From: a bacterium
Lineage (GTDB): Bacteria; SAR324; JACQKK01
NCBI GenBank assembly: GCA_965240465.1
Contig: OZ251219.1
Location: 256,001-320,000 of the forward strand
Direction of reading: 5' to 3'
Length of the DNA stretch: 64,000 nt
Shown one piece after another: positions 1 through 64,000 of the stretch. The position numbers were made by a program, and so were the translations under genes. Numbering within the stretch: position 1 is the stretch's first letter; each line of letters begins with the position of its first letter. Under the pieces are notes generated by a model. The model searched no databases. It was not told the DNA's origin and saw only the letters and a program-made list of their open reading frames with translations.

Positions 1-1
1 A

Positions 2-121
2 CTGGACGCCCTCTGCCAAACACGAACTATACACTGGAACTGGATCCCCGCCCACACAGGACACCCCGAAAACGAACTCTGCGACCAACTCGCCAACCTA
101 GCACGCCTTAAACTAAAATAA
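2..121 (+). CDS. rnhA: 3' end of ribonuclease HI (partial at the window edge; either the intact gene's end or another duplicated remnant)
   Basis: Hand translation LDALCQTRTIHWNWIPAHTGHPENELCDQLANLARLKLK* matches the RNase HI C-terminal motif (E. coli [20 protein letters not shown]); TAA at 119-121. Confidence 0.75.
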   Translation: MDALCQTRTIHWNWIPAHTGHPENELCDQLANLARLKLK

Positions 122-125
122 AAAA

Positions 126-150
126 TGGGGCAGATAATAAATCTGCCCCA
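126..150 (-). terminator. Intrinsic terminator hairpin downstream of the first lipoprotein gene
   Basis: TGGGGCAGAT-aataa-ATCTGCCCCA perfect 10-bp stem followed by a T run on the minus strand, 10 nt after the stop codon. Confidence 0.7.
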
Positions 151-159
151 ATACTCTAA

Positions 160-3100
160 CTACTGAACACCAATAACATCAACTTGGAGCTGATCACAAT
201 TGTTATTGTTATTGGCTACTTCCTCAGCATATCCACCACTACCATCACTACTAACACAAACTGTATAGTAATATGTCGTATCGTTTGCCACAGTTGGCAC
301 CGTAATACTCCCAGAGGTAAGCTCACGGTAGGCATCGGAGTTGCTCAAGTTGGCGGCGGCAACTGCAGCATCGGCGGAGGTATCTACATTAGTAGTAGTA
401 ACCGACGATATCTTCTTGGCACCATCATCAGCAGGAACAATGGCGGCACTATCCGTGGATCTATAATAGTCAAATGTTAGAGTACCTGGAGTACCTGAAT
501 CCCAATCTCCTATGTTCACAACCTTAAAGCTAAGTGTTATATCACTATTAGATTGAACATTGCCATCGGTGGGAGTAGCTAAAGCTAAACCAAACAGACT
601 TAGATCAGGGGTCTCATTGCCGGTGACACCCACATTCACCTTAATCTTACTGGTACAGTTGTTGTCGGGGTTTGAATCCGCAGTGCTACCAGAACCAGTA
701 CTTGTTACACAAGCGTAATAATAATATACGCCTGGAGGGCCTATCGCTGGAAAAGTCGTACCCTTAGCAGGAGTGGCCGAGCCAGAGGCCACTCCAGTCC
801 CAACCAGAGCATTTATAGCAATTTCCCCTACAGTTCCCGTTCCCACGGCTTCTGCAGCAACGGGGCTGGTGATACTATTATTGCTAGCAGAGCGGTAATA
901 TTTCAGTGTTTCCGCCGCCGAGGATGCACTCCCAACGTTATACACCCTAGCAGAGAAGGTAACATTCTGATCCAGGATGAGATCTTGGGTACCGGACAAT
1001 TTACCCATTTCTAGATCAGGGGCGGGGAGTACGATCACCTTAACCTTCTTGCTACAGTTGTTGGTGAGGTTTGAATCCGCAGTGCTACCAGAACCAGTAC
1101 TTGTTACACAAGCGTAATAATAATACACGCCACCATTCGCTGAAAAAGACTTATCACCAACGGCTACTCCATTCGCATCCAAAGCAGATATAGTAACTGT
1201 TGCTCCTGTAACAATTTCTCCAGCAACGGGGCTGGTGATAACATTACTGTTCTCAGAGAGGTAATATTGCAATGTTTCCTCCACTGAGGATACACCCCCA
1301 ATGTTCTCCACCTGCACCGAGAATTCAACATTTTCATTAGAGTCCGAGTCAACAGTGTCGTCAGCAATTGTCAATTCACCCATTTGTGGATCGGGGGGGG
1401 TATTCACGATCACCTCAACTATATTGCTGCAGTTGGTGGCGGTTCCCGTATTAGTTACACAAGCGAAGTAATAATATGTGTTAGCAGGACCTGCCACTGT
1501 CAAAGTACTAGTATCAGAGTATGTATTTGTAGCTGTACCACTCTCAGTCAAAGCAGATACGGTAACACTTTCAATGGAGGTTAGTGATTGAGGGTTATTA
1601 CTGGCAGTAGTAGAGCGGTAATAACTCAGTGTTTCCGACCCCGAGGCTATATTCCCTCCGTTAGTCACAATCACCGCAAAAGCAGCATCGCCACCCACGG
1701 TAATAGAAGCTGTGTCACTACTACCACCGACCGTCAATGTACCCAAGGTTAGATTAGCTAGGGCCGCGGTGACGCCCACCGCAACTGTATTGCTGCAGTT
1801 GGTGGCGGTTCCCGTATTAGTTACACAAGCGTAGTAATAATATGTGCCAGCATGGCCTGTCACTGTCAAAGTACTAGCACCAGAGTATGTATTTGTACTA
1901 GCATCTGTACCACTCTTAGTCAAAGCAGATACGGTAACATCTTTAATGGAGGTTAGTGATTGAGGGTCATTACTGTCAGTAGTAGAGCGGTAATAACTCA
2001 GTGTTTCCTCCACCGAGGCTATATTCCCTTCGTTAGTCACAGTCACCGCAAAAGCAGCATCTCCATCCACGGCAATAGAAGCTGTGTCACTACCACCGAC
2101 CGTCAATGTACCCAAGGTTAGATCAGCTGCCTGGGCCGCGATGACGCCCACCCCAACTGTATTGCTGCAGTCGACGGTGCCTCCCGTATTAGTTACACAA
2201 GCGTAGTAATAATAGACGTCATTAACAGTACCTAACACTGAAAAAGTCTTAGTATTAGAGAATGTATTTGTACTAGCAATTGTACCATTCTTAGTCAAAG
2301 TATTAACAGTAACCACCCCCGTAATAGCGGTGCCATCAGTAGTATTATTGTTAGCATTGCTGTAATAGGTTAGTGTTTCAGATTCCGAGTCTGCATTCCC
2401 TTTGTTAGTCACAGTCACCGTAAAATCAGCACTGCCACCCTCGGCAACAGTAGCAACTATGCTACTATTATTGACCGTCAATGTACCCAAGGTTAGATTA
2501 GCTGCCTGGACCGCGGAGACGGTCACCGCAACTGTATTGCTGCAGTTGGTGGCGGTTCCCGTACTTACACAAGCGTAGTAATAATAGGTGGTGCCAACAG
2601 TACCTGTTACTGTCAAAGTACTAGCATCAGAGTATGTATTTGTAGTTGTACCACTATCAGTCAAAACATCTACGGTAACACTTTTAATGGAGGTAGCTAG
2701 TGGTTGAGGGTCACTACTGTTACTATCAGAGCGGTAATACTTCAGTGTTTCCGACCCCGAGGCTATATTCCCTTCGTTAGTCACAATCACCGCAAAATCA
2801 GCAGTGCCACCCACGGTAATAGAAGCTGTGCTGCCACCACCGACCGTCAATGTACCCAAGGTTAGATTAGCTGCCTGGACCGCGGAGACGGTCACCGCAA
2901 CTGTATTGCTGCAGTTGGTGGCGGTTCCCGTACTTACACAAGCGTAGTAATAATAGGTGGTGCCAACAGTACCTGTCACTGTCAAAGTACTAGTATCAGA
3001 GTATGTATTTGTACTAGAACTTGTACCACTCTCAGTCAAAGTACTAACTTTAACCGTCCCCGTGGCGGTGCCACCAGTAGTACTATTGCTAGCATTGCTG

Positions 3101-5193
3101 TAATAGGTTAGTGTCTCAGATGCCGAGGCTATATTCCCTTCGTTAGTCACAGTCACCGTAAAATCAGCACTGCCACCCACGGTAACAGCAGCTGTGTTGA
3201 CCGTCAATGCACCCAAGGTTAGATTAGCTGCCTGGGCCGCGGTGACTTCCACCGCAACTGTATTGCTACAGTTGGTGGTGCTTCCCGTGCTTACACAAGC
3301 GAAGTAATAATAGGTGGTGCCAACAGTACCTGTCACTGTCAAAGTACTAGCATCAGAGTATGTATTTGTAGTTGTACCACTATCAGTCAAAACATCTACG
3401 GTAACACTTTTAATGGAGGTAGCTAGTGGTTGAGGGTCACTACTGTTACTATCAGAGCGGTAATACTTCAGTGTTTCCGACCCCGAGGCTATATTCCCTT
3501 CGTTAGTCACAATCACCGCAAAATCAGCAGTGCCACCCACGGTAATAGAAGCTGTGCTGCCACCACCGACCGTCAATGTACCCAAGGTTAGATTAGCTGC
3601 CTGGGGGGGGGCCGCGGTGACGGACACCGCAACTGTATTGCTACAGTTGGTGGTGCTTCCCGTACTTACACAAGCGTAGTAATAATAGGTGGTGCCAACA
3701 GTACCTGTCACTGTCAAAGTACTAGTATCAGAGTATGTATTTGTACTAGAACTTGTACCACTCTCAGTCAAAGTACTAACTTTAACCGTCCCCGTGGCGG
3801 TGCCACCAGTAGTACTATTGCTAGCATTGCTGTAATAGGTTAGTGTCTCAGATGCCGAGGCTATATTCCCTTCGTTAGTCACAATCACCGCAAAATCAGC
3901 AGTGCCACCCACGGTAATAGAAGCTGTGCTGCCACCACCGACCGTCAATGTACCCAAGGTTAGATTAGCTGCCTGGGGGGGGGCCGCGGTGACGGACACC
4001 GCAACTGTATTGCTACAGTTGGTGGTGCTTCCCGTACTTACACAAGCGTAGTAATAATAGGTGGTGCCAACAGTACCTGTCACTGTCAAAGTACTAGTAT
4101 CAGAGTATGTATTTGTACTAGAACTTGTACCACTCTCAGTCAAAGTACTAACTTTAACCGTCCCCGTGGCGGTGCCACCAGTAGTACTATTGCTAGCATT
4201 GCTGTAATAGGTTAGTGTCTCAGATGCCGAGGCTATATTCCCTTCGTTAGTCACAGTCACCGCAAAAGTAGCATCTTCACCCACGGTAACAGAAGCTGTG
4301 CTGCCACCACCGACCGTCAATGCACCCAAGGTTAGATTAGATTGGGCCGCGGTGACGGACACCGCAACTCGCGAGCTGCAGTCGTTGTTGGAGTTTGTAT
4401 CTTCAGCACTATCAGTACCATTACTTGTCACACAAGCGTAATAATAATATGTGCCAGCAGTGTTTGGCACTTGAACCGTCGCATCATGAGATTCTTCACC
4501 AACTCCTGCAGTCAAAACACCTATATCATCATCCTTACCCGCAATGGCGGTGCCATCAGCAGTCATACTGCTAGCACGGTAATAGGTTAGTGTCTCAGCT
4601 ACCGAGTCTGCACTCCCAACATTCCTCACTCTCACTGAAAGCACAACATCTCCACCCGTGACAGCAGTATCTGGATTAACTGCAAATTGATCCACTCCTA
4701 GATCCGCTTTAGCAGTTTCGGTAAAGATAACTTCCTTGCCAGCGGTACAATCATTGCTGGTGTCGGTGTCATCGGTCGTTACTACACAAGCTCCGTAGAA
4801 AACTGACTTTGCAGTGTCTTCGGTAGCGGTGGTACTTAATTCATCGGACAATGCTCCTCCATCCAAACTAGTGATAGAGGTGTCTGTTAGTACTTCATCA
4901 TCGGAGGTAATAGTTTCGTCTGCAGACTTGTAAAAGGTTACAGTTACGGCTCCTGAAGTGGCTGCTGTCCCTTGATTTTTCACCTTCAAGGAAAGTGTTA
5001 CGTTAGTGTCTTTAACAACGCTGGTGGGACTGACAGCAAAATCATCTGGTATTAAATCAACCCCAGTAGTTTTTGTGCTGGAGGAGTTACTGCCACCACC
5101 ACCACAGGAGGTTAAGAAGAGTGCCGGCAGGACAGTTAACAAAAAGGCAGGCAGAGCTGCGAATTTTAAGAAAGATTGGATGTTTTTATTCAT
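160..5193 (-). CDS. Large surface lipoprotein with 13 CARDB/Ig-like modules
   Basis: Signal peptide with lipobox LTSC then poly-Gly; 13 modules of about 120 aa, each with DL/NL...V.N.G...YY...YYYACV...NC. Confidence 0.85.
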   Translation of the reverse strand: MNKNIQSFLKFAALPAFLLTVLPALFLTSCGGGGSNSSSTKTTGVDLIPDDFAVSPTSVVKDTNVTLSLKVKNQGTAATSGAVTVTFYKSADETITSDDEVLTDTSITSLDGGALSDELSTTATEDTAKSVFYGACVVTTDDTDTSNDCTAGKEVIFTETAKADLGVDQFAVNPDTAVTGGDVVLSVRVRNVGSADSVAETLTYYRASSMTADGTAIAGKDDDIGVLTAGVGEESHDATVQVPNTAGTYYYYACVTSNGTDSAEDTNSNNDCSSRVAVSVTAAQSNLTLGALTVGGGSTASVTVGEDATFAVTVTNEGNIASASETLTYYSNASNSTTGGTATGTVKVSTLTESGTSSSTNTYSDTSTLTVTGTVGTTYYYYACVSTGSTTNCSNTVAVSVTAAPPQAANLTLGTLTVGGGSTASITVGGTADFAVIVTNEGNIASASETLTYYSNASNSTTGGTATGTVKVSTLTESGTSSSTNTYSDTSTLTVTGTVGTTYYYYACVSTGSTTNCSNTVAVSVTAAPPQAANLTLGTLTVGGGSTASITVGGTADFAVIVTNEGNIASGSETLKYYRSDSNSSDPQPLATSIKSVTVDVLTDSGTTTNTYSDASTLTVTGTVGTTYYYFACVSTGSTTNCSNTVAVEVTAAQAANLTLGALTVNTAAVTVGGSADFTVTVTNEGNIASASETLTYYSNASNSTTGGTATGTVKVSTLTESGTSSSTNTYSDTSTLTVTGTVGTTYYYYACVSTGTATNCSNTVAVTVSAVQAANLTLGTLTVGGGSTASITVGGTADFAVIVTNEGNIASGSETLKYYRSDSNSSDPQPLATSIKSVTVDVLTDSGTTTNTYSDASTLTVTGTVGTTYYYYACVSTGTATNCSNTVAVTVSAVQAANLTLGTLTVNNSSIVATVAEGGSADFTVTVTNKGNADSESETLTYYSNANNNTTDGTAITGVVTVNTLTKNGTIASTNTFSNTKTFSVLGTVNDVYYYYACVTNTGGTVDCSNTVGVGVIAAQAADLTLGTLTVGGSDTASIAVDGDAAFAVTVTNEGNIASVEETLSYYRSTTDSNDPQSLTSIKDVTVSALTKSGTDASTNTYSGASTLTVTGHAGTYYYYACVTNTGTATNCSNTVAVGVTAALANLTLGTLTVGGSSDTASITVGGDAAFAVIVTNGGNIASGSETLSYYRSTTASNNPQSLTSIESVTVSALTESGTATNTYSDTSTLTVAGPANTYYYFACVTNTGTATNCSNIVEVIVNTPPDPQMGELTIADDTVDSDSNENVEFSVQVENIGGVSSVEETLQYYLSENSNVITSPVAGEIVTGATVTISALDANGVAVGDKSFSANGGVYYYYACVTSTGSGSTADSNLTNNCSKKVKVIVLPAPDLEMGKLSGTQDLILDQNVTFSARVYNVGSASSAAETLKYYRSASNNSITSPVAAEAVGTGTVGEIAINALVGTGVASGSATPAKGTTFPAIGPPGVYYYYACVTSTGSGSTADSNPDNNCTSKIKVNVGVTGNETPDLSLFGLALATPTDGNVQSNSDITLSFKVVNIGDWDSGTPGTLTFDYYRSTDSAAIVPADDGAKKISSVTTTNVDTSADAAVAAANLSNSDAYRELTSGSITVPTVANDTTYYYTVCVSSDGSGGYAEEVANNNNNCDQLQVDVIGVQ

Positions 5194-5243
5194 TTTTTCC
5201 TCATTAGAAGATTGTCAGCATATTCTACTCATAACCAAGTCGC

Positions 5244-5272
5244 AGGTTATCACACCGTTTTGAGGAATGCAA
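5244..5272 (-). promoter_or_regulatory. Putative sigma70 promoter of the lipoprotein gene; homologous sequence lies upstream of all five paralogues
   Basis: Minus strand TTGCAT-17 nt-TAACCT; the copy upstream of the fifth paralogue reads TTGCAT-17 nt-TAGCAT; GAGG Shine-Dalgarno before the ATG. Confidence 0.45.
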
Positions 5273-5302
5273 CAAAGAAGCTGCTAGGAATGAAGAAACC
5301 AA

Positions 5303-5422
5303 CTGGACGCCCTCTGCCAAACACGAACAATACACTGGAACTGGATCCCCGCCCACACAGGACACCCCGAAAACGAACTCTGCGACCAACTCGCCAACCA
5401 AGCACGCCTTAAACTAAAATAA
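5303..5422 (+). pseudogene. rnhA: rnhA 3' fragment, copy 2
   Basis: LDALCQTRTIHWNWIPAHTGHPENELCDQLANQARLKLK*; in-frame TGA at 5291-5293 just upstream and no start codon. Confidence 0.8.
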
Positions 5423-5426
5423 AAAA

Positions 5427-5499
5427 TGGGGCAGATAATAAATCTGCCCCAAAGAAAACCACTTAAAAAAAGAAGCGGGGCAGATTTATTATCTGCCCC
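5427..5499. terminator. Pair of GGGGCAGAT-N5-ATCTGCCCC hairpins in opposite orientation
   Basis: Hairpins at 5427-5451 (loop aataa) and 5477-5499 (loop ttatt). Confidence 0.65.
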
Positions 5500-5509
5500 C
5501 ATACTCTAA

Positions 5510-8500
5510 CTACTGAATGACATCAACTCGGAGCTGATCACAATTGTTATTGTTATTGGCTGCTTCCTCATTAGCGTCACTAACACAAACTGTATAGTAA
5601 TATGTCGTATCGGATGCCACATTTTGCACCGTAATATTCCCAGAGGTAACCTTACGGAGTCTCCCATTCTTATCCAAGCTGGCATCTGCAGCGGCGGCGG
5701 TGGTATCTGTATTAGCAGTAGTAACCGACGATATCTTCTTGCCAACATCATCAGCAGGAACAATGGCGGTGCTATCCTCAGAGACATAATAGTCAAATGT
5801 TATATTACCTGAATCCACATCTCCTATGTTCACAACCCCAAAGCTAAGTGTTATATCACCACTAGATTGAACATTGCCATTGGTGGGAGTAGCTAAAGCT
5901 AAACCAAACACACTTAGATCAGGGGTACCATTGCCGGTGACACCCACATTCACCTTAAGCTTACTGGTACAGTTGTCGTCGGGGTTTGAATCTGCGGTGC
6001 TACCAGAACCAGTTGTTACACAAGCGTAATAATAATATACGCCTGTATTGCCTGTTATTGAAAATTTCTTATCAGCATCGGCTAAACCACCAGCAGCCAA
6101 AACATCTACAGTAACTACTTGTGCTGGCACAATGGCTTCTGAAGCAACGGGGCTGGTGATATTATTATTGCTAGTAGAGCGGTAATATGTCAGTGTTCCC
6201 GCCGCCGAGTCTGCACTCCCAGCGTTCCTCACACCACTCCCCACATAGAAGGTAGCCTCAGCATTCGAGTTCTGATATTGGTTATTGACTGAAAATCCAT
6301 CCCCCCCCCTTACTACTAGATCAGGGGCGGGGAGTACTATCACCTTAACCTTATTGCTACAGTTGTTGGTGAGGTCTGAATCTGCGGTGCTACCAGAACC
6401 AGTACTTGTTAAACAAGCGTAATAATAATATACGCCACCATTCGCTGAAAAAGAATTATCACCAGAGGCTATTCCATCCGCACCCAAAGCAGATATAGCA
6501 ACTGTTTCTCCTGCAACAATTTCTGTCCCATCGGGGCTGGTGATAACATTACTGTTCTCAGAGCGGTAATATTGCAATGTTTCCGCCACTGAGGATACAC
6601 CCCCAATGTTCTCCACCTGCACCGAGAATTGAACTTTTTCATTAGAGTCCGAGTCAACAGTGTCGTCAGCAATTGTCAATTCACCCATTTGTGGATCTGG
6701 GGTGGTGGTGGCGGCGGCATTCACGGTCACCGCAACTGTATTGCTACAGTTGGTGGCGGTTCCCGTACTTACACAAGCGAAGTAATAATAGGTGGTGCCA
6801 ACAGTACCTGTCACTGTCAAAGTACTACCACCAGGGGCTGTACCATTCACATCCAAAGCAGATATGGCAACATCTTTAATGGAGGTAGCTAGTGGTTGAG
6901 GGTTATTACTGTCAGTAGTAGAGCGGTAATACTTCAGTGTTTCTGACACCGAGGCTGCATTCCCGCTGTTAGTCACAGTCACCGCAAAAGTAGCATCTCC
7001 ATCCACGGTAACAGAAGCTGTGCTGCCACCACCGACCGTCAATGTACCCAAGGTTAGATTAGCTGCCTGGATCGCGGAGACGGTCACCGCAACTGTATTG
7101 CTGCAGTTGGTGGCGGTTCCCGTACTTACACAAGCGTAGTAATAATAGGTGGTGCCAACAGTACCTGTCACTGTCAAAGTACTAGTATCAGAGAATGTAT
7201 TTGTACTAGCAATTGTACCACTCTTAGTCAAAGCAGATACGATAACATCTTTAATGGAGGTAGCTAGTGGTTGAGGGTTATTACTGTCAGTAGTAGAGCG
7301 ATAATACTTCAGTGTTTCTGACACCGAGGCTGCAGTCCCGCTGTTAGTCACAGTCACCGCAAAATCAACATTGCCACCCTCGGTAATAGAAGCTGTGCTG
7401 CCACCACCGACCGTCAATGTACCCAAGGTTAGATTAGCTGCCAGGGCCGCGGTGACGCCCACCGCAACTGTATTGCTGCAGTTGGTGGCGGTTCCCGTAC
7501 TTACACAAGCGTAGTAATAATAGATCTCATTAGCAGTACCTAACACTGAAAAAGTCTTAGTATTAGAGAATGTATTTGTACTAGCAATTGTACCATTCTT
7601 AGTCAAAGCATTAACAGTAACCACCCCCGTAATAGCGGTGCCACCAGTAGTATTATTGTTAGTATTGCTGTAATAGGTTAGTGTTTCAGATTCCGAGTCT
7701 GCATTCCCTTTGTTAGTCACAGTCACCGTAAAATCAGCACTGCCACCCTCGGTAACAGCAATAGCTGTGCTACTATCATTGACCTTCAATGTACCCAAGG
7801 TTAGATTAGCTGCAGCTGCCTGGGCCGCGGTGACGGTCACCGCAACTGTATTGCTACAGTTGGTGGTGCTTCCCGTACTTACACAAGCGAAGTAATAATA
7901 GGTGGTGCCAACAGTACCTGTCACTGTCAAAGTACTACCACCAGGGGCTGTACCATTCACATCCAAAGCAGATATGGCAACATCTTCAATGGAGGTTAGT
8001 GATTGAGGGTCATTATTGCCATCAGTAGTAGAGCGGTAATACTTCAGTGTTTCTGACACCGAGGCTGCATTCCCGCTGTTAGTCACAGTCACCGCAAAAG
8101 TAGCATCTCCATCCACGGTAACAGAAGCTGTGCTGCCACCACCGACCGTCAATGCACCCAAGGTTAGATTAGCTGCCTGGGAGGGGGGCGCGGTGACTTC
8201 CACCGCAACTCGCGAGCTGCAGTCGTTGTTGGAGTTTGTATCTTCAGCACTACCAGTACCACTACTTGTCACACAAGCGTAATAATAATATGTGCCAGCA
8301 GTGTTTGGCACTTGAACCGTCGCATCATCAGAGAATGTATTTGCATTAGGATCTGTACCACTCAAAACACCTACATCAGCATCCTTACCCGCAATGGCGG
8401 TGCCAGCAACAGCAATATCGCTAGTATCAGCGCGGTAATAGGTTAGTGTCTCAGCTGCCGAGTCTGCACTCCCACTATTCCTCACTATCACCGAAAGCAC

Positions 8501-8707
8501 AACCTCACCACTCGGGGCAATAGTACTTGGATTAACTGCAAATTGATCCACTCCTAGATCCGCTTTAGCAGTTTTTGTGCCGGAGGAGTTACTGCCGCCG
8601 CCGCCGCCGCCACCACCACAGGAGGTTAAGAAGAGTGCCGGCAGGACAGTTAACAAAAAGGCAGGCAGAGCTGCGAATTTTAAGAAAGATTGGATGTTTT
8701 TATTCAT
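5510..8707 (-). CDS. CARDB/Ig-like repeat lipoprotein, paralogue 2 (8 modules)
   Basis: Same signal peptide and lipobox as 160..5193; modules shared near-identically with paralogue 1. Confidence 0.85.
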   Translation of the reverse strand: MNKNIQSFLKFAALPAFLLTVLPALFLTSCGGGGGGGGSNSSGTKTAKADLGVDQFAVNPSTIAPSGEVVLSVIVRNSGSADSAAETLTYYRADTSDIAVAGTAIAGKDADVGVLSGTDPNANTFSDDATVQVPNTAGTYYYYACVTSSGTGSAEDTNSNNDCSSRVAVEVTAPPSQAANLTLGALTVGGGSTASVTVDGDATFAVTVTNSGNAASVSETLKYYRSTTDGNNDPQSLTSIEDVAISALDVNGTAPGGSTLTVTGTVGTTYYYFACVSTGSTTNCSNTVAVTVTAAQAAAANLTLGTLKVNDSSTAIAVTEGGSADFTVTVTNKGNADSESETLTYYSNTNNNTTGGTAITGVVTVNALTKNGTIASTNTFSNTKTFSVLGTANEIYYYYACVSTGTATNCSNTVAVGVTAALAANLTLGTLTVGGGSTASITEGGNVDFAVTVTNSGTAASVSETLKYYRSTTDSNNPQPLATSIKDVIVSALTKSGTIASTNTFSDTSTLTVTGTVGTTYYYYACVSTGTATNCSNTVAVTVSAIQAANLTLGTLTVGGGSTASVTVDGDATFAVTVTNSGNAASVSETLKYYRSTTDSNNPQPLATSIKDVAISALDVNGTAPGGSTLTVTGTVGTTYYYFACVSTGTATNCSNTVAVTVNAAATTTPDPQMGELTIADDTVDSDSNEKVQFSVQVENIGGVSSVAETLQYYRSENSNVITSPDGTEIVAGETVAISALGADGIASGDNSFSANGGVYYYYACLTSTGSGSTADSDLTNNCSNKVKVIVLPAPDLVVRGGDGFSVNNQYQNSNAEATFYVGSGVRNAGSADSAAGTLTYYRSTSNNNITSPVASEAIVPAQVVTVDVLAAGGLADADKKFSITGNTGVYYYYACVTTGSGSTADSNPDDNCTSKLKVNVGVTGNGTPDLSVFGLALATPTNGNVQSSGDITLSFGVVNIGDVDSGNITFDYYVSEDSTAIVPADDVGKKISSVTTANTDTTAAAADASLDKNGRLRKVTSGNITVQNVASDTTYYYTVCVSDANEEAANNNNNCDQLRVDVIQ

Positions 8708-8816
8708 TTTTTCCTCATTAGAAGATTGTCAGCATATTTTACTCATAACCAAGTTACAGGTTATCACACCGTTTTGAGGAATGCAACAAAGAAGCTGCTA
8801 GGAATGAAGAAACCAA

Positions 8817-8936
8817 CTGGACGCCCTCTGCCAAACACGAACAATACACTGGAACTGGATCCCCGCCCACACAGGACACCCCGAAAACGAACTCTGCGAC
8901 CAACTCGCCAACCAAGCACGCCTTAAACTAAAATAA
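8817..8936 (+). pseudogene. rnhA: rnhA 3' fragment, copy 3
   Basis: Same sequence as 5303..5422. Confidence 0.8.
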
Positions 8937-9026
8937 AAAATGGGGCAGACGATAAATCTGCCCCAATACTCTAACTACTGAACACCAATTGGTGGGAGTG
9001 CTAAACCTAAATCAAACACCTCTAGA

Positions 9027-11762
9027 TCAGGGAGAGCTGATATTCACCATAACCTTATTGCTACAGTTGTTGTCGGGGTTTGAATCTGCAGTGATACCAG
9101 AACTAGTACTTGTTACACAAACGTAATAATAATATACGCCTGCAGGGCCTGTCGCTGTAAAAGACTTACCACCATCGTAGTAATTACCCGCAGTCAATTG
9201 AGCACCTACAGAAAATACTTTTCGTGGCGAAAAGGCTTCTAAAGCAACGGGGCTGGTGATAGCATCACTGTTATCAGAGCGGTAGTACTCAAATTTTTCC
9301 ACCGCCGAGAGTGCACTCCCAATGTTATTCACCCTCACAGAGAATAAAATACTGCCACCCATGTTGAGATCTTGGGGACTAGCCGCCAAGACACCCATTG
9401 TTAGATCGGGGGCGGGGAGTACGATCACCTTAACCTTATTGCTACAGTTGTTGGTGAGGTTTGAATCTGCGGTGCTACCAGAACCAGTACTTGTTAAACA
9501 AGCGTAATAATAATATACGCCGCCATTCGCTGAAAAAGACTTATCACCAGAGGCTATTCCATCCGCACCCAAAGCAGGTATAGTAACTGTTTTTCCTATA
9601 ACAATTTCTGTCCCATCGGGGCTGGTGATAACATTACTGTTCTCAGAGCGGTAATATTGCAATGTTTCCTCCACTGAGGATACACCCCCAATGTTCTTCA
9701 CCTCCACCGAGAATACAACATTCTCATCAAGGATGCCTACCACGGAAATAGTGTCGTCAGCAATTGTCAATTCACCCATTTGTAGATCTGGGGTGGCGGG
9801 GGTGGCATTCACGGTCACCGCAACTGTATTGCTACAGTTGACGGTGGTTCCCGTATTAGTTACACAAGCGTAGTAATAATACATGCCAGCAGTGTTTGAC
9901 ACTTGAACCATCTTAGTATTAGGGAATGTATTTGTACTAGCAATTGTACCACTCTCAGTCAAAGCAGTAACATCAACCGTCCCCGTAATAGCGGTGCCAC
10001 CAGTAGTATTATTGTTAGTATTGCTGTAATAGGTTAGTATTTCATCCACCGAGGTTGCAGTTCCGCTGTTAGTCACAGTCACCGCAAAATCAACATTGCC
10101 ACCCTCGGTAATAGAAGCTGTGCTGCCATTATTGACCGTCAATGTACCCAAGGTTAGATTAGCTGCAGCTGCCTGGGCCGCGGTGACGGACACCGCAACC
10201 TTATTGCTGCAGTTGACGGGGGGGATGATTCCCGTATTATTTACACAAGCGTAGTAATGATATGTGGTGCCAACATCACCTGACACTATAATACCCTCAC
10301 TACTCTTGAATCCTACATTCTTACCCACAGCATTTATAGAAAATGTTTGTTCTGGCGAAAGGATTTCGTTGGTGTCGGGGCTGGTGATAGCAGCACTGCT
10401 AGCAGAGCGGTAATATTTCAGTTCTTCCACCGCTGAGAGTATATTCCCTCTGTTAGTCACAGTCACCGCAAAAGTAGCATCGCTACCTACGACAACATCA
10501 ACTGTAGTACTACTACCATTGACCGTCAATGTACCCATTTGTAGATTGGGGGCATTCACGGTCACCTCAACTGTATCGCTGCAGTCGACGGTGGCTACCG
10601 TATTAGTTACACAAGCGAAGTAATAATAGATGCCAGCAGGGCCTATCACTGTCAAAGTACTAGGATAATCTTTATCACCATTACCACCCAAAGGAGCTAC
10701 GGTAACACTACTTCCAATTTTAGTGGAGGTTGATGATTGAGGGTTATTACTGTCAGTAGTAGAGCGGTAATAACTCAGTGCTTCCTCCACCGAGTCTACA
10801 TCCCCTTCGTTAGACACACTCGCCACAAAATCAACCATACCCGCGGTAACAGTAGCTGGGTCTCCACTACCATTGACCGTAAGGGACACTTGTAGACTGG
10901 CGGGGTCGGAGGCATTCACGGTCACCTCAACTGTATCGCTGCAGTCGACGGTGCCTCCCGTATTAGTTACACAAGCGTAATAATAATATGTGCCAGCAGT
11001 GCCTGACGCTTGAACCGTCGCATCATAAGATTGTGTAGCACCCATAGTCAAAACGTCTACAGTAGCATCCTTACCTATAATGGCGGTGCCATTAACAGTA
11101 CTATTGGTAGTATTGCTGTAATAGGTTAGTGTCTCAGCTACCGAGTCTGCACTCCCACTATTCCTCACCATCACTGAAAGCACAACCTCACCACTCGTGG
11201 CAATAGTACTTGGATTAACTGCAAATTGATCCACTCCTAGATCCGCTTTAGCAGTTTCGGTAAAGGTAACTTGCTTGCCAGCGGTACAATCATTGCCGAG
11301 GTTGGTGTCATCGGTCGTTTTTACACAAGCTCCGTAGAAAACTGACTTTGCAGTGCCTTCGGTAGCGGTGGTACTTAACTCATCGGACAATTCTCCTCCA
11401 TCCAAACTAGCGATAGAGGTGTCCCCTGTTAGTACATCATCATCGGAGGTAATAGTTTTGTCTATGGACTTGTAAAAGGTTACAGTTACGGCTCCTGAAG
11501 TAGCTGCTGTCCCTTGATTTTTCACCTTCAAGGAAAGTGTTACGTCAGTGCCTTTAACAACGCTGGTGAGACTGACAGCAAAATCATCTGGTATTAAATC
11601 AATTCCAGTAATTTTTGTGCCGGAGGAGTTACTGTCACCATCGCCGCCGCCGCCATCATCACCGCCACCACCACAGGATGTTAAGAAGAGTGCCGGTAGG
11701 ACGGTTAACAAAAAGGCAGGCAGAGCTGCGAATTTTAAGAAAGATTGGATGTTTTTATTCAT
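9027..11762 (-). CDS. CARDB/Ig-like repeat lipoprotein, paralogue 3 (7 modules, terminal module deleted)
   Basis: Same signal peptide and lipobox; ends NISSP* with an out-of-frame remnant of the final module at 8975-9031. Confidence 0.85.
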   Translation of the reverse strand: MNKNIQSFLKFAALPAFLLTVLPALFLTSCGGGGDDGGGGDGDSNSSGTKITGIDLIPDDFAVSLTSVVKGTDVTLSLKVKNQGTAATSGAVTVTFYKSIDKTITSDDDVLTGDTSIASLDGGELSDELSTTATEGTAKSVFYGACVKTTDDTNLGNDCTAGKQVTFTETAKADLGVDQFAVNPSTIATSGEVVLSVMVRNSGSADSVAETLTYYSNTTNSTVNGTAIIGKDATVDVLTMGATQSYDATVQASGTAGTYYYYACVTNTGGTVDCSDTVEVTVNASDPASLQVSLTVNGSGDPATVTAGMVDFVASVSNEGDVDSVEEALSYYRSTTDSNNPQSSTSTKIGSSVTVAPLGGNGDKDYPSTLTVIGPAGIYYYFACVTNTVATVDCSDTVEVTVNAPNLQMGTLTVNGSSTTVDVVVGSDATFAVTVTNRGNILSAVEELKYYRSASSAAITSPDTNEILSPEQTFSINAVGKNVGFKSSEGIIVSGDVGTTYHYYACVNNTGIIPPVNCSNKVAVSVTAAQAAAANLTLGTLTVNNGSTASITEGGNVDFAVTVTNSGTATSVDEILTYYSNTNNNTTGGTAITGTVDVTALTESGTIASTNTFPNTKMVQVSNTAGMYYYYACVTNTGTTVNCSNTVAVTVNATPATPDLQMGELTIADDTISVVGILDENVVFSVEVKNIGGVSSVEETLQYYRSENSNVITSPDGTEIVIGKTVTIPALGADGIASGDKSFSANGGVYYYYACLTSTGSGSTADSNLTNNCSNKVKVIVLPAPDLTMGVLAASPQDLNMGGSILFSVRVNNIGSALSAVEKFEYYRSDNSDAITSPVALEAFSPRKVFSVGAQLTAGNYYDGGKSFTATGPAGVYYYYVCVTSTSSGITADSNPDNNCSNKVMVNISSP

Positions 11763-11869
11763 TTTTTCCTCATTAGAAGATTGTCAGCATATTTTACTCA
11801 TAACCAAGTCACAGGTTATCACACTGTTTTGAGGAATGCAAAAGAAGCTGCTAGGAATGAAGCAACCAA

Positions 11870-11980
11870 CTGGACGCCCTCTGCCAAACACGAACAATAC
11901 ACTGGAACTGGATCCCCGCCCACCCTCAAAACGAACTCTGCGACCAACTCGCCAACCAAGCACGCCTTAAACTAAAACAA
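11870..11980 (+). pseudogene. rnhA: rnhA 3' fragment, copy 4
   Basis: Reads WNWIPAHPQNELCDQLANQARLKLKQ: 9-nt in-frame deletion and stop codon lost. Confidence 0.75.
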
Positions 11981-12067
11981 AAAATGGGGCAGACAATAAA
12001 TCTGCCCCAAAGAAAACCACTTAAAGAAAGGAGTGGGGCAGACAATAAATCTGCCCCCATACTCTAA

Positions 12068-15000
12068 CTACTGAACAGCAATTCGGTCATAAATACAATG
12101 TTCGTCACTACCATCAGAGGATTTACTAATACAAGCCCCATAATAATACTCTCCCGAAACAAGACCGCTTTGGGTTTTAGTACCAGTCATGGTGTCAGTA
12201 AGGGAACTACCACTATCACCATTCGCAGCTACTGAACTAATACCTTTTGCAGATTGTTGTGGTACGTCACTAGTATTAAGGACATCATTATCTGATCCAT
12301 AATATCTTAAAGTAAGTGCTGCACTTGCTGCATCACCCAGATTTTTAATAACCACCCTCATTTTGATATTATCCCCATTACTCACAGAACCTTCTCCGTA
12401 TGTGACAACAGTCTCTACGCCACTACTATCAACCTTGTACACTACCAGGTCATGCAGTTTAATATCTACTCCGCTGGTAGCATTAACAACAACCGCTTGA
12501 CTGACACAATTGTTGCCTGTATTGGCACTGTCCTCACCACCTCCCGAAATACAAACTCCATAATATAATGTGCCTTTATCTCGTTGGGTTAAAAAATCGG
12601 ATTTTAGTACATCCTTCTCACTACCAACAGCCAATCCACTACTAAAAGAAGTTGTACCAACAACTTCGTCATCAGCAAAGCTTGTATCAGCTGACATGTA
12701 ATATTTTACAGTGATTACCTCACCACTTGCTAAAACAGCGTTACTGCTGTTGTTTCTAACCTTCACGCTAATTTGGATACTATCCCCAGCTAGGAGAGTG
12801 CCTCCATCTGCAATCACGGCGTTGCCCGAGTTTATGGAATTTCTCAATACTAAACCAGTCGGTATCAAATCTAGACTCTGGACAACAACAGGGGCAATGA
12901 CAGGAACTGCGAGCTGATCACAATTGTTAGCTTTAGCGGTTGCTGCCTCATTAAGAGTGGCACTCACACAAACTGTATAGTAATATGTTGCATTGGATGT
13001 CACAGTTTCCACCGTAATTGTTCCAGAGATAACACTACGTTCGCCCGCACTGACGGTCAAGTTGGCGACATCTGCGGCAACAGTGGCAGTATCAGGAACC
13101 GATATCTTCTTGCTACTATCATTAGCAGGATTAATGGCGGTGCTATCCGTGGATCTATAATAGTCAAATGTTAGAGCACCTGAACCCCCAGTAGTTCCTA
13201 TGTTTTGAACCTTAAAGCCAAGTTTTATATCACTACCAGATTTAACATCGCCACTGCTGGGAGTATTTAAAGCTAAATCAAACACCTTTAGATCAAGGGT
13301 CGCACTACCGACGACACTCACATTCACCCTAACCTTATTGCTACAGTCGTTGGCAGAGTTTGAATCTACAGCGACACCAGTACCAGTGCTTGTTATACAA
13401 GCATAATAATACCACGTGCCTTTAGGGGTTGTCGCTGGAAAAGTCTCACCACCAGGGGCTGTTCCACCCGCAATCAAAACATCTACATCAACTACTTGTT
13501 CTGGCGAAAGGGCTTCGCTGGTGACGGAGCTGGTGACGGGGCTGTCGAGATTACCACCAGTAGTAGAGCGGTAATATATCAAGTCTTCCTCCGCCGAACT
13601 TACAGTCCCTTCGTTAGTCACGGTCACCGAGAATTCAATATTGTCATTCACCGAAACATCGCTGTCAGTGACTGTCAATGTACCCACTCCTAGATCGGGA
13701 GCGGGGGCTCCCACGATCACCGAAACTGTATTGCTACAGTTGGGGGTAGATCCCGTATTACTTACACAAGCGAAGTAATAATAGGTGGTGCCAACAGTAC
13801 CTTCCACTATCAAACCTCTACTATCAGAGATTGTACGAGACGCATCCAAAGCAGCTATGTTAACACTTTCAATGTCGGTTAGTGATTGAGGGTCATTACT
13901 GTTAGTAGTAGAGCTGTAATATTTCAGTGTTTCCGCACCCGATATTGCAGTCCCGCTGTTAGTCACAGTCACCGCAAAAGCAGCACTTTTACCCTTGGCA
14001 ACAGTAGCTGTGCTACTACCCTTGACCGTCAATGTATCACCCAAGGTTAGATTGGGTGTCTGGGTGCCAGAGGTCATCACGGTCAACTCAGCTCGCGAGC
14101 TGCAGTCGTTGCTGGAGTTTGCATCTGCAGTGCTACCAGTACCAGTACTTGTCACACAAGCGTAATAATAATATGTGCTAGCAGTGCCTGCTTGAACCAT
14201 CGCAGTATAAGATTGTGTAGCACCCATAGTCAAAACGTCTACAGTAGCATCCTTACCTGTAATGGCGGTGCCATCAGCAGTCATACTGCTAGCGAGGTAA
14301 TAGGTTAGTGTTTCAGCTGCCGAAGCTGCACTCCCACTATTCTTCACTCTCACTGAAAGCACAACCTCACCACTCGGGGCAATAGTACTTGGAGCAACTG
14401 CAAATCGATCCAATGCTAGATCCGCGCTAGCAGAATCGGTAAAGATAACTTCCGTGCCAGCGGTACAATCATTGCTGGCGTCGGTGTCATCGGTCGTTAC
14501 TACACAAGCTCCGTAGTAAACTGAACCTGCAGCACTTTCGGTGGCCATGGTACTTGACTCAGCAGACAATGCTCCCATACCCAAACCAGTGAGAGCGAAA
14601 CCATTTCCTACTTCAGTATCGGAGGAGTCAATAGTTTCGTCTGTAGATTTGTAAAAGGTTAGAATTGCGGCTGTTGAAGCAGCTGTCCCTTGATTTTTCA
14701 CCTTCGAGGAAAGTGTTACGTTATCGTCTTTAACAACACTGGTAGCACTGACAGCAAAACCATATGGTATTAAATCAACCCCCGCAGTTTCGGTAAAGGT
14801 AACTTTCGTGCCAGCGGTACAATCATTGCTGGTGTCGGTGTCATCGGTCGTTTCTACACAAGCTCCGTAGAAAACTGGACCTGCAGCGTTTTCGGTGGCC
14901 ATGGTACTTAACTCAGCAGACAATGTTTCTCCATCCAAACTAAGGATAGTGGCGTCCCTTCCTAATACAGTATCATCGGAGGGGGTAATAGTTCCGTCTG

Positions 15001-15283
15001 TAGACTTGTAAAAGGTTACAGTCACGGCTCCTGAAGCCTCTGTCCCTTGATTTTTCACCTTCAAGGAAAGTTTTACTTCAGTGCCTTTAACAACACTGGT
15101 AGCACTGACAGCAAAATTATCTGGTGTTAAATCAATTCCAGCAACAGGTCCAGTAGTTTCTGTGCCGGAAGATTTATCTTCATCACCGCCACCACAGGAG
15201 GTTAAGAAGAGTCCCGATAGGACGGTTAACAAAAAGGCAGGCAGAGCTGCGAACTTTAAGAAAGATCGGATGTTTTTATTCAT
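12068..15283 (-). CDS. CARDB/Ig-like repeat lipoprotein, paralogue 4 (8 modules, last two divergent)
   Basis: Signal peptide MNKNIRSFLKFAALP...LTSC; repeated YYGACV/YYYACV modules. Confidence 0.85.
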   Translation of the reverse strand: MNKNIRSFLKFAALPAFLLTVLSGLFLTSCGGGDEDKSSGTETTGPVAGIDLTPDNFAVSATSVVKGTEVKLSLKVKNQGTEASGAVTVTFYKSTDGTITPSDDTVLGRDATILSLDGETLSAELSTMATENAAGPVFYGACVETTDDTDTSNDCTAGTKVTFTETAGVDLIPYGFAVSATSVVKDDNVTLSSKVKNQGTAASTAAILTFYKSTDETIDSSDTEVGNGFALTGLGMGALSAESSTMATESAAGSVYYGACVVTTDDTDASNDCTAGTEVIFTDSASADLALDRFAVAPSTIAPSGEVVLSVRVKNSGSAASAAETLTYYLASSMTADGTAITGKDATVDVLTMGATQSYTAMVQAGTASTYYYYACVTSTGTGSTADANSSNDCSSRAELTVMTSGTQTPNLTLGDTLTVKGSSTATVAKGKSAAFAVTVTNSGTAISGAETLKYYSSTTNSNDPQSLTDIESVNIAALDASRTISDSRGLIVEGTVGTTYYYFACVSNTGSTPNCSNTVSVIVGAPAPDLGVGTLTVTDSDVSVNDNIEFSVTVTNEGTVSSAEEDLIYYRSTTGGNLDSPVTSSVTSEALSPEQVVDVDVLIAGGTAPGGETFPATTPKGTWYYYACITSTGTGVAVDSNSANDCSNKVRVNVSVVGSATLDLKVFDLALNTPSSGDVKSGSDIKLGFKVQNIGTTGGSGALTFDYYRSTDSTAINPANDSSKKISVPDTATVAADVANLTVSAGERSVISGTITVETVTSNATYYYTVCVSATLNEAATAKANNCDQLAVPVIAPVVVQSLDLIPTGLVLRNSINSGNAVIADGGTLLAGDSIQISVKVRNNSSNAVLASGEVITVKYYMSADTSFADDEVVGTTSFSSGLAVGSEKDVLKSDFLTQRDKGTLYYGVCISGGGEDSANTGNNCVSQAVVVNATSGVDIKLHDLVVYKVDSSGVETVVTYGEGSVSNGDNIKMRVVIKNLGDAASAALTLRYYGSDNDVLNTSDVPQQSAKGISSVAANGDSGSSLTDTMTGTKTQSGLVSGEYYYGACISKSSDGSDEHCIYDRIAVQ

Positions 15284-15391
15284 TTTTTCTCATTAGAAAT
15301 TGTTGATATATTGTACTCACAACTAAGCCGCAGGGTATCACACTGTTTTGAGGAATACAACAACAAAAACTGCTAGGAATGAAGAAACCAG

Positions 15392-15510
15392 CTGGACGCC
15401 CTCTGCAAAAACACGAACAATACACTGGCACTGGATCCCTGCCCACATCGGACACCCTTAAAACGAACTCTGCGACCAACTCGCCAACCAAGCACGCCTC
15501 AAACTAAAAG
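15392..15510 (+). pseudogene. rnhA: rnhA 3' fragment, copy 5 (most degenerate)
   Basis: +1 frameshift after LDALC, then WHWIPAHIGHP*NELCDQLANQARLKLK with an internal TAA. Confidence 0.7.
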
Positions 15511-15552
15511 CCCATCCCCCAAAATAAACGGGACAGATGAACATCTGCCCCA

Positions 15553-17178
15553 TTAATTTAGACGCTGCTGAATATCAATTATTATATGCTTACAATTGTC
15601 CCCTATTTTGGCAGTATCTTCACCACCTCCCGAAAGACAAGCTCTATAATTGGTTGTGCCAAGCGTTACACCAATAGAAGCAGTTTGGGCTTTTTCAGCA
15701 CTGGTGCGATTAACTCTATCATTACCCCCACCATTTGCACTCAATCCAGTAATAGTCTTTGCTGGCTCAAAAAGGGCGCCACCACTGCCATCAGGACCCG
15801 AGTTTCTACGAAATTCTAAAGTAACATCAGATGTTGGAGCAGTATTACCCAGGCTTTTAATACTCACATATATTCTGAGAGTATCGCCTATGTAGATAAC
15901 GGCTGAGGGTGCAAGGGGAGTGGCGATTCCATTCAAGACCCTGTATACCACTAACTCCTCCAGTAACAAATCTATTCCGTCGGGAGCATTAGCAACAGTA
16001 ATTTCTTTACTAAGGCATTTAGTGCCTGTAGTGCCATCATTAGCTAGTTCAACACAAGCTCCAAAATAAAACGTGCCAATATCTATTTGGTTGAATTCAA
16101 CACTGGTAATATTCTCAACAAGACCTTGTTGCCCAGCCAATGAGTCGTTGATAACTTTGCTTTCAAGAAGAACATCGTCTATGCCATCAACAGCTGATGC
16201 GGATCTATAAAATTTTACAGTGGCTTTACCAGCTGCTACATCACCATCACCACTGTTTCCAACATTTATAAGCATGTGGATTTTGCCTTCATAGTTGATA
16301 CTTTGGTCTGTATCCTCACTGGAGCCATCGTATAATCTTAAATTATCCAGTGACAAATCTGGATTATTGGTAAAGGTAACTTCCGTGCCAGCGGTACAAT
16401 TATTGCTGGTGTCGGGTTCACCGATCGTTACTACACAAGCTCCGTAGTAAACTGGACCTGCAGTGCTTTCGGTGGCCATGACACTCAATTCATCAGACAA
16501 TGCTCCTCCATCCAAACTAGTGAGAGCCTTATTTCCTACTGCAGTATCAGCGGAGGTAATAGTTCCGTCTGCAGACTTGTAAAAGGTTACAGTTACGGTT
16601 CCTGAATCAGCTGTCCCTTGATTTCTCACCTTCAAGGAAAGTTTTACGTTACTGCTTTTAACAACACTGGTAGCACTGACAGCAAAACCATATGGTATTA
16701 AATCAACCCCCGCAGTTTCGGTAAAGGTAACTTTCGTGCCAGCGGTACAATCATTGTTGGCGTTGGTGTCATCGGTCGTTACTACACAAGCTCCGTAGTA
16801 AACTGGACCTGCAGTGCTTTCGGTGGTGGTAGTACTTAACTCAGCAGACAATGCTCCTCCATCCAAACTAGCGATAGAGGTGTCCACTTCTACTTCATCA
16901 TCGGAGGAGCTAATAGTTCCGTCTATAGACTTGTAAAAGGTTACAGTTACGGTTCCTGAATCATCTGTCCCTTGATTTCTCACCTTCAAGGAAAGTCTTA
17001 CTTCAGTGTCTTTGACAACACTGGTAGCACTGACAGCAAAATCATCCGGTGTTAAATCAACGCCGGAGGATTTCTTTTCATCACCGCCACAAGAGATTAA
17101 GAAGAGTGCTGGCAGGACGGTTAACAAAAAGGCAGGCAGAGCCACGAATTTCAAGAAAGATTTAACGTTCTTATTCAT
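15553..17178 (-). CDS. CARDB/Ig-like repeat lipoprotein, paralogue 5 (4 modules)
   Basis: Start moved to ATG at 17178 (MNKNVKSFLKF) by homology with the other paralogues; lipobox LISC. Confidence 0.85.
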   Translation of the reverse strand: MNKNVKSFLKFVALPAFLLTVLPALFLISCGGDEKKSSGVDLTPDDFAVSATSVVKDTEVRLSLKVRNQGTDDSGTVTVTFYKSIDGTISSSDDEVEVDTSIASLDGGALSAELSTTTTESTAGPVYYGACVVTTDDTNANNDCTAGTKVTFTETAGVDLIPYGFAVSATSVVKSSNVKLSLKVRNQGTADSGTVTVTFYKSADGTITSADTAVGNKALTSLDGGALSDELSVMATESTAGPVYYGACVVTIGEPDTSNNCTAGTEVTFTNNPDLSLDNLRLYDGSSEDTDQSINYEGKIHMLINVGNSGDGDVAAGKATVKFYRSASAVDGIDDVLLESKVINDSLAGQQGLVENITSVEFNQIDIGTFYFGACVELANDGTTGTKCLSKEITVANAPDGIDLLLEELVVYRVLNGIATPLAPSAVIYIGDTLRIYVSIKSLGNTAPTSDVTLEFRRNSGPDGSGGALFEPAKTITGLSANGGGNDRVNRTSAEKAQTASIGVTLGTTNYRACLSGGGEDTAKIGDNCKHIIIDIQQRLN

Positions 17179-17376
17179 TTTCTCCCATTTGGAAAATTGC
17201 CGATGCTGTACACGGCAGAGCTGTATGCTATCACACTGTTTTAAGGGATGCAATGCAAGAAAATCGGCAAATTACAAAAAATAATTTGCAAAGTTGGTTA
17301 TGTGGGTATACTTTGGGATAGGTAGTGATCGTTCTCATTACAGAATGAAGTTTTTCTAGTTTTGGTTTAAGAAGTC

Positions 17377-18591
17377 ATGAAAGACGTAATTTACATGGAT
17401 AACCATTCCACCACCCAGATGGATGAGAGGGTGTTAGAGGTTATGTTGCCTTATTTCAGCCAGTATTTTGGCAATGCGGCGAGCCGTAACCATGGTTTTG
17501 GCTGGGAGGCAGAAGAAGCTGTAGATGCGGCTCGTAGACAGATTTCTAATTTAGTAGGAGCTGAGGAGAGGGAGGTTATTTTCACTAGTGGTGCTACCGA
17601 ATCTAACAATTTAGCAATTATTGGAGTAGCGGAATTTTACCGAGAGAAGGGCAATCACATCATCACCAGCCCTATTGAGCACAAGGCGGTTTTGGACACC
17701 TGCCTGATGCTGGAGAGTAAAGGCTTTCAGATCACCTATTTGAAGGTAGATTCTGATGGTTGCATAGGCCTGGATCAGTTGCGGGACGCCATAACCGATA
17801 AGACCATACTAGTCACGCTGATGGCGGCTAATAACGAGATTGGGACTTTGCATCCTCTTAAGGAGATTGGTCAGTTATGCCGTGAGCGTGGTGTTCTTTT
17901 CCATACTGATGCTACTCAGGGGGTAGGACACATGGAGCTTGATGTAGAGAGTATGTGCCTTGATTTGGTTTCTTTTACGGCTCACAAGATTTATGGGCCT
18001 AAGGGTATAGGAGCGTTATATGTTAGGAGGCGAAAGCCTCGGGTTCGCCTTACTCCGCTTATTTTGGGTGGTGGTCATGAGCGAGGCATGCGTTCTGGTA
18101 CTTTGAATGTGCCGGGCATTGTGGGATTTGGCAAAGCAGCGGAGTTAATTTGTCAAGAATCTCAGCAGGAGAAGGATAGGCTGATCGGATTAAGAGACTA
18201 TCTTCACAAAAGTCTAAATGAGGAATTAGGGGATCTCAAGCTAAACGGACACCCCACTCAAAGACACCCTGGCAACCTCAATTTAAGTTTTGCTTATGTT
18301 GAGGGTGAAAGTCTGCTAATGGGCATCAGTGATATTGCTGTTTCTTCTGGTTCTGCTTGTACTTCGGCTAGTTTAGAGCCTTCTTATGTGTTGCAGGCTT
18401 TGGGGGTAGGCGAAGAATTAGCACATTCTTCCATCCGTTTTGGGCTGGGTCGTTTTACCACTCAAGAAGAGGTAGACTATGTAATCAAGAGGGTAGCTGC
18501 AGAAGTCATCAAGTTACGCGAAATGTCACCTCTATATGAAATGGCACAAGAAGGCATTGACCTCAGCACCGTACAATGGAAATCCCACTAG
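17377..18591 (+). CDS. iscS: Cysteine desulfurase IscS
   Basis: [27 protein letters not shown] (PLP lysine), SSGSACTS, C-terminal SPLYEM...W. Confidence 0.97.
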
Positions 18592-18707
18592 TTAACCCCC
18601 CAGCCTAGTGACTTTGCCCTTATATATGTGTTATAATCTGTTGCGTTTTATTTTTACCTAGTTTTTTTATCCCCCCTTTGTTAAACCCTTTATTAGAGAA
18701 TATTCCC

Positions 18708-19091
18708 ATGGCTTATAGCGAAAAAGTGCTTGACCACTATAAAAACCCCCGCAATGTGGGCAGTTTTGACAAAAATGACAAAGATACTGGCACCGGAATC
18801 GTAGGAGCACCCGAATGCGGCGATGTCATGAAACTACAAATTAAGGTGAACAATGGACACATTGTAGAAGCCTGCTTCAAAACCTTTGGCTGTGGTAGTG
18901 CTATCGCCAGTTCCAGCCTAGCCACCGAGTGGTTACAAGGCAAAAGCCTAGCCGAGGCCAACAACATCAAAAACACCGATATCGTAGCAGAACTATCCTT
19001 GCCACCAGTAAAAATACACTGCTCGGTCTTGGCAGAAGATGCTATCAAATCGGCGATCGCTGATTATAAGAAAAAGGTAGCCTCTTCTTAA
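18708..19091 (+). CDS. iscU: Fe-S cluster scaffold IscU
   Basis: MAYSEKVLDHY start, APECGD, FGCGSAIAS, LPPVKIHCS. Confidence 0.97.
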   Translation: MAYSEKVLDHYKNPRNVGSFDKNDKDTGTGIVGAPECGDVMKLQIKVNNGHIVEACFKTFGCGSAIASSSLATEWLQGKSLAEANNIKNTDIVAELSLPPVKIHCSVLAEDAIKSAIADYKKKVASS

Positions 19092-19104
19092 TCTCGGGAC
19101 CACT

Positions 19105-19671
19105 ATGCCTTCTACAGCAACGAACTCATTTGCTCTGTTTGGCTTACCTCAGCAATATCAACTGGATCGCCAAAAGCTGGAAGAATGTTACCGACAGGAG
19201 AGCTTCCAATCTCACCCCGATTTGGCCGCTGATGACCCCCAAGCCCAACAAATAGCCCTAGAACGCACTGCACTTGTCAACCAAGCCTTCCAAACCCTCA
19301 GCGACGATACCAAACGAGCCCAATTACTGCTCACCCTGTTGTTGGAAGACCGCTCGCTGGAAACAGACCAGCTCCCACCGGGCTTCTTGCAGGAAATGTT
19401 TGCCTTGCAAGAACAAACCGATGAACTACTCAGTCAAGAGTCTGATCCAGCCGTATCCTCAGAGGAAAAACAAACTAGCCAAACCTTGCAAGAACAAACC
19501 GAAGCCCGACGCGATAAGTTACTCCAACAGCGTAACCAGTTATTTACAATGGCATCTGCCAGTACTCCGTCCTCACTGGAGGTGCTCCAGTCTATTCAGA
19601 ATAACCTTAATTGTGAACGCTATCTCAACCGATTGATTTTCAACCTGAAAGGCAAAGAAACAGACCTGTAG
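19105..19671 (+). CDS. hscB: Fe-S assembly co-chaperone HscB
   Basis: J-domain with HPD motif, VNQAFQTL...RA, FLQEMF; lies between iscU and hscA. Confidence 0.88.
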   Translation: MPSTATNSFALFGLPQQYQLDRQKLEECYRQESFQSHPDLAADDPQAQQIALERTALVNQAFQTLSDDTKRAQLLLTLLLEDRSLETDQLPPGFLQEMFALQEQTDELLSQESDPAVSSEEKQTSQTLQEQTEARRDKLLQQRNQLFTMASASTPSSLEVLQSIQNNLNCERYLNRLIFNLKGKETDL

Positions 19672-19680
19672 GATCTGACC

Positions 19681-21591
19681 ATGACTTCCACATCTTCCCC
19701 AGACAGGCACACAGGAACACCACCCACCCAAGAAGCAAAACCGTCTCCTACTAATCAAAACACAGCTCAACCTCCAGCCCCAGGGTCAGTGATCGGCATT
19801 GATTTAGGAACTACCAATAGCTTGGCCGCGGCGGTATTTCCTCATGGAGCGGAAACTCTGGGTACCAAGGATAATGGAGCCATTGTGCCTTCTGTTTTGT
19901 GTAGGAGGAATGGTAGCTGGATAGTGGGTCAGGCTGCACAGGCATTAGCCTCAGAGTATCCTCAGCAGACGGTATATTCGGTTAAAAGACTGATGGGCAG
20001 AGACATTCAGGATTTGCAACTGGAACTGAAAAGATTGCCCTATGCCATCAAACCTGCTCAACGAGGCTTGGTTCAAGTTCAAATAGGCAAGGAATTATTT
20101 ACTCCTCAGGAGTTATCGGCAGAGATTTTGCTGGGCGTCAAGCAGCGAGCGGAAGCATGCTTGGGAACCAAGGTAAAAAAGGTAGTTATTACCGTGCCAG
20201 CCTATTTTGATGATTCCCAGCGTCAAGCCACCCGTGATGCTGCCCGCTTGGCAGGGCTGGAAGCAGTACGCATCTTAAATGAACCTACCGCGGCTGCTAT
20301 CGCCTATGGTCTAGACCAGAAAAAAACTGGCTGGCTGGCTGTTTATGACTTAGGTGGAGGAACCTTTGATGTTTCCATCTTGCAGCTAACAAAGCAGGTT
20401 TTCAGAGTTATTGCTACCCATGGAGATACCCACCTAGGAGGAGATGATTTTGATGCCCTCTTAGCTGACTGGTTTAAGGAACAAATCCACCAGCAACACC
20501 CCCAAGCTGATACCGATTCTCCCCTGGCACGCCGCTTACTAAGCCACATAGCTGAGCTAGTAAAGATAGACTTAAGTAATTCCGATGGCACCAATTGGCA
20601 GATTAAGCTCCCGCATAAATCATCATCCATTACGGCTCAGGGGCAGATAACCCGTAGCCAATTTGAAACCTTAATTACCCCCTTAGTTAAACGCACTCTG
20701 GATTCTTTTCAATTAGCCCTCAATGTCGCCAAGTGCAAGGTGGAAGAAATAGAAGAAGTGGTCTTGGTAGGAGGAGCTTCCCGAATTCCCCTAGTGAGAA
20801 AACAAGTAGAGATCTTCTGTGGAAAACGCCCCCAACTATCCATTGACCCCGATACAGCAATCGCCATAGGAGCAGGCATTCAGGCTAATTTGTTAGCAGG
20901 AGGGCGTCGTGATTTTTTGCTACTGGATGTCATTCCCCTTTCTTTAGGGCTTGAAACCCTAGGCGGAGCCTTTAACAAGCTCATTGCTGCTAATACCAAC
21001 ATTCCTGCTCAAGCGGAAGAACTATTCACCACCCAAGTGGAAAACCAGACTGGGGTGAACATAAACATCTATCAAGGGGAACGCGAACTGGTGAAGGATT
21101 GTCGTAAATTAGGTCGTTTTAACCTATCTGGTATTCCTCCTATGCCCGCGGGTCTGCCAAAAATTCGGGTGCGTTTCTTGGTAGATGCCAATGGCATTCT
21201 GACCGTCTCCGCCTTGGAGGAACGCAGTGGTCAAAAATCAGAAATAGAGGTTATCCCCTCACATGGTCTTACCCAAGCTGAGATAGACCGAATGATGGAA
21301 GAATCTTTTAGCCACTCCCAAAAAGATATGCAAGAACGCCTGATGATAGATTTTAGTAACACCGCCCAAGCGGTCTTACGAGGAATTGAGAAATCATGGC
21401 ACCAAGCCGAAAAATTGTTGTCCAAAAAGGATGCCGAAATCCTACGCCAACAAGTACAAACAGTCAAGGATGCCCTACAGGGTACCGACCCCATGCTACT
21501 ACGCCGAGCACTAGATACCCTCGGCGAAACAACCCGTCCCTTAGCCGATGAAATCTTCAGCCAAGCAGCCACAAAAAATCTGCTTTCTTAG
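19681..21591 (+). CDS. hscA: Fe-S assembly chaperone HscA (Hsp70 family)
   Basis: GIDLGTTNSL, VITVPAYFDDSQRQAT, YDLGGGTFDVS, LLLDVIPLSLGLET; isc operon context. Confidence 0.92.
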   Translation: MTSTSSPDRHTGTPPTQEAKPSPTNQNTAQPPAPGSVIGIDLGTTNSLAAAVFPHGAETLGTKDNGAIVPSVLCRRNGSWIVGQAAQALASEYPQQTVYSVKRLMGRDIQDLQLELKRLPYAIKPAQRGLVQVQIGKELFTPQELSAEILLGVKQRAEACLGTKVKKVVITVPAYFDDSQRQATRDAARLAGLEAVRILNEPTAAAIAYGLDQKKTGWLAVYDLGGGTFDVSILQLTKQVFRVIATHGDTHLGGDDFDALLADWFKEQIHQQHPQADTDSPLARRLLSHIAELVKIDLSNSDGTNWQIKLPHKSSSITAQGQITRSQFETLITPLVKRTLDSFQLALNVAKCKVEEIEEVVLVGGASRIPLVRKQVEIFCGKRPQLSIDPDTAIAIGAGIQANLLAGGRRDFLLLDVIPLSLGLETLGGAFNKLIAANTNIPAQAEELFTTQVENQTGVNINIYQGERELVKDCRKLGRFNLSGIPPMPAGLPKIRVRFLVDANGILTVSALEERSGQKSEIEVIPSHGLTQAEIDRMMEESFSHSQKDMQERLMIDFSNTAQAVLRGIEKSWHQAEKLLSKKDAEILRQQVQTVKDALQGTDPMLLRRALDTLGETTRPLADEIFSQAATKNLLS

Positions 21592-21685
21592 GAGTATACA
21601 TTGCTAATGTATGCTTGCTAATCTTAAGCCGTCCGCAAAACTAATGCCGAATTAATTGTCAAATACTCGTTGGAGCTAATCATCT

Positions 21686-21898
21686 ATGAGCTTAAAATGG
21701 ACTGACATTGAAGATATTGGAATCTTGCTACATGAGCGTGAACCTCAGCTTGACCCGCTGACGGTTCGCTTTACGGATTTGCGAGACAAGATCTTGGCCC
21801 TACCAGATTTCCAAGAAGCAACCGCTTCTCTAAACGAGAAAAAACTGGAAGCCATCCAGATGGCATGGTATGAGGAATACCAAGAATCCAAGGAATAG
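21686..21898 (+). CDS. iscX: Fe-S assembly protein IscX
   Basis: LKWTD...DPLTVRFTDL...EKKLEAIQMAWYEE, characteristic of IscX/YfhJ. Confidence 0.92.
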   Translation: MSLKWTDIEDIGILLHEREPQLDPLTVRFTDLRDKILALPDFQEATASLNEKKLEAIQMAWYEEYQESKE

Positions 21899-21931
21899 CT
21901 AAGCTGATTTCACCTACAAGCTGACCAAAAT

Positions 21932-23407
21932 CTAAAGCGGCTTCCAGTTAAGTACGAACTCAGTTAGGGTTGCTACCCCTACTCCAGTGGCTCCTGTGTC
22001 AGGAATATGTCCGATATTTTGTACATCCCAAGCAGTGCCAGCGATATCCAAGTGTACCCAAGGAGTTTCTTTGATGAACCTTTTGAGGAATAAGCCAGCC
22101 GTGATGGCACCAGCATATCTTCCACCAATGTTTTGAATATCTGCATATTTGCTTTTAAGATCCAGCTCATATTCGGGAAATGATGGCAAAGGACAAATCC
22201 CCTCACCAGCACGTTTGCTAGCATCAATTACTTGTTTTTGGAGGGGTTTGGAATTAGTTACCAGCCCGCTGGCATAATTTCCCAAAGCTACCAGACATGA
22301 CCCCGTGAGGGTAGCGAGGTCTATAATGGCAGCTGGTTTGAATTTTTTTACAGTCCAAGCTAGGGCATCTGCCAGAATCAAGCGTCCTTCGGCATCTGTA
22401 TTGAGGATTTCCACCGTGGTTCCATCGCAGCCAGTATGAATATCACCGGGTTTGGTAGCTTGACCACCGGGCATGTTTTCAACGGATGGTACTACAAAAA
22501 CTACATTAACCTTGGGCTTAAGCTGAGCGATCACCTCCATTGCTCCAAATACCGCCGCAGCTCCGCACATATCATATTTCATTTCGTCCATTTTTGCACC
22601 GGGCTTGAGGGAAATACCACCTGAGTCAAAGGTAACTCCCTTGCCCACTAGTGCCAGCGTATCCTTAGCCTTGGGATAACGGTACTGAGCAACAATTAAG
22701 CAGGCTGGTTCTCGGGATCCTTGGGCGACTCCGAGTAGGAGTTCCATTTTTTCTTTTTTGAGTGTTTTTTCATCCATAATTCGGATGGGAAGACGATATT
22801 TTTTAGCTATTTTTTCAGCTTCTTTGGCTAGTTTTACAGGGGTAAGCACATTACCGGGCTGATTCCCTAGATCGCGAGCTAAGCAGATACCATCGGCACG
22901 CAATTGTCCTGTTTTAACCAGATTTGCTGCTTCTGGAAGAGAGGCATCAAATATTGTCAATTGCTTTAGTTTGGCATTCTTTTTGTCTTTTTCAGGAGCT
23001 TTATACTGATCAAACCGATAGCTACCTAGTACTGCTCCTTCTGCCAGAGCGCGCAGATCTTGCTTATCGAGTCCTGTGGGTGCCAGCAGTCCAGCAGAGG
23101 AGATTCCCAATTTAGCCAAGCTGTTACCAGCTACACCTGCTGCTCGCCTGAATTGTTCGGTAGTGGGTTTGGCATCCAAGCCGACCAACAACAAGCGGGA
23201 TATGCTTTTATAATCGGTGGGCAATGCTAGAACTGCTTCTTGTTTTACCTCAAAGATACCGCTCTTGATAGCTTGGGAGGCTAGTTCTTTCAGAGGGGCA
23301 GGCAATTTAGCAGGAATCTTGGGAGTACTAGCACTTTTCGTAATAAAAGCAACTAGGCACTCAGCGATTTTAGGCAACGATGAAGAGTAGGTGATTGCGG
23401 TGGACAT
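21932..23407 (-). CDS. pepA: Leucyl aminopeptidase (M17 family)
   Basis: GKGVTFDSGG, MKYDMCGAA, NTDAEGRL, WVHLDIAGT. Confidence 0.92.
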   Translation of the reverse strand: MSTAITYSSSLPKIAECLVAFITKSASTPKIPAKLPAPLKELASQAIKSGIFEVKQEAVLALPTDYKSISRLLLVGLDAKPTTEQFRRAAGVAGNSLAKLGISSAGLLAPTGLDKQDLRALAEGAVLGSYRFDQYKAPEKDKKNAKLKQLTIFDASLPEAANLVKTGQLRADGICLARDLGNQPGNVLTPVKLAKEAEKIAKKYRLPIRIMDEKTLKKEKMELLLGVAQGSREPACLIVAQYRYPKAKDTLALVGKGVTFDSGGISLKPGAKMDEMKYDMCGAAAVFGAMEVIAQLKPKVNVVFVVPSVENMPGGQATKPGDIHTGCDGTTVEILNTDAEGRLILADALAWTVKKFKPAAIIDLATLTGSCLVALGNYASGLVTNSKPLQKQVIDASKRAGEGICPLPSFPEYELDLKSKYADIQNIGGRYAGAITAGLFLKRFIKETPWVHLDIAGTAWDVQNIGHIPDTGATGVGVATLTEFVLNWKPL

Positions 23408-23458
23408 GTTTCTCCTTTTTAATGATCATACCAAACAGATAAAGATTTAATGGTAGCA

Positions 23459-24508
23459 CTATATTAGGGCGTATTTGCTAGTTTTAAGATGTTCTGAGGA
23501 TTTTGGTTCCAAAGAAGCAGGCAGAGGAAAGGAAACGTTTTCTTGGGTCAGCGTTAATTCTTCCACTCGGGGGTGATGAACACTGGAGAACCAAACTACC
23601 ATCTTTTGGACCACATCTTCGGGAGCAGAGGCTCCTGCCGTTATACCTACCACTTGCACATTTTTCAACCAAGCGAGTTTAATATCATGATGTGATTCCA
23701 CCAGATAGGCAGGCACACCATCCCGACGGGCAACTTCTACCAGTCTATTAGAATTGGAACTATTGGTAGATCCCACCACAAACACTACCTCAGCCGAGAG
23801 GGATAAATGCTTAACCGCATTCTGTCTATTTTGGGTAGCATAGCAAATATCATCTTTCCGAGGTGATCTTAAGACCGGAAAACGACGCTTGAGTACCTGA
23901 AGAATCTCATGGGTATCATCCAGAGATAGCGTAGTCTGAGTAAGATAAACAACTTGTTCGGGGTCTACTGCTTGTACCTGTTCGGCAGCTTGGATATCAC
24001 CTACTACCACAATATGCTCAGGAGCTACTCCTCGGGTACCTACCACTTCCACATGGTCTTCATGCCCCACTAGAAAAATAGTACGCTGCTGTGCCGAATA
24101 ATGACGGGCCTTATTATGAACCTTGGTCACCAAAGGACAAGTGGCATCCAGCACTTCTAAAGAGCGTTGCTTGGCTTGTTCATAAGCACTAGGCGGTACC
24201 CCATGGGCTGAAAATACAACTCGTGCTCCCTCAGGCACTTCTGTTAGTTCCTCTACAAACACCGCCCCCATTTTCTCCAACTGCTCCACCACATGACGAT
24301 TGTGCACAATCGCATGTTTGACGTACATCGGTGATCCAAAACGCTCTAAAGCTAGCTCCACTATCTGAATGGCTCTATCCACCCCCGCACAAAAGCCGCG
24401 AGGATTAGCCAACAGAATAGTCTTAATGTTGCCCAGTACAGACTCGAAACCAGCAGAGCAGTCATCTTCGGTAGCTATGAGATTATTTTTTCCGCCCGAG
24501 ACCACCAT
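23459..24508 (-). CDS. ispH: 4-hydroxy-3-methylbut-2-enyl diphosphate reductase (true start may be downstream)
   Basis: ANPRGFCAGVDRA, DATCPLVTKVH, DDICYATQNRQ, SSNS, TAGASAPE. Confidence 0.95.
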   Translation of the reverse strand: MVVSGGKNNLIATEDDCSAGFESVLGNIKTILLANPRGFCAGVDRAIQIVELALERFGSPMYVKHAIVHNRHVVEQLEKMGAVFVEELTEVPEGARVVFSAHGVPPSAYEQAKQRSLEVLDATCPLVTKVHNKARHYSAQQRTIFLVGHEDHVEVVGTRGVAPEHIVVVGDIQAAEQVQAVDPEQVVYLTQTTLSLDDTHEILQVLKRRFPVLRSPRKDDICYATQNRQNAVKHLSLSAEVVFVVGSTNSSNSNRLVEVARRDGVPAYLVESHHDIKLAWLKNVQVVGITAGASAPEDVVQKMVVWFSSVHHPRVEELTLTQENVSFPLPASLEPKSSEHLKTSKYALI

Positions 24509-24663
24509 TGCTATTTGTCAATACATTCATAAAAAACATTCATAAAAATTAGGGCTAGTATTTTCGTCTTGAACTAAAAGATTATCTCCCTGAATGGTAT
24601 AAATTAATTTAGCCAACCGCAAGTATAAATTCTGACCTGTATAAGTGATCCTCTTTCGGCAAT

Positions 24664-25443
24664 TTACCTCAGTTTTTTTGAGCCCTCCTGCTGAGATTTT
24701 AGCTGCTGAGATTTTAGCTGCTGCCATTTATCGCTGATGAGGGTGTGCATGGTTTGGGAGATTTCTTGTCTATTAGCAGTCTTGTATGTACTTTGCGTTT
24801 GTGCAGGATGAATATGCACCTGAACTTTATTAAAAAAACGACGACCATTATGCTCACTGCCAAAAATGGTAACTGGCAAAACCGTCAAGCCTTGTTCCAA
24901 GAACAACTGCATGCTACCCGACTTAAAAGGTTTGGGTCCTTTCCATGGTTGACGATTTCTGGTTCCTTCAGGAAAAATCACCAATACCCCCGTTCTTGAT
25001 TGACGCATATTCTCGGTGTGTTTTCGGAATCTCTCCATCGCTTGCCGAGGCTTGCTACGATCCAAGGGTAGGCATTTTAAGATTTTCATACAAGCATGTA
25101 GTAATGGAACACGATACAAGGTGTGCTTAGCCACAAACCCAATCGCAATCTTCAGGCTATATACCAAGATGGGAATATCATAGAGAGATTGATGATTAGC
25201 CACCACGATAAAAGGTTTGTAGCTGGGAATGTTCTGCTGTCCAGTAACCGAGACAGAGCAACCTGTCTGCCACAGAAGAAATTGTGCCCAGTAACGATGA
25301 GCTAAAATATCAATGGTTTTTTCTTGCTTTTGTTTATCGCGGACAAAGATCCGGTAAGTAAATGATATCGGTCGTAGTATGTTCAGGTACAAGAATTGGA
25401 TACCCAATACCAGCCAAACACGGAACAGGATTGCAACAAACAC
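24664..25443 (-). CDS. plsC: 1-acyl-sn-glycerol-3-phosphate acyltransferase (PlsC family)
   Basis: NHQSLYD (HX4D) and FPEGTR motifs. Confidence 0.85.
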   Translation of the reverse strand: MFVAILFRVWLVLGIQFLYLNILRPISFTYRIFVRDKQKQEKTIDILAHRYWAQFLLWQTGCSVSVTGQQNIPSYKPFIVVANHQSLYDIPILVYSLKIAIGFVAKHTLYRVPLLHACMKILKCLPLDRSKPRQAMERFRKHTENMRQSRTGVLVIFPEGTRNRQPWKGPKPFKSGSMQLFLEQGLTVLPVTIFGSEHNGRRFFNKVQVHIHPAQTQSTYKTANRQEISQTMHTLISDKWQQLKSQQLKSQQEGSKKLR

Positions 25444-25498
25444 AGGCTAGCAGATAAAATGGAAGCACCCAATGAAATGCTAGGATGCTATGGCAAAT

Positions 25499-26191
25499 TT
25501 AGGACACCCTACGTAGCTTTTTGTAAATAATCGGGATAAGAGCAAATAGTCCCAACAGGGCAAAAGAACCCAGTACTGCAGGTGACAAAATATCTGCTAA
25601 TTGTTTTATTTCTCCCAGGGCACGACCAGCATTCACATAGACAAATGAACCCGGAATAATGCCAACCGCAGTGCCCAAAAAGAATACCGAAAAACGCATC
25701 GGAGTGAGTCCTGCCACTAGATTGATCAAGAAAAACGGAAATAGCGGTACCAAACGTACGAATAGTAGAAAATTGATCCCGCTCTTTTTCACACCATCAT
25801 TGATAACTTGGATCACTTTTCCTTTAGCCTTTTTCTGAACCCATTCTCCCAATAAGAAGCGAGCAAACAAAAAAGCTAATGACGCCCCAATCGTGGCTGA
25901 GATAACCACTACTACCAGCCCCACTCCCAATCCAAATAGCAACCCAGCTGCCAATGAAAACAGGGTGGTCAAGGGCAAAGCTAGTGCTGCTGAGATCACA
26001 TAAGCCAACGCAAATAGACCTGTTGCCAAAACTGGTTGAGCATCCACTGCTTGCTGAATACGAAACTGGTTGGCTACTAAGCTCTCAAAACTAAGGCTAT
26101 CTTGAGGAGCGTACAAAAACCAGGCAACCAGCACGGTAGCCACCAACAAAAGTAAGACTATTTTTATAACACGCCGAGTAGTAACAGACAT
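25499..26191 (-). CDS. TVP38/TMEM64 (YdjX/DedA-like) membrane protein
   Basis: ATIGASLAFLFARFL, RLVPLFPFFLINL, GIIPGSFVYVNAG; start taken at ATG 26191. Confidence 0.85.
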   Translation of the reverse strand: MSVTTRRVIKIVLLLLVATVLVAWFLYAPQDSLSFESLVANQFRIQQAVDAQPVLATGLFALAYVISAALALPLTTLFSLAAGLLFGLGVGLVVVVISATIGASLAFLFARFLLGEWVQKKAKGKVIQVINDGVKKSGINFLLFVRLVPLFPFFLINLVAGLTPMRFSVFFLGTAVGIIPGSFVYVNAGRALGEIKQLADILSPAVLGSFALLGLFALIPIIYKKLRRVS

Positions 26192-26258
26192 AAAAACACC
26201 AATATAAAAAACAAAACACCTAAAAAAATGATAAGCCCTATAAGAAAAGCCTACCGAA

Positions 26259-26591
26259 TCAAGAATCACTAGCTTGTCTACTGGAACGATCAAGTATCAG
26301 CTTACCACGTAGCATTTTCTGGCGATAGTATTTCACATAAAAGCGACAGTGCTCCACCGTTTCTAAGTAAAATATTTCTTCCGATTTTATAAAGCCTGCC
26401 AAATCAGAGGATAATTTATAAGGCAAACTGCCTTCTTTCATTAGCAAGACACTGCCTTCTTTTACCTCCACAGATAGCCAACTACCTTTAGGAACAGTCT
26501 GCGGCTGACGCCAAGACAAAGGCAATGTGTGCTGATTATAACAAGGAGAAATATTTTCTAAAACCGCATTAAAAGGAATGGGAGAGATCAT
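26259..26591 (-). CDS. DUF1971 (YeaR/TehB N-terminal-like) domain protein
   Basis: TLP...KGSWLSVEVKEG...RFYVKYYR resembles the family pattern as I recall it. Confidence 0.5.
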   Translation of the reverse strand: MISPIPFNAVLENISPCYNQHTLPLSWRQPQTVPKGSWLSVEVKEGSVLLMKEGSLPYKLSSDLAGFIKSEEIFYLETVEHCRFYVKYYRQKMLRGKLILDRSSRQASDS

Positions 26592-26617
26592 ATAGGCAAA
26601 CTTGCTAGTAGATTTTC

Positions 26618-27778
26618 TTATTTGCCAGTGTCTTTCTCGCCAGTGTCTTTCTTGGCAGGGTCTTTTTTGCCAGTGTCTTTTTTGGCAGGGTCTTTATCTA
26701 TCAGATCTTGAGCACTAGCGGGCAGACGCTTTATATCCCAACGGCTAAGAAGCATGGTATGCCTTAGTTGTAGCTCGTTCAACCTAGCAGCAAGTGCACG
26801 AGTATCTTCATCAGCTTCAGAAGACGCCGAGACCGATAAAACAACGGGATGCTGCATATCTTTTTTGGATGGCTTCTCATTGAAGCGTAACTCATATTGT
26901 AGACCACTAACCAAGTTCAGCTTTAATTTCATCGGAAGGCCTGGTCCTAGGCGACCTGACTTTCTCCGCCGAGTAACCTTATCCAAGCCTGCCAATTCCC
27001 AACCTCCCACCGTGCGTACCAGCTCTGAAACAGAAGAGACATCCAGGACTCCTTCTGCTCCCATCAATTGCCAAGGAGCATTATCAGCTTTCCTTTCTAA
27101 TTTAATCAAAATTTTGCCTTTGCGTTCCAGCTGCAACACCCTCAAATCCGAGTAAAAATCACCCCCGAATAAGCGTTTTTGTACCCAGTTAAAAGGAAAA
27201 TCATCCAAAATTAGATCATTTCCCGTCAGCCAAGCCGTTTCTCCATCATCCAGCCGTAAATATCTCCCCGAAAACCTGGATGCCCTACTAGTATTAGAAC
27301 GTTGCTCTCCAATGGTCAGTGTGAATAGAGGAATCCCCTCTTTATTCAATAGTTGCAACTGTTGCCCTTGCCAAAAAGATTCACTAGCATTTTCTTCCTT
27401 GGATGGCTCCATAGCATCCCCAGCCAACTCAGGTGGCCCAATTAAACCCAAAGAACTCAATATTTCTTCTCCTTCCCCTATTGAACGATCTAGAGTCAAA
27501 CGCTTAATCTGTAACAATAATTCCCGCAATTTTAATTCATCAGCCGGATAATTGCTCTGCTCACGCACCTGCCAACCCGTCTCAATACGTTCCAGATTCA
27601 CTTGCTCACCTGCAGAAACAATCACCACTCGAGCGACTTCCTCCAAGGCAACTCCTTCCAACAGATTTCCAAGGCTAGATCCTGCACCACGGTTTTGCTT
27701 CCAAACCTGCCAACCCAATATCATCAGGGACAAAGAAATCATTATTCCCACCCCTAAAACCAAGGGCTTCAATTTCAT
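26618..27778 (-). CDS. DUF4340-type accessory protein of the Gld-like ABC system
   Basis: N-terminal TM segment, W..REQSNYPAD, L.IG...YLR; last gene of the ABC/GldG cluster; C-terminal KKDTG/KKDPA repeats. Confidence 0.7.
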   Translation of the reverse strand: MKLKPLVLGVGIMISLSLMILGWQVWKQNRGAGSSLGNLLEGVALEEVARVVIVSAGEQVNLERIETGWQVREQSNYPADELKLRELLLQIKRLTLDRSIGEGEEILSSLGLIGPPELAGDAMEPSKEENASESFWQGQQLQLLNKEGIPLFTLTIGEQRSNTSRASRFSGRYLRLDDGETAWLTGNDLILDDFPFNWVQKRLFGGDFYSDLRVLQLERKGKILIKLERKADNAPWQLMGAEGVLDVSSVSELVRTVGGWELAGLDKVTRRRKSGRLGPGLPMKLKLNLVSGLQYELRFNEKPSKKDMQHPVVLSVSASSEADEDTRALAARLNELQLRHTMLLSRWDIKRLPASAQDLIDKDPAKKDTGKKDPAKKDTGEKDTGK

Positions 27779-27826
27779 TTCTCAAATATCTCCTTATCCA
27801 AAAGTACTTATCTCCTTTTCAGCATC

Positions 27827-29749
27827 TCACTCACCGCGACGAGAACGCCTACCAATAAACCAAAATCCAAATCCGCTCACCAGCACAGGAACCAAAAGTA
27901 AATTGAACGCCAACAGCCAAGACCCTAATCTCTCAATATCTTCACGCAACAATTTACGCACTTCACGCAAAGCTCGGCGGGTTTTTTGCTCTTCTTGTAA
28001 GAAACGATCCATTTCCTTCTGCTGAGCACTATTGATCAAAATATCATCAGTTTGTGTATCCTGCAGGGATCGCAAGCGTTCACGCACCTCAGACAGGCGA
28101 ACATTCAATTGAGCTTCTTGCTCTTGAAAACGCTTTGCTGCCCGAACCTGTATATCTACCAAGCGTGTAAAAGGACGAGCTGTTTTTCCCCGAGAACGCA
28201 CTGCGATTAAATCCTGTCCTCCGCTAAATAATTCTAAGGCATTAAGCAGGAAAGTGAAATTATCATTCAAAGGCTGCAAAAATACATTGCCCAGAAACTT
28301 GGTACGCTGCACCGCGTAATCATCAGCTATGAAATCGGTGTCTGCCATTAGCAGGATGGAATTCTCAGTAGCTGCTTTCTCAAGATGGGGAGACAACTCA
28401 GTCTGGAATTTCTTTTCACTGGCGGTAGCCTCAGGAGCTCCATCAGGATAGGCTGTTTTGAACTTGCCACTGATCAAAGCTGCGGGGATGCGTGGTTTAC
28501 CATCGGTTTGTAGCGAGCGTACTTGAGCCAGCGGTGACTGAAAACTTAAGGAGGAAACTCCCAGCTGCCCTGAATTTTCAGAAGTGATCAGCAAGGGAGT
28601 AAAGCGATAAGCAAATTCCTTTTTAGGAGTAAAGGAACCGCTGTTGACTAGCAATATATTTTCCAGTTGGGAGGTAAGCACATGGTCTTGATTCATTTGT
28701 CCAGGACCTAGATCTAGCCAGAATGGATAGTTCAGCGTTCCCTGCTGAGTACGTACATCCTTGCCGTGGCTAACATCGCCTATTACATGGACGGGAGAGT
28801 ATTCCATCCCCCAGGCATCAAGAAGTACCGATAGATCACTGCTAGGTTGGCTGTTGAATCCTGGTTGTCCTGATAGGTCTTTGGTGGATAAGGGATCTAA
28901 GAACAAGATCAGCTTGCCCCCTGCCAGCACGTATTGATCAATGGCGTAGTTATTGCGTTCGGAAATAACTTCTTCTTTAGGATGTAGCAAGATCATCACA
29001 TCTACATCTTTAGGAGCTGCGATCAAATCGTTGATGGTTAGGATTTCCAGTTGGTAATTCTTGGATATTTCGTTGACAAATGCCCAAGACGGTTGGTTCA
29101 GGGCGGGCAGATCGGCACCATAATCTTTTCCACCTACGGGAAGAAAGGATATCAGCTGGACACTGGGGAGGCTTTTTCTAGTAACCCGTACAATGGCTTC
29201 AGAGATACTGTATTCTAGAGAGCTTTCTCGGCGTGGATCCAGATAAGGGGCGACGGCTTCGCGTTCTTGTTGGAGAGCAACTAGTCCAAAAAACAATCGT
29301 TCTCCTGTTGCCAGTCTGGATTCATTTATTCCATAGCGTAGTGCCCATTCTTCTTGCTCGGTGTCGGGTTTGGGGTCAATTATTTCTACCTTAACTTTGC
29401 CTTTGGAGTACCGTTGGTAAGAGCGTAACAACCCCTTCACCCGACGAGAATGTACTTGCAGTGTCAGCGGGAGATTATCCAAACTCTGAGAGTAATAAAG
29501 TCGCAGCGTGACTGGATATTCTAGCTTGGTGAGCAATTTGCGTGAGCCTTTGGAAAGGGTGAAAACACGCCCTTCGGTAATATCTAACTGAAACGGTAAC
29601 AGGCTACCGAGCACATTGAAAGACACCAGACCCATCAGTAGTAAGAACACTACCGTCAGAGGCTTAAATCGCCCCGTAAGAATATGGGGCGGTAGTTGCT
29701 TGAAAAATTTAGCAATAGAATGAATAAACGACATAAATATAGCTGGCAA
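27827..29749 (-). CDS. GldG-family ABC-type transport auxiliary component
   Basis: DITEGRVFTLSKGS, LEYSISEAI, IDQYVLAGGKLILFLDP, ADTDF, NDNFTFLLNALE; N- and C-terminal TM segments. Confidence 0.85.
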   Translation of the reverse strand: MPAIFMSFIHSIAKFFKQLPPHILTGRFKPLTVVFLLLMGLVSFNVLGSLLPFQLDITEGRVFTLSKGSRKLLTKLEYPVTLRLYYSQSLDNLPLTLQVHSRRVKGLLRSYQRYSKGKVKVEIIDPKPDTEQEEWALRYGINESRLATGERLFFGLVALQQEREAVAPYLDPRRESSLEYSISEAIVRVTRKSLPSVQLISFLPVGGKDYGADLPALNQPSWAFVNEISKNYQLEILTINDLIAAPKDVDVMILLHPKEEVISERNNYAIDQYVLAGGKLILFLDPLSTKDLSGQPGFNSQPSSDLSVLLDAWGMEYSPVHVIGDVSHGKDVRTQQGTLNYPFWLDLGPGQMNQDHVLTSQLENILLVNSGSFTPKKEFAYRFTPLLITSENSGQLGVSSLSFQSPLAQVRSLQTDGKPRIPAALISGKFKTAYPDGAPEATASEKKFQTELSPHLEKAATENSILLMADTDFIADDYAVQRTKFLGNVFLQPLNDNFTFLLNALELFSGGQDLIAVRSRGKTARPFTRLVDIQVRAAKRFQEQEAQLNVRLSEVRERLRSLQDTQTDDILINSAQQKEMDRFLQEEQKTRRALREVRKLLREDIERLGSWLLAFNLLLVPVLVSGFGFWFIGRRSRRGE

Positions 29750-29767
29750 AATTATCCAGAAAAGAAC

Positions 29768-30592
29768 TCAGCGGCGACGGTGTTCCAATACTAGTAGGCA
29801 GCTCAGCAGCATGATCCCGATGATAGATACAAAATAGCTTATATCAGCCAAGTCTAGCAATCCTCGCTGGATGGAATCGAAATGGGTGGTAAAGCTGAAA
29901 GCCGAGATCAAATTGGCGATGCTGGGGGGAAAGATTACTGCCAGGGTGCGCGTTAGTACACCCAATCCCAACAACAACAAGAGCAAACAAACCAGCACAC
30001 TAGTTATAAAGCTAACCACCTGATTCTTGGTGAGAGCAGAGGTAAAACAAGAAATTGAAAGATATGCACCAGCCATCAAAAAACTACCTAGGTAACCAGT
30101 CAGCATTACTCCCTTGTCTGGGTCTCCTAAGAAGAGTACCGTAAGCACCATAGGGAAAGTGAGCAAGAGAGATAATCCCAGAAATAACCAAGCCGCCAAA
30201 AACTTGGCCAGTATTATATGTCCCAAACCCAACGGCCAAGTGTACAGGAGCTCCAAAGTGCCCGAGCGTTGTTCTTCGGACCACAAACGCATGCCCACCG
30301 CAGGCACTAATATCAAATATAGCCACGGATGAAAGAAAAAAAACCACTCCAAACTGGCGTGGTTAGATTGGTAAAAATTACCCACATACCAAGTCAAACC
30401 CACCGAACCCAACAGGAAAATAACCTGAAACACATAGGCTACCGGAGAACGAAAGTACCCCATCCACTCACGCCTCAAAACCGGCATACCCGACCAACTA
30501 GACAACCACTCCCCCAATAATTTTATCCCAAACCAAGTTCTCACCAGAACACCCTGCTTGCTACTCTTAGCCATCCGCAACCCTTGCATCAA
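29768..30592 (-). CDS. ABC transporter permease (GldF-like)
   Basis: REWMGYFRSPVAYVF, MRLWSEEQRSGTLELL, multiple TM helices. Confidence 0.88.
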   Translation of the reverse strand: MMQGLRMAKSSKQGVLVRTWFGIKLLGEWLSSWSGMPVLRREWMGYFRSPVAYVFQVIFLLGSVGLTWYVGNFYQSNHASLEWFFFFHPWLYLILVPAVGMRLWSEEQRSGTLELLYTWPLGLGHIILAKFLAAWLFLGLSLLLTFPMVLTVLFLGDPDKGVMLTGYLGSFLMAGAYLSISCFTSALTKNQVVSFITSVLVCLLLLLLGLGVLTRTLAVIFPPSIANLISAFSFTTHFDSIQRGLLDLADISYFVSIIGIMLLSCLLVLEHRRR

Positions 30593-32067
30593 ATACCTTT
30601 TGCCCTGCTCTTAGTATATCTACTACTAGCTGACTTACTACCAACTGCCTTGCTGCCGACCACTTTGCCACTAGCTGACTTACTACCAACTGCCTTGCTG
30701 CCGACCACTTTGCCACTAGCTGACTTACTATCAACTGCCTTGCTACCGACCGCTTTGCTACTAGCTGACTTACTACCAACTGCCTTGCTACCGACCGCTT
30801 TGCTACTAGCTGACTTACTACCAACTGCCTTGCTACCGACCGCTTTGCTACTAGCTGACTTACTACCAACTGCCTTGCTACCGACCGCTTTGCTACTAGC
30901 TGACTTACTACCAACTGCCTTGCTACCGACCGATTTGCTACTAGCTGACTTACTACCAACTGCCTTGCTACCGACCGCTTTGCTACTAGCTGACTTACTA
31001 CCAACTGCCTTGCTACCGACCGATTTGCTACTGGCTGACTTACTATCAACTGCCTTGCTGCTGGCTACTTTCTTGTTACTGACCGACTCGCTACCGAAAG
31101 CTACCCTGCCTGTTATTTTTCTGGAAATTGCCCCTGAATCCTTAGTCAGAGTGCGAAACACTTCATCCACCCGACCGCGTTCCGTGTAAATCTCTAAGAT
31201 GTTTAACTTCTTGTTACGAAGATAAGCTTCTACCTTTACCGCGTAGTCCGCCTGAGCTGGTTGTTCAGGCAACAAATAATGACGCCAGCCATCATCTATA
31301 TTTTCGCTACGAACCTCCTTAACTCTGGGAGCAGAAGTCAATATTTTCAGCGTTTTTTCATCGCCAGTATCTGTTACTACTGCCAAGGCTTGATGAAAGA
31401 CTGAAAGGGCTGCCATCTCTTTAGGAGTTCCATTGAAAGCAATTTTCCCTTCGTTAATCACCACCGCCCGATCACAGACAGCTTCCATTTCTTCTAAAAT
31501 ATGAGTGGATAAAATAATGGTCTTCCTACGACCCATCTGCCTAATTAAAGCCCGTACATGATGCTTTTGATTGGGGTCTAGTCCATCAGTGGGTTCATCT
31601 AATATCAGCACCGCAGGATCATGAATCACCGCCTGAGCAAAGCACACCCGTTGACGATAACCCTTAGACAAGGTATCAATGATCCGATCCCTAGTTCCCT
31701 TTAGGCCGATCAACTTCATCACTTCAGCCGTCCGATTACTCAACACTTCGCCTTTCAATCCGTGCAGTTCCCCCACGAAACTCAAGAATTCGCCCACCGT
31801 CATTTCGCCATAAGAAGATGCACTCTCGGGCAGATAGCCTATTAAACGCTGCACTTTCAGGGATTCCTCCACCACATCAAACCCTCCCACCTTAACACTA
31901 CCGGCGGTAGGCAACAAGAAGCCTGTTATCACCTTCATGGTGGTGGATTTTCCAGCCCCATTGGGACCCAAAAACCCCAACACCTGACCCGCTTCCGCCC
32001 GAAAACTGATGCCATCCACCGCTACGTGTCTGCCATAATGCTTGCAGAGAGATTTTACTTCAATCAC
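30589..32067 (-). CDS. ABC transporter ATP-binding protein (GldA-like) with low-complexity C-terminal tail
   Basis: Walker A GPNGAGKST, signature LSKGYRQR, ILDEPT; about 150 aa of SKAVG/SKSAS repeats at the C-terminus. Confidence 0.92.
   Translation of the reverse strand: MIEVKSLCKHYGRHVAVDGISFRAEAGQVLGFLGPNGAGKSTTMKVITGFLLPTAGSVKVGGFDVVEESLKVQRLIGYLPESASSYGEMTVGEFLSFVGELHGLKGEVLSNRTAEVMKLIGLKGTRDRIIDTLSKGYRQRVCFAQAVIHDPAVLILDEPTDGLDPNQKHHVRALIRQMGRRKTIILSTHILEEMEAVCDRAVVINEGKIAFNGTPKEMAALSVFHQALAVVTDTGDEKTLKILTSAPRVKEVRSENIDDGWRHYLLPEQPAQADYAVKVEAYLRNKKLNILEIYTERGRVDEVFRTLTKDSGAISRKITGRVAFGSESVSNKKVASSKAVDSKSASSKSVGSKAVGSKSASSKAVGSKAVGSKSASSKSVGSKAVGSKSASSKAVGSKAVGSKSASSKAVGSKAVGSKSASSKAVGSKAVGSKSASSKAVGSKAVDSKSASGKVVGSKAVGSKSASGKVVGSKAVGSKSASSRYTKSRAKGI
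30620..31075. repeat. Coding minisatellite, 45-bp unit made of three 15-bp subunits, about 10 copies
   Basis: ctactagctgacttactaccaactgccttgctaccgaccgctttg repeated in tandem. Confidence 0.95.
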
Positions 32068-32214
32068 GGAAAGTACTCACGAAAATCATTCTACCACAAA
32101 AACTGACGACCAATAAAAATAGCGACCCTCAAACTAAGATCTACAATAGTCCATGTCCCTAGTGCTTACGTCAAGCAGTTATTAGTAATTAGAATGTGAA
32201 AATACAAACATACC

Positions 32215-32303
32215 CGGAGGGGGGGGGATTCGAACCCCCGGAGCCCTTTAAAAGACTCAGCGGTTTTCAAGACCGCCGGTTTCAACCACTCACCCACCCC
32301 TCC
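32215..32303 (-). tRNA. tRNA-Ser(TGA)
   Basis: Minus strand GGAGGGG...GCGGT-CTTGAAA-ACCGC, long variable arm, GGTTCGAATCC, ...CCCCTCCG; no encoded CCA. Confidence 0.95.
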
Positions 32304-32432
32304 GAAATCCAACCCTGTTAATAGCATCCATATTGATTAAATGGTTTGTGCATCAATTTTCTTTACCCTTCTCTGCAAAAACATAAACTTGATGTGTAAA
32401 TATTGGCAACAAAACAAATAAATTTATTTTTA

Positions 32433-33323
32433 TTAAAATATTTCTTCAAATATATTGTCTAATTTACTATCACCCTTCAATTTAGAATGTGGGATATGTA
32501 AATTTTCTAAAACAGTAGCAAACTTTGTGAAGCCATTATCAGCTCTTAATTCTACCCATTCAATCTTTAAATTATCTAATTGTTTTTTATTTGCATCTGA
32601 TAATTTGTCTGCAACAAAAATTCTACTACTTCTTGCTATTACAGAATCAGCACTTTCTGGATTACCTCTTCCCATAAGCTTAACTTCACATTTATACAGA
32701 TCACCTCCTTTTTTCAGATAAAAATCAACTTCTCTCTCAGAATCATCATTTTTTATTTCTAATGAATAATTATCTTTTGATACCCCGTATAATTTACAAA
32801 GTGTTTGCATAAGAGGTTTTTCTACTCTTTTACCAGCTGTACTCCAAAGTCCTCCTCTTATTGCTGACCTCTTTACAGCTAATGTATTTATAACAATTAA
32901 ACTTTCACTAATATTCAAATCTACACTTATCCCATTAAATTTTATTGTAAGTGTCAATTCCAGACCATGTTCAGCATCTATAAGATGTTTTATTGATTCA
33001 TACAAAATGTCATAGTGTTCATTTGAGGCACCAATTACAATGCTTTTTTTTGATGAATTGAACATATTCTTAATTGTTTTTTTGTTTAATCCTGAATTAA
33101 TAGCTATTTCTTCTGATGGCAGATTAGGATCAAGAAAAACTTTTTTATACCAATCAACAGTAATACCTTTGTTTCTTAACTTTGCATCTACAATACTTTT
33201 GAAAAAATCAATTGAGAATTGTAAAAATTCTTCATTTATTAATCTAAGAATTACAACTCTATAATCCTCACCTTTTAGAAGGTGTTTTATAATATTTTTA
33301 ACTATCCTATCTGTTATTGTCAT
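32433..33323 (-). CDS. Type II restriction endonuclease, CfrBI-like
   Basis: WSTAGKRVEKPLM, REVDFYL...CEVKLMGRGNPESAD (PD-D/ExK); overlaps the upstream methyltransferase by 4 nt; family assignment from recall. Confidence 0.72.
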   Translation of the reverse strand: MTITDRIVKNIIKHLLKGEDYRVVILRLINEEFLQFSIDFFKSIVDAKLRNKGITVDWYKKVFLDPNLPSEEIAINSGLNKKTIKNMFNSSKKSIVIGASNEHYDILYESIKHLIDAEHGLELTLTIKFNGISVDLNISESLIVINTLAVKRSAIRGGLWSTAGKRVEKPLMQTLCKLYGVSKDNYSLEIKNDDSEREVDFYLKKGGDLYKCEVKLMGRGNPESADSVIARSSRIFVADKLSDANKKQLDNLKIEWVELRADNGFTKFATVLENLHIPHSKLKGDSKLDNIFEEIF

Positions 33324-34720
33324 AATTCAACCTTGGTTAAAGAAATAAAATCATTTAATTGCATAAAATTAGTTTCTATTTTATATGATCTAAAAAAATC
33401 TTCATTTTTAATTAAATTTCGCTTCATTATGTTTATATATTTTTCCTCTTTCTCGGTTAAAAAAAAATTTCTTTCAAGTTTTATTGCCGATTTTCCAAGT
33501 GTTCCACTACCAGCAAAAGGATCAAAAACTAAATCACCCGAAAAAGAGTAATATTTTATCACTCTATCGCATAATCCTAGAGGAAATACCGCACTATGTA
33601 CCTTATCAAAAACAGGATCTATATACCAAACATTTGTTGTTTCATATTTTTCTTTGATCTTACTTTTTTCTACTTTTCTCCAGCTATATTGTTTGATATT
33701 CCAATCAATTAATTTATCTGTTTTTTTTCTGTAAACCATTAGACTTTCAGTAATGGCATTTGGCTTATATCCTAATGGTTTTCTATGCTGCAAAAAACCT
33801 GCATTTCTATTTTTTACACTTGCTTCAGGCTTTACCCAAATTATATCATCAATAAATTCCCACCCCATTTTTACAAGTAGAGGATGAATATCATATGGTA
33901 TCGGATATCTTTTACTTGAATGTGCACGACTAATTCTAGAAATAATAATTGGAGAAGTATTTAAGATAAAAAATCTCCCTTCTTTTGTAATTCTATGTAC
34001 TTCTCTAAAAACATCTTCTAAAAAATTTAAATATTCTGCATAACTCTGATAAATTGAATAATCTCTTGCATTATAATAAGGTGGTGATGTAAAAGTTAGA
34101 TGAATTGATTCATCAGGAATATATTGTAGAGTTTCTTGAACATCACCGTTAACAATTTTATTTTTCATAAATAACGGAAATTCATCATGTTTTTGATTTG
34201 ATATTGATGTAAATTTACTGCTATTGATCTCTCTATCAATAACTTCTTTAATTAATTCATTTGGGTGATTAATTAATCTCTCAAGTTTGATTTTAACATC
34301 TTTTCTATTAGAAAACATTAATAACCCCCTAATAGCTTGCATTACAATTTTTGGATCTTTGTCTGATGAAAATTGAATTAAAATTGGAATTATTTTTTCG
34401 TTACGTAGTCTTCCAATAGCTGAGATGGCTTCTCGCCTTACATTTGTACTATCATCTTCTTTGGCATATTTTACAAAGATATCTAATAAAGAAATATCAC
34501 CTATTTTGGCTAGATTTTTTATAGCAAGAGTTCTTATCCTATTGTTTTTTTTATTCAATAGATATAACAATGGTTCTTTGTTGTATCCATTTTCTAATTT
34601 ACCAAGCTTTTCAAGAGTATATATGATTTTCCCATCACTCTGAGTTCCAAAAAAACTAAAAAGTGTCTTAGTATTATTTTTTAATTCTTCAATTTGATTT
34701 CTATTTATTACATTATTCAT
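33320..34720 (-). CDS. N4/N6 DNA methyltransferase (beta class) with N-terminal HEAT repeats
   Basis: TSPPY precedes DPFAGSGT; N-terminus has IRTLAIKNLAKIG, VRREAISAIGRL and IVMQAIRGL HEAT-like repeats. Confidence 0.88.
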   Translation of the reverse strand: MNNVINRNQIEELKNNTKTLFSFFGTQSDGKIIYTLEKLGKLENGYNKEPLLYLLNKKNNRIRTLAIKNLAKIGDISLLDIFVKYAKEDDSTNVRREAISAIGRLRNEKIIPILIQFSSDKDPKIVMQAIRGLLMFSNRKDVKIKLERLINHPNELIKEVIDREINSSKFTSISNQKHDEFPLFMKNKIVNGDVQETLQYIPDESIHLTFTSPPYYNARDYSIYQSYAEYLNFLEDVFREVHRITKEGRFFILNTSPIIISRISRAHSSKRYPIPYDIHPLLVKMGWEFIDDIIWVKPEASVKNRNAGFLQHRKPLGYKPNAITESLMVYRKKTDKLIDWNIKQYSWRKVEKSKIKEKYETTNVWYIDPVFDKVHSAVFPLGLCDRVIKYYSFSGDLVFDPFAGSGTLGKSAIKLERNFFLTEKEEKYINIMKRNLIKNEDFFRSYKIETNFMQLNDFISLTKVEL

Positions 34721-34947
34721 GTCAAATATTCTATTTTAGTTAATGTTGTATAAGAAAAATCACATTTTTCTGCCGAGTAGTCTTATGTCAGTCCTTTACA
34801 GCCCTGCTAGGTAGCCAAAGTAATCACTCTTCACCTTTTTACACCCGATAAATGTACATGGCAAAAATAATGCAGGCAGTTTCAGCTTCAGTGTGTTAAA
34901 CGGTTGATAATGCTAGCTGTTGGCATGTTGTGTTTCCATAAGTATTT

Positions 34948-36303
34948 ATGCATATCCAGTATCACTCAGAGTCATGTGATCCTATTTTGAATGGAAAGCT
35001 AGTAATAGCCTTTGATTTAGAGATGGCTAATTCTTTCGTTAATGAGTCCCCAGTGATTTGCATGGTGGGAATGGGAGTATATGATGATTTTGCCTCTGAT
35101 TTAAAGTGTACTATTGCCAGCATTGTTTCTCGGGATGAGGAAAAGGAGCTAGTTTGTTGGTTTTTGCGGCAGTTGCAAGCATTTCAGAAGCAGCATCCCC
35201 AAGCTAGTTTATTGTCTTTTTCTGGCTCAGATAATGATGTTCCGTGGTTACAAAAGCGGATAGACAAGTATCACATTTCAGAAAAGGATGCCGTAATACT
35301 AAAGCGGATTGGGCACTTGGACTTAAAAAGAGAGTTCAAGAAACGCACTCAACGGGACCATATTTCTCTCAAGCGTTTGGAGCGGTTATTCGGGATTGAA
35401 CGCACCGATAAGCTAAGTTCTCGTCAGGTGAGCTTTATGCTGACCAGTTTGATGAAGCAAGGAGGCAATAAGGGAATTACCGATGCTGTGTATAAGTATT
35501 TGTTTCAGGATGTTGCCAATTTGTTTCACATTTACAGGCGTTGGGATGAGGTATCTTTGGATAAGGAGTGCTTGGGAGAGAGAGAATATCTGGAATGGCT
35601 GTTGAGCTTGTGTAGACGGACAAAGCGTTGTTTTCATGGGAGGCGTGCTCCTTTGAGTGGTTTGTCTGCTGAGGTTCTGGGGAATTTTTATCAGCAGTTG
35701 CTAGCTTCCATTGAGAGTGCGGTTTCCGTGAGAAGTTTTGCTGAGTTCAAATTACCTGCCTGGCCAGATTTAGCTTCTGAACATAAAGAGATTAAACAGC
35801 TGGAGGATCGTTATCGTACTCTTGACGAATTGTGCTTAAAACAAGGTGGTCGGTATTGGTTGCTTCGCGATTTAACGCGTCCTCAGGGTGCTTTGGCGGT
35901 GGTTCGCAATCAAGAAAAGCAGGTACTGATGATCCAACGCGGCCCGAATTTGTCGCGAGCCCCGGGCTGTTGGGGATTTCCCGGTGGAGTAATGGAAAAA
36001 AGCGAATTGCCGGGTGCTTGTGCTCAGCGCGAATTAAAAGAAGAAGTTAACTTAGATGGAAATACCATTGCCATGCTGGGGAGCAGCATCAGTTACGATG
36101 GAGAATTTGATCTGCTTTGGATGGAAGTTCTACTGAATAACCCTGAAGCCGAACCTTATCCTAATAAAAAAGAGGTCGCCCAAGTACGCTGGGTATCAAT
36201 GGATGAAATTTCCGCCCTCAAACCCCTAATTCCGGGCACCTTAGAGGCAGTACAACACATCTTAGGAGGTCGCTTAAAAAAGAGATCTAAGAACACTCTA
36301 TAA
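34948..36303 (+). CDS. RNase H-like DEDD exonuclease (YprB/RNase_H_2-like) fused to a NUDIX hydrolase
   Basis: FDLE, SFSGSDNDVPWL, HLDL, SLKRLERLFGIER, YLFQDV; NUDIX box GGVMEKSELPGACAQRELKEEVNL. Confidence 0.75.
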   Translation: MHIQYHSESCDPILNGKLVIAFDLEMANSFVNESPVICMVGMGVYDDFASDLKCTIASIVSRDEEKELVCWFLRQLQAFQKQHPQASLLSFSGSDNDVPWLQKRIDKYHISEKDAVILKRIGHLDLKREFKKRTQRDHISLKRLERLFGIERTDKLSSRQVSFMLTSLMKQGGNKGITDAVYKYLFQDVANLFHIYRRWDEVSLDKECLGEREYLEWLLSLCRRTKRCFHGRRAPLSGLSAEVLGNFYQQLLASIESAVSVRSFAEFKLPAWPDLASEHKEIKQLEDRYRTLDELCLKQGGRYWLLRDLTRPQGALAVVRNQEKQVLMIQRGPNLSRAPGCWGFPGGVMEKSELPGACAQRELKEEVNLDGNTIAMLGSSISYDGEFDLLWMEVLLNNPEAEPYPNKKEVAQVRWVSMDEISALKPLIPGTLEAVQHILGGRLKKRSKNTL

Positions 36304-36458
36304 AGAAAATTTGATTCTGGTATGTATTTGTTTTAGCATCTGGTTTGTGATAAGTTGGTACACCCAAGTTATTATAATTGGAACTCTTCAAGCATAAATG
36401 TAAAAATAAGGGCAAGAAAAGGGATACAATCGGGTGGGTACGTGATCACAGGAGGAAC

Positions 36459-36701
36459 ATGAACGAATACTATGTATATAAGCTAACCAAGGGTAGCACG
36501 ATCGTCTATTTCGGCAACACAGAGAAAGATCTGGATGAAGTTGTCAAGGATCACCGTGGACAAGGCTGGGATTTCGACTCCAGCGAGTGCATTGGCACTT
36601 TGCCAGATAAAGAAACAGCCCAAGATTTGTGCGAAGTACAACTCAAAGACTACGAGAGCAAAAACAGTCAGCTACCTAAGTACAACATAGAGCAAGAATA
36701 A
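36459..36701 (+). CDS. Small GIY-YIG-like protein (80 aa)
   Basis: GGAGG Shine-Dalgarno then ATG 36459; YVYKL...IVYFGNT...H...E...PKYN pattern. Confidence 0.6.
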   Translation: MNEYYVYKLTKGSTIVYFGNTEKDLDEVVKDHRGQGWDFDSSECIGTLPDKETAQDLCEVQLKDYESKNSQLPKYNIEQE

Positions 36702-36710
36702 GGAGCTCGC

Positions 36711-36768
36711 AGGAGAAGGATTGGGAGGAGAGGATTGGCAGGAGAGGATTGGCAGGAGAGGATTGGCA
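36711..36768. repeat. 14-bp tandem repeat, about 4 copies
   Basis: ggagaggattggca repeated. Confidence 0.85.
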
Positions 36769-36780
36769 GTCTCTTTGGGA

Positions 36781-37178
36781 TAGGGGATATTCTTAGGGTC
36801 TGAGGTGCTAGGGGATGTTCTTAGGGTCTGGGGTGCTAGGGGATATTCTTAGGGTCTGGGGTGCTAGGGGATATTCTTAGGGTCTGGGGTGCTAGGGGAT
36901 ATTCTTAGGGTCTGAGGTGCTAGGGGATATTCTTAGGGTCTGAGGTGCTAGGGGATATTCTTAGGGTCTGAGGTGCTAGGGGATATTCTTAGGGTCTGAG
37001 GTGCTAGGGGATATTCTTAGGGTCTGAGGTGCTAGGGGATATTCTTAGGGTCTGAGGTGCTAGGGGATATTCTTAGGGTCTGAGGTGCTAGGGGATATTC
37101 TTAGGGTCTGAGGTGCTAGGGGATATTCTTAGGGTCTGAGGTGCTAGGGGATATTCTTAGGGTCTGAGGTGCTAGGGG
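36781..37178. repeat. 28-bp tandem repeat, 14 copies plus a partial copy
   Basis: taggggatattcttagggtctgaggtgc head-to-tail with no spacers. Confidence 0.97.
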
Positions 37179-37184
37179 GAATCT

Positions 37185-38609
37185 TTATTTCAGGCGTTCC
37201 AGTTTGTAGCCGTTGGGATTATCTTCTACCGCATAACCTGCCTCCAGCAATGTCTTACGTAGGTCATCAGCCTGCTGCCATTTTCTTTGCTCTCTGGCTT
37301 GCTGGCGAGCATCTGCCAATGATTTCACCTCATCTGGGATGGTCTGAAAATCTGTTTCTGCAGCTCTTAAACGACTGAAATCTAATAGCCCTAATCCCAG
37401 CAAGGGTTCAACCCAAGCGACCAGATCACATTTCTTCTGAGCCTCCAAACTATCATCACGCATTGCCTGCCACAACAATCCCAAAGCCCGCGGAGAATTG
37501 AGGTCATCACAGAGAACTTCCATTATGGACTGCTGCAGATCATCAGCTGGGGAAGATAAAGTCGGAACGGCAGGCTGGTTAATTTGCTGAAAAGCAGTTC
37601 GTACTAAGTACCTCATATGCATTAGGGCAGACTCAGCAGCTCGCAATGCAGACCAAGAAAACTGCAAATATTGCCGATAATGATTGTTAAAAGCCAAATA
37701 ACGAAACGCCAAGGGTTCTATTTCCTCGGCAAGCAGGGAATCCAAGCTCAGCATATTCCCTTCCGATTTTCCCATCCGCCCCTCCTTGAGAACCAAAAAT
37801 GCCCCATGCATCCAATAATTAACAAAACGCTTACCAGTCGCAACTTCAGATTGGGCTATCTCATTAGTATGGTGAACTGGAATATGGTCGCTACCACCAG
37901 TGTGAATATCAAATGTTTCTCCCAAATATTTCATGGACATGGCAGAGCATTCAACGTGCCAGCCTGGGAATCCCCTACCCCAAGGACTGTCCCACTCCAT
38001 CTGACGCTCTACACCCTCGGCAGTGAATTTCCATAGGGCAAAATCACTTTTCCCCTTCTTGCCATGCACTTCTATTCGGACTCCCGAACGCAAACCTTTA
38101 AGGTCCAAACGAGCCAGACGACCATAATCTGCAAAATTCCTAGCATGATAATAAATCCCATCTGAGGTGCGATAAGTGAACCCCTTGGCTTCCAGATTTC
38201 TAATCAGGTCAATCTGCTCTGTGATGTGCTCTGTAGCGCGGGGTAGATGATCGGGAAGCTGAATACCCAATTGCTTAATATCTTGTAAAAAGTAGTCGGT
38301 GTATTCTTGAGCAATCTCCCAAGCTGAGCATTCATTAACACGGGCAGCACGCTCTACTTTATCTTCTCCCTCATCGGCATCAGAAATTAGATGTCCTACA
38401 TCGGTGATGTTTATCACATGGCATACCTCCAGCCCCAAGGCACCTAACACCCGCTTTAGCAAATCTGGAAACAAATAGCTGCGTAAATTGCCGATATGAG
38501 CTCGTGCATACACGGTCGGACCGCAGGTATAAATACCTGCTCGTTTCGCGATAAGCGGCTTAAAAACCTCCTTTTTGCGAGTGAGGGTATTAAACAGCCT
38601 TAGTTGCAC
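37185..38609 (-). CDS. cysS: Cysteine--tRNA ligase
   Basis: YTCGPTVY, HIGN, GFPGWHVECSAM, DIHTGG.DH..HHTNEIAQ, MGKSEGN. Confidence 0.97.
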   Translation of the reverse strand: MQLRLFNTLTRKKEVFKPLIAKRAGIYTCGPTVYARAHIGNLRSYLFPDLLKRVLGALGLEVCHVINITDVGHLISDADEGEDKVERAARVNECSAWEIAQEYTDYFLQDIKQLGIQLPDHLPRATEHITEQIDLIRNLEAKGFTYRTSDGIYYHARNFADYGRLARLDLKGLRSGVRIEVHGKKGKSDFALWKFTAEGVERQMEWDSPWGRGFPGWHVECSAMSMKYLGETFDIHTGGSDHIPVHHTNEIAQSEVATGKRFVNYWMHGAFLVLKEGRMGKSEGNMLSLDSLLAEEIEPLAFRYLAFNNHYRQYLQFSWSALRAAESALMHMRYLVRTAFQQINQPAVPTLSSPADDLQQSIMEVLCDDLNSPRALGLLWQAMRDDSLEAQKKCDLVAWVEPLLGLGLLDFSRLRAAETDFQTIPDEVKSLADARQQAREQRKWQQADDLRKTLLEAGYAVEDNPNGYKLERLK

Positions 38610-38647
38610 GGCAGATTCACATTCAGTTTTTTAATATGATCAGCATC

Positions 38648-38770
38648 GGTTTTTGGCACTGGTCTTTGACACTGGTTTTGGCACTGGTTTTGGCACTGGT
38701 CTTTGACACTGGTTTTGGCACTGGTCTTTGACACTGGTCTTTGACACTGGTTTTGGCACTGGTCTTTGGC
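38648..38770. repeat. Mixed 12/13-bp tandem repeat upstream of cysS
   Basis: ggttttggcact and ggtctttgacact units in irregular order, about 10 copies. Confidence 0.9.
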
Positions 38771-38839
38771 AAATTCCTGTTTTCAAGTCCTATCTTGAGC
38801 GTATCAGATAGGGACTCAATATAAAAGGGAGCCGATAGT

Positions 38840-40618
38840 TTAGGGGGTGCGATGGTGAATCACGGCTTGATAGATAGCTTTAGCGACCTTTTGTCTAGCG
38901 GCGGGAGTGATCATCAGGGTTAGGTCTTGGGGATTGTTAAGGTTTGAGATTTCCAACAGGATGGAAGAGCGGATAGGGCTGTAGTGCAAGATAGCGGGCA
39001 AGGCACGTTCTCCTTGGCGATAATAGAAGCTGCGTACTGGTCTGCGAGTACTAACCAGTAGCTGATTTTGCTTAAAGCTCCTTTGGATGGAAAGAGCCAA
39101 TTTACGACTGTTTTCAGCTATTTTGCGTCTTTGTTGGGCTGAGAAATGAATTCGCGAGGGGACTCCTTCTTTGCGGCGTTGATAGATATTTCCCTTGGGG
39201 TAAAATTCTGAGGAGCGTAGTAGGTGATCTGGATAGTAGAACATGGCACCTCGCATGGTTTTGATGAGGGCATCGCCATGGATGCTAATAAGCAGGATAT
39301 TATTTTCGGGCACTCCTTTTTTTCGTAATCTGCGATGTAGATCATTGACTAAGAACACCCTCATATTAGTTGCGACATGCGATGAGTCCATGAGGTAGGG
39401 GGGAGTGACTTGTACTCGTTCACCACCCCGAATAGCCGTTTGCAGGTGTTGAATGGGACCCTTCTGATGATGATCTCGCACAGTTAGATAGGGCTTATGT
39501 CCGGCGGCACGCACCATTTTTTCTAGACGCAGAGCTATGTCATAGACAATTTCATGCTCGGACAAGGTAGCCTTAGTTTTCGGATGCCGATAAACTGCTC
39601 CTGGGTCTTTACCGCCATGGCCAGCATCGATCAACACATGCAGGATGGATTTATTCTGTGTAGTTCCTTTTGCATTGCTGCTCTTGTTATTTGAGCTGAT
39701 ACTTCTATTAGAACTTTTACCAACAATAGTTCTTTGATGAGTAGTGGTGGGGATATTAAGCCATTCATTGCTTAGCCAAGCTAGGGGGATATATAGCTTT
39801 TTGCCTATCGGCAGGTGGGCTGGGTTCTTGATATTATTATGTCGGGCTAGTTCCCCAGACATGCGTTTGAATTCATCGGCGTGTTCTTGGTCGGTGAATC
39901 GCTCCAGCAGCCGATACAAGGAATCACTCGGTAGTACCCGATAACTTGCCCTAAGTTGTCCTGATGATTTTTTTTCTAGTCGCAAGGGCAATTTCAAGCT
40001 ATTCCTGCCGAAGCCCATTTCACTCGGAATCCAATCCAGCGGGATGACCACCATTTGTCCCAGTCGCAGAACATCGGGATTGGCTAACCGATTATAGCGT
40101 GCCAGCTCTAGATAACGGCGTTTATCACCAGTATATGCCTGAGATAAGCTAATCAGTTTTTCATGAGGGTGAGAAACCCTATGTATCCAACCTCGCTGGC
40201 TTATTTTATCTTCAGGATAAAGTTTTCTTAATGACAACCCTTGCACGGAAAAAGGCAACCATTCCAATCTAACCCGTACTGGCTTCCCTAAGCGAACCAC
40301 CTGTTTTTGGTTCAGAATCTCTAACCCACTAGCCCACTGGGCAGTACCCGTTAAACGCTCAGATAGCTGAATATACCCCTCATTCTGTTTGGGTAGTATC
40401 CTTGCTTCTAGCTGACCCTGCCGCCAACCAATCTCAAACTCACCGACCTCCTTGCTCCGAGCCAGAGTGCTTTCGCTGGCAACAGCTCCGCTGCCTAGCA
40501 ATAGCAAAAATACCAGATACACCCCTCGCCAGATCAATCCTCCCCTGGCTATCCTGCCAATCCAGGGTGTGATGACAATACTCCCTAATCGCCGCAATTC
40601 ACACCTCTTAAAAAACAC
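38840..40618 (-). CDS. N-acetylmuramoyl-L-alanine amidase (Amidase_3) with LysM-like domains
   Basis: IDAGHGGKDPGA, EHEIVYDIALRL, ISIHGD, ILLEISNLNN; LARYNRLANPDVLRLGQMVVIP LysM. Confidence 0.85.
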   Translation of the reverse strand: MFFKRCELRRLGSIVITPWIGRIARGGLIWRGVYLVFLLLLGSGAVASESTLARSKEVGEFEIGWRQGQLEARILPKQNEGYIQLSERLTGTAQWASGLEILNQKQVVRLGKPVRVRLEWLPFSVQGLSLRKLYPEDKISQRGWIHRVSHPHEKLISLSQAYTGDKRRYLELARYNRLANPDVLRLGQMVVIPLDWIPSEMGFGRNSLKLPLRLEKKSSGQLRASYRVLPSDSLYRLLERFTDQEHADEFKRMSGELARHNNIKNPAHLPIGKKLYIPLAWLSNEWLNIPTTTHQRTIVGKSSNRSISSNNKSSNAKGTTQNKSILHVLIDAGHGGKDPGAVYRHPKTKATLSEHEIVYDIALRLEKMVRAAGHKPYLTVRDHHQKGPIQHLQTAIRGGERVQVTPPYLMDSSHVATNMRVFLVNDLHRRLRKKGVPENNILLISIHGDALIKTMRGAMFYYPDHLLRSSEFYPKGNIYQRRKEGVPSRIHFSAQQRRKIAENSRKLALSIQRSFKQNQLLVSTRRPVRSFYYRQGERALPAILHYSPIRSSILLEISNLNNPQDLTLMITPAARQKVAKAIYQAVIHHRTP

Positions 40619-40750
40619 AATGATGTACCTCAGATAACCGTTCAGTATCCCTGCTCAGTACTCCCACTCACTCCCCCCCGTACCCGACAAACCCCGATGA
40701 TCCTATACGTACATATGCATACAGCGTGCCTGAAGACCCCCCCCCCCCCC

Positions 40751-40905
40751 ACCTAAGCCCGACTATCTTTGCAGCTTGCCAAGAATCCGCTAGATTTTCA
40801 CCTAAGCCCGATTATCTTTGCAGCTTGCCAAGAATCCGCTAGATTTTCACCTAAGCCCGACTATCTTTATAGCTTGCCAAGAATACGCTAGATTTTCACC
40901 CAAGC
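40751..40905. repeat. 49-bp tandem repeat, 3 copies, preceded by a poly-C tract
   Basis: acctaagcccgactatctttgcagcttgccaagaatccgctagattttc x3; C run at about 40737-40750. Confidence 0.9.
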
Positions 40906-41709
40906 TTATTCTTGTTCTACTTCTTCCTGTGGTTCCAGATTTTCATCTTGTGCTGGGTATCCTTCTGGGAGTGAGGGACGAACATCAGTTTCTCCAATAT
41001 CGCTGGCGTCAATTTCGCCTTCCAACCGTTCCACCACCTCTTGATCGTGCAGACGGGCGGCCCAGAGATATAATAAATACCCCGAGCGTTCCAGTTTTTT
41101 ATAGCTGTTGTAGGCAGCGACATAGCCATCGGCAACGATACCGCGTTCTCGGGTAGGATTGCCCTCGGCATCCTCCAGAGCAGGAATGTTGACCACAGCA
41201 CTGATACTCAATAGATCGGGGTCTTCCAGCTGGGGATTGGCTCTGAGTATGGCGGGCCACAGATATCCCTGGCGATACCATGCATCGGACAACCTCCAGA
41301 GAGAATCGCCTTCCAGAACAGTATGTTTTCCTCCTTGCCTGCCATTGAAGACATAGGGGCTATCCAAAGAAGATGGTCCTTCAATGCCCAACACTCCACG
41401 CACCAGATGAGGAGTATTCTGGTACAAATAGTAGCCATATACTACAAGCCCCGCCAGCATGGCCGTGCCCAAGACAGCCGCAAACATTCGGCGGCGATGA
41501 GCACGCCTTTGTGCTTCCAGCACCCGCATATAGTGAGCAACACTCTCTATCCCCATCCGGTGGGCCTCTTGATGAAGAGGACTATTTTTTATGGTTAGCT
41601 CGGGAGAAACAAAATCTGGCTCTTTAAGAACACCCAACAAGCCTTTCAGTTTACGCTGACGCTCGTTTTCTATTTCTTCTGCATGTCTTGCGACTTCTTC
41701 TCTATCCAT
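40906..41709 (-). CDS. Membrane-anchored LysM domain protein
   Basis: TM segment MFAAVLGTAMLAGLVVYGYYL; HTVLEGDSLWRLS..WY...WPAILRANPQLEDPDLL LysM; GGAG Shine-Dalgarno. Confidence 0.85.
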   Translation of the reverse strand: MDREEVARHAEEIENERQRKLKGLLGVLKEPDFVSPELTIKNSPLHQEAHRMGIESVAHYMRVLEAQRRAHRRRMFAAVLGTAMLAGLVVYGYYLYQNTPHLVRGVLGIEGPSSLDSPYVFNGRQGGKHTVLEGDSLWRLSDAWYRQGYLWPAILRANPQLEDPDLLSISAVVNIPALEDAEGNPTRERGIVADGYVAAYNSYKKLERSGYLLYLWAARLHDQEVVERLEGEIDASDIGETDVRPSLPEGYPAQDENLEPQEEVEQE

Positions 41710-42027
41710 ATTTCTCCTTGGGTTAGAATATCATTGTTGCAAATGCTATAAAATTTAATGCTCTGGAATGTTATGATGTCTCTTCAAGCAGAATATCAGC
41801 ACTACCACACAATAACATAGCTGAATAACATAGCTGAAATTCGTTGAGCAGACCTGGGCAAAATTGCAATAATCACTGCATATAGGGATGATTCTAACGC
41901 AATCAACCTACATAAGCAAATAGATATTCGTCAAAGTGTACTATTTGGAGCTAAAATTCGTATTTAAGCACAAAACATTCTTAACCACTCTGCACCTTTT
42001 ACTTAACTCACTTAACCTTATCACAGT

Positions 42028-42260
42028 ACTTCTAGCTATTCGTACAACACTTCTAGCCATTCGTACAACACTTCTAGCCATTCGTACAACACTTCTAGCC
42101 ATTCGTACAACACTTCTAGCTATTCGTACAACACTTCTAGCTATTCGTACAACACTTCTAGCCATTCGTACAACACTTCCAGCTATTCGTACAACACTTC
42201 CAGCTATTCGTACAACACTTCCAGCTATTCGTGCAACACTTCTAGCCATTCGTGCAACAC
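42028..42260. repeat. 21-bp tandem repeat, 11 copies
   Basis: acttctagc(c/t)attcgtacaac repeated. Confidence 0.95.
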
Positions 42261-42332
42261 AGCACCACCCTAAAACGTACCTTGCACCCGCCGCATTGGA
42301 ACACATAAATTATCCTGTGTCAAATTCATTTT

Positions 42333-43184
42333 TCATTTAATGGCCCCTATCTTTTGCCCAAGAAGTAGAGGTTTCCCTGGCTTTAATGAAGAAGAAAGAG
42401 TAACTGCATTAGGAGGAAAAACCAACATTAAGCTGGAGCCCATCAAGAATTTACCTAGTTCTTGATTTTGTTTCAAATTGCAAGTTGGCTTGATCTCCCT
42501 AAAGGTAGGTCGCCAATGAGATTGATTGTTAGTATCCCCAGAAAAAGAAAGCTGGATATTACTCACGCCCGTAGCCGCGATGGCAATGAATATCCACTGC
42601 CCAAAGGAGGAATTCATCCCGAGGGCAATACGCTCATTACGCAGAAATAGGCCAGGGATAGCACGCAATCCTAAAGGGCTTACAGTCCAGAGGTCACCGG
42701 GCATATGAACCAGCCATTTAATTTGGGCATCACAGGGGAGATGAAATCGGTGGTAATCACGCGGACTGAGGTAGATACTGAGGAATTTACCGCTTTCAAA
42801 TGCTGAGGCTGGGGGAGCCTTAGGAAAAATATTCGCCCCCCAGAGTCCGCCCAGGGAGCAAGACTGGTTTTTTATTTGCAGGAATTGCTCGTTATTAACC
42901 GTTCCGCCTTGGATGATCTTACCATCACAAGGAGATGAAAGGACTGGTGGTAGCGATAACTTACGTGCTTCGGGGCGTAAGGTGCGAACAAAGAATTCAT
43001 TGAAACACTGCCAGTCTGTTTTTTCAAATTGACCGAGGTTGATACGAAACCAGCCTGCATAAACACGGATGACACATTTAAGCAACCAAGCAGGAAGCGA
43101 TGCCGAAGCCAGTTTACCTAAACAGCTACTAAATAGTCGCTTTGGGAAACAGGTGAATAATACCCGATACAGTAGGGGTATCAT
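42333..43184 (-). CDS. psd: Phosphatidylserine decarboxylase proenzyme
   Basis: FNEFFVR, SPCDG, YLSPRDYHRFHLP, RNER, G.FLMGSS cleavage motif. Confidence 0.9.
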   Translation of the reverse strand: MIPLLYRVLFTCFPKRLFSSCLGKLASASLPAWLLKCVIRVYAGWFRINLGQFEKTDWQCFNEFFVRTLRPEARKLSLPPVLSSPCDGKIIQGGTVNNEQFLQIKNQSCSLGGLWGANIFPKAPPASAFESGKFLSIYLSPRDYHRFHLPCDAQIKWLVHMPGDLWTVSPLGLRAIPGLFLRNERIALGMNSSFGQWIFIAIAATGVSNIQLSFSGDTNNQSHWRPTFREIKPTCNLKQNQELGKFLMGSSLMLVFPPNAVTLSSSLKPGKPLLLGQKIGAIK

Positions 43185-44968
43185 GCTGTTTTGATTATTT
43201 TCAGTAATTCTTCGCTTTCTACGGTTTCTTTTTCCATCAGACGCTTAGCTAGGGCATGAAGCACTGCTAGGTTTTCGGAAAGCAATTTTTTAGCTTTTTG
43301 GTAGCAAGATTTCAGAATGCTGTTCATTTCAGCATCTATACACTCTGCAGTATATTCTCCATAAGGGCGTTCCACATTAATACTGCGACCTAAGAACATG
43401 TTTTGGGATTCATTTTCCAAATGCAGAGGTCCCAGTTTGCTCATGCCCCAAGCGGTAACCATCTTGCGTGCCGTGCGAGTAGCTTGCACAATATCGCCTC
43501 CAGCCCCAGTGGTTATTTCCCCAAATACCAATTCTTCGGCGGCCCGACCACCCATGGCTACCACAATAGACTCCAGCAAGTATTCCTTATCATGATTATG
43601 TAATTCCTCACGAGGCATAAAGCTAGTTAGTCCCAAGCAGTGACCACGAGGAATAATGGTGACCTTATGTACATCATCCGCCCGAGGCAATAACCCTCCC
43701 ACAATGGCATGACCTGCCTCGTGATAGGCAGTATTCTTACGCTCTTTGGCAGTCATCACCATGCTATGCCGCTCTGGCCCCATCAATAGCTTGTCCCGTG
43801 CCCATTCCAGATGCTCTAAAGCAACACTCTTATGATTGCAGCGAGCAGCATACAAGGCAGATTCGTTGATTAAATTACGCAAGTCGGCTCCAGAAAACCC
43901 TGGGGTTCCCCGAGCGACCACCGACAGATCTACTCCTTTTTTTAATCGCACCTTAGAAGCATGAATAGCCAAAATTCGTTTCCGACTACGCAAATCAGGC
44001 AAAGGAGCATTAACAGTACGGTCAAAACGACCAGGACGTAACAAAGCCCTATCCAACACATCAGCCCGATTGGTAGCCGCTAGTACCACCACCCCTTCTG
44101 AAGATTCAAAACCATCCATTTCCACCAAGATCTGATTCAAGGTTTGCTCGCGCTCATCATGACCATTCCCCAAGCCAGACCCCCGACGACGACCAACCGC
44201 ATCAATTTCATCCACAAACAAAATGCAAGGAGCATTCTTACGACCCTCCTCAAATAAATCACGCACCCGACTAGCTCCCACTCCCACAAACATCTCTACA
44301 AAATCTGAACCGCTCACCGAAAAAAATGGCACTCCTGACTCACCAGCTACCGCTTTCGCTAACAAGGTCTTGCCACTGCCCGGAGGCCCTACCAATAACA
44401 CCCCCTTGGGAATACGACCTCCTAACTTGCTAAATTTCTTAGGATCCTTCAAAAACTCAACAATCTCCACCAACTCCTCTTTGGCTTCTTCCACTCCAGC
44501 AATATCTGCAAAAGTTACCTTCTGTTTCGCTTCATCCGCCCGATAAGCACGACTCTTCCCCAACGAAAATAATTTACTCCCCAACCCGCCACGCATACGC
44601 CTAGCAAAAAAAACAAAAACCACCACCAGCAAAAGTAAGGGACCCCAACCCGCCAAAAATCGCAAAGGCCACGAACCAACCTCCGGCGAACGAACCGAAA
44701 TAACTACCCTCTGGCTACGCAGTAATGGCACCAATCCCGCGTCCGATGGCGTAATTACCTTAATCTTCTCGCCACTCTTTAAGGTCCCAAAAACGTTATC
44801 CCCAGACATCAGCACTTCCGATACCTCCCCCTGCTTCACCTGCGATAAAAAATCACTGTACGCCAGCTCCTGATCCCCCGTCCCCTTGTGTGCCAAACCA
44901 TTCAGCAACATGATGAACCCCACTACTGCCACTAAACCCAATAAGAATTTCCTGTTTTGCTTTTCCAT
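43181..44968 (-). CDS. ftsH: ATP-dependent zinc metalloprotease FtsH
   Basis: Two TM segments, [28 protein letters not shown]. Confidence 0.96.
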
Positions 44969-45077
44969 CTACCAATTCCAATCGCCAAAAACTCCACTGA
45001 TAAAAACACTCACTCCCCAACCATCCTCAACCATCCTCCCTCTTCCCATCCTAACATACATAAGTCAACGCAACTTC

Positions 45078-46535
45078 TCAAAACCCCCTGGATTTAGGAG
45101 AATATGCCTGAAAAATGATATGCCGCTCGCCAATCTCGCTGGATACCACCTTCGGGAGCTCTCTCCCATTAGAGATTCCATCAGCTCTCCCATTATAGAC
45201 TCCATCGGCTCTCCCATCGGATACTCCATCGGCTCTCCCATTAGAGATTCCATCAGCTCTCCCATTAGAGACTCCATCGGCTCTCCCATCGGATACTCCA
45301 TCAGCTCTCCCATTAGAGACTCCATCGGCTCTCCCATCAGAGACATTTTTGGGGATCTCAATAGATACTTGGTTAATATTTCTAACTCCAGATTTCACAC
45401 AACGCCCGATCTCGCGTACCTCTAGTTCTAAAGGCTTGGCTAATTCTTCAAGCACCCGTACCAGCCGAGGATCACCAATTACCTCCATGCGATGCCCCAT
45501 ATTGAACACTTGGTACATATCCCTCCGAGATGCTTGGCTGGTATTTGCTATCAATTCAAATAGCGGTGGCGGATCAAATAGATTGTCTTTAACATAGTTG
45601 ATTTCGTGTCCCAGTCTTAAGCACTTGGTTTGACCACCTCCAGTGCAGTGTACCAGCCCCGATACCAAATCTGAATGTTTTTCCAGCAATGGTTTGATGA
45701 TGGGAATGTAGCTCCGAGTAGGGGAAAGAAGGGCTTGCCCGATGGAAAGCGGTGTGCCTTCAAGGGTATCTTGGATGGAAAAATTGCCTTTATAATGCAG
45801 ATTTGAATCAACGAGGCGGGGTTCCAAGGTTTCGGGGTATTGCTTGGCGTAGCTTTCTGAGAGTAAGTCATGGCGGGCAGAAGTGAGACCATTGCTACCT
45901 ATCCCGCTATTGTACTGCTCTTCATAAGTTGTTTTGCCAAAAGATGACAATCCTACTATGACATCCCCTGGGGCAATTTTACTGCCATCTATCACTCGGG
46001 ATTTTTTCATTCGGGTAGTCAGGGTGACATCCACCAGCATGGTTCGCACGACATCTCCTACATCGGCAGTTTCTCCGCCTGTCAGGCAGACTTCCACTCC
46101 CCATTTCTTAAAAAACTCCGCTGATTTCCTAAGTCCACGCAAGAAAGCTTCCAAAGCCTCTGGTGGCAAGCGATGGGTATTGCGAGCAACCGTATTAGAA
46201 CACAAATAGGGACCCAAAGCCCCCACGCACAACATATCATCGGTATTCATTACTAAGGCATCATGTGCCAAACTTTCAAAGCCCTGTAAATCCCCTGTTT
46301 CCTCGTAATATAGATATGCAACTATGCCCTTGCTTCCAGCTCCATCGGTATGTTGCAAAGAGCACCACTCGGGATCATTTCCCAATAAATCCTCAGTCAA
46401 ATTGCAGAATGCCCCCTTAAAAATAAATCCGTTCGTATTGGCAGCTGCCACCCTGCGGACTTCGTCCTTATGGGCTGAGACCCCACGCTTAGAATATATT
46501 TCTGGGTCTTTTTCTAGTTTTCTAGCTGGTTCCAT
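45078..46535 (-). CDS. purM: Phosphoribosylformylglycinamidine cyclo-ligase with repeat-extended C-terminus
   Basis: YSKRGVSAHK, HTDGAGSK, GGETADVGD, SNGLTSARH, HCTGGGQTK, VFNMGHRME. Confidence 0.9.
   Translation of the reverse strand: MEPARKLEKDPEIYSKRGVSAHKDEVRRVAAANTNGFIFKGAFCNLTEDLLGNDPEWCSLQHTDGAGSKGIVAYLYYEETGDLQGFESLAHDALVMNTDDMLCVGALGPYLCSNTVARNTHRLPPEALEAFLRGLRKSAEFFKKWGVEVCLTGGETADVGDVVRTMLVDVTLTTRMKKSRVIDGSKIAPGDVIVGLSSFGKTTYEEQYNSGIGSNGLTSARHDLLSESYAKQYPETLEPRLVDSNLHYKGNFSIQDTLEGTPLSIGQALLSPTRSYIPIIKPLLEKHSDLVSGLVHCTGGGQTKCLRLGHEINYVKDNLFDPPPLFELIANTSQASRRDMYQVFNMGHRMEVIGDPRLVRVLEELAKPLELEVREIGRCVKSGVRNINQVSIEIPKNVSDGRADGVSNGRADGVSDGRADGVSNGRADGISNGRADGVSDGRADGVYNGRADGISNGRELPKVVSSEIGERHIIFQAYSPKSRGF
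45159..45342. repeat. Coding minisatellite, 24-bp unit (GRADGVSN/D), about 7 copies
   Basis: ctctcccattagagattccatcag and variants. Confidence 0.92.
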
Positions 46536-46672
46536 TTATCTAGCAAAGAATATGTCGGATAATTTGGGAATGCAATCTGCTTCCATTTAGTCCCCCAGTA
46601 TCTCCATTCTTCCATGCCCTTACCCTAGCAACAAGAATTTAATTCTTCAATCAAAATATTTCTTTGGAGGGA

Positions 46673-47737
46673 CTATCGCCAAGATTTTATTAGCATGCAG
46701 TCTCCATAGCTATAGAAGCGATATTTTTGCTGGATGGCTTCATGGTAAGCATTTAGTAGCTGAGTGCGGCCATGGAAAGCTGCAGTAAGCAGTATCAGAC
46801 TGCTGGCGGGGAGGTGAAAGTTCGTCAGCAAGCCATCTACCACCAAGAAGCGATGCCCTGGGCGGATAAATAGCAGGCTATTTCCCTGAAAAAAAGCGGG
46901 CGATTGATGTTCTCCCCATGTTTCCAGTGCTCTGACGGTGGTAGTACCGATTGCTACCACTGGATTTTGGTGCTTTTTAGCGTGTTTGATGGCTTGTACG
47001 GTTTCGGTAGGGATGTTTATCCATTCGGCTGCCAGTTGGTTTTTTTTAAGTTGTTCAGCAGTAAGAGGGGTAAATGTGCCTACTCCTATGTGGAGGGTGA
47101 TAAATGCCAGCTTAATTTCTTTTTCTTGGAGTTCCTTCAAGGTGCGAGCAGTAAAGTGCATGGCAGCCGTGGGAGCCGCGATGGAACCATCACAGCGAGC
47201 AAATATGGTTTGGTAGTCATTTTTATCGGCAGCCGCGGTAGCCACCCGAGTAGGATTTAAGCGGCGTATGTAGGGGGGCAAGGGTGCTAATCCATGTTGC
47301 TGTAGTCGGTCTTTTAGGGTTTTGGGATTTTCAAATTCTAATAACCATTGTTCGTCATGCTCTCCGCAACGCTCTAGAGCCACCGCTTTTAGGTCTCCTC
47401 TGGCAAAGGAAATCAGCATGCCCGACTTCACCCGACGAGCTCGCTTTATCAAGGCCTGCCACCTCCCTTCGGTGCATTGCTGGGTCAGTAGAGCCTCCAA
47501 GAGCACCCCATTTGGGAGGCGTGCCTCCAAAAGACAAGGCTGCACTCGGGTATCATTAACTACCAGCAGAGAACGCGGCGGAAGCAACTGGGGAAATTGC
47601 TGAAATCGGCGATGCTCCCAATCATCACTACCGCGCGGCAAGACCATCATGCGAGAGACATCAGCGGGCTTACACGAATATTGTGCCACTAATTCATCAG
47701 GCAGGGTGTAGCGATACGCGTCCAGCTCACTAGTCAT
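46673..47737 (-). CDS. queA: S-adenosylmethionine:tRNA ribosyltransferase-isomerase
   Basis: VNDTRV, PLPPYIRR, YQTIFA, AAPTA, TLHIGVGTF, GTTTVRALE, TNFHLP, YRFYSYGD. Confidence 0.96.
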   Translation of the reverse strand: MTSELDAYRYTLPDELVAQYSCKPADVSRMMVLPRGSDDWEHRRFQQFPQLLPPRSLLVVNDTRVQPCLLEARLPNGVLLEALLTQQCTEGRWQALIKRARRVKSGMLISFARGDLKAVALERCGEHDEQWLLEFENPKTLKDRLQQHGLAPLPPYIRRLNPTRVATAAADKNDYQTIFARCDGSIAAPTAAMHFTARTLKELQEKEIKLAFITLHIGVGTFTPLTAEQLKKNQLAAEWINIPTETVQAIKHAKKHQNPVVAIGTTTVRALETWGEHQSPAFFQGNSLLFIRPGHRFLVVDGLLTNFHLPASSLILLTAAFHGRTQLLNAYHEAIQQKYRFYSYGDCMLIKSWR

Positions 47738-47740
47738 TGT

Positions 47741-47821
47741 TGCTAATTCTTGTTGCTAATCCTTGCTGCTAATCCTTGCTGCTAATCCTTGCTGCTAATC
47801 CTTGCTGCTAATCCTTGCTGC
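47741..47821. repeat. 13-bp tandem repeat, about 6 copies, directly upstream of the queA start
   Basis: tgctaatccttgc repeated. Confidence 0.9.
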
Positions 47822-48026
47822 GAATTGTGTCACTTTTGCCAGTGAGCTTCTCAATTTAGTTCTCACAAATTATTGTCACGAATTTTATAGTCACGAACTA
47901 TTGCCACGAACTATAGCGTGCCTAAAATCCGTGAATAACAAGCATTCAAGAAGAATTGTGGAGGAGAGTTTTTTGCTGAGAACCACAATTGAGAAGCTAA
48001 TTATTGAGAAGCTAATTGTAGAGAAG

Positions 48027-48584
48027 CTAATTGTGGAGGAGAGTTTTTTGCTGAGAACCACAATGAGGACAAGTAGCCACCGATAAACCCAGCCTGCGAC
48101 CACAACTGGTACACGGTCTGTGGTCCCAGCGATCCAACCTACCCTGACTACGAAAAGCAGGCTCCTTTTTGAAAACCCGAGCCTCCTTGCCATCCACTTT
48201 GGTGGTGGAATTATCACTTCTTTCTGCTAAGAGGGAGTATTCCATATCGTTCCAGTTTTTGACATAGGACCTGAATTGCAATCCAAAGCGGATCAACGCC
48301 AAAAATAAAAGCAGCGATAACACCATCGGCACATAGGACAACCAACTCGGAAACTCACCCTTAAAGCTCAGTAGTACCAAAACGGTAAGCAGAGTGAGGC
48401 AAAGTGCTACCCAGTTTAATCGCATAGCATCCACCAACAACCGATGCTGATGCTGAAATAAGCCCCAGAACTGCAAGCGATAATTCGTCCCCGTAGCACC
48501 CCATTCCAAATTGCCACTGCCTTTACGACGAGCAATAGGGATTCTTTTGAAAATATCAGAACCTAGCATTTGCTTTTGTCTCAC
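48027..48584 (-). CDS. Hypothetical membrane protein with C-terminal zinc ribbon
   Basis: Two hydrophobic segments; CTSC...CPHC. Confidence 0.65.
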   Translation of the reverse strand: MRQKQMLGSDIFKRIPIARRKGSGNLEWGATGTNYRLQFWGLFQHQHRLLVDAMRLNWVALCLTLLTVLVLLSFKGEFPSWLSYVPMVLSLLLFLALIRFGLQFRSYVKNWNDMEYSLLAERSDNSTTKVDGKEARVFKKEPAFRSQGRLDRWDHRPCTSCGRRLGLSVATCPHCGSQQKTLLHN

Positions 48585-48665
48585 TAATGAATTGCATGGT
48601 AGCCATCAGTTATCGCGAAAAATAGGGGTGACCTGTTTTCTCATTAAGAATAGCGAGGGAAGGAA

Positions 48666-48739
<74 letters not shown>

Positions 48740-48888
48740 CCAATCTACAAGCCTATACCCCTCACTCCTGCTTGAAAAAATACTTATGCAAAATCTCTCA
48801 ACTATATCAATCATCTTAGCTATTCCTTTGGTTACCTAATAAGTGGCAATGCATATTCCTTACCTACATCCTCGCCCGAGAGCAAAAA

Positions 48889-48962
48889 AGCGGGAAACGG
48901 GATTCGAACCCGCGACCCTCAGCTTGGAAGGCTGATGCTCTAGCCAACTGAGCTACTCCCGC
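48889..48962 (-). tRNA. tRNA-Gly(TCC)
   Basis: GCGGGAGTAGCTCAGTTGG...TCAGC-CTTCCAA-GCTGA...GGTTCGAATCCCGTTTCCCGCT. Confidence 0.95.
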
Positions 48963-49127
48963 GTACCGCTGAATTGCTAATCTAAAAAATAACAGCTGAT
49001 AAGTCAAGCCAACAAGATACTTTATTTCATGGTAGACTGAAAAATATCCTCTTTGTGGTGGATAAATTGCCCTTCGGCAGATAACCTTGAAATATCCTCT
49101 TTTTATTTCTCATTGTACTTTTTAACT

Positions 49128-49367
49128 ATGTCCGAACCTAGTCAAAAACAAGCTTCCGAACTGGAAGATCTACTGGAATTAGTTTTTATGTTTCATCGTG
49201 GTGATCGCGACAAAGTAGATGACTGGTTGCGTGCCAGCCACGCCTCCTTAGGTGGAAAAACCCCCATGGATGTCATCCGTAGTGGTAATTATCGCGATAT
49301 CGTAGACATCATCAGGATAGAGAGCGGCGCCCTGGATGATGATCCCCGATTTAAGGTACAAAAATAA
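49128..49367 (+). CDS. Xre/MbcA/ParS antitoxin toxin-binding domain protein (DUF2384-like)
   Basis: GDRDKVDDWLRASHASLGGKTPMDVI...IESG; start at ATG 49128. Confidence 0.72.
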   Translation: MSEPSQKQASELEDLLELVFMFHRGDRDKVDDWLRASHASLGGKTPMDVIRSGNYRDIVDIIRIESGALDDDPRFKVQK

Positions 49368-49445
49368 TCTCCCTCCCCAAAATAGATACCCAGAATAGAT
49401 AAAGGCGATACGATCATAGATCCCGCCCGCTATAAACTCCGCCCG

Positions 49446-50225
49446 CTATAAATTCCATCCGCCACTGATGGTAACATTGGCACCGCTGATGTATTCGGCT
49501 GGCGGCGAGCAGAGATAGTCTATGGCAGAGATGACATCCCTAAAGCTGCCTTTGCGTTTGAGAGGAAAGTTGATTTTATCATCGGTAGGGAGTTTCAAGC
49601 TATTGTGAAGCATGCCCGGCGATACCATGTTAACCCGAATACCAGCTGGAGCTAGTTGTTGAGCAAAGCTTCGTGTTAGTACATTCACTCCTAGTTTGGA
49701 AATATGATAGGCGGGGTCGTTGCTATGAGCGGTAATGCGGTCGGCAGCAGCATCTCCTATGTTGATTATTGAAGATGGCGCCCCGCGTCGTAGCAAGTCT
49801 TGAGCTAGCAATATCAGGTGATGGACTGCGGCACAGTTGACCTCCAAGGTATTAGAGAAAGCCGATGCTTCCCATTTATCAAATGGTGCCGAGCGGAATA
49901 CCGCGGCATTGTTGATAAGCAAGCACAAGCTCGGGCAACATTTTCTCACTTGGGCGAAGAGGCCTTCACGAGCTGCGGGTTGAGAGAGATCTGCCTGCAG
50001 GACTTCCACTTGAGAACCTTGCGATTGAGCTTGGCGGGCAATTTCTTCTACTGCCTGTAAGCTGGAGTTGGCATGTAGCATCAAATGTACTGGCTTTTGG
50101 CTCCAATGCAGAGCTAAGGCATGTCCTAATCCGCGACCAGCCCCAGTAATTAGCACGCCTTTTTTAGCGTCCCTTTTGATGTCTCTCTTGGTGTCTTTTT
50201 TTGGAAGGTTGTGGATATCTGTCAT
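49446..50225 (-). CDS. SDR oxidoreductase, pteridine reductase/FolM-like
   Basis: TGAGRGLG, INNAAVF, YHISK, LAP.GIRVNMVSPG; adjacent to folB. Confidence 0.82.
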   Translation of the reverse strand: MTDIHNLPKKDTKRDIKRDAKKGVLITGAGRGLGHALALHWSQKPVHLMLHANSSLQAVEEIARQAQSQGSQVEVLQADLSQPAAREGLFAQVRKCCPSLCLLINNAAVFRSAPFDKWEASAFSNTLEVNCAAVHHLILLAQDLLRRGAPSSIINIGDAAADRITAHSNDPAYHISKLGVNVLTRSFAQQLAPAGIRVNMVSPGMLHNSLKLPTDDKINFPLKRKGSFRDVISAIDYLCSPPAEYISGANVTISGGWNL

Positions 50226-50226
50226 G

Positions 50227-50288
50227 GAAGATTCTTGGGCAAGAAGATTTCTGGGCAGGAAGATTTCTAGGCAGGAAGATTTCTAGGC
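50227..50288. repeat. 16-bp tandem repeat, 4 copies, directly upstream of the SDR start
   Basis: gaagatttctaggcag and variants. Confidence 0.85.
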
Positions 50289-50404
50289 GGAATGAATTAA
50301 AGCTGTTCTTTGGTTTGTATTAGCTGTTGGCACTACTACTGGAGACGCTGCTACTAGAGGCACTACCGAGGTTGGCATCCCTGCTACAAAACATTGTTAC
50401 TGGC

Positions 50405-50923
50405 TTATTTCTGTTTGTTCGGATGATGCCTATAAAATAAGCTGACCGCGGCGGCTTTGGCTTGGGTCATCGCCTGAGGTTTCCTGATGATCAGACGCAA
50501 CCAGTGAAATCCGAACTGCTGGCAAAGCTGGCACGCTAATTTTCTGATAAGAGTTTCTAATAAATGAAATTTTCCTTGACGGATAAAATCACTGGTAGCT
50601 TCAGCTAGTTTTACATAGTCCACCGTGTGTTTCAGTTGTCCGCTCTCGGCAGCTACCGAAAAATCTGCCCTCGCGATTATATCCACCAGCAATGGTTGTT
50701 CCCGCTGGCGTTCACGAGGTAGCACTCCCACAATGCAGTTGACCGTGAGCTCTTCTATCCTAATGGTCTCTACCCATTCAGCATCAGCAACCGAGCCAGA
50801 CTGGGTGGTAATGATAACCTCCTCAGGTATGCTATCTTCCGTGTTGTCTTTACTACCCCGAGCATCAAAATTGTGGTGGTTATCTATCAACATGGCACAA
50901 ATATCAAAGCCTGAAGGGAACAA
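50405..50923 (-). CDS. folB: Dihydroneopterin aldolase (true start probably downstream of 50923)
   Basis: IRIEELTVNCIVGVLPRERQREQPLLVDI, TVDY, FHLLETL, IRKPQA. Confidence 0.88.
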   Translation of the reverse strand: MFPSGFDICAMLIDNHHNFDARGSKDNTEDSIPEEVIITTQSGSVADAEWVETIRIEELTVNCIVGVLPRERQREQPLLVDIIARADFSVAAESGQLKHTVDYVKLAEATSDFIRQGKFHLLETLIRKLACQLCQQFGFHWLRLIIRKPQAMTQAKAAAVSLFYRHHPNKQK

Positions 50924-50946
50924 AAGATCAAAGACGAGCCTACTGC

Positions 50947-51051
50947 CTCAGGTTTGGCATCGCGGGTTGGGCATCTCAGGTTGGGCATCGCAGGTTTGGC
51001 ATCTCGGGTTGGGCATCTCAGGTTTGGCGTCTCAGGTTGGACATCTCAGGT
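50947..51051. repeat. 14-bp tandem repeat, about 7 copies, overlapping the gshA stop
   Basis: ctcaggttgggcat and variants. Confidence 0.88.
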
Positions 51052-52526
51052 GGTACTGCGTCCAGGGAGGCTATTAGTTGTTGGCTGGAGGCGTGGTTGT
51101 TGACGAAAAAATCTGAGTTAAAGATACCGTTTATATCTTGTTTCCAAGCTCCGTGCCACAAATCTAGCAGTCGCTCTGCTTGGCTACGCTCTTCTATCAC
51201 TTCCCATAGAGGATTAAGATAACCTCGCTCATCCGCTTGGAGAGGCTCGCTACCGAGTCTTCTAATGCCGAGTCTTCTAATGCCGAGTCTTCTAATGCCG
51301 AGTCTTCTAATGCCGAGTCTTTGCAGACCTCCAGCAGCGATATCCAGTACTTCACGTCCCCAAGCCCGTAAAGGACGCTTAAGCAGCTGAGCTTCCAGTC
51401 CTTTAACAATGGCTTGATGCTGGAGAGCATCCATATCTGTGGGAGGCCATTCGGCTACCAAGTCTTCCAAGGCGGATAAGGCATGTGACTCATAGAACAA
51501 GCCGCGAGATAGGGCGGTCAGGACACATACCATGCTGGGTAAGCCCATATCGGCAGGACGCCACTCAATGAATTGCTTCAGTCGTGCGTGAGGAAATATG
51601 GTAGTCAAGTGCATTTCCCAGTCTTCTTCTAGGGCTTGCTCTCCTTGCATGCCATGCTCTAAGAAAGCCCTAAAACTCAGCCCTGAACAATCCAAATGCC
51701 GACCCTGACGCTGAATAAAAAACATGGGAACATCCAGGGCGTACTGGACATAATCTGCATAGCCAAAGTCGGCATGCAGAGCTCGCTTAATAAACCCACC
51801 GCGATGAGAATCTACATGCTCCCAGATCCAAGCTCTCTCGGATAAACGACCGCACGGTTTTCCGTCTACAAAGGGAGAAGCCGCAAACAGGGCGGTTACT
51901 AGGGGCGTCAATAGTAACATTAGACGCAATTTGCGTCCCATATCGGACTCATCGGAATAGTCCAAGTTAACTTGTACCGTGCAGGTATGCTGCATCATGT
52001 CCAGAGCCATAGATCCTCTGGTGGATAGATATTTCCGCATTATCGCATAACGCTCTTTGGGTACCCAAGGAGAATCAGCCTCGTGCACAAAGGGAATACG
52101 CCCGATTGTGAGCCATCCCAAGCCGAGTTCAGCTGAAATGCCTTGAATTTCTTTTAGATGCTCTCCCATCTCATGACATGTATGATAGGTATCTGGCTGT
52201 ACCAAGCCGCTTAGCTCAAATTGTCCGCCTGGTTCCAGCGTGATAAAGGATCCATCTTTTCTTTTAAGGGCAATAGGATGCTTACCCTCATAAACCGCCT
52301 GCCCGATTGATTTATCTGCTAGTTTCTCCAGCAAGATATTAATTCCAGCTTGATTTTTTGTTCCATGGTAGGGCAAGCGAGAATTATTGGATAAGAACCC
52401 AAATTTCTCATGCTCTGTACCTACTCCCCAACTTGAGCGAGGTTTCTCGCCGCGTAGAAATATGGAGCATAAGTCCGATTCCTTACGAATAGGAGGAGAA
52501 TCTCCCTTGAAATTGGTGGTGGACAT
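51018..52526 (-). CDS. gshA: Glutamate--cysteine ligase (plant/alphaproteobacterial type)
   Basis: GTEHEKFGF, ITLEPGGQFELSG, PKERYAIMRKY, TCTVQVNLDYS, HLTTIFP..RLKQFIE; internal LGIRR repeat at 51253-51321. Confidence 0.92.
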   Translation of the reverse strand: MSTTNFKGDSPPIRKESDLCSIFLRGEKPRSSWGVGTEHEKFGFLSNNSRLPYHGTKNQAGINILLEKLADKSIGQAVYEGKHPIALKRKDGSFITLEPGGQFELSGLVQPDTYHTCHEMGEHLKEIQGISAELGLGWLTIGRIPFVHEADSPWVPKERYAIMRKYLSTRGSMALDMMQHTCTVQVNLDYSDESDMGRKLRLMLLLTPLVTALFAASPFVDGKPCGRLSERAWIWEHVDSHRGGFIKRALHADFGYADYVQYALDVPMFFIQRQGRHLDCSGLSFRAFLEHGMQGEQALEEDWEMHLTTIFPHARLKQFIEWRPADMGLPSMVCVLTALSRGLFYESHALSALEDLVAEWPPTDMDALQHQAIVKGLEAQLLKRPLRAWGREVLDIAAGGLQRLGIRRLGIRRLGIRRLGIRRLGSEPLQADERGYLNPLWEVIEERSQAERLLDLWHGAWKQDINGIFNSDFFVNNHASSQQLIASLDAVPPEMSNLRRQT

Positions 52527-52759
52527 CAGTACGTTCCGTTAAAATGGCTGGCCTACGAATACTTGAACCATAAACGGCTCTTACATATCATACGCGAACC
52601 AAAAGCCTAATTTGTCCCTTACTTTATCATTTCACTAGTGGTGCATTTATGCCAACTCATAATATCGGCATCAGTACAATTTACTTTTAAGCATGGTAGA
52701 AGGTAAATGATGTATCTAGCATAATCCTGTCTTTCCCCATTTGATAGAATACTGCTTTT

Positions 52760-53626
52760 GTGAATCGCCTTTTGCTTCAATTTGCTGCTTGGCTGGAGCT
52801 GAGCGGTTATTCCCCCAATAGTCTGCAAAGCTATCGCTTGGATGTAAAGCGTTTTATCGCTTGGATGGCAAACACCAAAAAAATCAATCCGCCAGACTTG
52901 AAACTACTCACCCATGCCGATCTGCATAACTATCTTATGACGCTGTCTCAAATGCTAAAACCGCGTTCAGTGAATCGTCATTTATCTTCTTTGCGATTGT
53001 TTTTTCACTTTCTCCAGCAGCACGGACTAATCAGCGATGATCCTTCCCTCCGCCTGCAGATACCTGCCCTACCTCCCATGCCTGCCCCACCATTGCCAGA
53101 AGAACAACTCAACCTACTCCTGACCGCCTCTAACCCCGATACCCCCCAAGGCTTGCGCGATGCCGTTATGCTGGAACTGTTGTATCACTATGGCTTGAAA
53201 CTAAACGAATTGACCTCCATCAACACCGCCGATCTGCTACTTAAGACCAGTGCCCTACAAATTAGAGGCCGTAGAGCTCGTACGCTAGTGCTTTCCGAAC
53301 AAAGCTGTAAGCTGCTAACACTCTACCTTAGAACCGCACACCCTAAAATGATCAAAAATCGCCCCGCACCCTGGCTATTTCCTTCTCGCAGTGGCAAAAG
53401 ATTAGACCGCATCGGAGTTTGGAGGCTCATCAATCGCCGAGCCGCCAGAGTGGGACTTACTCAACATTTCACGCCCCGTAGCTTAAGACATGCACTCGCC
53501 ATCCAACTATTGAAAAATGGACGAGAACTAAAATCCGTCAAAAAATTACTCGGCTACCAAAGAAATGAGGGCATGGCAATATACGCCCATATCACTCCCA
53601 AAAATTCCCCCTCTGCCGACCGATAA
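52760..53626 (+). CDS. XerC/XerD-like tyrosine recombinase homologue with degenerate catalytic motifs
   Basis: N-terminal SAM-like domain (SPNSLQSYRLDV, SVNRHLSSLRLFF), GLRDAVMLELLY, LFPS, SLRH, LLG...IY. Confidence 0.85.
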   Translation: MNRLLLQFAAWLELSGYSPNSLQSYRLDVKRFIAWMANTKKINPPDLKLLTHADLHNYLMTLSQMLKPRSVNRHLSSLRLFFHFLQQHGLISDDPSLRLQIPALPPMPAPPLPEEQLNLLLTASNPDTPQGLRDAVMLELLYHYGLKLNELTSINTADLLLKTSALQIRGRRARTLVLSEQSCKLLTLYLRTAHPKMIKNRPAPWLFPSRSGKRLDRIGVWRLINRRAARVGLTQHFTPRSLRHALAIQLLKNGRELKSVKKLLGYQRNEGMAIYAHITPKNSPSADR

Positions 53627-53658
53627 CCTATCTCACGCTACTCAAATACGTCGCTATA

Positions 53659-54393
53659 ATGCCAGTGTCAAGTACTCAAACCCTAAAAAATATGCTCCCT
53701 CCGCATTGGCAAAAACCTCTGCCTTCTAAACGACCATTTGTTACCCTCAAAGTCGCCATTACCCTAGACGGTAAACTTGCTGCTGCTAATCATCACTCCC
53801 AATGGATCACCAGCCCCCCTGCCCGTGAACATGCTCACCAACTGCGAGCTGAGCATCAAGCCATCTTGGTAGGACACAAAACAGTGCTCCATGATGACCC
53901 CCTACTAACCGTCCGACTCAAACCACCGCCTCGCTCACAGCCCATCCGCATTATCTTAGATTCCAAAGCCCAACTAGCTCAACAATCCCCGCGATGCCTA
54001 GCTAATCCCATACCCTCTGAATCGCCTATCATGGCAGTAGGTAACCACGCTCCCCAAAAAAACATCCGCTCACTACTACAAAAAGGAATCCGAGTCTGGC
54101 AAGACACTCAACACATCCAGCCTTCCATACCTCATCTGCTTAAATGGCTAAAACAACTATCCATTAACTCCCTGCTCGTAGAAGGAGGCTCCCAAACCTA
54201 CACTAGCCTAATCCAAACCCAAACAGCCGATGCCCTCGCCCTTTACCTCGCTCCACGCCTGATGGGACAATCACAAGCCCTAAACTGGTGCCAAGACCTC
54301 GGACTGATAGGACTTACAGACCTACCACAACTGAAAATACTCACCTCACAACCATTAGGCAAAGATCTCTTCCTGCTCGCCCGCTTTCTGTGA
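53659..54393 (+). CDS. RibD C-terminal reductase domain protein (no deaminase domain)
   Basis: PFVTLKVAITLDGK, SQWITS, HQLRA, DDPLLTVR, LLVEGG. Confidence 0.85.
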   Translation: MPVSSTQTLKNMLPPHWQKPLPSKRPFVTLKVAITLDGKLAAANHHSQWITSPPAREHAHQLRAEHQAILVGHKTVLHDDPLLTVRLKPPPRSQPIRIILDSKAQLAQQSPRCLANPIPSESPIMAVGNHAPQKNIRSLLQKGIRVWQDTQHIQPSIPHLLKWLKQLSINSLLVEGGSQTYTSLIQTQTADALALYLAPRLMGQSQALNWCQDLGLIGLTDLPQLKILTSQPLGKDLFLLARFL

Positions 54394-54412
54394 ACCACCA
54401 CCACCCAAAAAC

Positions 54413-54440
54413 TTGACACGGAGTTAAATCGTGGTACCAT
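54413..54440 (+). promoter_or_regulatory. Putative sigma70 promoter of the first Asp-rich lipoprotein gene
   Basis: TTGACA-16 nt-TACCAT with extended -10 TG. Confidence 0.5.
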
Positions 54441-54530
54441 ATCGGGGCTGGAGTGCTTGATCGGGCTGAGCAATACTTTTTAGCCAGCATCTTGCCACGT
54501 TAAATTCACCTCGGTTGAACTGGAGAACTT

Positions 54531-57305
54531 TTGACGAAAAAATTATCACTGCTTTCGGCTTGTATTTTCGCTCTATTTTTAGCTAGCTGCGGGGGGAGCA
54601 GCGGAGGCGGCGGGGGGCCTGCTGATGCCGATTCCGATGGCGTCCCCGACAGCAAGGATCTGTGCAAAAATAGCCTTGATGAAAACTTCATCAGCAGTAG
54701 CACCACCGACCATGATGGCGACGGTTGCAAAGATAAAGATCCTTATGGAGAAGACCAAGATGGTGGTAATGGTAAAGACAAAGATAATGATGGCAAGGTA
54801 GGTGATGATGATAAATGTCCGCAGGGTGACACTAATTGGACGAGCAATGGTGACACCGACTACGACAGCGATGGTTGTCGGGATGACAGCCCTGAAGACA
54901 CTGATGACGACAATGACGAGGTAGACGATTTTAATGCAGACGGCAGCGAGCTAGACAAATGCCGAAAAGGCAATTTCTTCATCAGCGACGACACCACCGA
55001 CTACGATTCCGATGGTTGCCAAGATGACAGCCCTGAAGACACCGATGACGACAATGACGAGGTCAACGATTTTAATGCAGAGGGCGAGGAGCTAGACAAA
55101 TGCCGAAAAAGTCTTGATAAAGACTTCATCAGCGACGACACCACCGACTACGATTCCGATGGTTGTCGGGATGCTGGCGAGGACACCGATGACGATAATG
55201 ACGAGGTCAACGATGTTGATGCAGACGGCAGCGAGCTAGACAAATGCCGAAAAAGTCTTGATAAAGACTTCATCAGCAACACCACCACCGACTATGATTC
55301 CGATGGTTGTCGGGATGCTGGCGAGGATACCGATGACGACAATGACGGGGTAGACGATGTTGATGCAGTCGGTAGCGATCTAGACGAATGCCGAAAAGGC
55401 AATTTCTTCACCAGCGACGACACCACCGACCACGATTCCGATGGTTGCCAAGATGACAGCCCTGAAGACACTGATGACGATAATGATGGCAAAGATGATG
55501 ATAGTGATAGCTGTGCCAAAGGTAACATAGGTTGGAGCAGAACCACTGACGCCACCACTGGCACTGACAAAGATGATGATGGTTGTCAGGATGCTACTAG
55601 CGAGGACCGAGATGGTGGTGATGGCACTGATGACGACAATGATGGCAAAGCTGATGTTGATGATAGCTGTCCCGAAGGTGACACAAATTGGCTCAGCACC
55701 ACTGACGCCACCACTGGCACTGACAAAGATGATGATGGTTGTCAGGATGCTACTAGCGAGGACCAAGATGGTGGTGATGGCACTGATGAAGATAATGATG
55801 GTATTTCTGGCACTGACGCCAATAGCATTGAGCTTGATAAGTGCGAGAACGGCGACAAAGGCTGGACGAGCAATGACCAAACCGACTACGATTCCGATGG
55901 TTGTCGGGATGCTGGCGAGGATACCGATGACGACGATGACACCATCCTAGACGTCACTGACGTGGATGACGACAACAACGGTCTAATAGAAATTGCCACT
56001 GCTGAGGAGCTAATCAACATCCGCCACGATATGGACGGCACTCACTATAATGATGGCAGTAATTCATCTGATGCGGGCTGTCCTACTACTAATCCCGTAG
56101 GTTGCAAGGGCTATGAACTACTCGGGGACATTGATTTAGTAGCCCCAGTTAGCCCTGATACTAAAAACTGGGATCCCGTTGGTAACTATAGCTATCCTTT
56201 TACCGCTACCTTAGAAGGCAATGGTTTCACCATCAGAAACCTAACCATTAGCAATGGCTCCAACTACACGGGCTTTTTTGGGGCCCTGGGGGGGACAGTC
56301 CAAAACTTGTCCTTTGTAGGAGGTTCAGTTACCAGTACGTACGTGGGTACCAGGCATTATACAGGGGTTCTGGCAGGTTATAATTATGGAACAATATCGG
56401 GTGTTGCTGCGGGGCTCTTGGTATCTGTCAACCCAGGTTCCTATGGCGATGTGGGCGGCTTGGTAGGTTATAATGATGCACATCATAGTAATAGTGGTGC
56501 AGTCCTCATCCGAAATAGCTCTGCCACTGGCAATGTTAATGGCGGTGGTGGTGGTGACTATGTAGGTGGTTTGGTAGGTTATAATAGGACTGGCACCATT
56601 CAAAATAGCTCTGCCACTGGCAAGGTGAGTGGCGGTGATGGTACTGACAGTGTAGGTGGCTTGGTAGGTTATAATAGGACTGGCACCATTCAAAATAGCT
56701 CTGCCACTGGCAAGACCGATGGCGGTGCTGATAGTAAGGATAAGGTAGGTGGCTTGGTAGGTTATAATAATACTGGCACCATTCAAAACAGCTATGCCAC
56801 TGGCAAGGCTACTGGCGGTGCTGGTGGTAGTGATAGGGTAGGTGGCTTGGTAGGATATTATGTTTCTGGAACCATCGGTAACAGTTATTCCCTAAGTGCT
56901 GTTGATGGAGGGGATGGTAATATTAATACTGTGGGTCGCTTGGTTGGCCGTAGAGATGGTGGTAGTATTGTGAACAGCTATTATGATAAAAATAGTACTG
57001 CTACAGGCGGTACTCTATTAGTCTTGGGGATAGGCAAAACCAAAGCCCAGCTGAAAGCCATCAATCTGGATCCCCCCGATAATCTGGCTGCTTGTGAAGC
57101 AGCTGGGGGAACTTGGGATGGTACTGCATCATCATGTACTTCTGGTAATCTAGCTGGCTGGAACGCTTTCAACTGGGAATTCCAAGCTGGCTTCTATCCC
57201 ACCCTCAAGTCCTACAAGGTGGATTCCAGCAATGCCCAAATCGCAGGCACTCTACTCTGCGGGCAATTACCCGAAGCTGACTTCGTTCAGTGTCCCACGC
57301 CTTAG
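54531..57305 (+). CDS. Lipoprotein with Asp-rich TSP3-like repeats and GLUG-motif region, paralogue 1
   Basis: Lipobox LASC, D.DSDGC.D..EDTDDDND repeats, FTATLEGNGFTIRNL, repeated VGGLVGYN...SATG. Confidence 0.85.
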   Translation: MTKKLSLLSACIFALFLASCGGSSGGGGGPADADSDGVPDSKDLCKNSLDENFISSSTTDHDGDGCKDKDPYGEDQDGGNGKDKDNDGKVGDDDKCPQGDTNWTSNGDTDYDSDGCRDDSPEDTDDDNDEVDDFNADGSELDKCRKGNFFISDDTTDYDSDGCQDDSPEDTDDDNDEVNDFNAEGEELDKCRKSLDKDFISDDTTDYDSDGCRDAGEDTDDDNDEVNDVDADGSELDKCRKSLDKDFISNTTTDYDSDGCRDAGEDTDDDNDGVDDVDAVGSDLDECRKGNFFTSDDTTDHDSDGCQDDSPEDTDDDNDGKDDDSDSCAKGNIGWSRTTDATTGTDKDDDGCQDATSEDRDGGDGTDDDNDGKADVDDSCPEGDTNWLSTTDATTGTDKDDDGCQDATSEDQDGGDGTDEDNDGISGTDANSIELDKCENGDKGWTSNDQTDYDSDGCRDAGEDTDDDDDTILDVTDVDDDNNGLIEIATAEELINIRHDMDGTHYNDGSNSSDAGCPTTNPVGCKGYELLGDIDLVAPVSPDTKNWDPVGNYSYPFTATLEGNGFTIRNLTISNGSNYTGFFGALGGTVQNLSFVGGSVTSTYVGTRHYTGVLAGYNYGTISGVAAGLLVSVNPGSYGDVGGLVGYNDAHHSNSGAVLIRNSSATGNVNGGGGGDYVGGLVGYNRTGTIQNSSATGKVSGGDGTDSVGGLVGYNRTGTIQNSSATGKTDGGADSKDKVGGLVGYNNTGTIQNSYATGKATGGAGGSDRVGGLVGYYVSGTIGNSYSLSAVDGGDGNINTVGRLVGRRDGGSIVNSYYDKNSTATGGTLLVLGIGKTKAQLKAINLDPPDNLAACEAAGGTWDGTASSCTSGNLAGWNAFNWEFQAGFYPTLKSYKVDSSNAQIAGTLLCGQLPEADFVQCPTP

Positions 57306-57390
57306 GATGAACTTTACCTCTTGACTTCTTGCCTCCTCGGGTGCTACGGTAGGGGCTGGCACTTTCACGCGTTCTGACATAGGACTTTCC
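57306..57390 (+). promoter_or_regulatory. Conserved 85-bp intergenic unit (also 59482-59566 and 62600-62684) with putative promoter and RBS
   Basis: Three near-identical copies containing TTGA(C/T)T...TG.TAC(GG/CT)T and AGGA before the start codon. Confidence 0.55.
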
Positions 57391-59481
57391 ATGAAAAAAT
57401 TATCACTACTTTCGGCTTGTATTTTCGCTCTATTTCTAGCTAGCTGCGGGGGGAGCGGTGGGGGTGGAGGAGGAGGGGGGGGGTCTGCTGATGCCGATTC
57501 CGATGGCGTCCCCGACAGCAAGGATCTGTGCGAAAATAGCCTTGACGAGAACTTCATCAGCGACGACACCACCGACGCCGACAAGGACGGTTGCGAGGAC
57601 AGCACCGAAGACCAAGATGGTGGTGATGGCAGTGACGAAGATAATGATGGCATTTCTGGCACTGACATCAATAGTGCTGAGCTTGATAAGTGCGAGAACG
57701 GCGACAAAGGCTGGACGAGCGGAAGAGACACCGACTACGATTCCGATGGCTGCCAAGATGACAGCACTGAAGACACCGATGACGACAATGATGGCGTGCT
57801 TGATGTCAATGATAACTGTTCCAAAGGTAACACAGGTTGGCTCAGCACCACTGACGCCACCACTGGCACTGACAAAGATAATGATGGTTGCCGAGATGAA
57901 GGGGGCGAGGACCAAGATGGTGGTGATGGCACTGATGAAGATAATGATGGTATTTCTGGCACTGACGCCAATAGCATTGAGCTTGATAAGTGCGAAGACG
58001 GCGACAAAGGCTGGACAAGCAATGACCAAACCGACAACGACAGCGATGGTTGTCGGGATGCTGGCGAGGATCCCGATGACGACAATGACACCATCCTAGA
58101 CGTCACTGACGTGGATGACGACAACAACGGTCTAATAGAAATTGCCACTGCTGAGGAGCTAATCAACATCCGCCACGATCTGGACGGCACTCACTATAAT
58201 GATGGCAGTAATTCATCTGATGTGGGCTGTCCTACTACTAATCCCGTAGGTTGCAATGGCTATGAACTAACTCAGGACATCAGATTAGCAGATCTAACTG
58301 GCTCTGACACTAAAAACTGGGATCCCGTTGCGGGGGATTTTACCGCTACCTTAGAAGGCAATGATTATACCATCAGAAACCTAGTCATTGCCACCGACGA
58401 TACCACCCAATACACGGGCTTTTTTAGGACTTTGGGTGCGAATAGCATAGTCAAAAACTTGTCCTTTGTAGAAGGTTCAGTTACCAGTACGAGCGTGAAT
58501 AGCCTCAGCAGGATAGGGGTTCTGGTAGGCAGAAATGATGGAACAATATCGGGTGTTTCTACGGGGATCTCGGTTGTTGCCGGCTCAGCTCCCTCTAACT
58601 ATGTAGGTGGCTTGGTAGGTTGGAATACTAGCACCATCGGTAATAGCTCTGCCACTGGCGATATTACTGGCGGGGGTGGTGATGACAGGGTAGGTGGCTT
58701 GGTGGGTATTAGTGATAGTAGTGCCATTATTCAAAATGGCTATGCCACTGGCAAGGTGAATGGCGGTGCTGGTAATGACTATGTAGGTAGCTTGGTGGGT
58801 ATTAGTGATAGTAGTGCCATTATTCAAAATGGCTATGCCACTGGCAAGACCGATGGCGGTGCTGGTAATGACTATGTAGGTGGCTTGGTGGGTTGGAATG
58901 CTGGCACCATCGGAAATAGCTATGCCACTGGCAAGGTGAGTGGCGGTGCTGGTGATGACTATGTAGGTGGCTTGGTGGGATATGCTTATAATAGGTTTTC
59001 TTCTGTAACCATTCAGAACAGTTATTCCTTAGGCGATGTGGATGGGGGCGAGGGAGACGATGGAGTGGGACGCTTGCTTGGCGCAAAAGGTATGTGGACT
59101 AATAATGCAATTACAATTACCAGCAACTATTACAATAGTAGTAGTAACCTAAACTTCGTTACTGGCGAGGATACCGAACTAACCCTTCCAGATACCGAGG
59201 CGGTTGGCAAAACCAGCGACCAGCTGAAAGCCATCAATCTGGATCCCCCCGATAATCAGGCTGCTTGCGAAGCAGCTGGCGGAACTTGGGATGGCACTGC
59301 ATCATCATGTACTTCTGGTAATCTAGCTGGCTGGAACGCTTTCAACTGGGAATTCCAAACTGGCTTCTATCCCACCCTCAAGTCCTACAAGGTGGATTCC
59401 AGCGATGCCCAAATCGCAGGCACTCTACTCTGTGGGCAATTACCCGAAGCTGACTTCGTTCAGTGTACTCCTACGCCTTAG
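57391..59481 (+). CDS. Asp-rich/GLUG lipoprotein, paralogue 2
   Basis: Same signal peptide and C-terminal region as paralogue 1; fewer Asp-rich repeats. Confidence 0.85.
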   Translation: MKKLSLLSACIFALFLASCGGSGGGGGGGGGSADADSDGVPDSKDLCENSLDENFISDDTTDADKDGCEDSTEDQDGGDGSDEDNDGISGTDINSAELDKCENGDKGWTSGRDTDYDSDGCQDDSTEDTDDDNDGVLDVNDNCSKGNTGWLSTTDATTGTDKDNDGCRDEGGEDQDGGDGTDEDNDGISGTDANSIELDKCEDGDKGWTSNDQTDNDSDGCRDAGEDPDDDNDTILDVTDVDDDNNGLIEIATAEELINIRHDLDGTHYNDGSNSSDVGCPTTNPVGCNGYELTQDIRLADLTGSDTKNWDPVAGDFTATLEGNDYTIRNLVIATDDTTQYTGFFRTLGANSIVKNLSFVEGSVTSTSVNSLSRIGVLVGRNDGTISGVSTGISVVAGSAPSNYVGGLVGWNTSTIGNSSATGDITGGGGDDRVGGLVGISDSSAIIQNGYATGKVNGGAGNDYVGSLVGISDSSAIIQNGYATGKTDGGAGNDYVGGLVGWNAGTIGNSYATGKVSGGAGDDYVGGLVGYAYNRFSSVTIQNSYSLGDVDGGEGDDGVGRLLGAKGMWTNNAITITSNYYNSSSNLNFVTGEDTELTLPDTEAVGKTSDQLKAINLDPPDNQAACEAAGGTWDGTASSCTSGNLAGWNAFNWEFQTGFYPTLKSYKVDSSDAQIAGTLLCGQLPEADFVQCTPTP

Positions 59482-59566
59482 GATGTACTTTACCTCTTGA
59501 TTTCTTGCCTCTTCGGGTGCTACCTTGGAGGCTGGCACTTTCAGGCATTCTGACATAGGACTTTCC

Positions 59567-62500
59567 GTGCAAAAATTATCACTACTTTCGGCTTGTATTT
59601 TCGCTCTATTTCTAGCTAGCTGCGGGGGGAGTAGCGGAGGAGGAGGGAGGCCTGCTGATGCCGATTCCGATGGCGTCCCCGACAGCAAGGATCTGTGTGA
59701 AAATAGCCTTAACGAGAACTTCATCAGCAGTAGCATCACCGACGACGACAAGGACGGTTGCGAGGACAGCACCGAAGACCAAGATGGTGGTAATGGTAAA
59801 GACAAAGATAATGATGGCAAGGTAGGTGATGATGATAAATGTCCGCAGGGTGACACTAATTGGACGAGCGATGGTGACACCGACTACGACAGCGATGGTT
59901 GTCGGGATGAGGGGGGCGAGGACCGAGATGATGGTGATGGCACTGATGACGACAATGATGGCAAAGCTGATGCTGATGATAGCTGTCCCGAAGGTAACAC
60001 AAATTGGCTCAGCACCACTGACGCCACCACTGGCACTGACAAAGATGATGATGGTTGTCGGGATGCTAGCGAGGACCAAGATGGTGGTGATGGCACTGAT
60101 GAAGATAATGATGGTATTTCTGGCACTGACATCAATAGTGCTGAGCTTGATAAGTGCGAGAACGGCGACAAAGGCTGGACGAGCGGAAGCGACACCGACT
60201 ACGACAGCGATGGTTGTCGGGATGACAGCCCTGAAGACACTGATGACGACAATGACGAGGTCAACGATTTTAATGCAGACGGCAGCGAGCTAGACAAATG
60301 CCAAAAAAGTCTTGATAAAGACTTCATCAGCGATGACACCACCGACTACGATTCCGATGGCTGCAAAGATGACAGCCCTGAAGACACCGATGACGACAAT
60401 GACGAGGTAGACGATTTTAATGCAGACGGCAGCGAGCTAGACAAATGCCGAAAAAGTCTTGATAAAGACTTCATCAGCAGCACCACCACCGACTACGATT
60501 CCGATGGTTGCCAAGATGACAGCCCTGAAGACACTGATGACGACAATGACGGGGTAGACGATGTTGATGCAGTCGGTAGCGATCTAGACGAATGCCGAAA
60601 AGGCAATTTCTTCACCAGCGACGACACCACCGACTACGATTCCGATGGTTGCCAAGATGACAGCACTGAAGACACTGATGACGATAATGATGGCAAAGAT
60701 GATGATAGTGATAGCTGTGCCAAAGGTAACATAGGTTGGAGCAGAACCACTGACGCCACCACTGGCACTGACAAAGATGATGATGGTTGTCAGGATGCTG
60801 GCGAGGACCGAGATGGTGGTGATGGCACTGATGACGACAATGATGGCAAAGCTGATGTTGAGGATAACTGTCCCGAAGGTGACACAGGTTGGCTCAGCAC
60901 CACTGACGCCACCACTGGCACTGACAAAGATGATGATGGTTGTCAGGATGCTGGCGAGGATACCGATGGTGGTGATGGCACTGATGAAGATAATGATGGT
61001 ATTTCTGGCACTGACGCCAATAGCATTGAGCTTGATAAGTGCGAAGACGGCGACAAAGGCTGGACGAGCAATGACCAAACCGACAACGACAGCGATGGTT
61101 GTCGGGATGCTGGCGAGGATACCGATGACGACAATGACACCATCCTAGACGTCACTGACGTGGATGACGACAACAACGGTCTAATAGAAATTGCCACTGC
61201 TGAGGAGCTAATCAACATCCGCCACGATCTGGACGGCACTCACTATAATGATGGCAGTAATTCATCTGATGTGGGCTGTCCTACTACTAATCCTGTAGGT
61301 TGCAATGGCTATGAACTGCTCGGGGACATTGATTTAGTAGCCCCAGTTAGCCCTGATACTAAAAACTGGGATCCCGTTGCGGGGGATTTTACCGCTACCT
61401 TAGAAGGCAATGGTTTCACCATCAGTAACCTAACCATTAGCAATAACTCCACGCACACGGGCTTTCTTGCGGTCTTGCGGGGGACAGTCCAAAACTTGTC
61501 CTTTGTAGGAGGTTCAGTTACCAGTACGCGCTGGGACTCTGGTGAGAACTTTATAGGGGTTCTGGCAGGTTATAATCATGGAACAATATCGGGTGTTTCT
61601 GCAGGGGTTTCGGTTTTTGCCAATAATGGTAATTATGACAATGTGGGTGGCTTGGTAGGTTGGAATGCTGGCATCATTCAAAATGGCTCTGCCACTGGCA
61701 ATGTTAATGGCGGTGGTGGTATTGACTTTGTAGGTGGCTTGGTAGGTTGGAATGCTGGCACCATCGGAAATAGCTATGCCACTGGCAAGACCGATGGCGG
61801 TGCTGGTAATAATGGCCAGGTAGGTGGCTTGGTAGGTTGGAATGATGGCACCATTCAAAATAGCTATGCCACTGGCAAGGTTATTGGCGGTGCTGGTAAT
61901 GACCAGGTAGGTGGCTTGGTAGGTTATAATAGGTCTGGCACCATCGGAAATAGCTATGCCACTGGCAAGACCGATGGCGGTGCTGGTAATGACAGAGTAG
62001 GTGGCTTGGTGGGTACTGCTGCTGTCAGCATTCAAAGTAGCTATGCCACTGGCAAGGTTATTGGCGGTGCTGGTAATGACCAGGTAGGTGGTTTGGTGGG
62101 ATATGTTTATAATAGAATTTCTTCTGTAACCATTCAGAACAGTTATTCCTTAGGCGATGTGGATGGGGGCGAGGGAGCCGATGAGGTGGGACGCTTGCTG
62201 GGCAAAAAAGGTACTGGGCCTAAGGCAATTACAATTACCAGCAACTATTATGATAGTGGGAGTGCCCTAAATTTCGTTGCTAGCGACGATACCGAACAAA
62301 CCCTTACAGATTCCGAAGCTCTTGGCAAAACCAAAGCTCAGCTGAAAGCCATCAATCTGGATCCCCCCGATAATCAGGCTGCTTGCGAAGCAGCTGGCGG
62401 AACTTGGGATGGCACTGCATCATCATGTACTTCTGGTAATCTAACTGGCTGGAACGCTTTCAACTGGGAATTCCAAGCTGGCTTCTACCCCACCCTCAAG

Positions 62501-62599
62501 TCCTACAAGGTGGATTCCAGCGATGCCCAAATCGCAGGCACTCTACTCTGCGGGCAATTACCCGAAGCTGACTTCGTTCAGTGTACTCCTACGCCTTAG
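59567..62599 (+). CDS. Asp-rich/GLUG lipoprotein, paralogue 3
   Basis: Start moved to GTG 59567 by homology with the ATG of paralogue 2; same architecture. Confidence 0.85.
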   Translation: MQKLSLLSACIFALFLASCGGSSGGGGRPADADSDGVPDSKDLCENSLNENFISSSITDDDKDGCEDSTEDQDGGNGKDKDNDGKVGDDDKCPQGDTNWTSDGDTDYDSDGCRDEGGEDRDDGDGTDDDNDGKADADDSCPEGNTNWLSTTDATTGTDKDDDGCRDASEDQDGGDGTDEDNDGISGTDINSAELDKCENGDKGWTSGSDTDYDSDGCRDDSPEDTDDDNDEVNDFNADGSELDKCQKSLDKDFISDDTTDYDSDGCKDDSPEDTDDDNDEVDDFNADGSELDKCRKSLDKDFISSTTTDYDSDGCQDDSPEDTDDDNDGVDDVDAVGSDLDECRKGNFFTSDDTTDYDSDGCQDDSTEDTDDDNDGKDDDSDSCAKGNIGWSRTTDATTGTDKDDDGCQDAGEDRDGGDGTDDDNDGKADVEDNCPEGDTGWLSTTDATTGTDKDDDGCQDAGEDTDGGDGTDEDNDGISGTDANSIELDKCEDGDKGWTSNDQTDNDSDGCRDAGEDTDDDNDTILDVTDVDDDNNGLIEIATAEELINIRHDLDGTHYNDGSNSSDVGCPTTNPVGCNGYELLGDIDLVAPVSPDTKNWDPVAGDFTATLEGNGFTISNLTISNNSTHTGFLAVLRGTVQNLSFVGGSVTSTRWDSGENFIGVLAGYNHGTISGVSAGVSVFANNGNYDNVGGLVGWNAGIIQNGSATGNVNGGGGIDFVGGLVGWNAGTIGNSYATGKTDGGAGNNGQVGGLVGWNDGTIQNSYATGKVIGGAGNDQVGGLVGYNRSGTIGNSYATGKTDGGAGNDRVGGLVGTAAVSIQSSYATGKVIGGAGNDQVGGLVGYVYNRISSVTIQNSYSLGDVDGGEGADEVGRLLGKKGTGPKAITITSNYYDSGSALNFVASDDTEQTLTDSEALGKTKAQLKAINLDPPDNQAACEAAGGTWDGTASSCTSGNLTGWNAFNWEFQAGFYPTLKSYKVDSSDAQIAGTLLCGQLPEADFVQCTPTP

Positions 62600-62684
62600 G
62601 ATGAACTTTACCTCTTGACTTATTGCCTCTTTGGGTGCTACCTTAGGGGCTGGCACTTTCAGGCATTCTGACATAGGACTTTCC

Positions 62685-64000
62685 GTGCAAAAATTATCAC
62701 TACTTTCGGCTTGTATTTTCGCTCTATTTCTAGCTAGCTGCGGGGGGAGCAGTGGGGGTGGAGGAGGCGGGGGGCCTGCTGATGCCGATTCCGATGGCGT
62801 CCCCGACAGCAAGGATCTGTGCAAAAATAGCCTTAACGAGAACTTCATCAGCGACGACACCACCGACTACGATTCCGATGGTTGCCAAGATGACAGCCCT
62901 GAAGACACCGATGACGATAATGACGAGGTAGACGATTTTAATGCAGACGGCAGCGAGCTAGACAAATGCCGAAAAAGTCTTGATAAAGACTTCATCAGCG
63001 ACGACACCACCGACTACGATTCCGATGGCTGCAAAGATGACAGCCCTGAAGACACTGATGACGACAATGACGAGGTAGACGATTTTAATGCAGACGGCAG
63101 CGAGCTAGACAAATGCCGAAAAAGTCTTGATAAAGACTTCATCAGCAGCACCACCACCGACTACGACAGCGATGGTTGTCGGGATGACAGCCCTGAAGAC
63201 ACTGATGACGACAATGACGAGGTAGACGATGTTAATGCAGAGGGCGAGGAGCTAGACAAATGCCGAAAAAGTCTTGATAAAAACTTCATCAGCAGCACCA
63301 CCACCGACTACGATTCCGATGGTTGCCAAGATGACAGCCCTGAAGACACTGATGACGACAATGACGAGGTAGACGATTTTAATGCAGACGGCAGCGAGCT
63401 AGACAAATGCCGAAAAAGTCTTGATAAAGACTTCATCAGCAACGACACCACCGACTACGATTCCGATGGTTGCCAAGATGACAGCCCTGAAGACACTGAT
63501 GACGACAATGACGAGGTAGACGATTTTAATGCAGACGGCAGCGAGCTAGACAAATGCCGAAAAGGCAATTTCTTCACCAGCGACGACACCACCGACTACG
63601 ATTCCGATGGTTGCCAAGATGACAGCACTGAAGACACTGATGACGATAATGACGAGGTAGACGATTTTAATGCAGACGGCAGCGAGCTAGACAAATGCCG
63701 AAAAAGTCTTGATAAAGACTTCATCAGCGACGGCACCACCGACTACGATTCCGATGGTTGCCAAGATGACAGCCCTGAAGACACTGATGACGACAATGAC
63801 GAGGTAGACGATTTTAATGCAGACGGCAGCGAGCTAGACAAATGCCGAAAAAGTCTTGATAAAGACTTCATCAGCGACGACACCACCGACTACGATTCCG
63901 ATGGTTGCCAAGATGACAGCACTGAAGACACTGATGACGACAATGACGAGGTAGACGATTTTAATGCAGACGGCAGCGAGCTAGACAAATGCCGAAAAAG
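62685..64000 (+). CDS. Asp-rich lipoprotein, paralogue 4 (partial, runs off the window; missing from the ORF track)
   Basis: GTG start, QKLSLLSACIFALFLASCGGSSGGGGGGPADADSDGVPDSKDLC, then about 8 copies of a 147-bp (49-aa) Asp-rich unit. Confidence 0.88.
   Translation, partial: MQKLSLLSACIFALFLASCGGSSGGGGGGGPADADSDGVPDSKDLCKNSLNENFISDDTTDYDSDGCQDDSPEDTDDDNDEVDDFNADGSELDKCRKSLDKDFISDDTTDYDSDGCKDDSPEDTDDDNDEVDDFNADGSELDKCRKSLDKDFISSTTTDYDSDGCRDDSPEDTDDDNDEVDDVNAEGEELDKCRKSLDKNFISSTTTDYDSDGCQDDSPEDTDDDNDEVDDFNADGSELDKCRKSLDKDFISNDTTDYDSDGCQDDSPEDTDDDNDEVDDFNADGSELDKCRKGNFFTSDDTTDYDSDGCQDDSTEDTDDDNDEVDDFNADGSELDKCRKSLDKDFISDGTTDYDSDGCQDDSPEDTDDDNDEVDDFNADGSELDKCRKSLDKDFISDDTTDYDSDGCQDDSTEDTDDDNDEVDDFNADGSELDKCRK

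Follow-up and report, generated by a model that had tools for sequence, protein, structure and literature searches.

We found that an array of lipoprotein genes carries, at each of its internal junctions, a truncated copy of the housekeeping gene that borders it, and that these copies are very probably the scars of a tandem segmental duplication whose founding join was reused by RecA-type exchange involving the live tail of that gene. The array lies at the left end of the window (the whole 64,000-nt stretch analysed) and consists of five head-to-tail genes coding for CARDB-repeat lipoproteins (L1-L5), all on the minus strand, between rnhA on the left and iscS on the right. One start-less copy of the last 39 codons of rnhA sits between each neighbouring pair of lipoprotein genes (T1-T4). 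The locus would offer an unusually clear record of the growth of a bacterial gene family, with the founding breakpoint preserved four times and the dead tails serving as dated snapshots of rnhA.

Organization of the array

All five lipoproteins match CARDB (PF07705, 1.2e-13 to 1.7e-33), and inspection of their N-termini by eye reveals ...FLTSC in L1-L4 and ...FLISC in L5, with GG next in each; we take this cysteine to be the lipobox Cys of a predicted signal peptide. Each repeat unit contains the lipoprotein gene alone, and no integrase, RNA family or open frame was identified in the units besides. The neighbouring genes code for gcvP subunits, an ion channel, iscS, iscU, a DnaJ-domain protein and Hsp70. 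Coordinates are given in Table 1, where P denotes the promoter-bearing spacer upstream of each lipoprotein gene; junctions (J0-J4) are numbered after their tails.

Table 1. Features of the rnhA-iscS lipoprotein array, in window positions; bit scores and E-values are those of the PF00075 profile.
Feature	Position	Strand	Remarks
T0, last 39 codons and stop of intact rnhA	2..121	+	Pfam RNase_H; solved-chain alignment
L1 intrinsic terminator hairpin	126..150	-	U-tract 116-125 covers rnhA stop codon 119-121
L1, CARDB-repeat lipoprotein	160..5193	-	1677 aa; internal 372-nt repeats reach 96-97% identity
P1, L1 upstream promoter-bearing spacer	5194..5302	-	ends at P/T join
T1, dead rnhA tail	5303..5422	+	frame intact, no start; match 5288-5404, 38.1 bits, E 1.7e-9; 0/120 vs T2
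Terminator hairpins, equivalent	5427-5451 and 5477-5499	-	
L2, CARDB-repeat lipoprotein	5510..8707	-	1065 aa
P2, equivalent spacer	8708-8816	-	
T2, dead rnhA tail	8817..8936	+	same sequence as T1; match 8802-8918, 38.0 bits, E 1.9e-9
Terminator hairpin, equivalent	8941-8965	-	
L1-type gene-end relic	8966..8989	-	last codons and stop; downstream of truncated L3
L3, CARDB-repeat lipoprotein	9027..11762	-	911 aa; last domain missing
P3, equivalent spacer	11763-11869	-	
T3, dead rnhA tail	11870..11980	+	9-nt deletion; stop TAA>CAA; ancestral CCT CAA kept; match 11855-11962, 22.7 bits, E 9.8e-5, under cut-off
Terminator hairpins, equivalent	11985-12009 and 12035-12057	-	
L4, CARDB-repeat lipoprotein	12068..15283	-	1071 aa
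P4, equivalent spacer	15284-15391	-	
T4, dead rnhA tail, apparently the oldest	15392..15510	+	1-nt insertion; internal TAA; end lost; ancestral CAC and CCT kept; match 15375-15494, 30.4 bits, E 4e-7
Terminator hairpin, equivalent	15527-15554	-	
L5, CARDB-repeat lipoprotein	15553..17178	-	541 aa from ATG (MNKNVKSF); iscS-proximal, most diverged
P5, equivalent spacer	17179-17376	-	without tail
iscS	17377..18591	+	right array boundary; Pfam Aminotran_5 2.2e-86

The motif CTGGACGCCCTCTGC begins exactly at positions 2, 5303, 8817, 11870 and 15392, and alignment of the junctions places the start of rnhA homology at an identical ACCAACTGGACGCC in all four of them, which corresponds to one shared novel junction. 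The boundary gene rnhA is complete at the left end only. The terminal L5-iscS spacer is free of any scar, and, as the first-pass annotation had noted, it carries the promoter part and no rnhA piece, both by alignment and by PF00075 search. The array is thereby organized as a tandem segmental duplication with a join point, having a single orientation, a single junction, and a boundary gene that is whole at one end. The amplified unit proposed beforehand (rnhA tail, terminator, gene and promoter) is correct by junction alignment and terminator positions.

The exact hairpin GGGGCAGA-N7-TCTGCCCC has six copies in the genome, all of them at the array locus, which rules out a genome-wide REP-like element. 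An Rfam search of positions 1-18000 (E<=1) returned mir-4524 as its sole match, on the double hairpin at 5418-5510; its 31.4 bits fall short of the gathering score (68), and we take it as chance. A plus-strand ORF at 5176-5412, which overlaps P and T in another frame, has no Pfam match; similar ORFs are present at 8690-8926 and 11745-11975, and none equivalent at J4, so that we read them as by-products of near-identical DNA.

The live rnhA and its dead tails

The full rnhA gene (G000:C1:255429-256121, 230 aa) starts 572 nt to the left of the window and ends at window position 121, so that an intact gene bounds the array, as had been anticipated. Its product matches Pfam RNase_H (2e-43, profile positions 4-138 of 141) and aligns with residues 4-140 of a solved RNase HI chain (E 3.4e-44). 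A PF00075 profile search of the whole 1.6-Mb genome (curated cut-off 25.8 bits) gave five matches, which are the full gene (G000:255696-256100, 149.4 bits) and the four fragments, three of them above the cut-off; this is the only full-length rnhA in the genome. The claim that the spacers encode the C-terminus of RNase HI is therefore borne out for every fragment. The peptide quoted for positions 2-121 was indeed the RNase HI tail, but it had Q where T0 has L: the T0 translation is LDALCQTRTIHWNWIPAHTGHPENELCDQLANLARLKLK, followed by the stop.

The fragments all cover profile positions 97/100-139 of 141 and span only residues ~107-145 of the 155-residue RNase H fold, as judged from the solved chain. 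The catalytic carboxylates of RNase HI are D10, E48, D70 and D134 (E. coli numbering); the fragments retain just the equivalents of H124 and D134, and lack the full carboxylate set as well as the complete fold. The translations of T1 and T2 end in ...ANQARLKLK*; three codons before each of these tails the frame is closed by a stop (E*RNQ), and neither contains an ATG, GTG or TTG, in agreement with their earlier description as intact but start-less. The two distal copies are damaged in the way that had been described: T3 has a deletion of 9 nt (CACACAGGA) and its stop now reads CAA, while in T4 one nucleotide inserted after TGC shifts the frame, an in-frame TAA has taken the place of the former Gln/Glu codon, and the terminal stop is gone. 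Because of the upstream stop, the lack of any start inside, and the partial fold, T1-T4 have no coding potential, and on this sequence evidence they are join-point scars, not genes.

Order of the copies

At the DNA level the dead tails share 91-98% identity with the live tail, and their divergence tracks position, as the first reading had it: T1 and T2 each differ from the live tail at 2/120 positions, T3 at 5/111 plus one indel, and T4 at 11/118 plus one indel. With the sole same-genus relative (G001) as outgroup, at tail alignment column 38, T4 shares C with G001 and T0-T3 have A; at columns 67-68, T3 shares TC with G001, T4 has TT and T0-T2 have CG; at column 99, T1-T4 share A with G001 and T is confined to T0. 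The residue encoded at this last column is Q in 7/11 relatives and L in none of the 11. Parsimony over 105 trees gave three best topologies, all ((T0,T1,T2),T3),T4 at 36 steps, and forcing the fragments into one clade needs 39 steps. The tails may accordingly be arranged in a conflict-free ladder that depends on three nucleotides at two sites, running from T4 through T3 and the identical T1 and T2 to the live gene, each tail apparently holding an older state of rnhA. The live gene would have passed from CCT CAA (Pro-Gln, as in G001) to CCC GAA (Pro-Glu, which 10/11 relatives have and which is the consensus of the family), and later from Gln to Leu near its end.

The same positional gradient is visible in three segments, namely the tails, the promoter spacers and the 5' ends of the genes. 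P1 differs from P2 at 3/109 positions, from P4 at 15/107 and from P5 at 35/103, and the first 99 coding nucleotides of L2-L5 differ from those of L1 by 1, 4, 7 and 13 positions, in that order. N-terminal dS rises from 0.08 (L1-L3) to 0.22 (L1-L4) and 0.32 (L1-L5). The claim that new copies arise at the rnhA-proximal end gains support from the nested states of the tails and from the 36 versus 39 steps, although conversion by the live tail would give an identical pattern.

Mosaicism and probable gene conversion

The block at 5092-5452 is ~99% identical to that at 8606-8966, is sharply bounded, and extends over ~360 nt common to J1 and J2. Since the gene bodies adjoining these blocks have a dS of 0.17-0.19, against 0-2 differences per 120 nt in the tails, the junctions would have been homogenised or replaced, and their similarity need not equal age. 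The pairwise blocks among the five gene bodies are mosaic: L1 and L2 bodies are 85.7% identical over 2.1 kb and thus closer than those of L1 and L3 (~80%), and the N-terminal order is reversed. Because the junction blocks are young and their flanks mosaic, gene conversion blurs a simple reading of birth order.

A further irregularity concerns the hairpins, which alternate between single (J0, J2, J4) and double (J1, J3), and the right flanks, where J2 is like J0 and J1 like J3. This alternation is not predicted by growth of one unit at a time at the proximal end, and suggests a two-unit event followed by conversion. The gene bodies evolve with dN/dS ~1, as would be expected for variable surface proteins, while the junctions appear to evolve in concert.

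Relatives and ancestral arrangement

In G001, rnhA lies ~200 nt from iscS with no lipoprotein gene between them, the gene directly after rnhA being 79% identical to the iscS of the array. More broadly, iscS is found at most 1.5 kb downstream of rnhA in 6/11 relatives' loci. Because the rnhA-iscS interval of G001 has no lipoprotein gene, the array would be a lineage-specific insertion that was later amplified. In G001 a motif upstream of iscS resembles the conserved promoter motif TATCACACYGTTTTGAGGAATGCAA, but since it does not lie collinear with the homologous block upstream of iscS, we take it as chance.

Among 41 genomes, extra rnhA-tail matches are confined to the array genome, bar one weak second match of 22 aa in G029, and L5 homologues are present in 2/41. 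The array is known from one genome only: a 31-nt pattern of the P/T junction had no matches in metagenome and genome contig collections, nor did a 30-nt tail pattern in the metagenome collection, own-genome records being possibly excluded in both cases. A relative carrying just one lipoprotein gene in the rnhA-iscS interval was not found. The ancestral locus proposed by the first-pass annotation, in which rnhA and one lipoprotein gene converge next to iscS, is implied as a stage, but it would have been preceded by a still older state in which rnhA lay beside iscS and the lipoprotein gene was not yet present.

A model for the growth of the array

We propose that a CARDB-repeat lipoprotein gene, convergent with rnhA, entered the short rnhA-iscS spacer, and that this was followed by a founding duplication whose ends lay at rnhA codon ~190 on the left and just upstream of the lipoprotein promoter on the right, giving rnhA-L-P/T-L-P-iscS. 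The right breakpoint, and with it any microhomology at the founding join, is not placeable to the base, since P5 differs from P1-P4 by 28-35%. Because every unit reuses the same P/T join, later growth would have proceeded by unequal homologous (RecA-type) exchange, requiring no new illegitimate events. The live rnhA tail would have been involved at least two later times, through unequal crossover between T0 and a dead tail or through gene conversion, so that successive tails would have frozen successive states of the live gene (T4, T3, T1=T2, then present rnhA) and, being untranslated, would have decayed with age. The genome encodes recA and contains many further local direct repeats elsewhere. 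The idea that the tails supply homology for expansion and contraction is plausible, and the reuse of an identical junction hints at it indirectly, but kilobases of repeats in the gene bodies offer far more homology.

Alternative explanations

The most serious competitor also starts from a single founding junction, but has the units copied via the gene bodies and attributes the ladder to distance-dependent conversion by the selected rnhA tail, not to birth order. The junction blocks, much younger than the bodies (0/120 and 2/120 in the tails), the sharp edges of the block shared by J1 and J2, and the mosaic flanks all fit it well. However, the promoter spacers and gene 5' ends, which have no counterpart beside rnhA that could convert them, show the same gradient. 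Conversion between neighbouring units could also yield this latter gradient, so that the explanation is only weakened, and we consider it unlikely while keeping it in view. Far less probable is that the tails are kept by selection, as a regulatory element of the lipoprotein promoters, an sRNA antisense to rnhA, or a small peptide. The identity of T1 and T2 would agree with this, and so would the divergence of T4 from T1 (9/118), which does not exceed that of the adjacent promoter spacer (15/107). Against it, the stops of T3 and T4 are lost, T3 has suffered a deletion and T4 a frameshift, no tail has a start codon of its own, the sole Rfam match is sub-threshold, the overlapping plus-strand ORF matches no Pfam family and has no counterpart at J4, and L5 has no upstream tail at all.

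Accretion at the 3' end of a target gene would likewise leave the newest copy beside the live gene and the oldest tail at the far end, and the ladder would fit lipoprotein cassettes or islets that integrated site-specifically at the rnhA 3' end, bringing replacement tails while the displaced ones piled up like att sites. We regard this as slightly less credible even than selection on the tails, given that the units hold the lipoprotein gene only, that the flanking genes are of housekeeping type, that the hairpin is absent elsewhere in the genome, and that PF00589, the only recombinase profile searched, has two matches genome-wide, the nearest at window position ~53,100 and ~36 kb from the array. 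A repeat-induced mis-assembly, to which so repetitive a locus might be prone, is hardly credible: the units are unequal in length and 10-25% divergent, and every tail has changes of its own. Three sequencing runs were compared over 4600-6100, all of them giving only short contigs that break at repeat branch points. Those of the public runs X1 and X2 show the same branch points as the array, with loose ends at the tail start that run into the real rnhA, and the ones with the L3-type join skip 430-495 nt against L2; both runs come from one sample, possibly the source sample, so that their support is not independent. The third run (X3) had no cover over 5263-5875.

Comparison with known systems

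Duplication with reuse of the founding join places the array within a familiar process, of which it is a clean example that needs no new system or mechanism. In the join-point model of amplification, a tandem duplication is followed by RecA-dependent unequal exchange, and one novel join is reiterated in every unit. The array resembles such amplifications in having a boundary gene whole at one end, and its copy number would be expected to vary by homologous exchange. The truncated boundary gene at every join is likewise the expected scar of tandem segmental duplication. Laboratory amplifications are young and identical, whereas here the units are 10-25% different and the truncated boundary-gene copies appear to form a dated series. 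Microhomology-mediated tandem duplications also end inside genes and create partial gene copies, but they are short and identical, in contrast to the diverged 2-5 kb units of the array. In the tandem accretion of integrative islands, copies of the 3' end of the target gene lie between successive inserts, and distance from the live gene increases with age; the array differs from this in that no integrase (PF00589) is found in or beside its units and in that the inserts are mutual paralogues.

Literature searches found no account of a bacterial lipoprotein array with repeated tails of a boundary gene. The nearest case is the tandem lipoprotein-like lpl cluster of S. aureus, whose paralogous genes were also diversified by repeated homologous recombination, with the recombination site in a conserved central region inside each ORF (PMC2568036, Tsuru and Kobayashi, 2008). 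Here it is the junction block, made of the 5' signal-peptide codons, promoter, tail and terminator, that is likewise best conserved. The abstract of the lpl study mentions no fragment of an unrelated neighbouring gene, whereas in the array a piece of rnhA is present at every junction and the live gene would have been repeatedly involved.

A bolder possibility, which we consider doubtful, is that the scar was co-opted as a self-renewing recombination anchor, making the array a contingency locus for copy number and antigenic variation in a small, repeat-rich genome. Purifying selection would then hold the live rnhA tail constant while it still exchanged with the dead copies, and a high-identity landing pad of ~120 nt plus terminator would always be available at the proximal end, such that whole surface-lipoprotein genes could be gained or lost and rnhA never broken. 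As for annotation, the four RNase H matches in the array would best be recorded as relics of the duplication instead of pseudogenes derived from separate rnhA copies.

The live rnhA and its dead tails

A whole-genome search with the RNase H profile PF00075 recovered in the source genome (G000; single contig, 1.6 Mb, G+C 45%) one full rnhA (149.4 bits, 230 aa), whose final 120 nt form the live tail T0, and exactly four fragments, T1, T2, T4 and T3, of 38.1, 38.0, 30.4 and 22.7 bits, respectively, the last falling under the cut-off of 25.8 bits. These lie between the five lipoprotein genes (L1-L5), and the motif CTGGACGCCCTCTGC begins at the first nucleotide of all five tails. The feature is real, and the first-pass annotation was correct in reading the spacers as repeated RNase HI 3' ends; the full rnhA bounds the array on the left, and, as the annotation had also stated, no rnhA piece is present in the L5-iscS spacer, either in the PF00075 search or in the junction alignment. 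Its translations hold as described except for the live copy, which ends in ANLARLKLK followed by the stop, the dead copies having Q in place of its first L.

The fragments span profile positions 97/100-139 of 141. In an alignment to solved RNase HI they start at residue ~107 of 155, and therefore keep just the H124 and D134 positions, which we take to be the conserved His and last catalytic Asp of the enzyme. Neither T1 nor T2 has an internal start codon, and three codons upstream of each is an in-frame stop. In T3, 9 nt between CAC repeats are deleted and the stop has changed from TAA to CAA; T4 combines a 1-nt insertion with an internal TAA, and its end has diverged. The live rnhA carries a Pro/Thr-rich N-terminal extension of ~85 aa ahead of the RNase H domain (G000:C1:255429-255700; positions 1234-1500 of the extracted locus L001), its open frame being 230 aa long in G000, only 166 aa in the same-genus relative G001, and 144-303 aa in other family members.

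Features of the array and its surroundings (positions in the window)
Feature	Position	Strand	Remark
gcvP, two subunits			left of rnhA
T0	2-121		end of live rnhA, left of array
Complement of U-tract	116-125		
rnhA stop codon	119-121		
L1	160-5193	minus	1677 aa
Gly-rich linkers	~5080-5100, 8590-8610, 11640-11665		
99% block, J1/J2	5092-5452 vs 8606-8966		
T1	5303-5422		
Double hairpin, J1	5427-5499		
L2	5510-8707	minus	1065 aa
T2	8817-8936		
L1-type relic, J2	8966-8989		24 nt
Truncated end of L3	8966-9042		
L3	9027-11762	minus	911 aa
T3	11870-11980		
Double hairpin, J3	11985-12057		
L4	12068-15283	minus	1071 aa
T4	15392-15510		
L5	15553-17178	minus	541 aa from ATG
iscS-upstream block	17278-17340		shared with G001
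iscS promoter	17285-17312		predicted
iscS	17377-18591		right of array; iscU, DnaJ-domain protein and Hsp70 also on right
PF00589 match	53093-53599		99.4 bits
Direct-repeat cluster	~54000-64000 and on		G000 310-350 kb

Organization of the repeat unit

In all four junctions (J1-J4), rnhA homology begins at an identical ACCAACTGGACGCC, and there was therefore a single join point, reiterated. On the plus strand the unit consists of a tail (111-120 nt), a hairpin, a lipoprotein gene in minus orientation and an upstream spacer of ~109 nt. The hairpin, GGGGCAGA-N7-TCTGCCCC, is predicted to be a good intrinsic terminator when read on the minus strand, with 9-10 pairs followed by TTTTTTATTT. This U-tract is complementary to the end of rnhA and thus covers its stop codon; the rnhA end and the predicted lipoprotein terminator overlap physically. 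Six exact copies of the hairpin exist in G000, every one at this locus. J1 and J3 carry it in duplicate through an insertion of ~49 nt; the second J1 hairpin has its 7-nt loop inverted with respect to the first (TAATAAA vs TTTATTA), a small flip between the stem arms, and the two loops at J3 point the same way.

The genes are arranged head to tail, and all five match Pfam CARDB (1.2e-13 to 1.7e-33). Their near-identical signal peptides end in FLTSC in L1-L4 and FLISC in L5, followed by GG, and at the amino-acid level those of L1-L3 do not vary. Paralogues differ in the Gly-rich linker that follows the lipobox Cys (GGGG, GGGGGGGG, GGGGDDGGGGDGD) via GGC/GCC repeat length, and a 12-nt GCC insertion is seen in contigs when the L2 version is aligned on L1. 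The proteins are composed of ~124-aa (372-nt) units, some in L1 being 96-97% identical to one another. L3 lacks the last domain: past the J2 hairpin, 24 nt are identical to the L1 end (last codons and stop), after which homology skips ~440 nt (vs L2) or ~670 nt (vs L1) deeper into the gene. This skip recurs, at 430-495 nt, in contigs from two public sequencing runs (X1, X2) aligned on L2.

The tails as an ordered series

With G001 as outgroup, the tail alignment orders the copies. At column 38, T4 shares the C of G001 and T0-T3 have A; at columns 67-68, T3 shares the TC of G001, T4 reads TT and T0-T2 read CG. T0 alone has T at column 99, where T1-T4 share the A of G001, and T0 alone has T at column 28. 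No site in this alignment conflicts with the order. The shortest trees (3 of 105 rooted trees, 36 steps) all have the form ((T0,T1,T2),T3),T4, and a tree that unites the four fragments as a clade needs 39 steps. The grouping signal is small (three nucleotides at two sites), and this is therefore a parsimony argument, not a statistical test. Such a ladder implies that the live rnhA was sampled at at least three different times. Over the series the gene's Pro-Gln (CCT CAA) became Pro-Glu (CCC GAA). Of 11 relatives, 10 have Glu here and G001 alone has Gln; a later change near the C-terminus replaced Gln, present in 7 of 11 relatives, by Leu, present in none of the 11. This conflict-free fossil series is the chief value of the locus.

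The same gradient exists outside the tails (see table), and in dS over the N-terminal 170 codons (L1-L3 0.08, L3-L4 0.13, L4-L5 0.15, L1-L5 0.32). Promoter spacers (P1-P5) and gene 5' ends have no rnhA counterpart and could not be converted by rnhA; age, or exchange among adjacent units, therefore explains the gradient better than conversion by rnhA only.

Differences from the first unit along the array
Region	Unit 2	Unit 3	Unit 4	Unit 5
Tail (T1-T4 vs T0)	2/120	2/120	5/111 + 1 indel	11/118 + 1 indel
Promoter spacer (P2-P5 vs P1)	3/109	4/107	15/107	35/103
CDS first 99 nt (L2-L5 vs L1)	1	4	7	13

Growth of the array

We consider it very probable that the tails are join-point scars: a founding tandem segmental duplication would have left the first, and homologous exchange reusing that join would have enlarged the array. 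The live tail probably took part on two or more occasions following the founding event; that it did so through unequal crossover adding units at the proximal end, and not through conversion, has about an even chance. recA is present in G000, and RecA needs less homology than a 120-nt stretch at 98% identity.

Other data complicate this history. Among L1, L2 and L3, dS over the C-terminal blocks is 0.17-0.19, at which one would expect ~18-20 differences in a 120-nt tail evolving neutrally, against the actual 0 between T1 and T2 and 2 between T0 and T1; dS of repeat proteins may also be inflated by exchange between non-orthologous repeats. The dN/dS of these blocks, ~1.0-1.3, likewise that of the L1-L4 bodies, is as expected for variable surface proteins, or under relaxed constraint. 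A block 99% identical between J1 and J2, which starts near codon 35 of the gene and stops where the first hairpin ends, looks like a conversion tract. From J0 to J4 the hairpin is single, double, single, double, single; the right flank of J2 is that of J0, including the relic of an L1-type gene end, and that of J1 is 90.8% identical to that of J3 over 228 nt. Together, alternation and flank matches suggest that exchange of the live tail with a distal one duplicated two units and that J1 was then homogenized with J2, although the gene bodies are too mosaic to confirm this.

Were the units mobile cassettes, an integrase might accompany them, but none lies within or adjoining them, and the nearer of the two PF00589 matches in G000 is ~36 kb away; were the tails functional elements, the array might hold an RNA family or the units a usable ORF, and neither was found. 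Both readings are therefore unlikely. The PF00589 match at 53093-53599, without link to the array, may be a Xer-type protein.

The array is best described as an instance of a known process, tandem duplication and amplification, whose standard model predicts a truncated boundary gene at every join. The S. aureus lpl lipoprotein cluster is the closest described case; our literature search found no account of repeated boundary-gene tails in such a lipoprotein array.

The rnhA-iscS neighbourhood in relatives

rnhA is present in 36 of 41 genomes searched, and extra tail matches occur in G000 only, save for G029, where a second match is weak and 22 aa long. In G001, the sole same-genus genome, iscS (79% identical to that of the window) follows rnhA after ~200 nt with no intervening gene, and the iscS-proximal part of the spacer aligns with that of the window. 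Of 11 relatives' loci, 6 have iscS downstream of rnhA at a distance of at most 1.5 kb, and five of these (L008, L009, L010, L014, L015) have in the gap an ORF starting MLKLSKKIDYGLILL or similar, which we take to be a putative Rrf2/IscR-like gene. The first-pass annotation had placed one lipoprotein gene between rnhA and iscS in the ancestral locus: the adjacency is kept, but G001 has no lipoprotein gene there. We therefore regard the array as a lineage-specific insertion in a conserved rnhA-(iscR)-iscS neighbourhood, amplified later. Alternatively, the array may have been lost from G001 rather than inserted in the G000 lineage. Of the 41 genomes, two (G000 and G001) have L5 homologues, which in G001 lie at another chromosomal place. 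In a set of 80 more distant iscS loci, two have rnhA in the 3-kb flank and none has an L5 homologue there. The closest named iscS relative bears a SAR324 label (74% identity).

The small genomes G000 and G001 both seem to lack the putative Rrf2-like gene that larger relatives carry between rnhA and iscS. They share the iscS-upstream block AAAAATAAYTTG...TTCTCAWT (positions 4110-4309 of the G001 locus L018), inside which lies the predicted iscS promoter, TTTGCA-16-TATACT.

Compared with itself, G000 yields 1053 local direct-repeat HSPs (at least 150 nt, at most 20 kb apart) at many loci. A very dense cluster begins within the window, with 109 HSPs in one 10-kb bin, and there are several others, e.g. 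at 790-810 kb and 1340-1360 kb.
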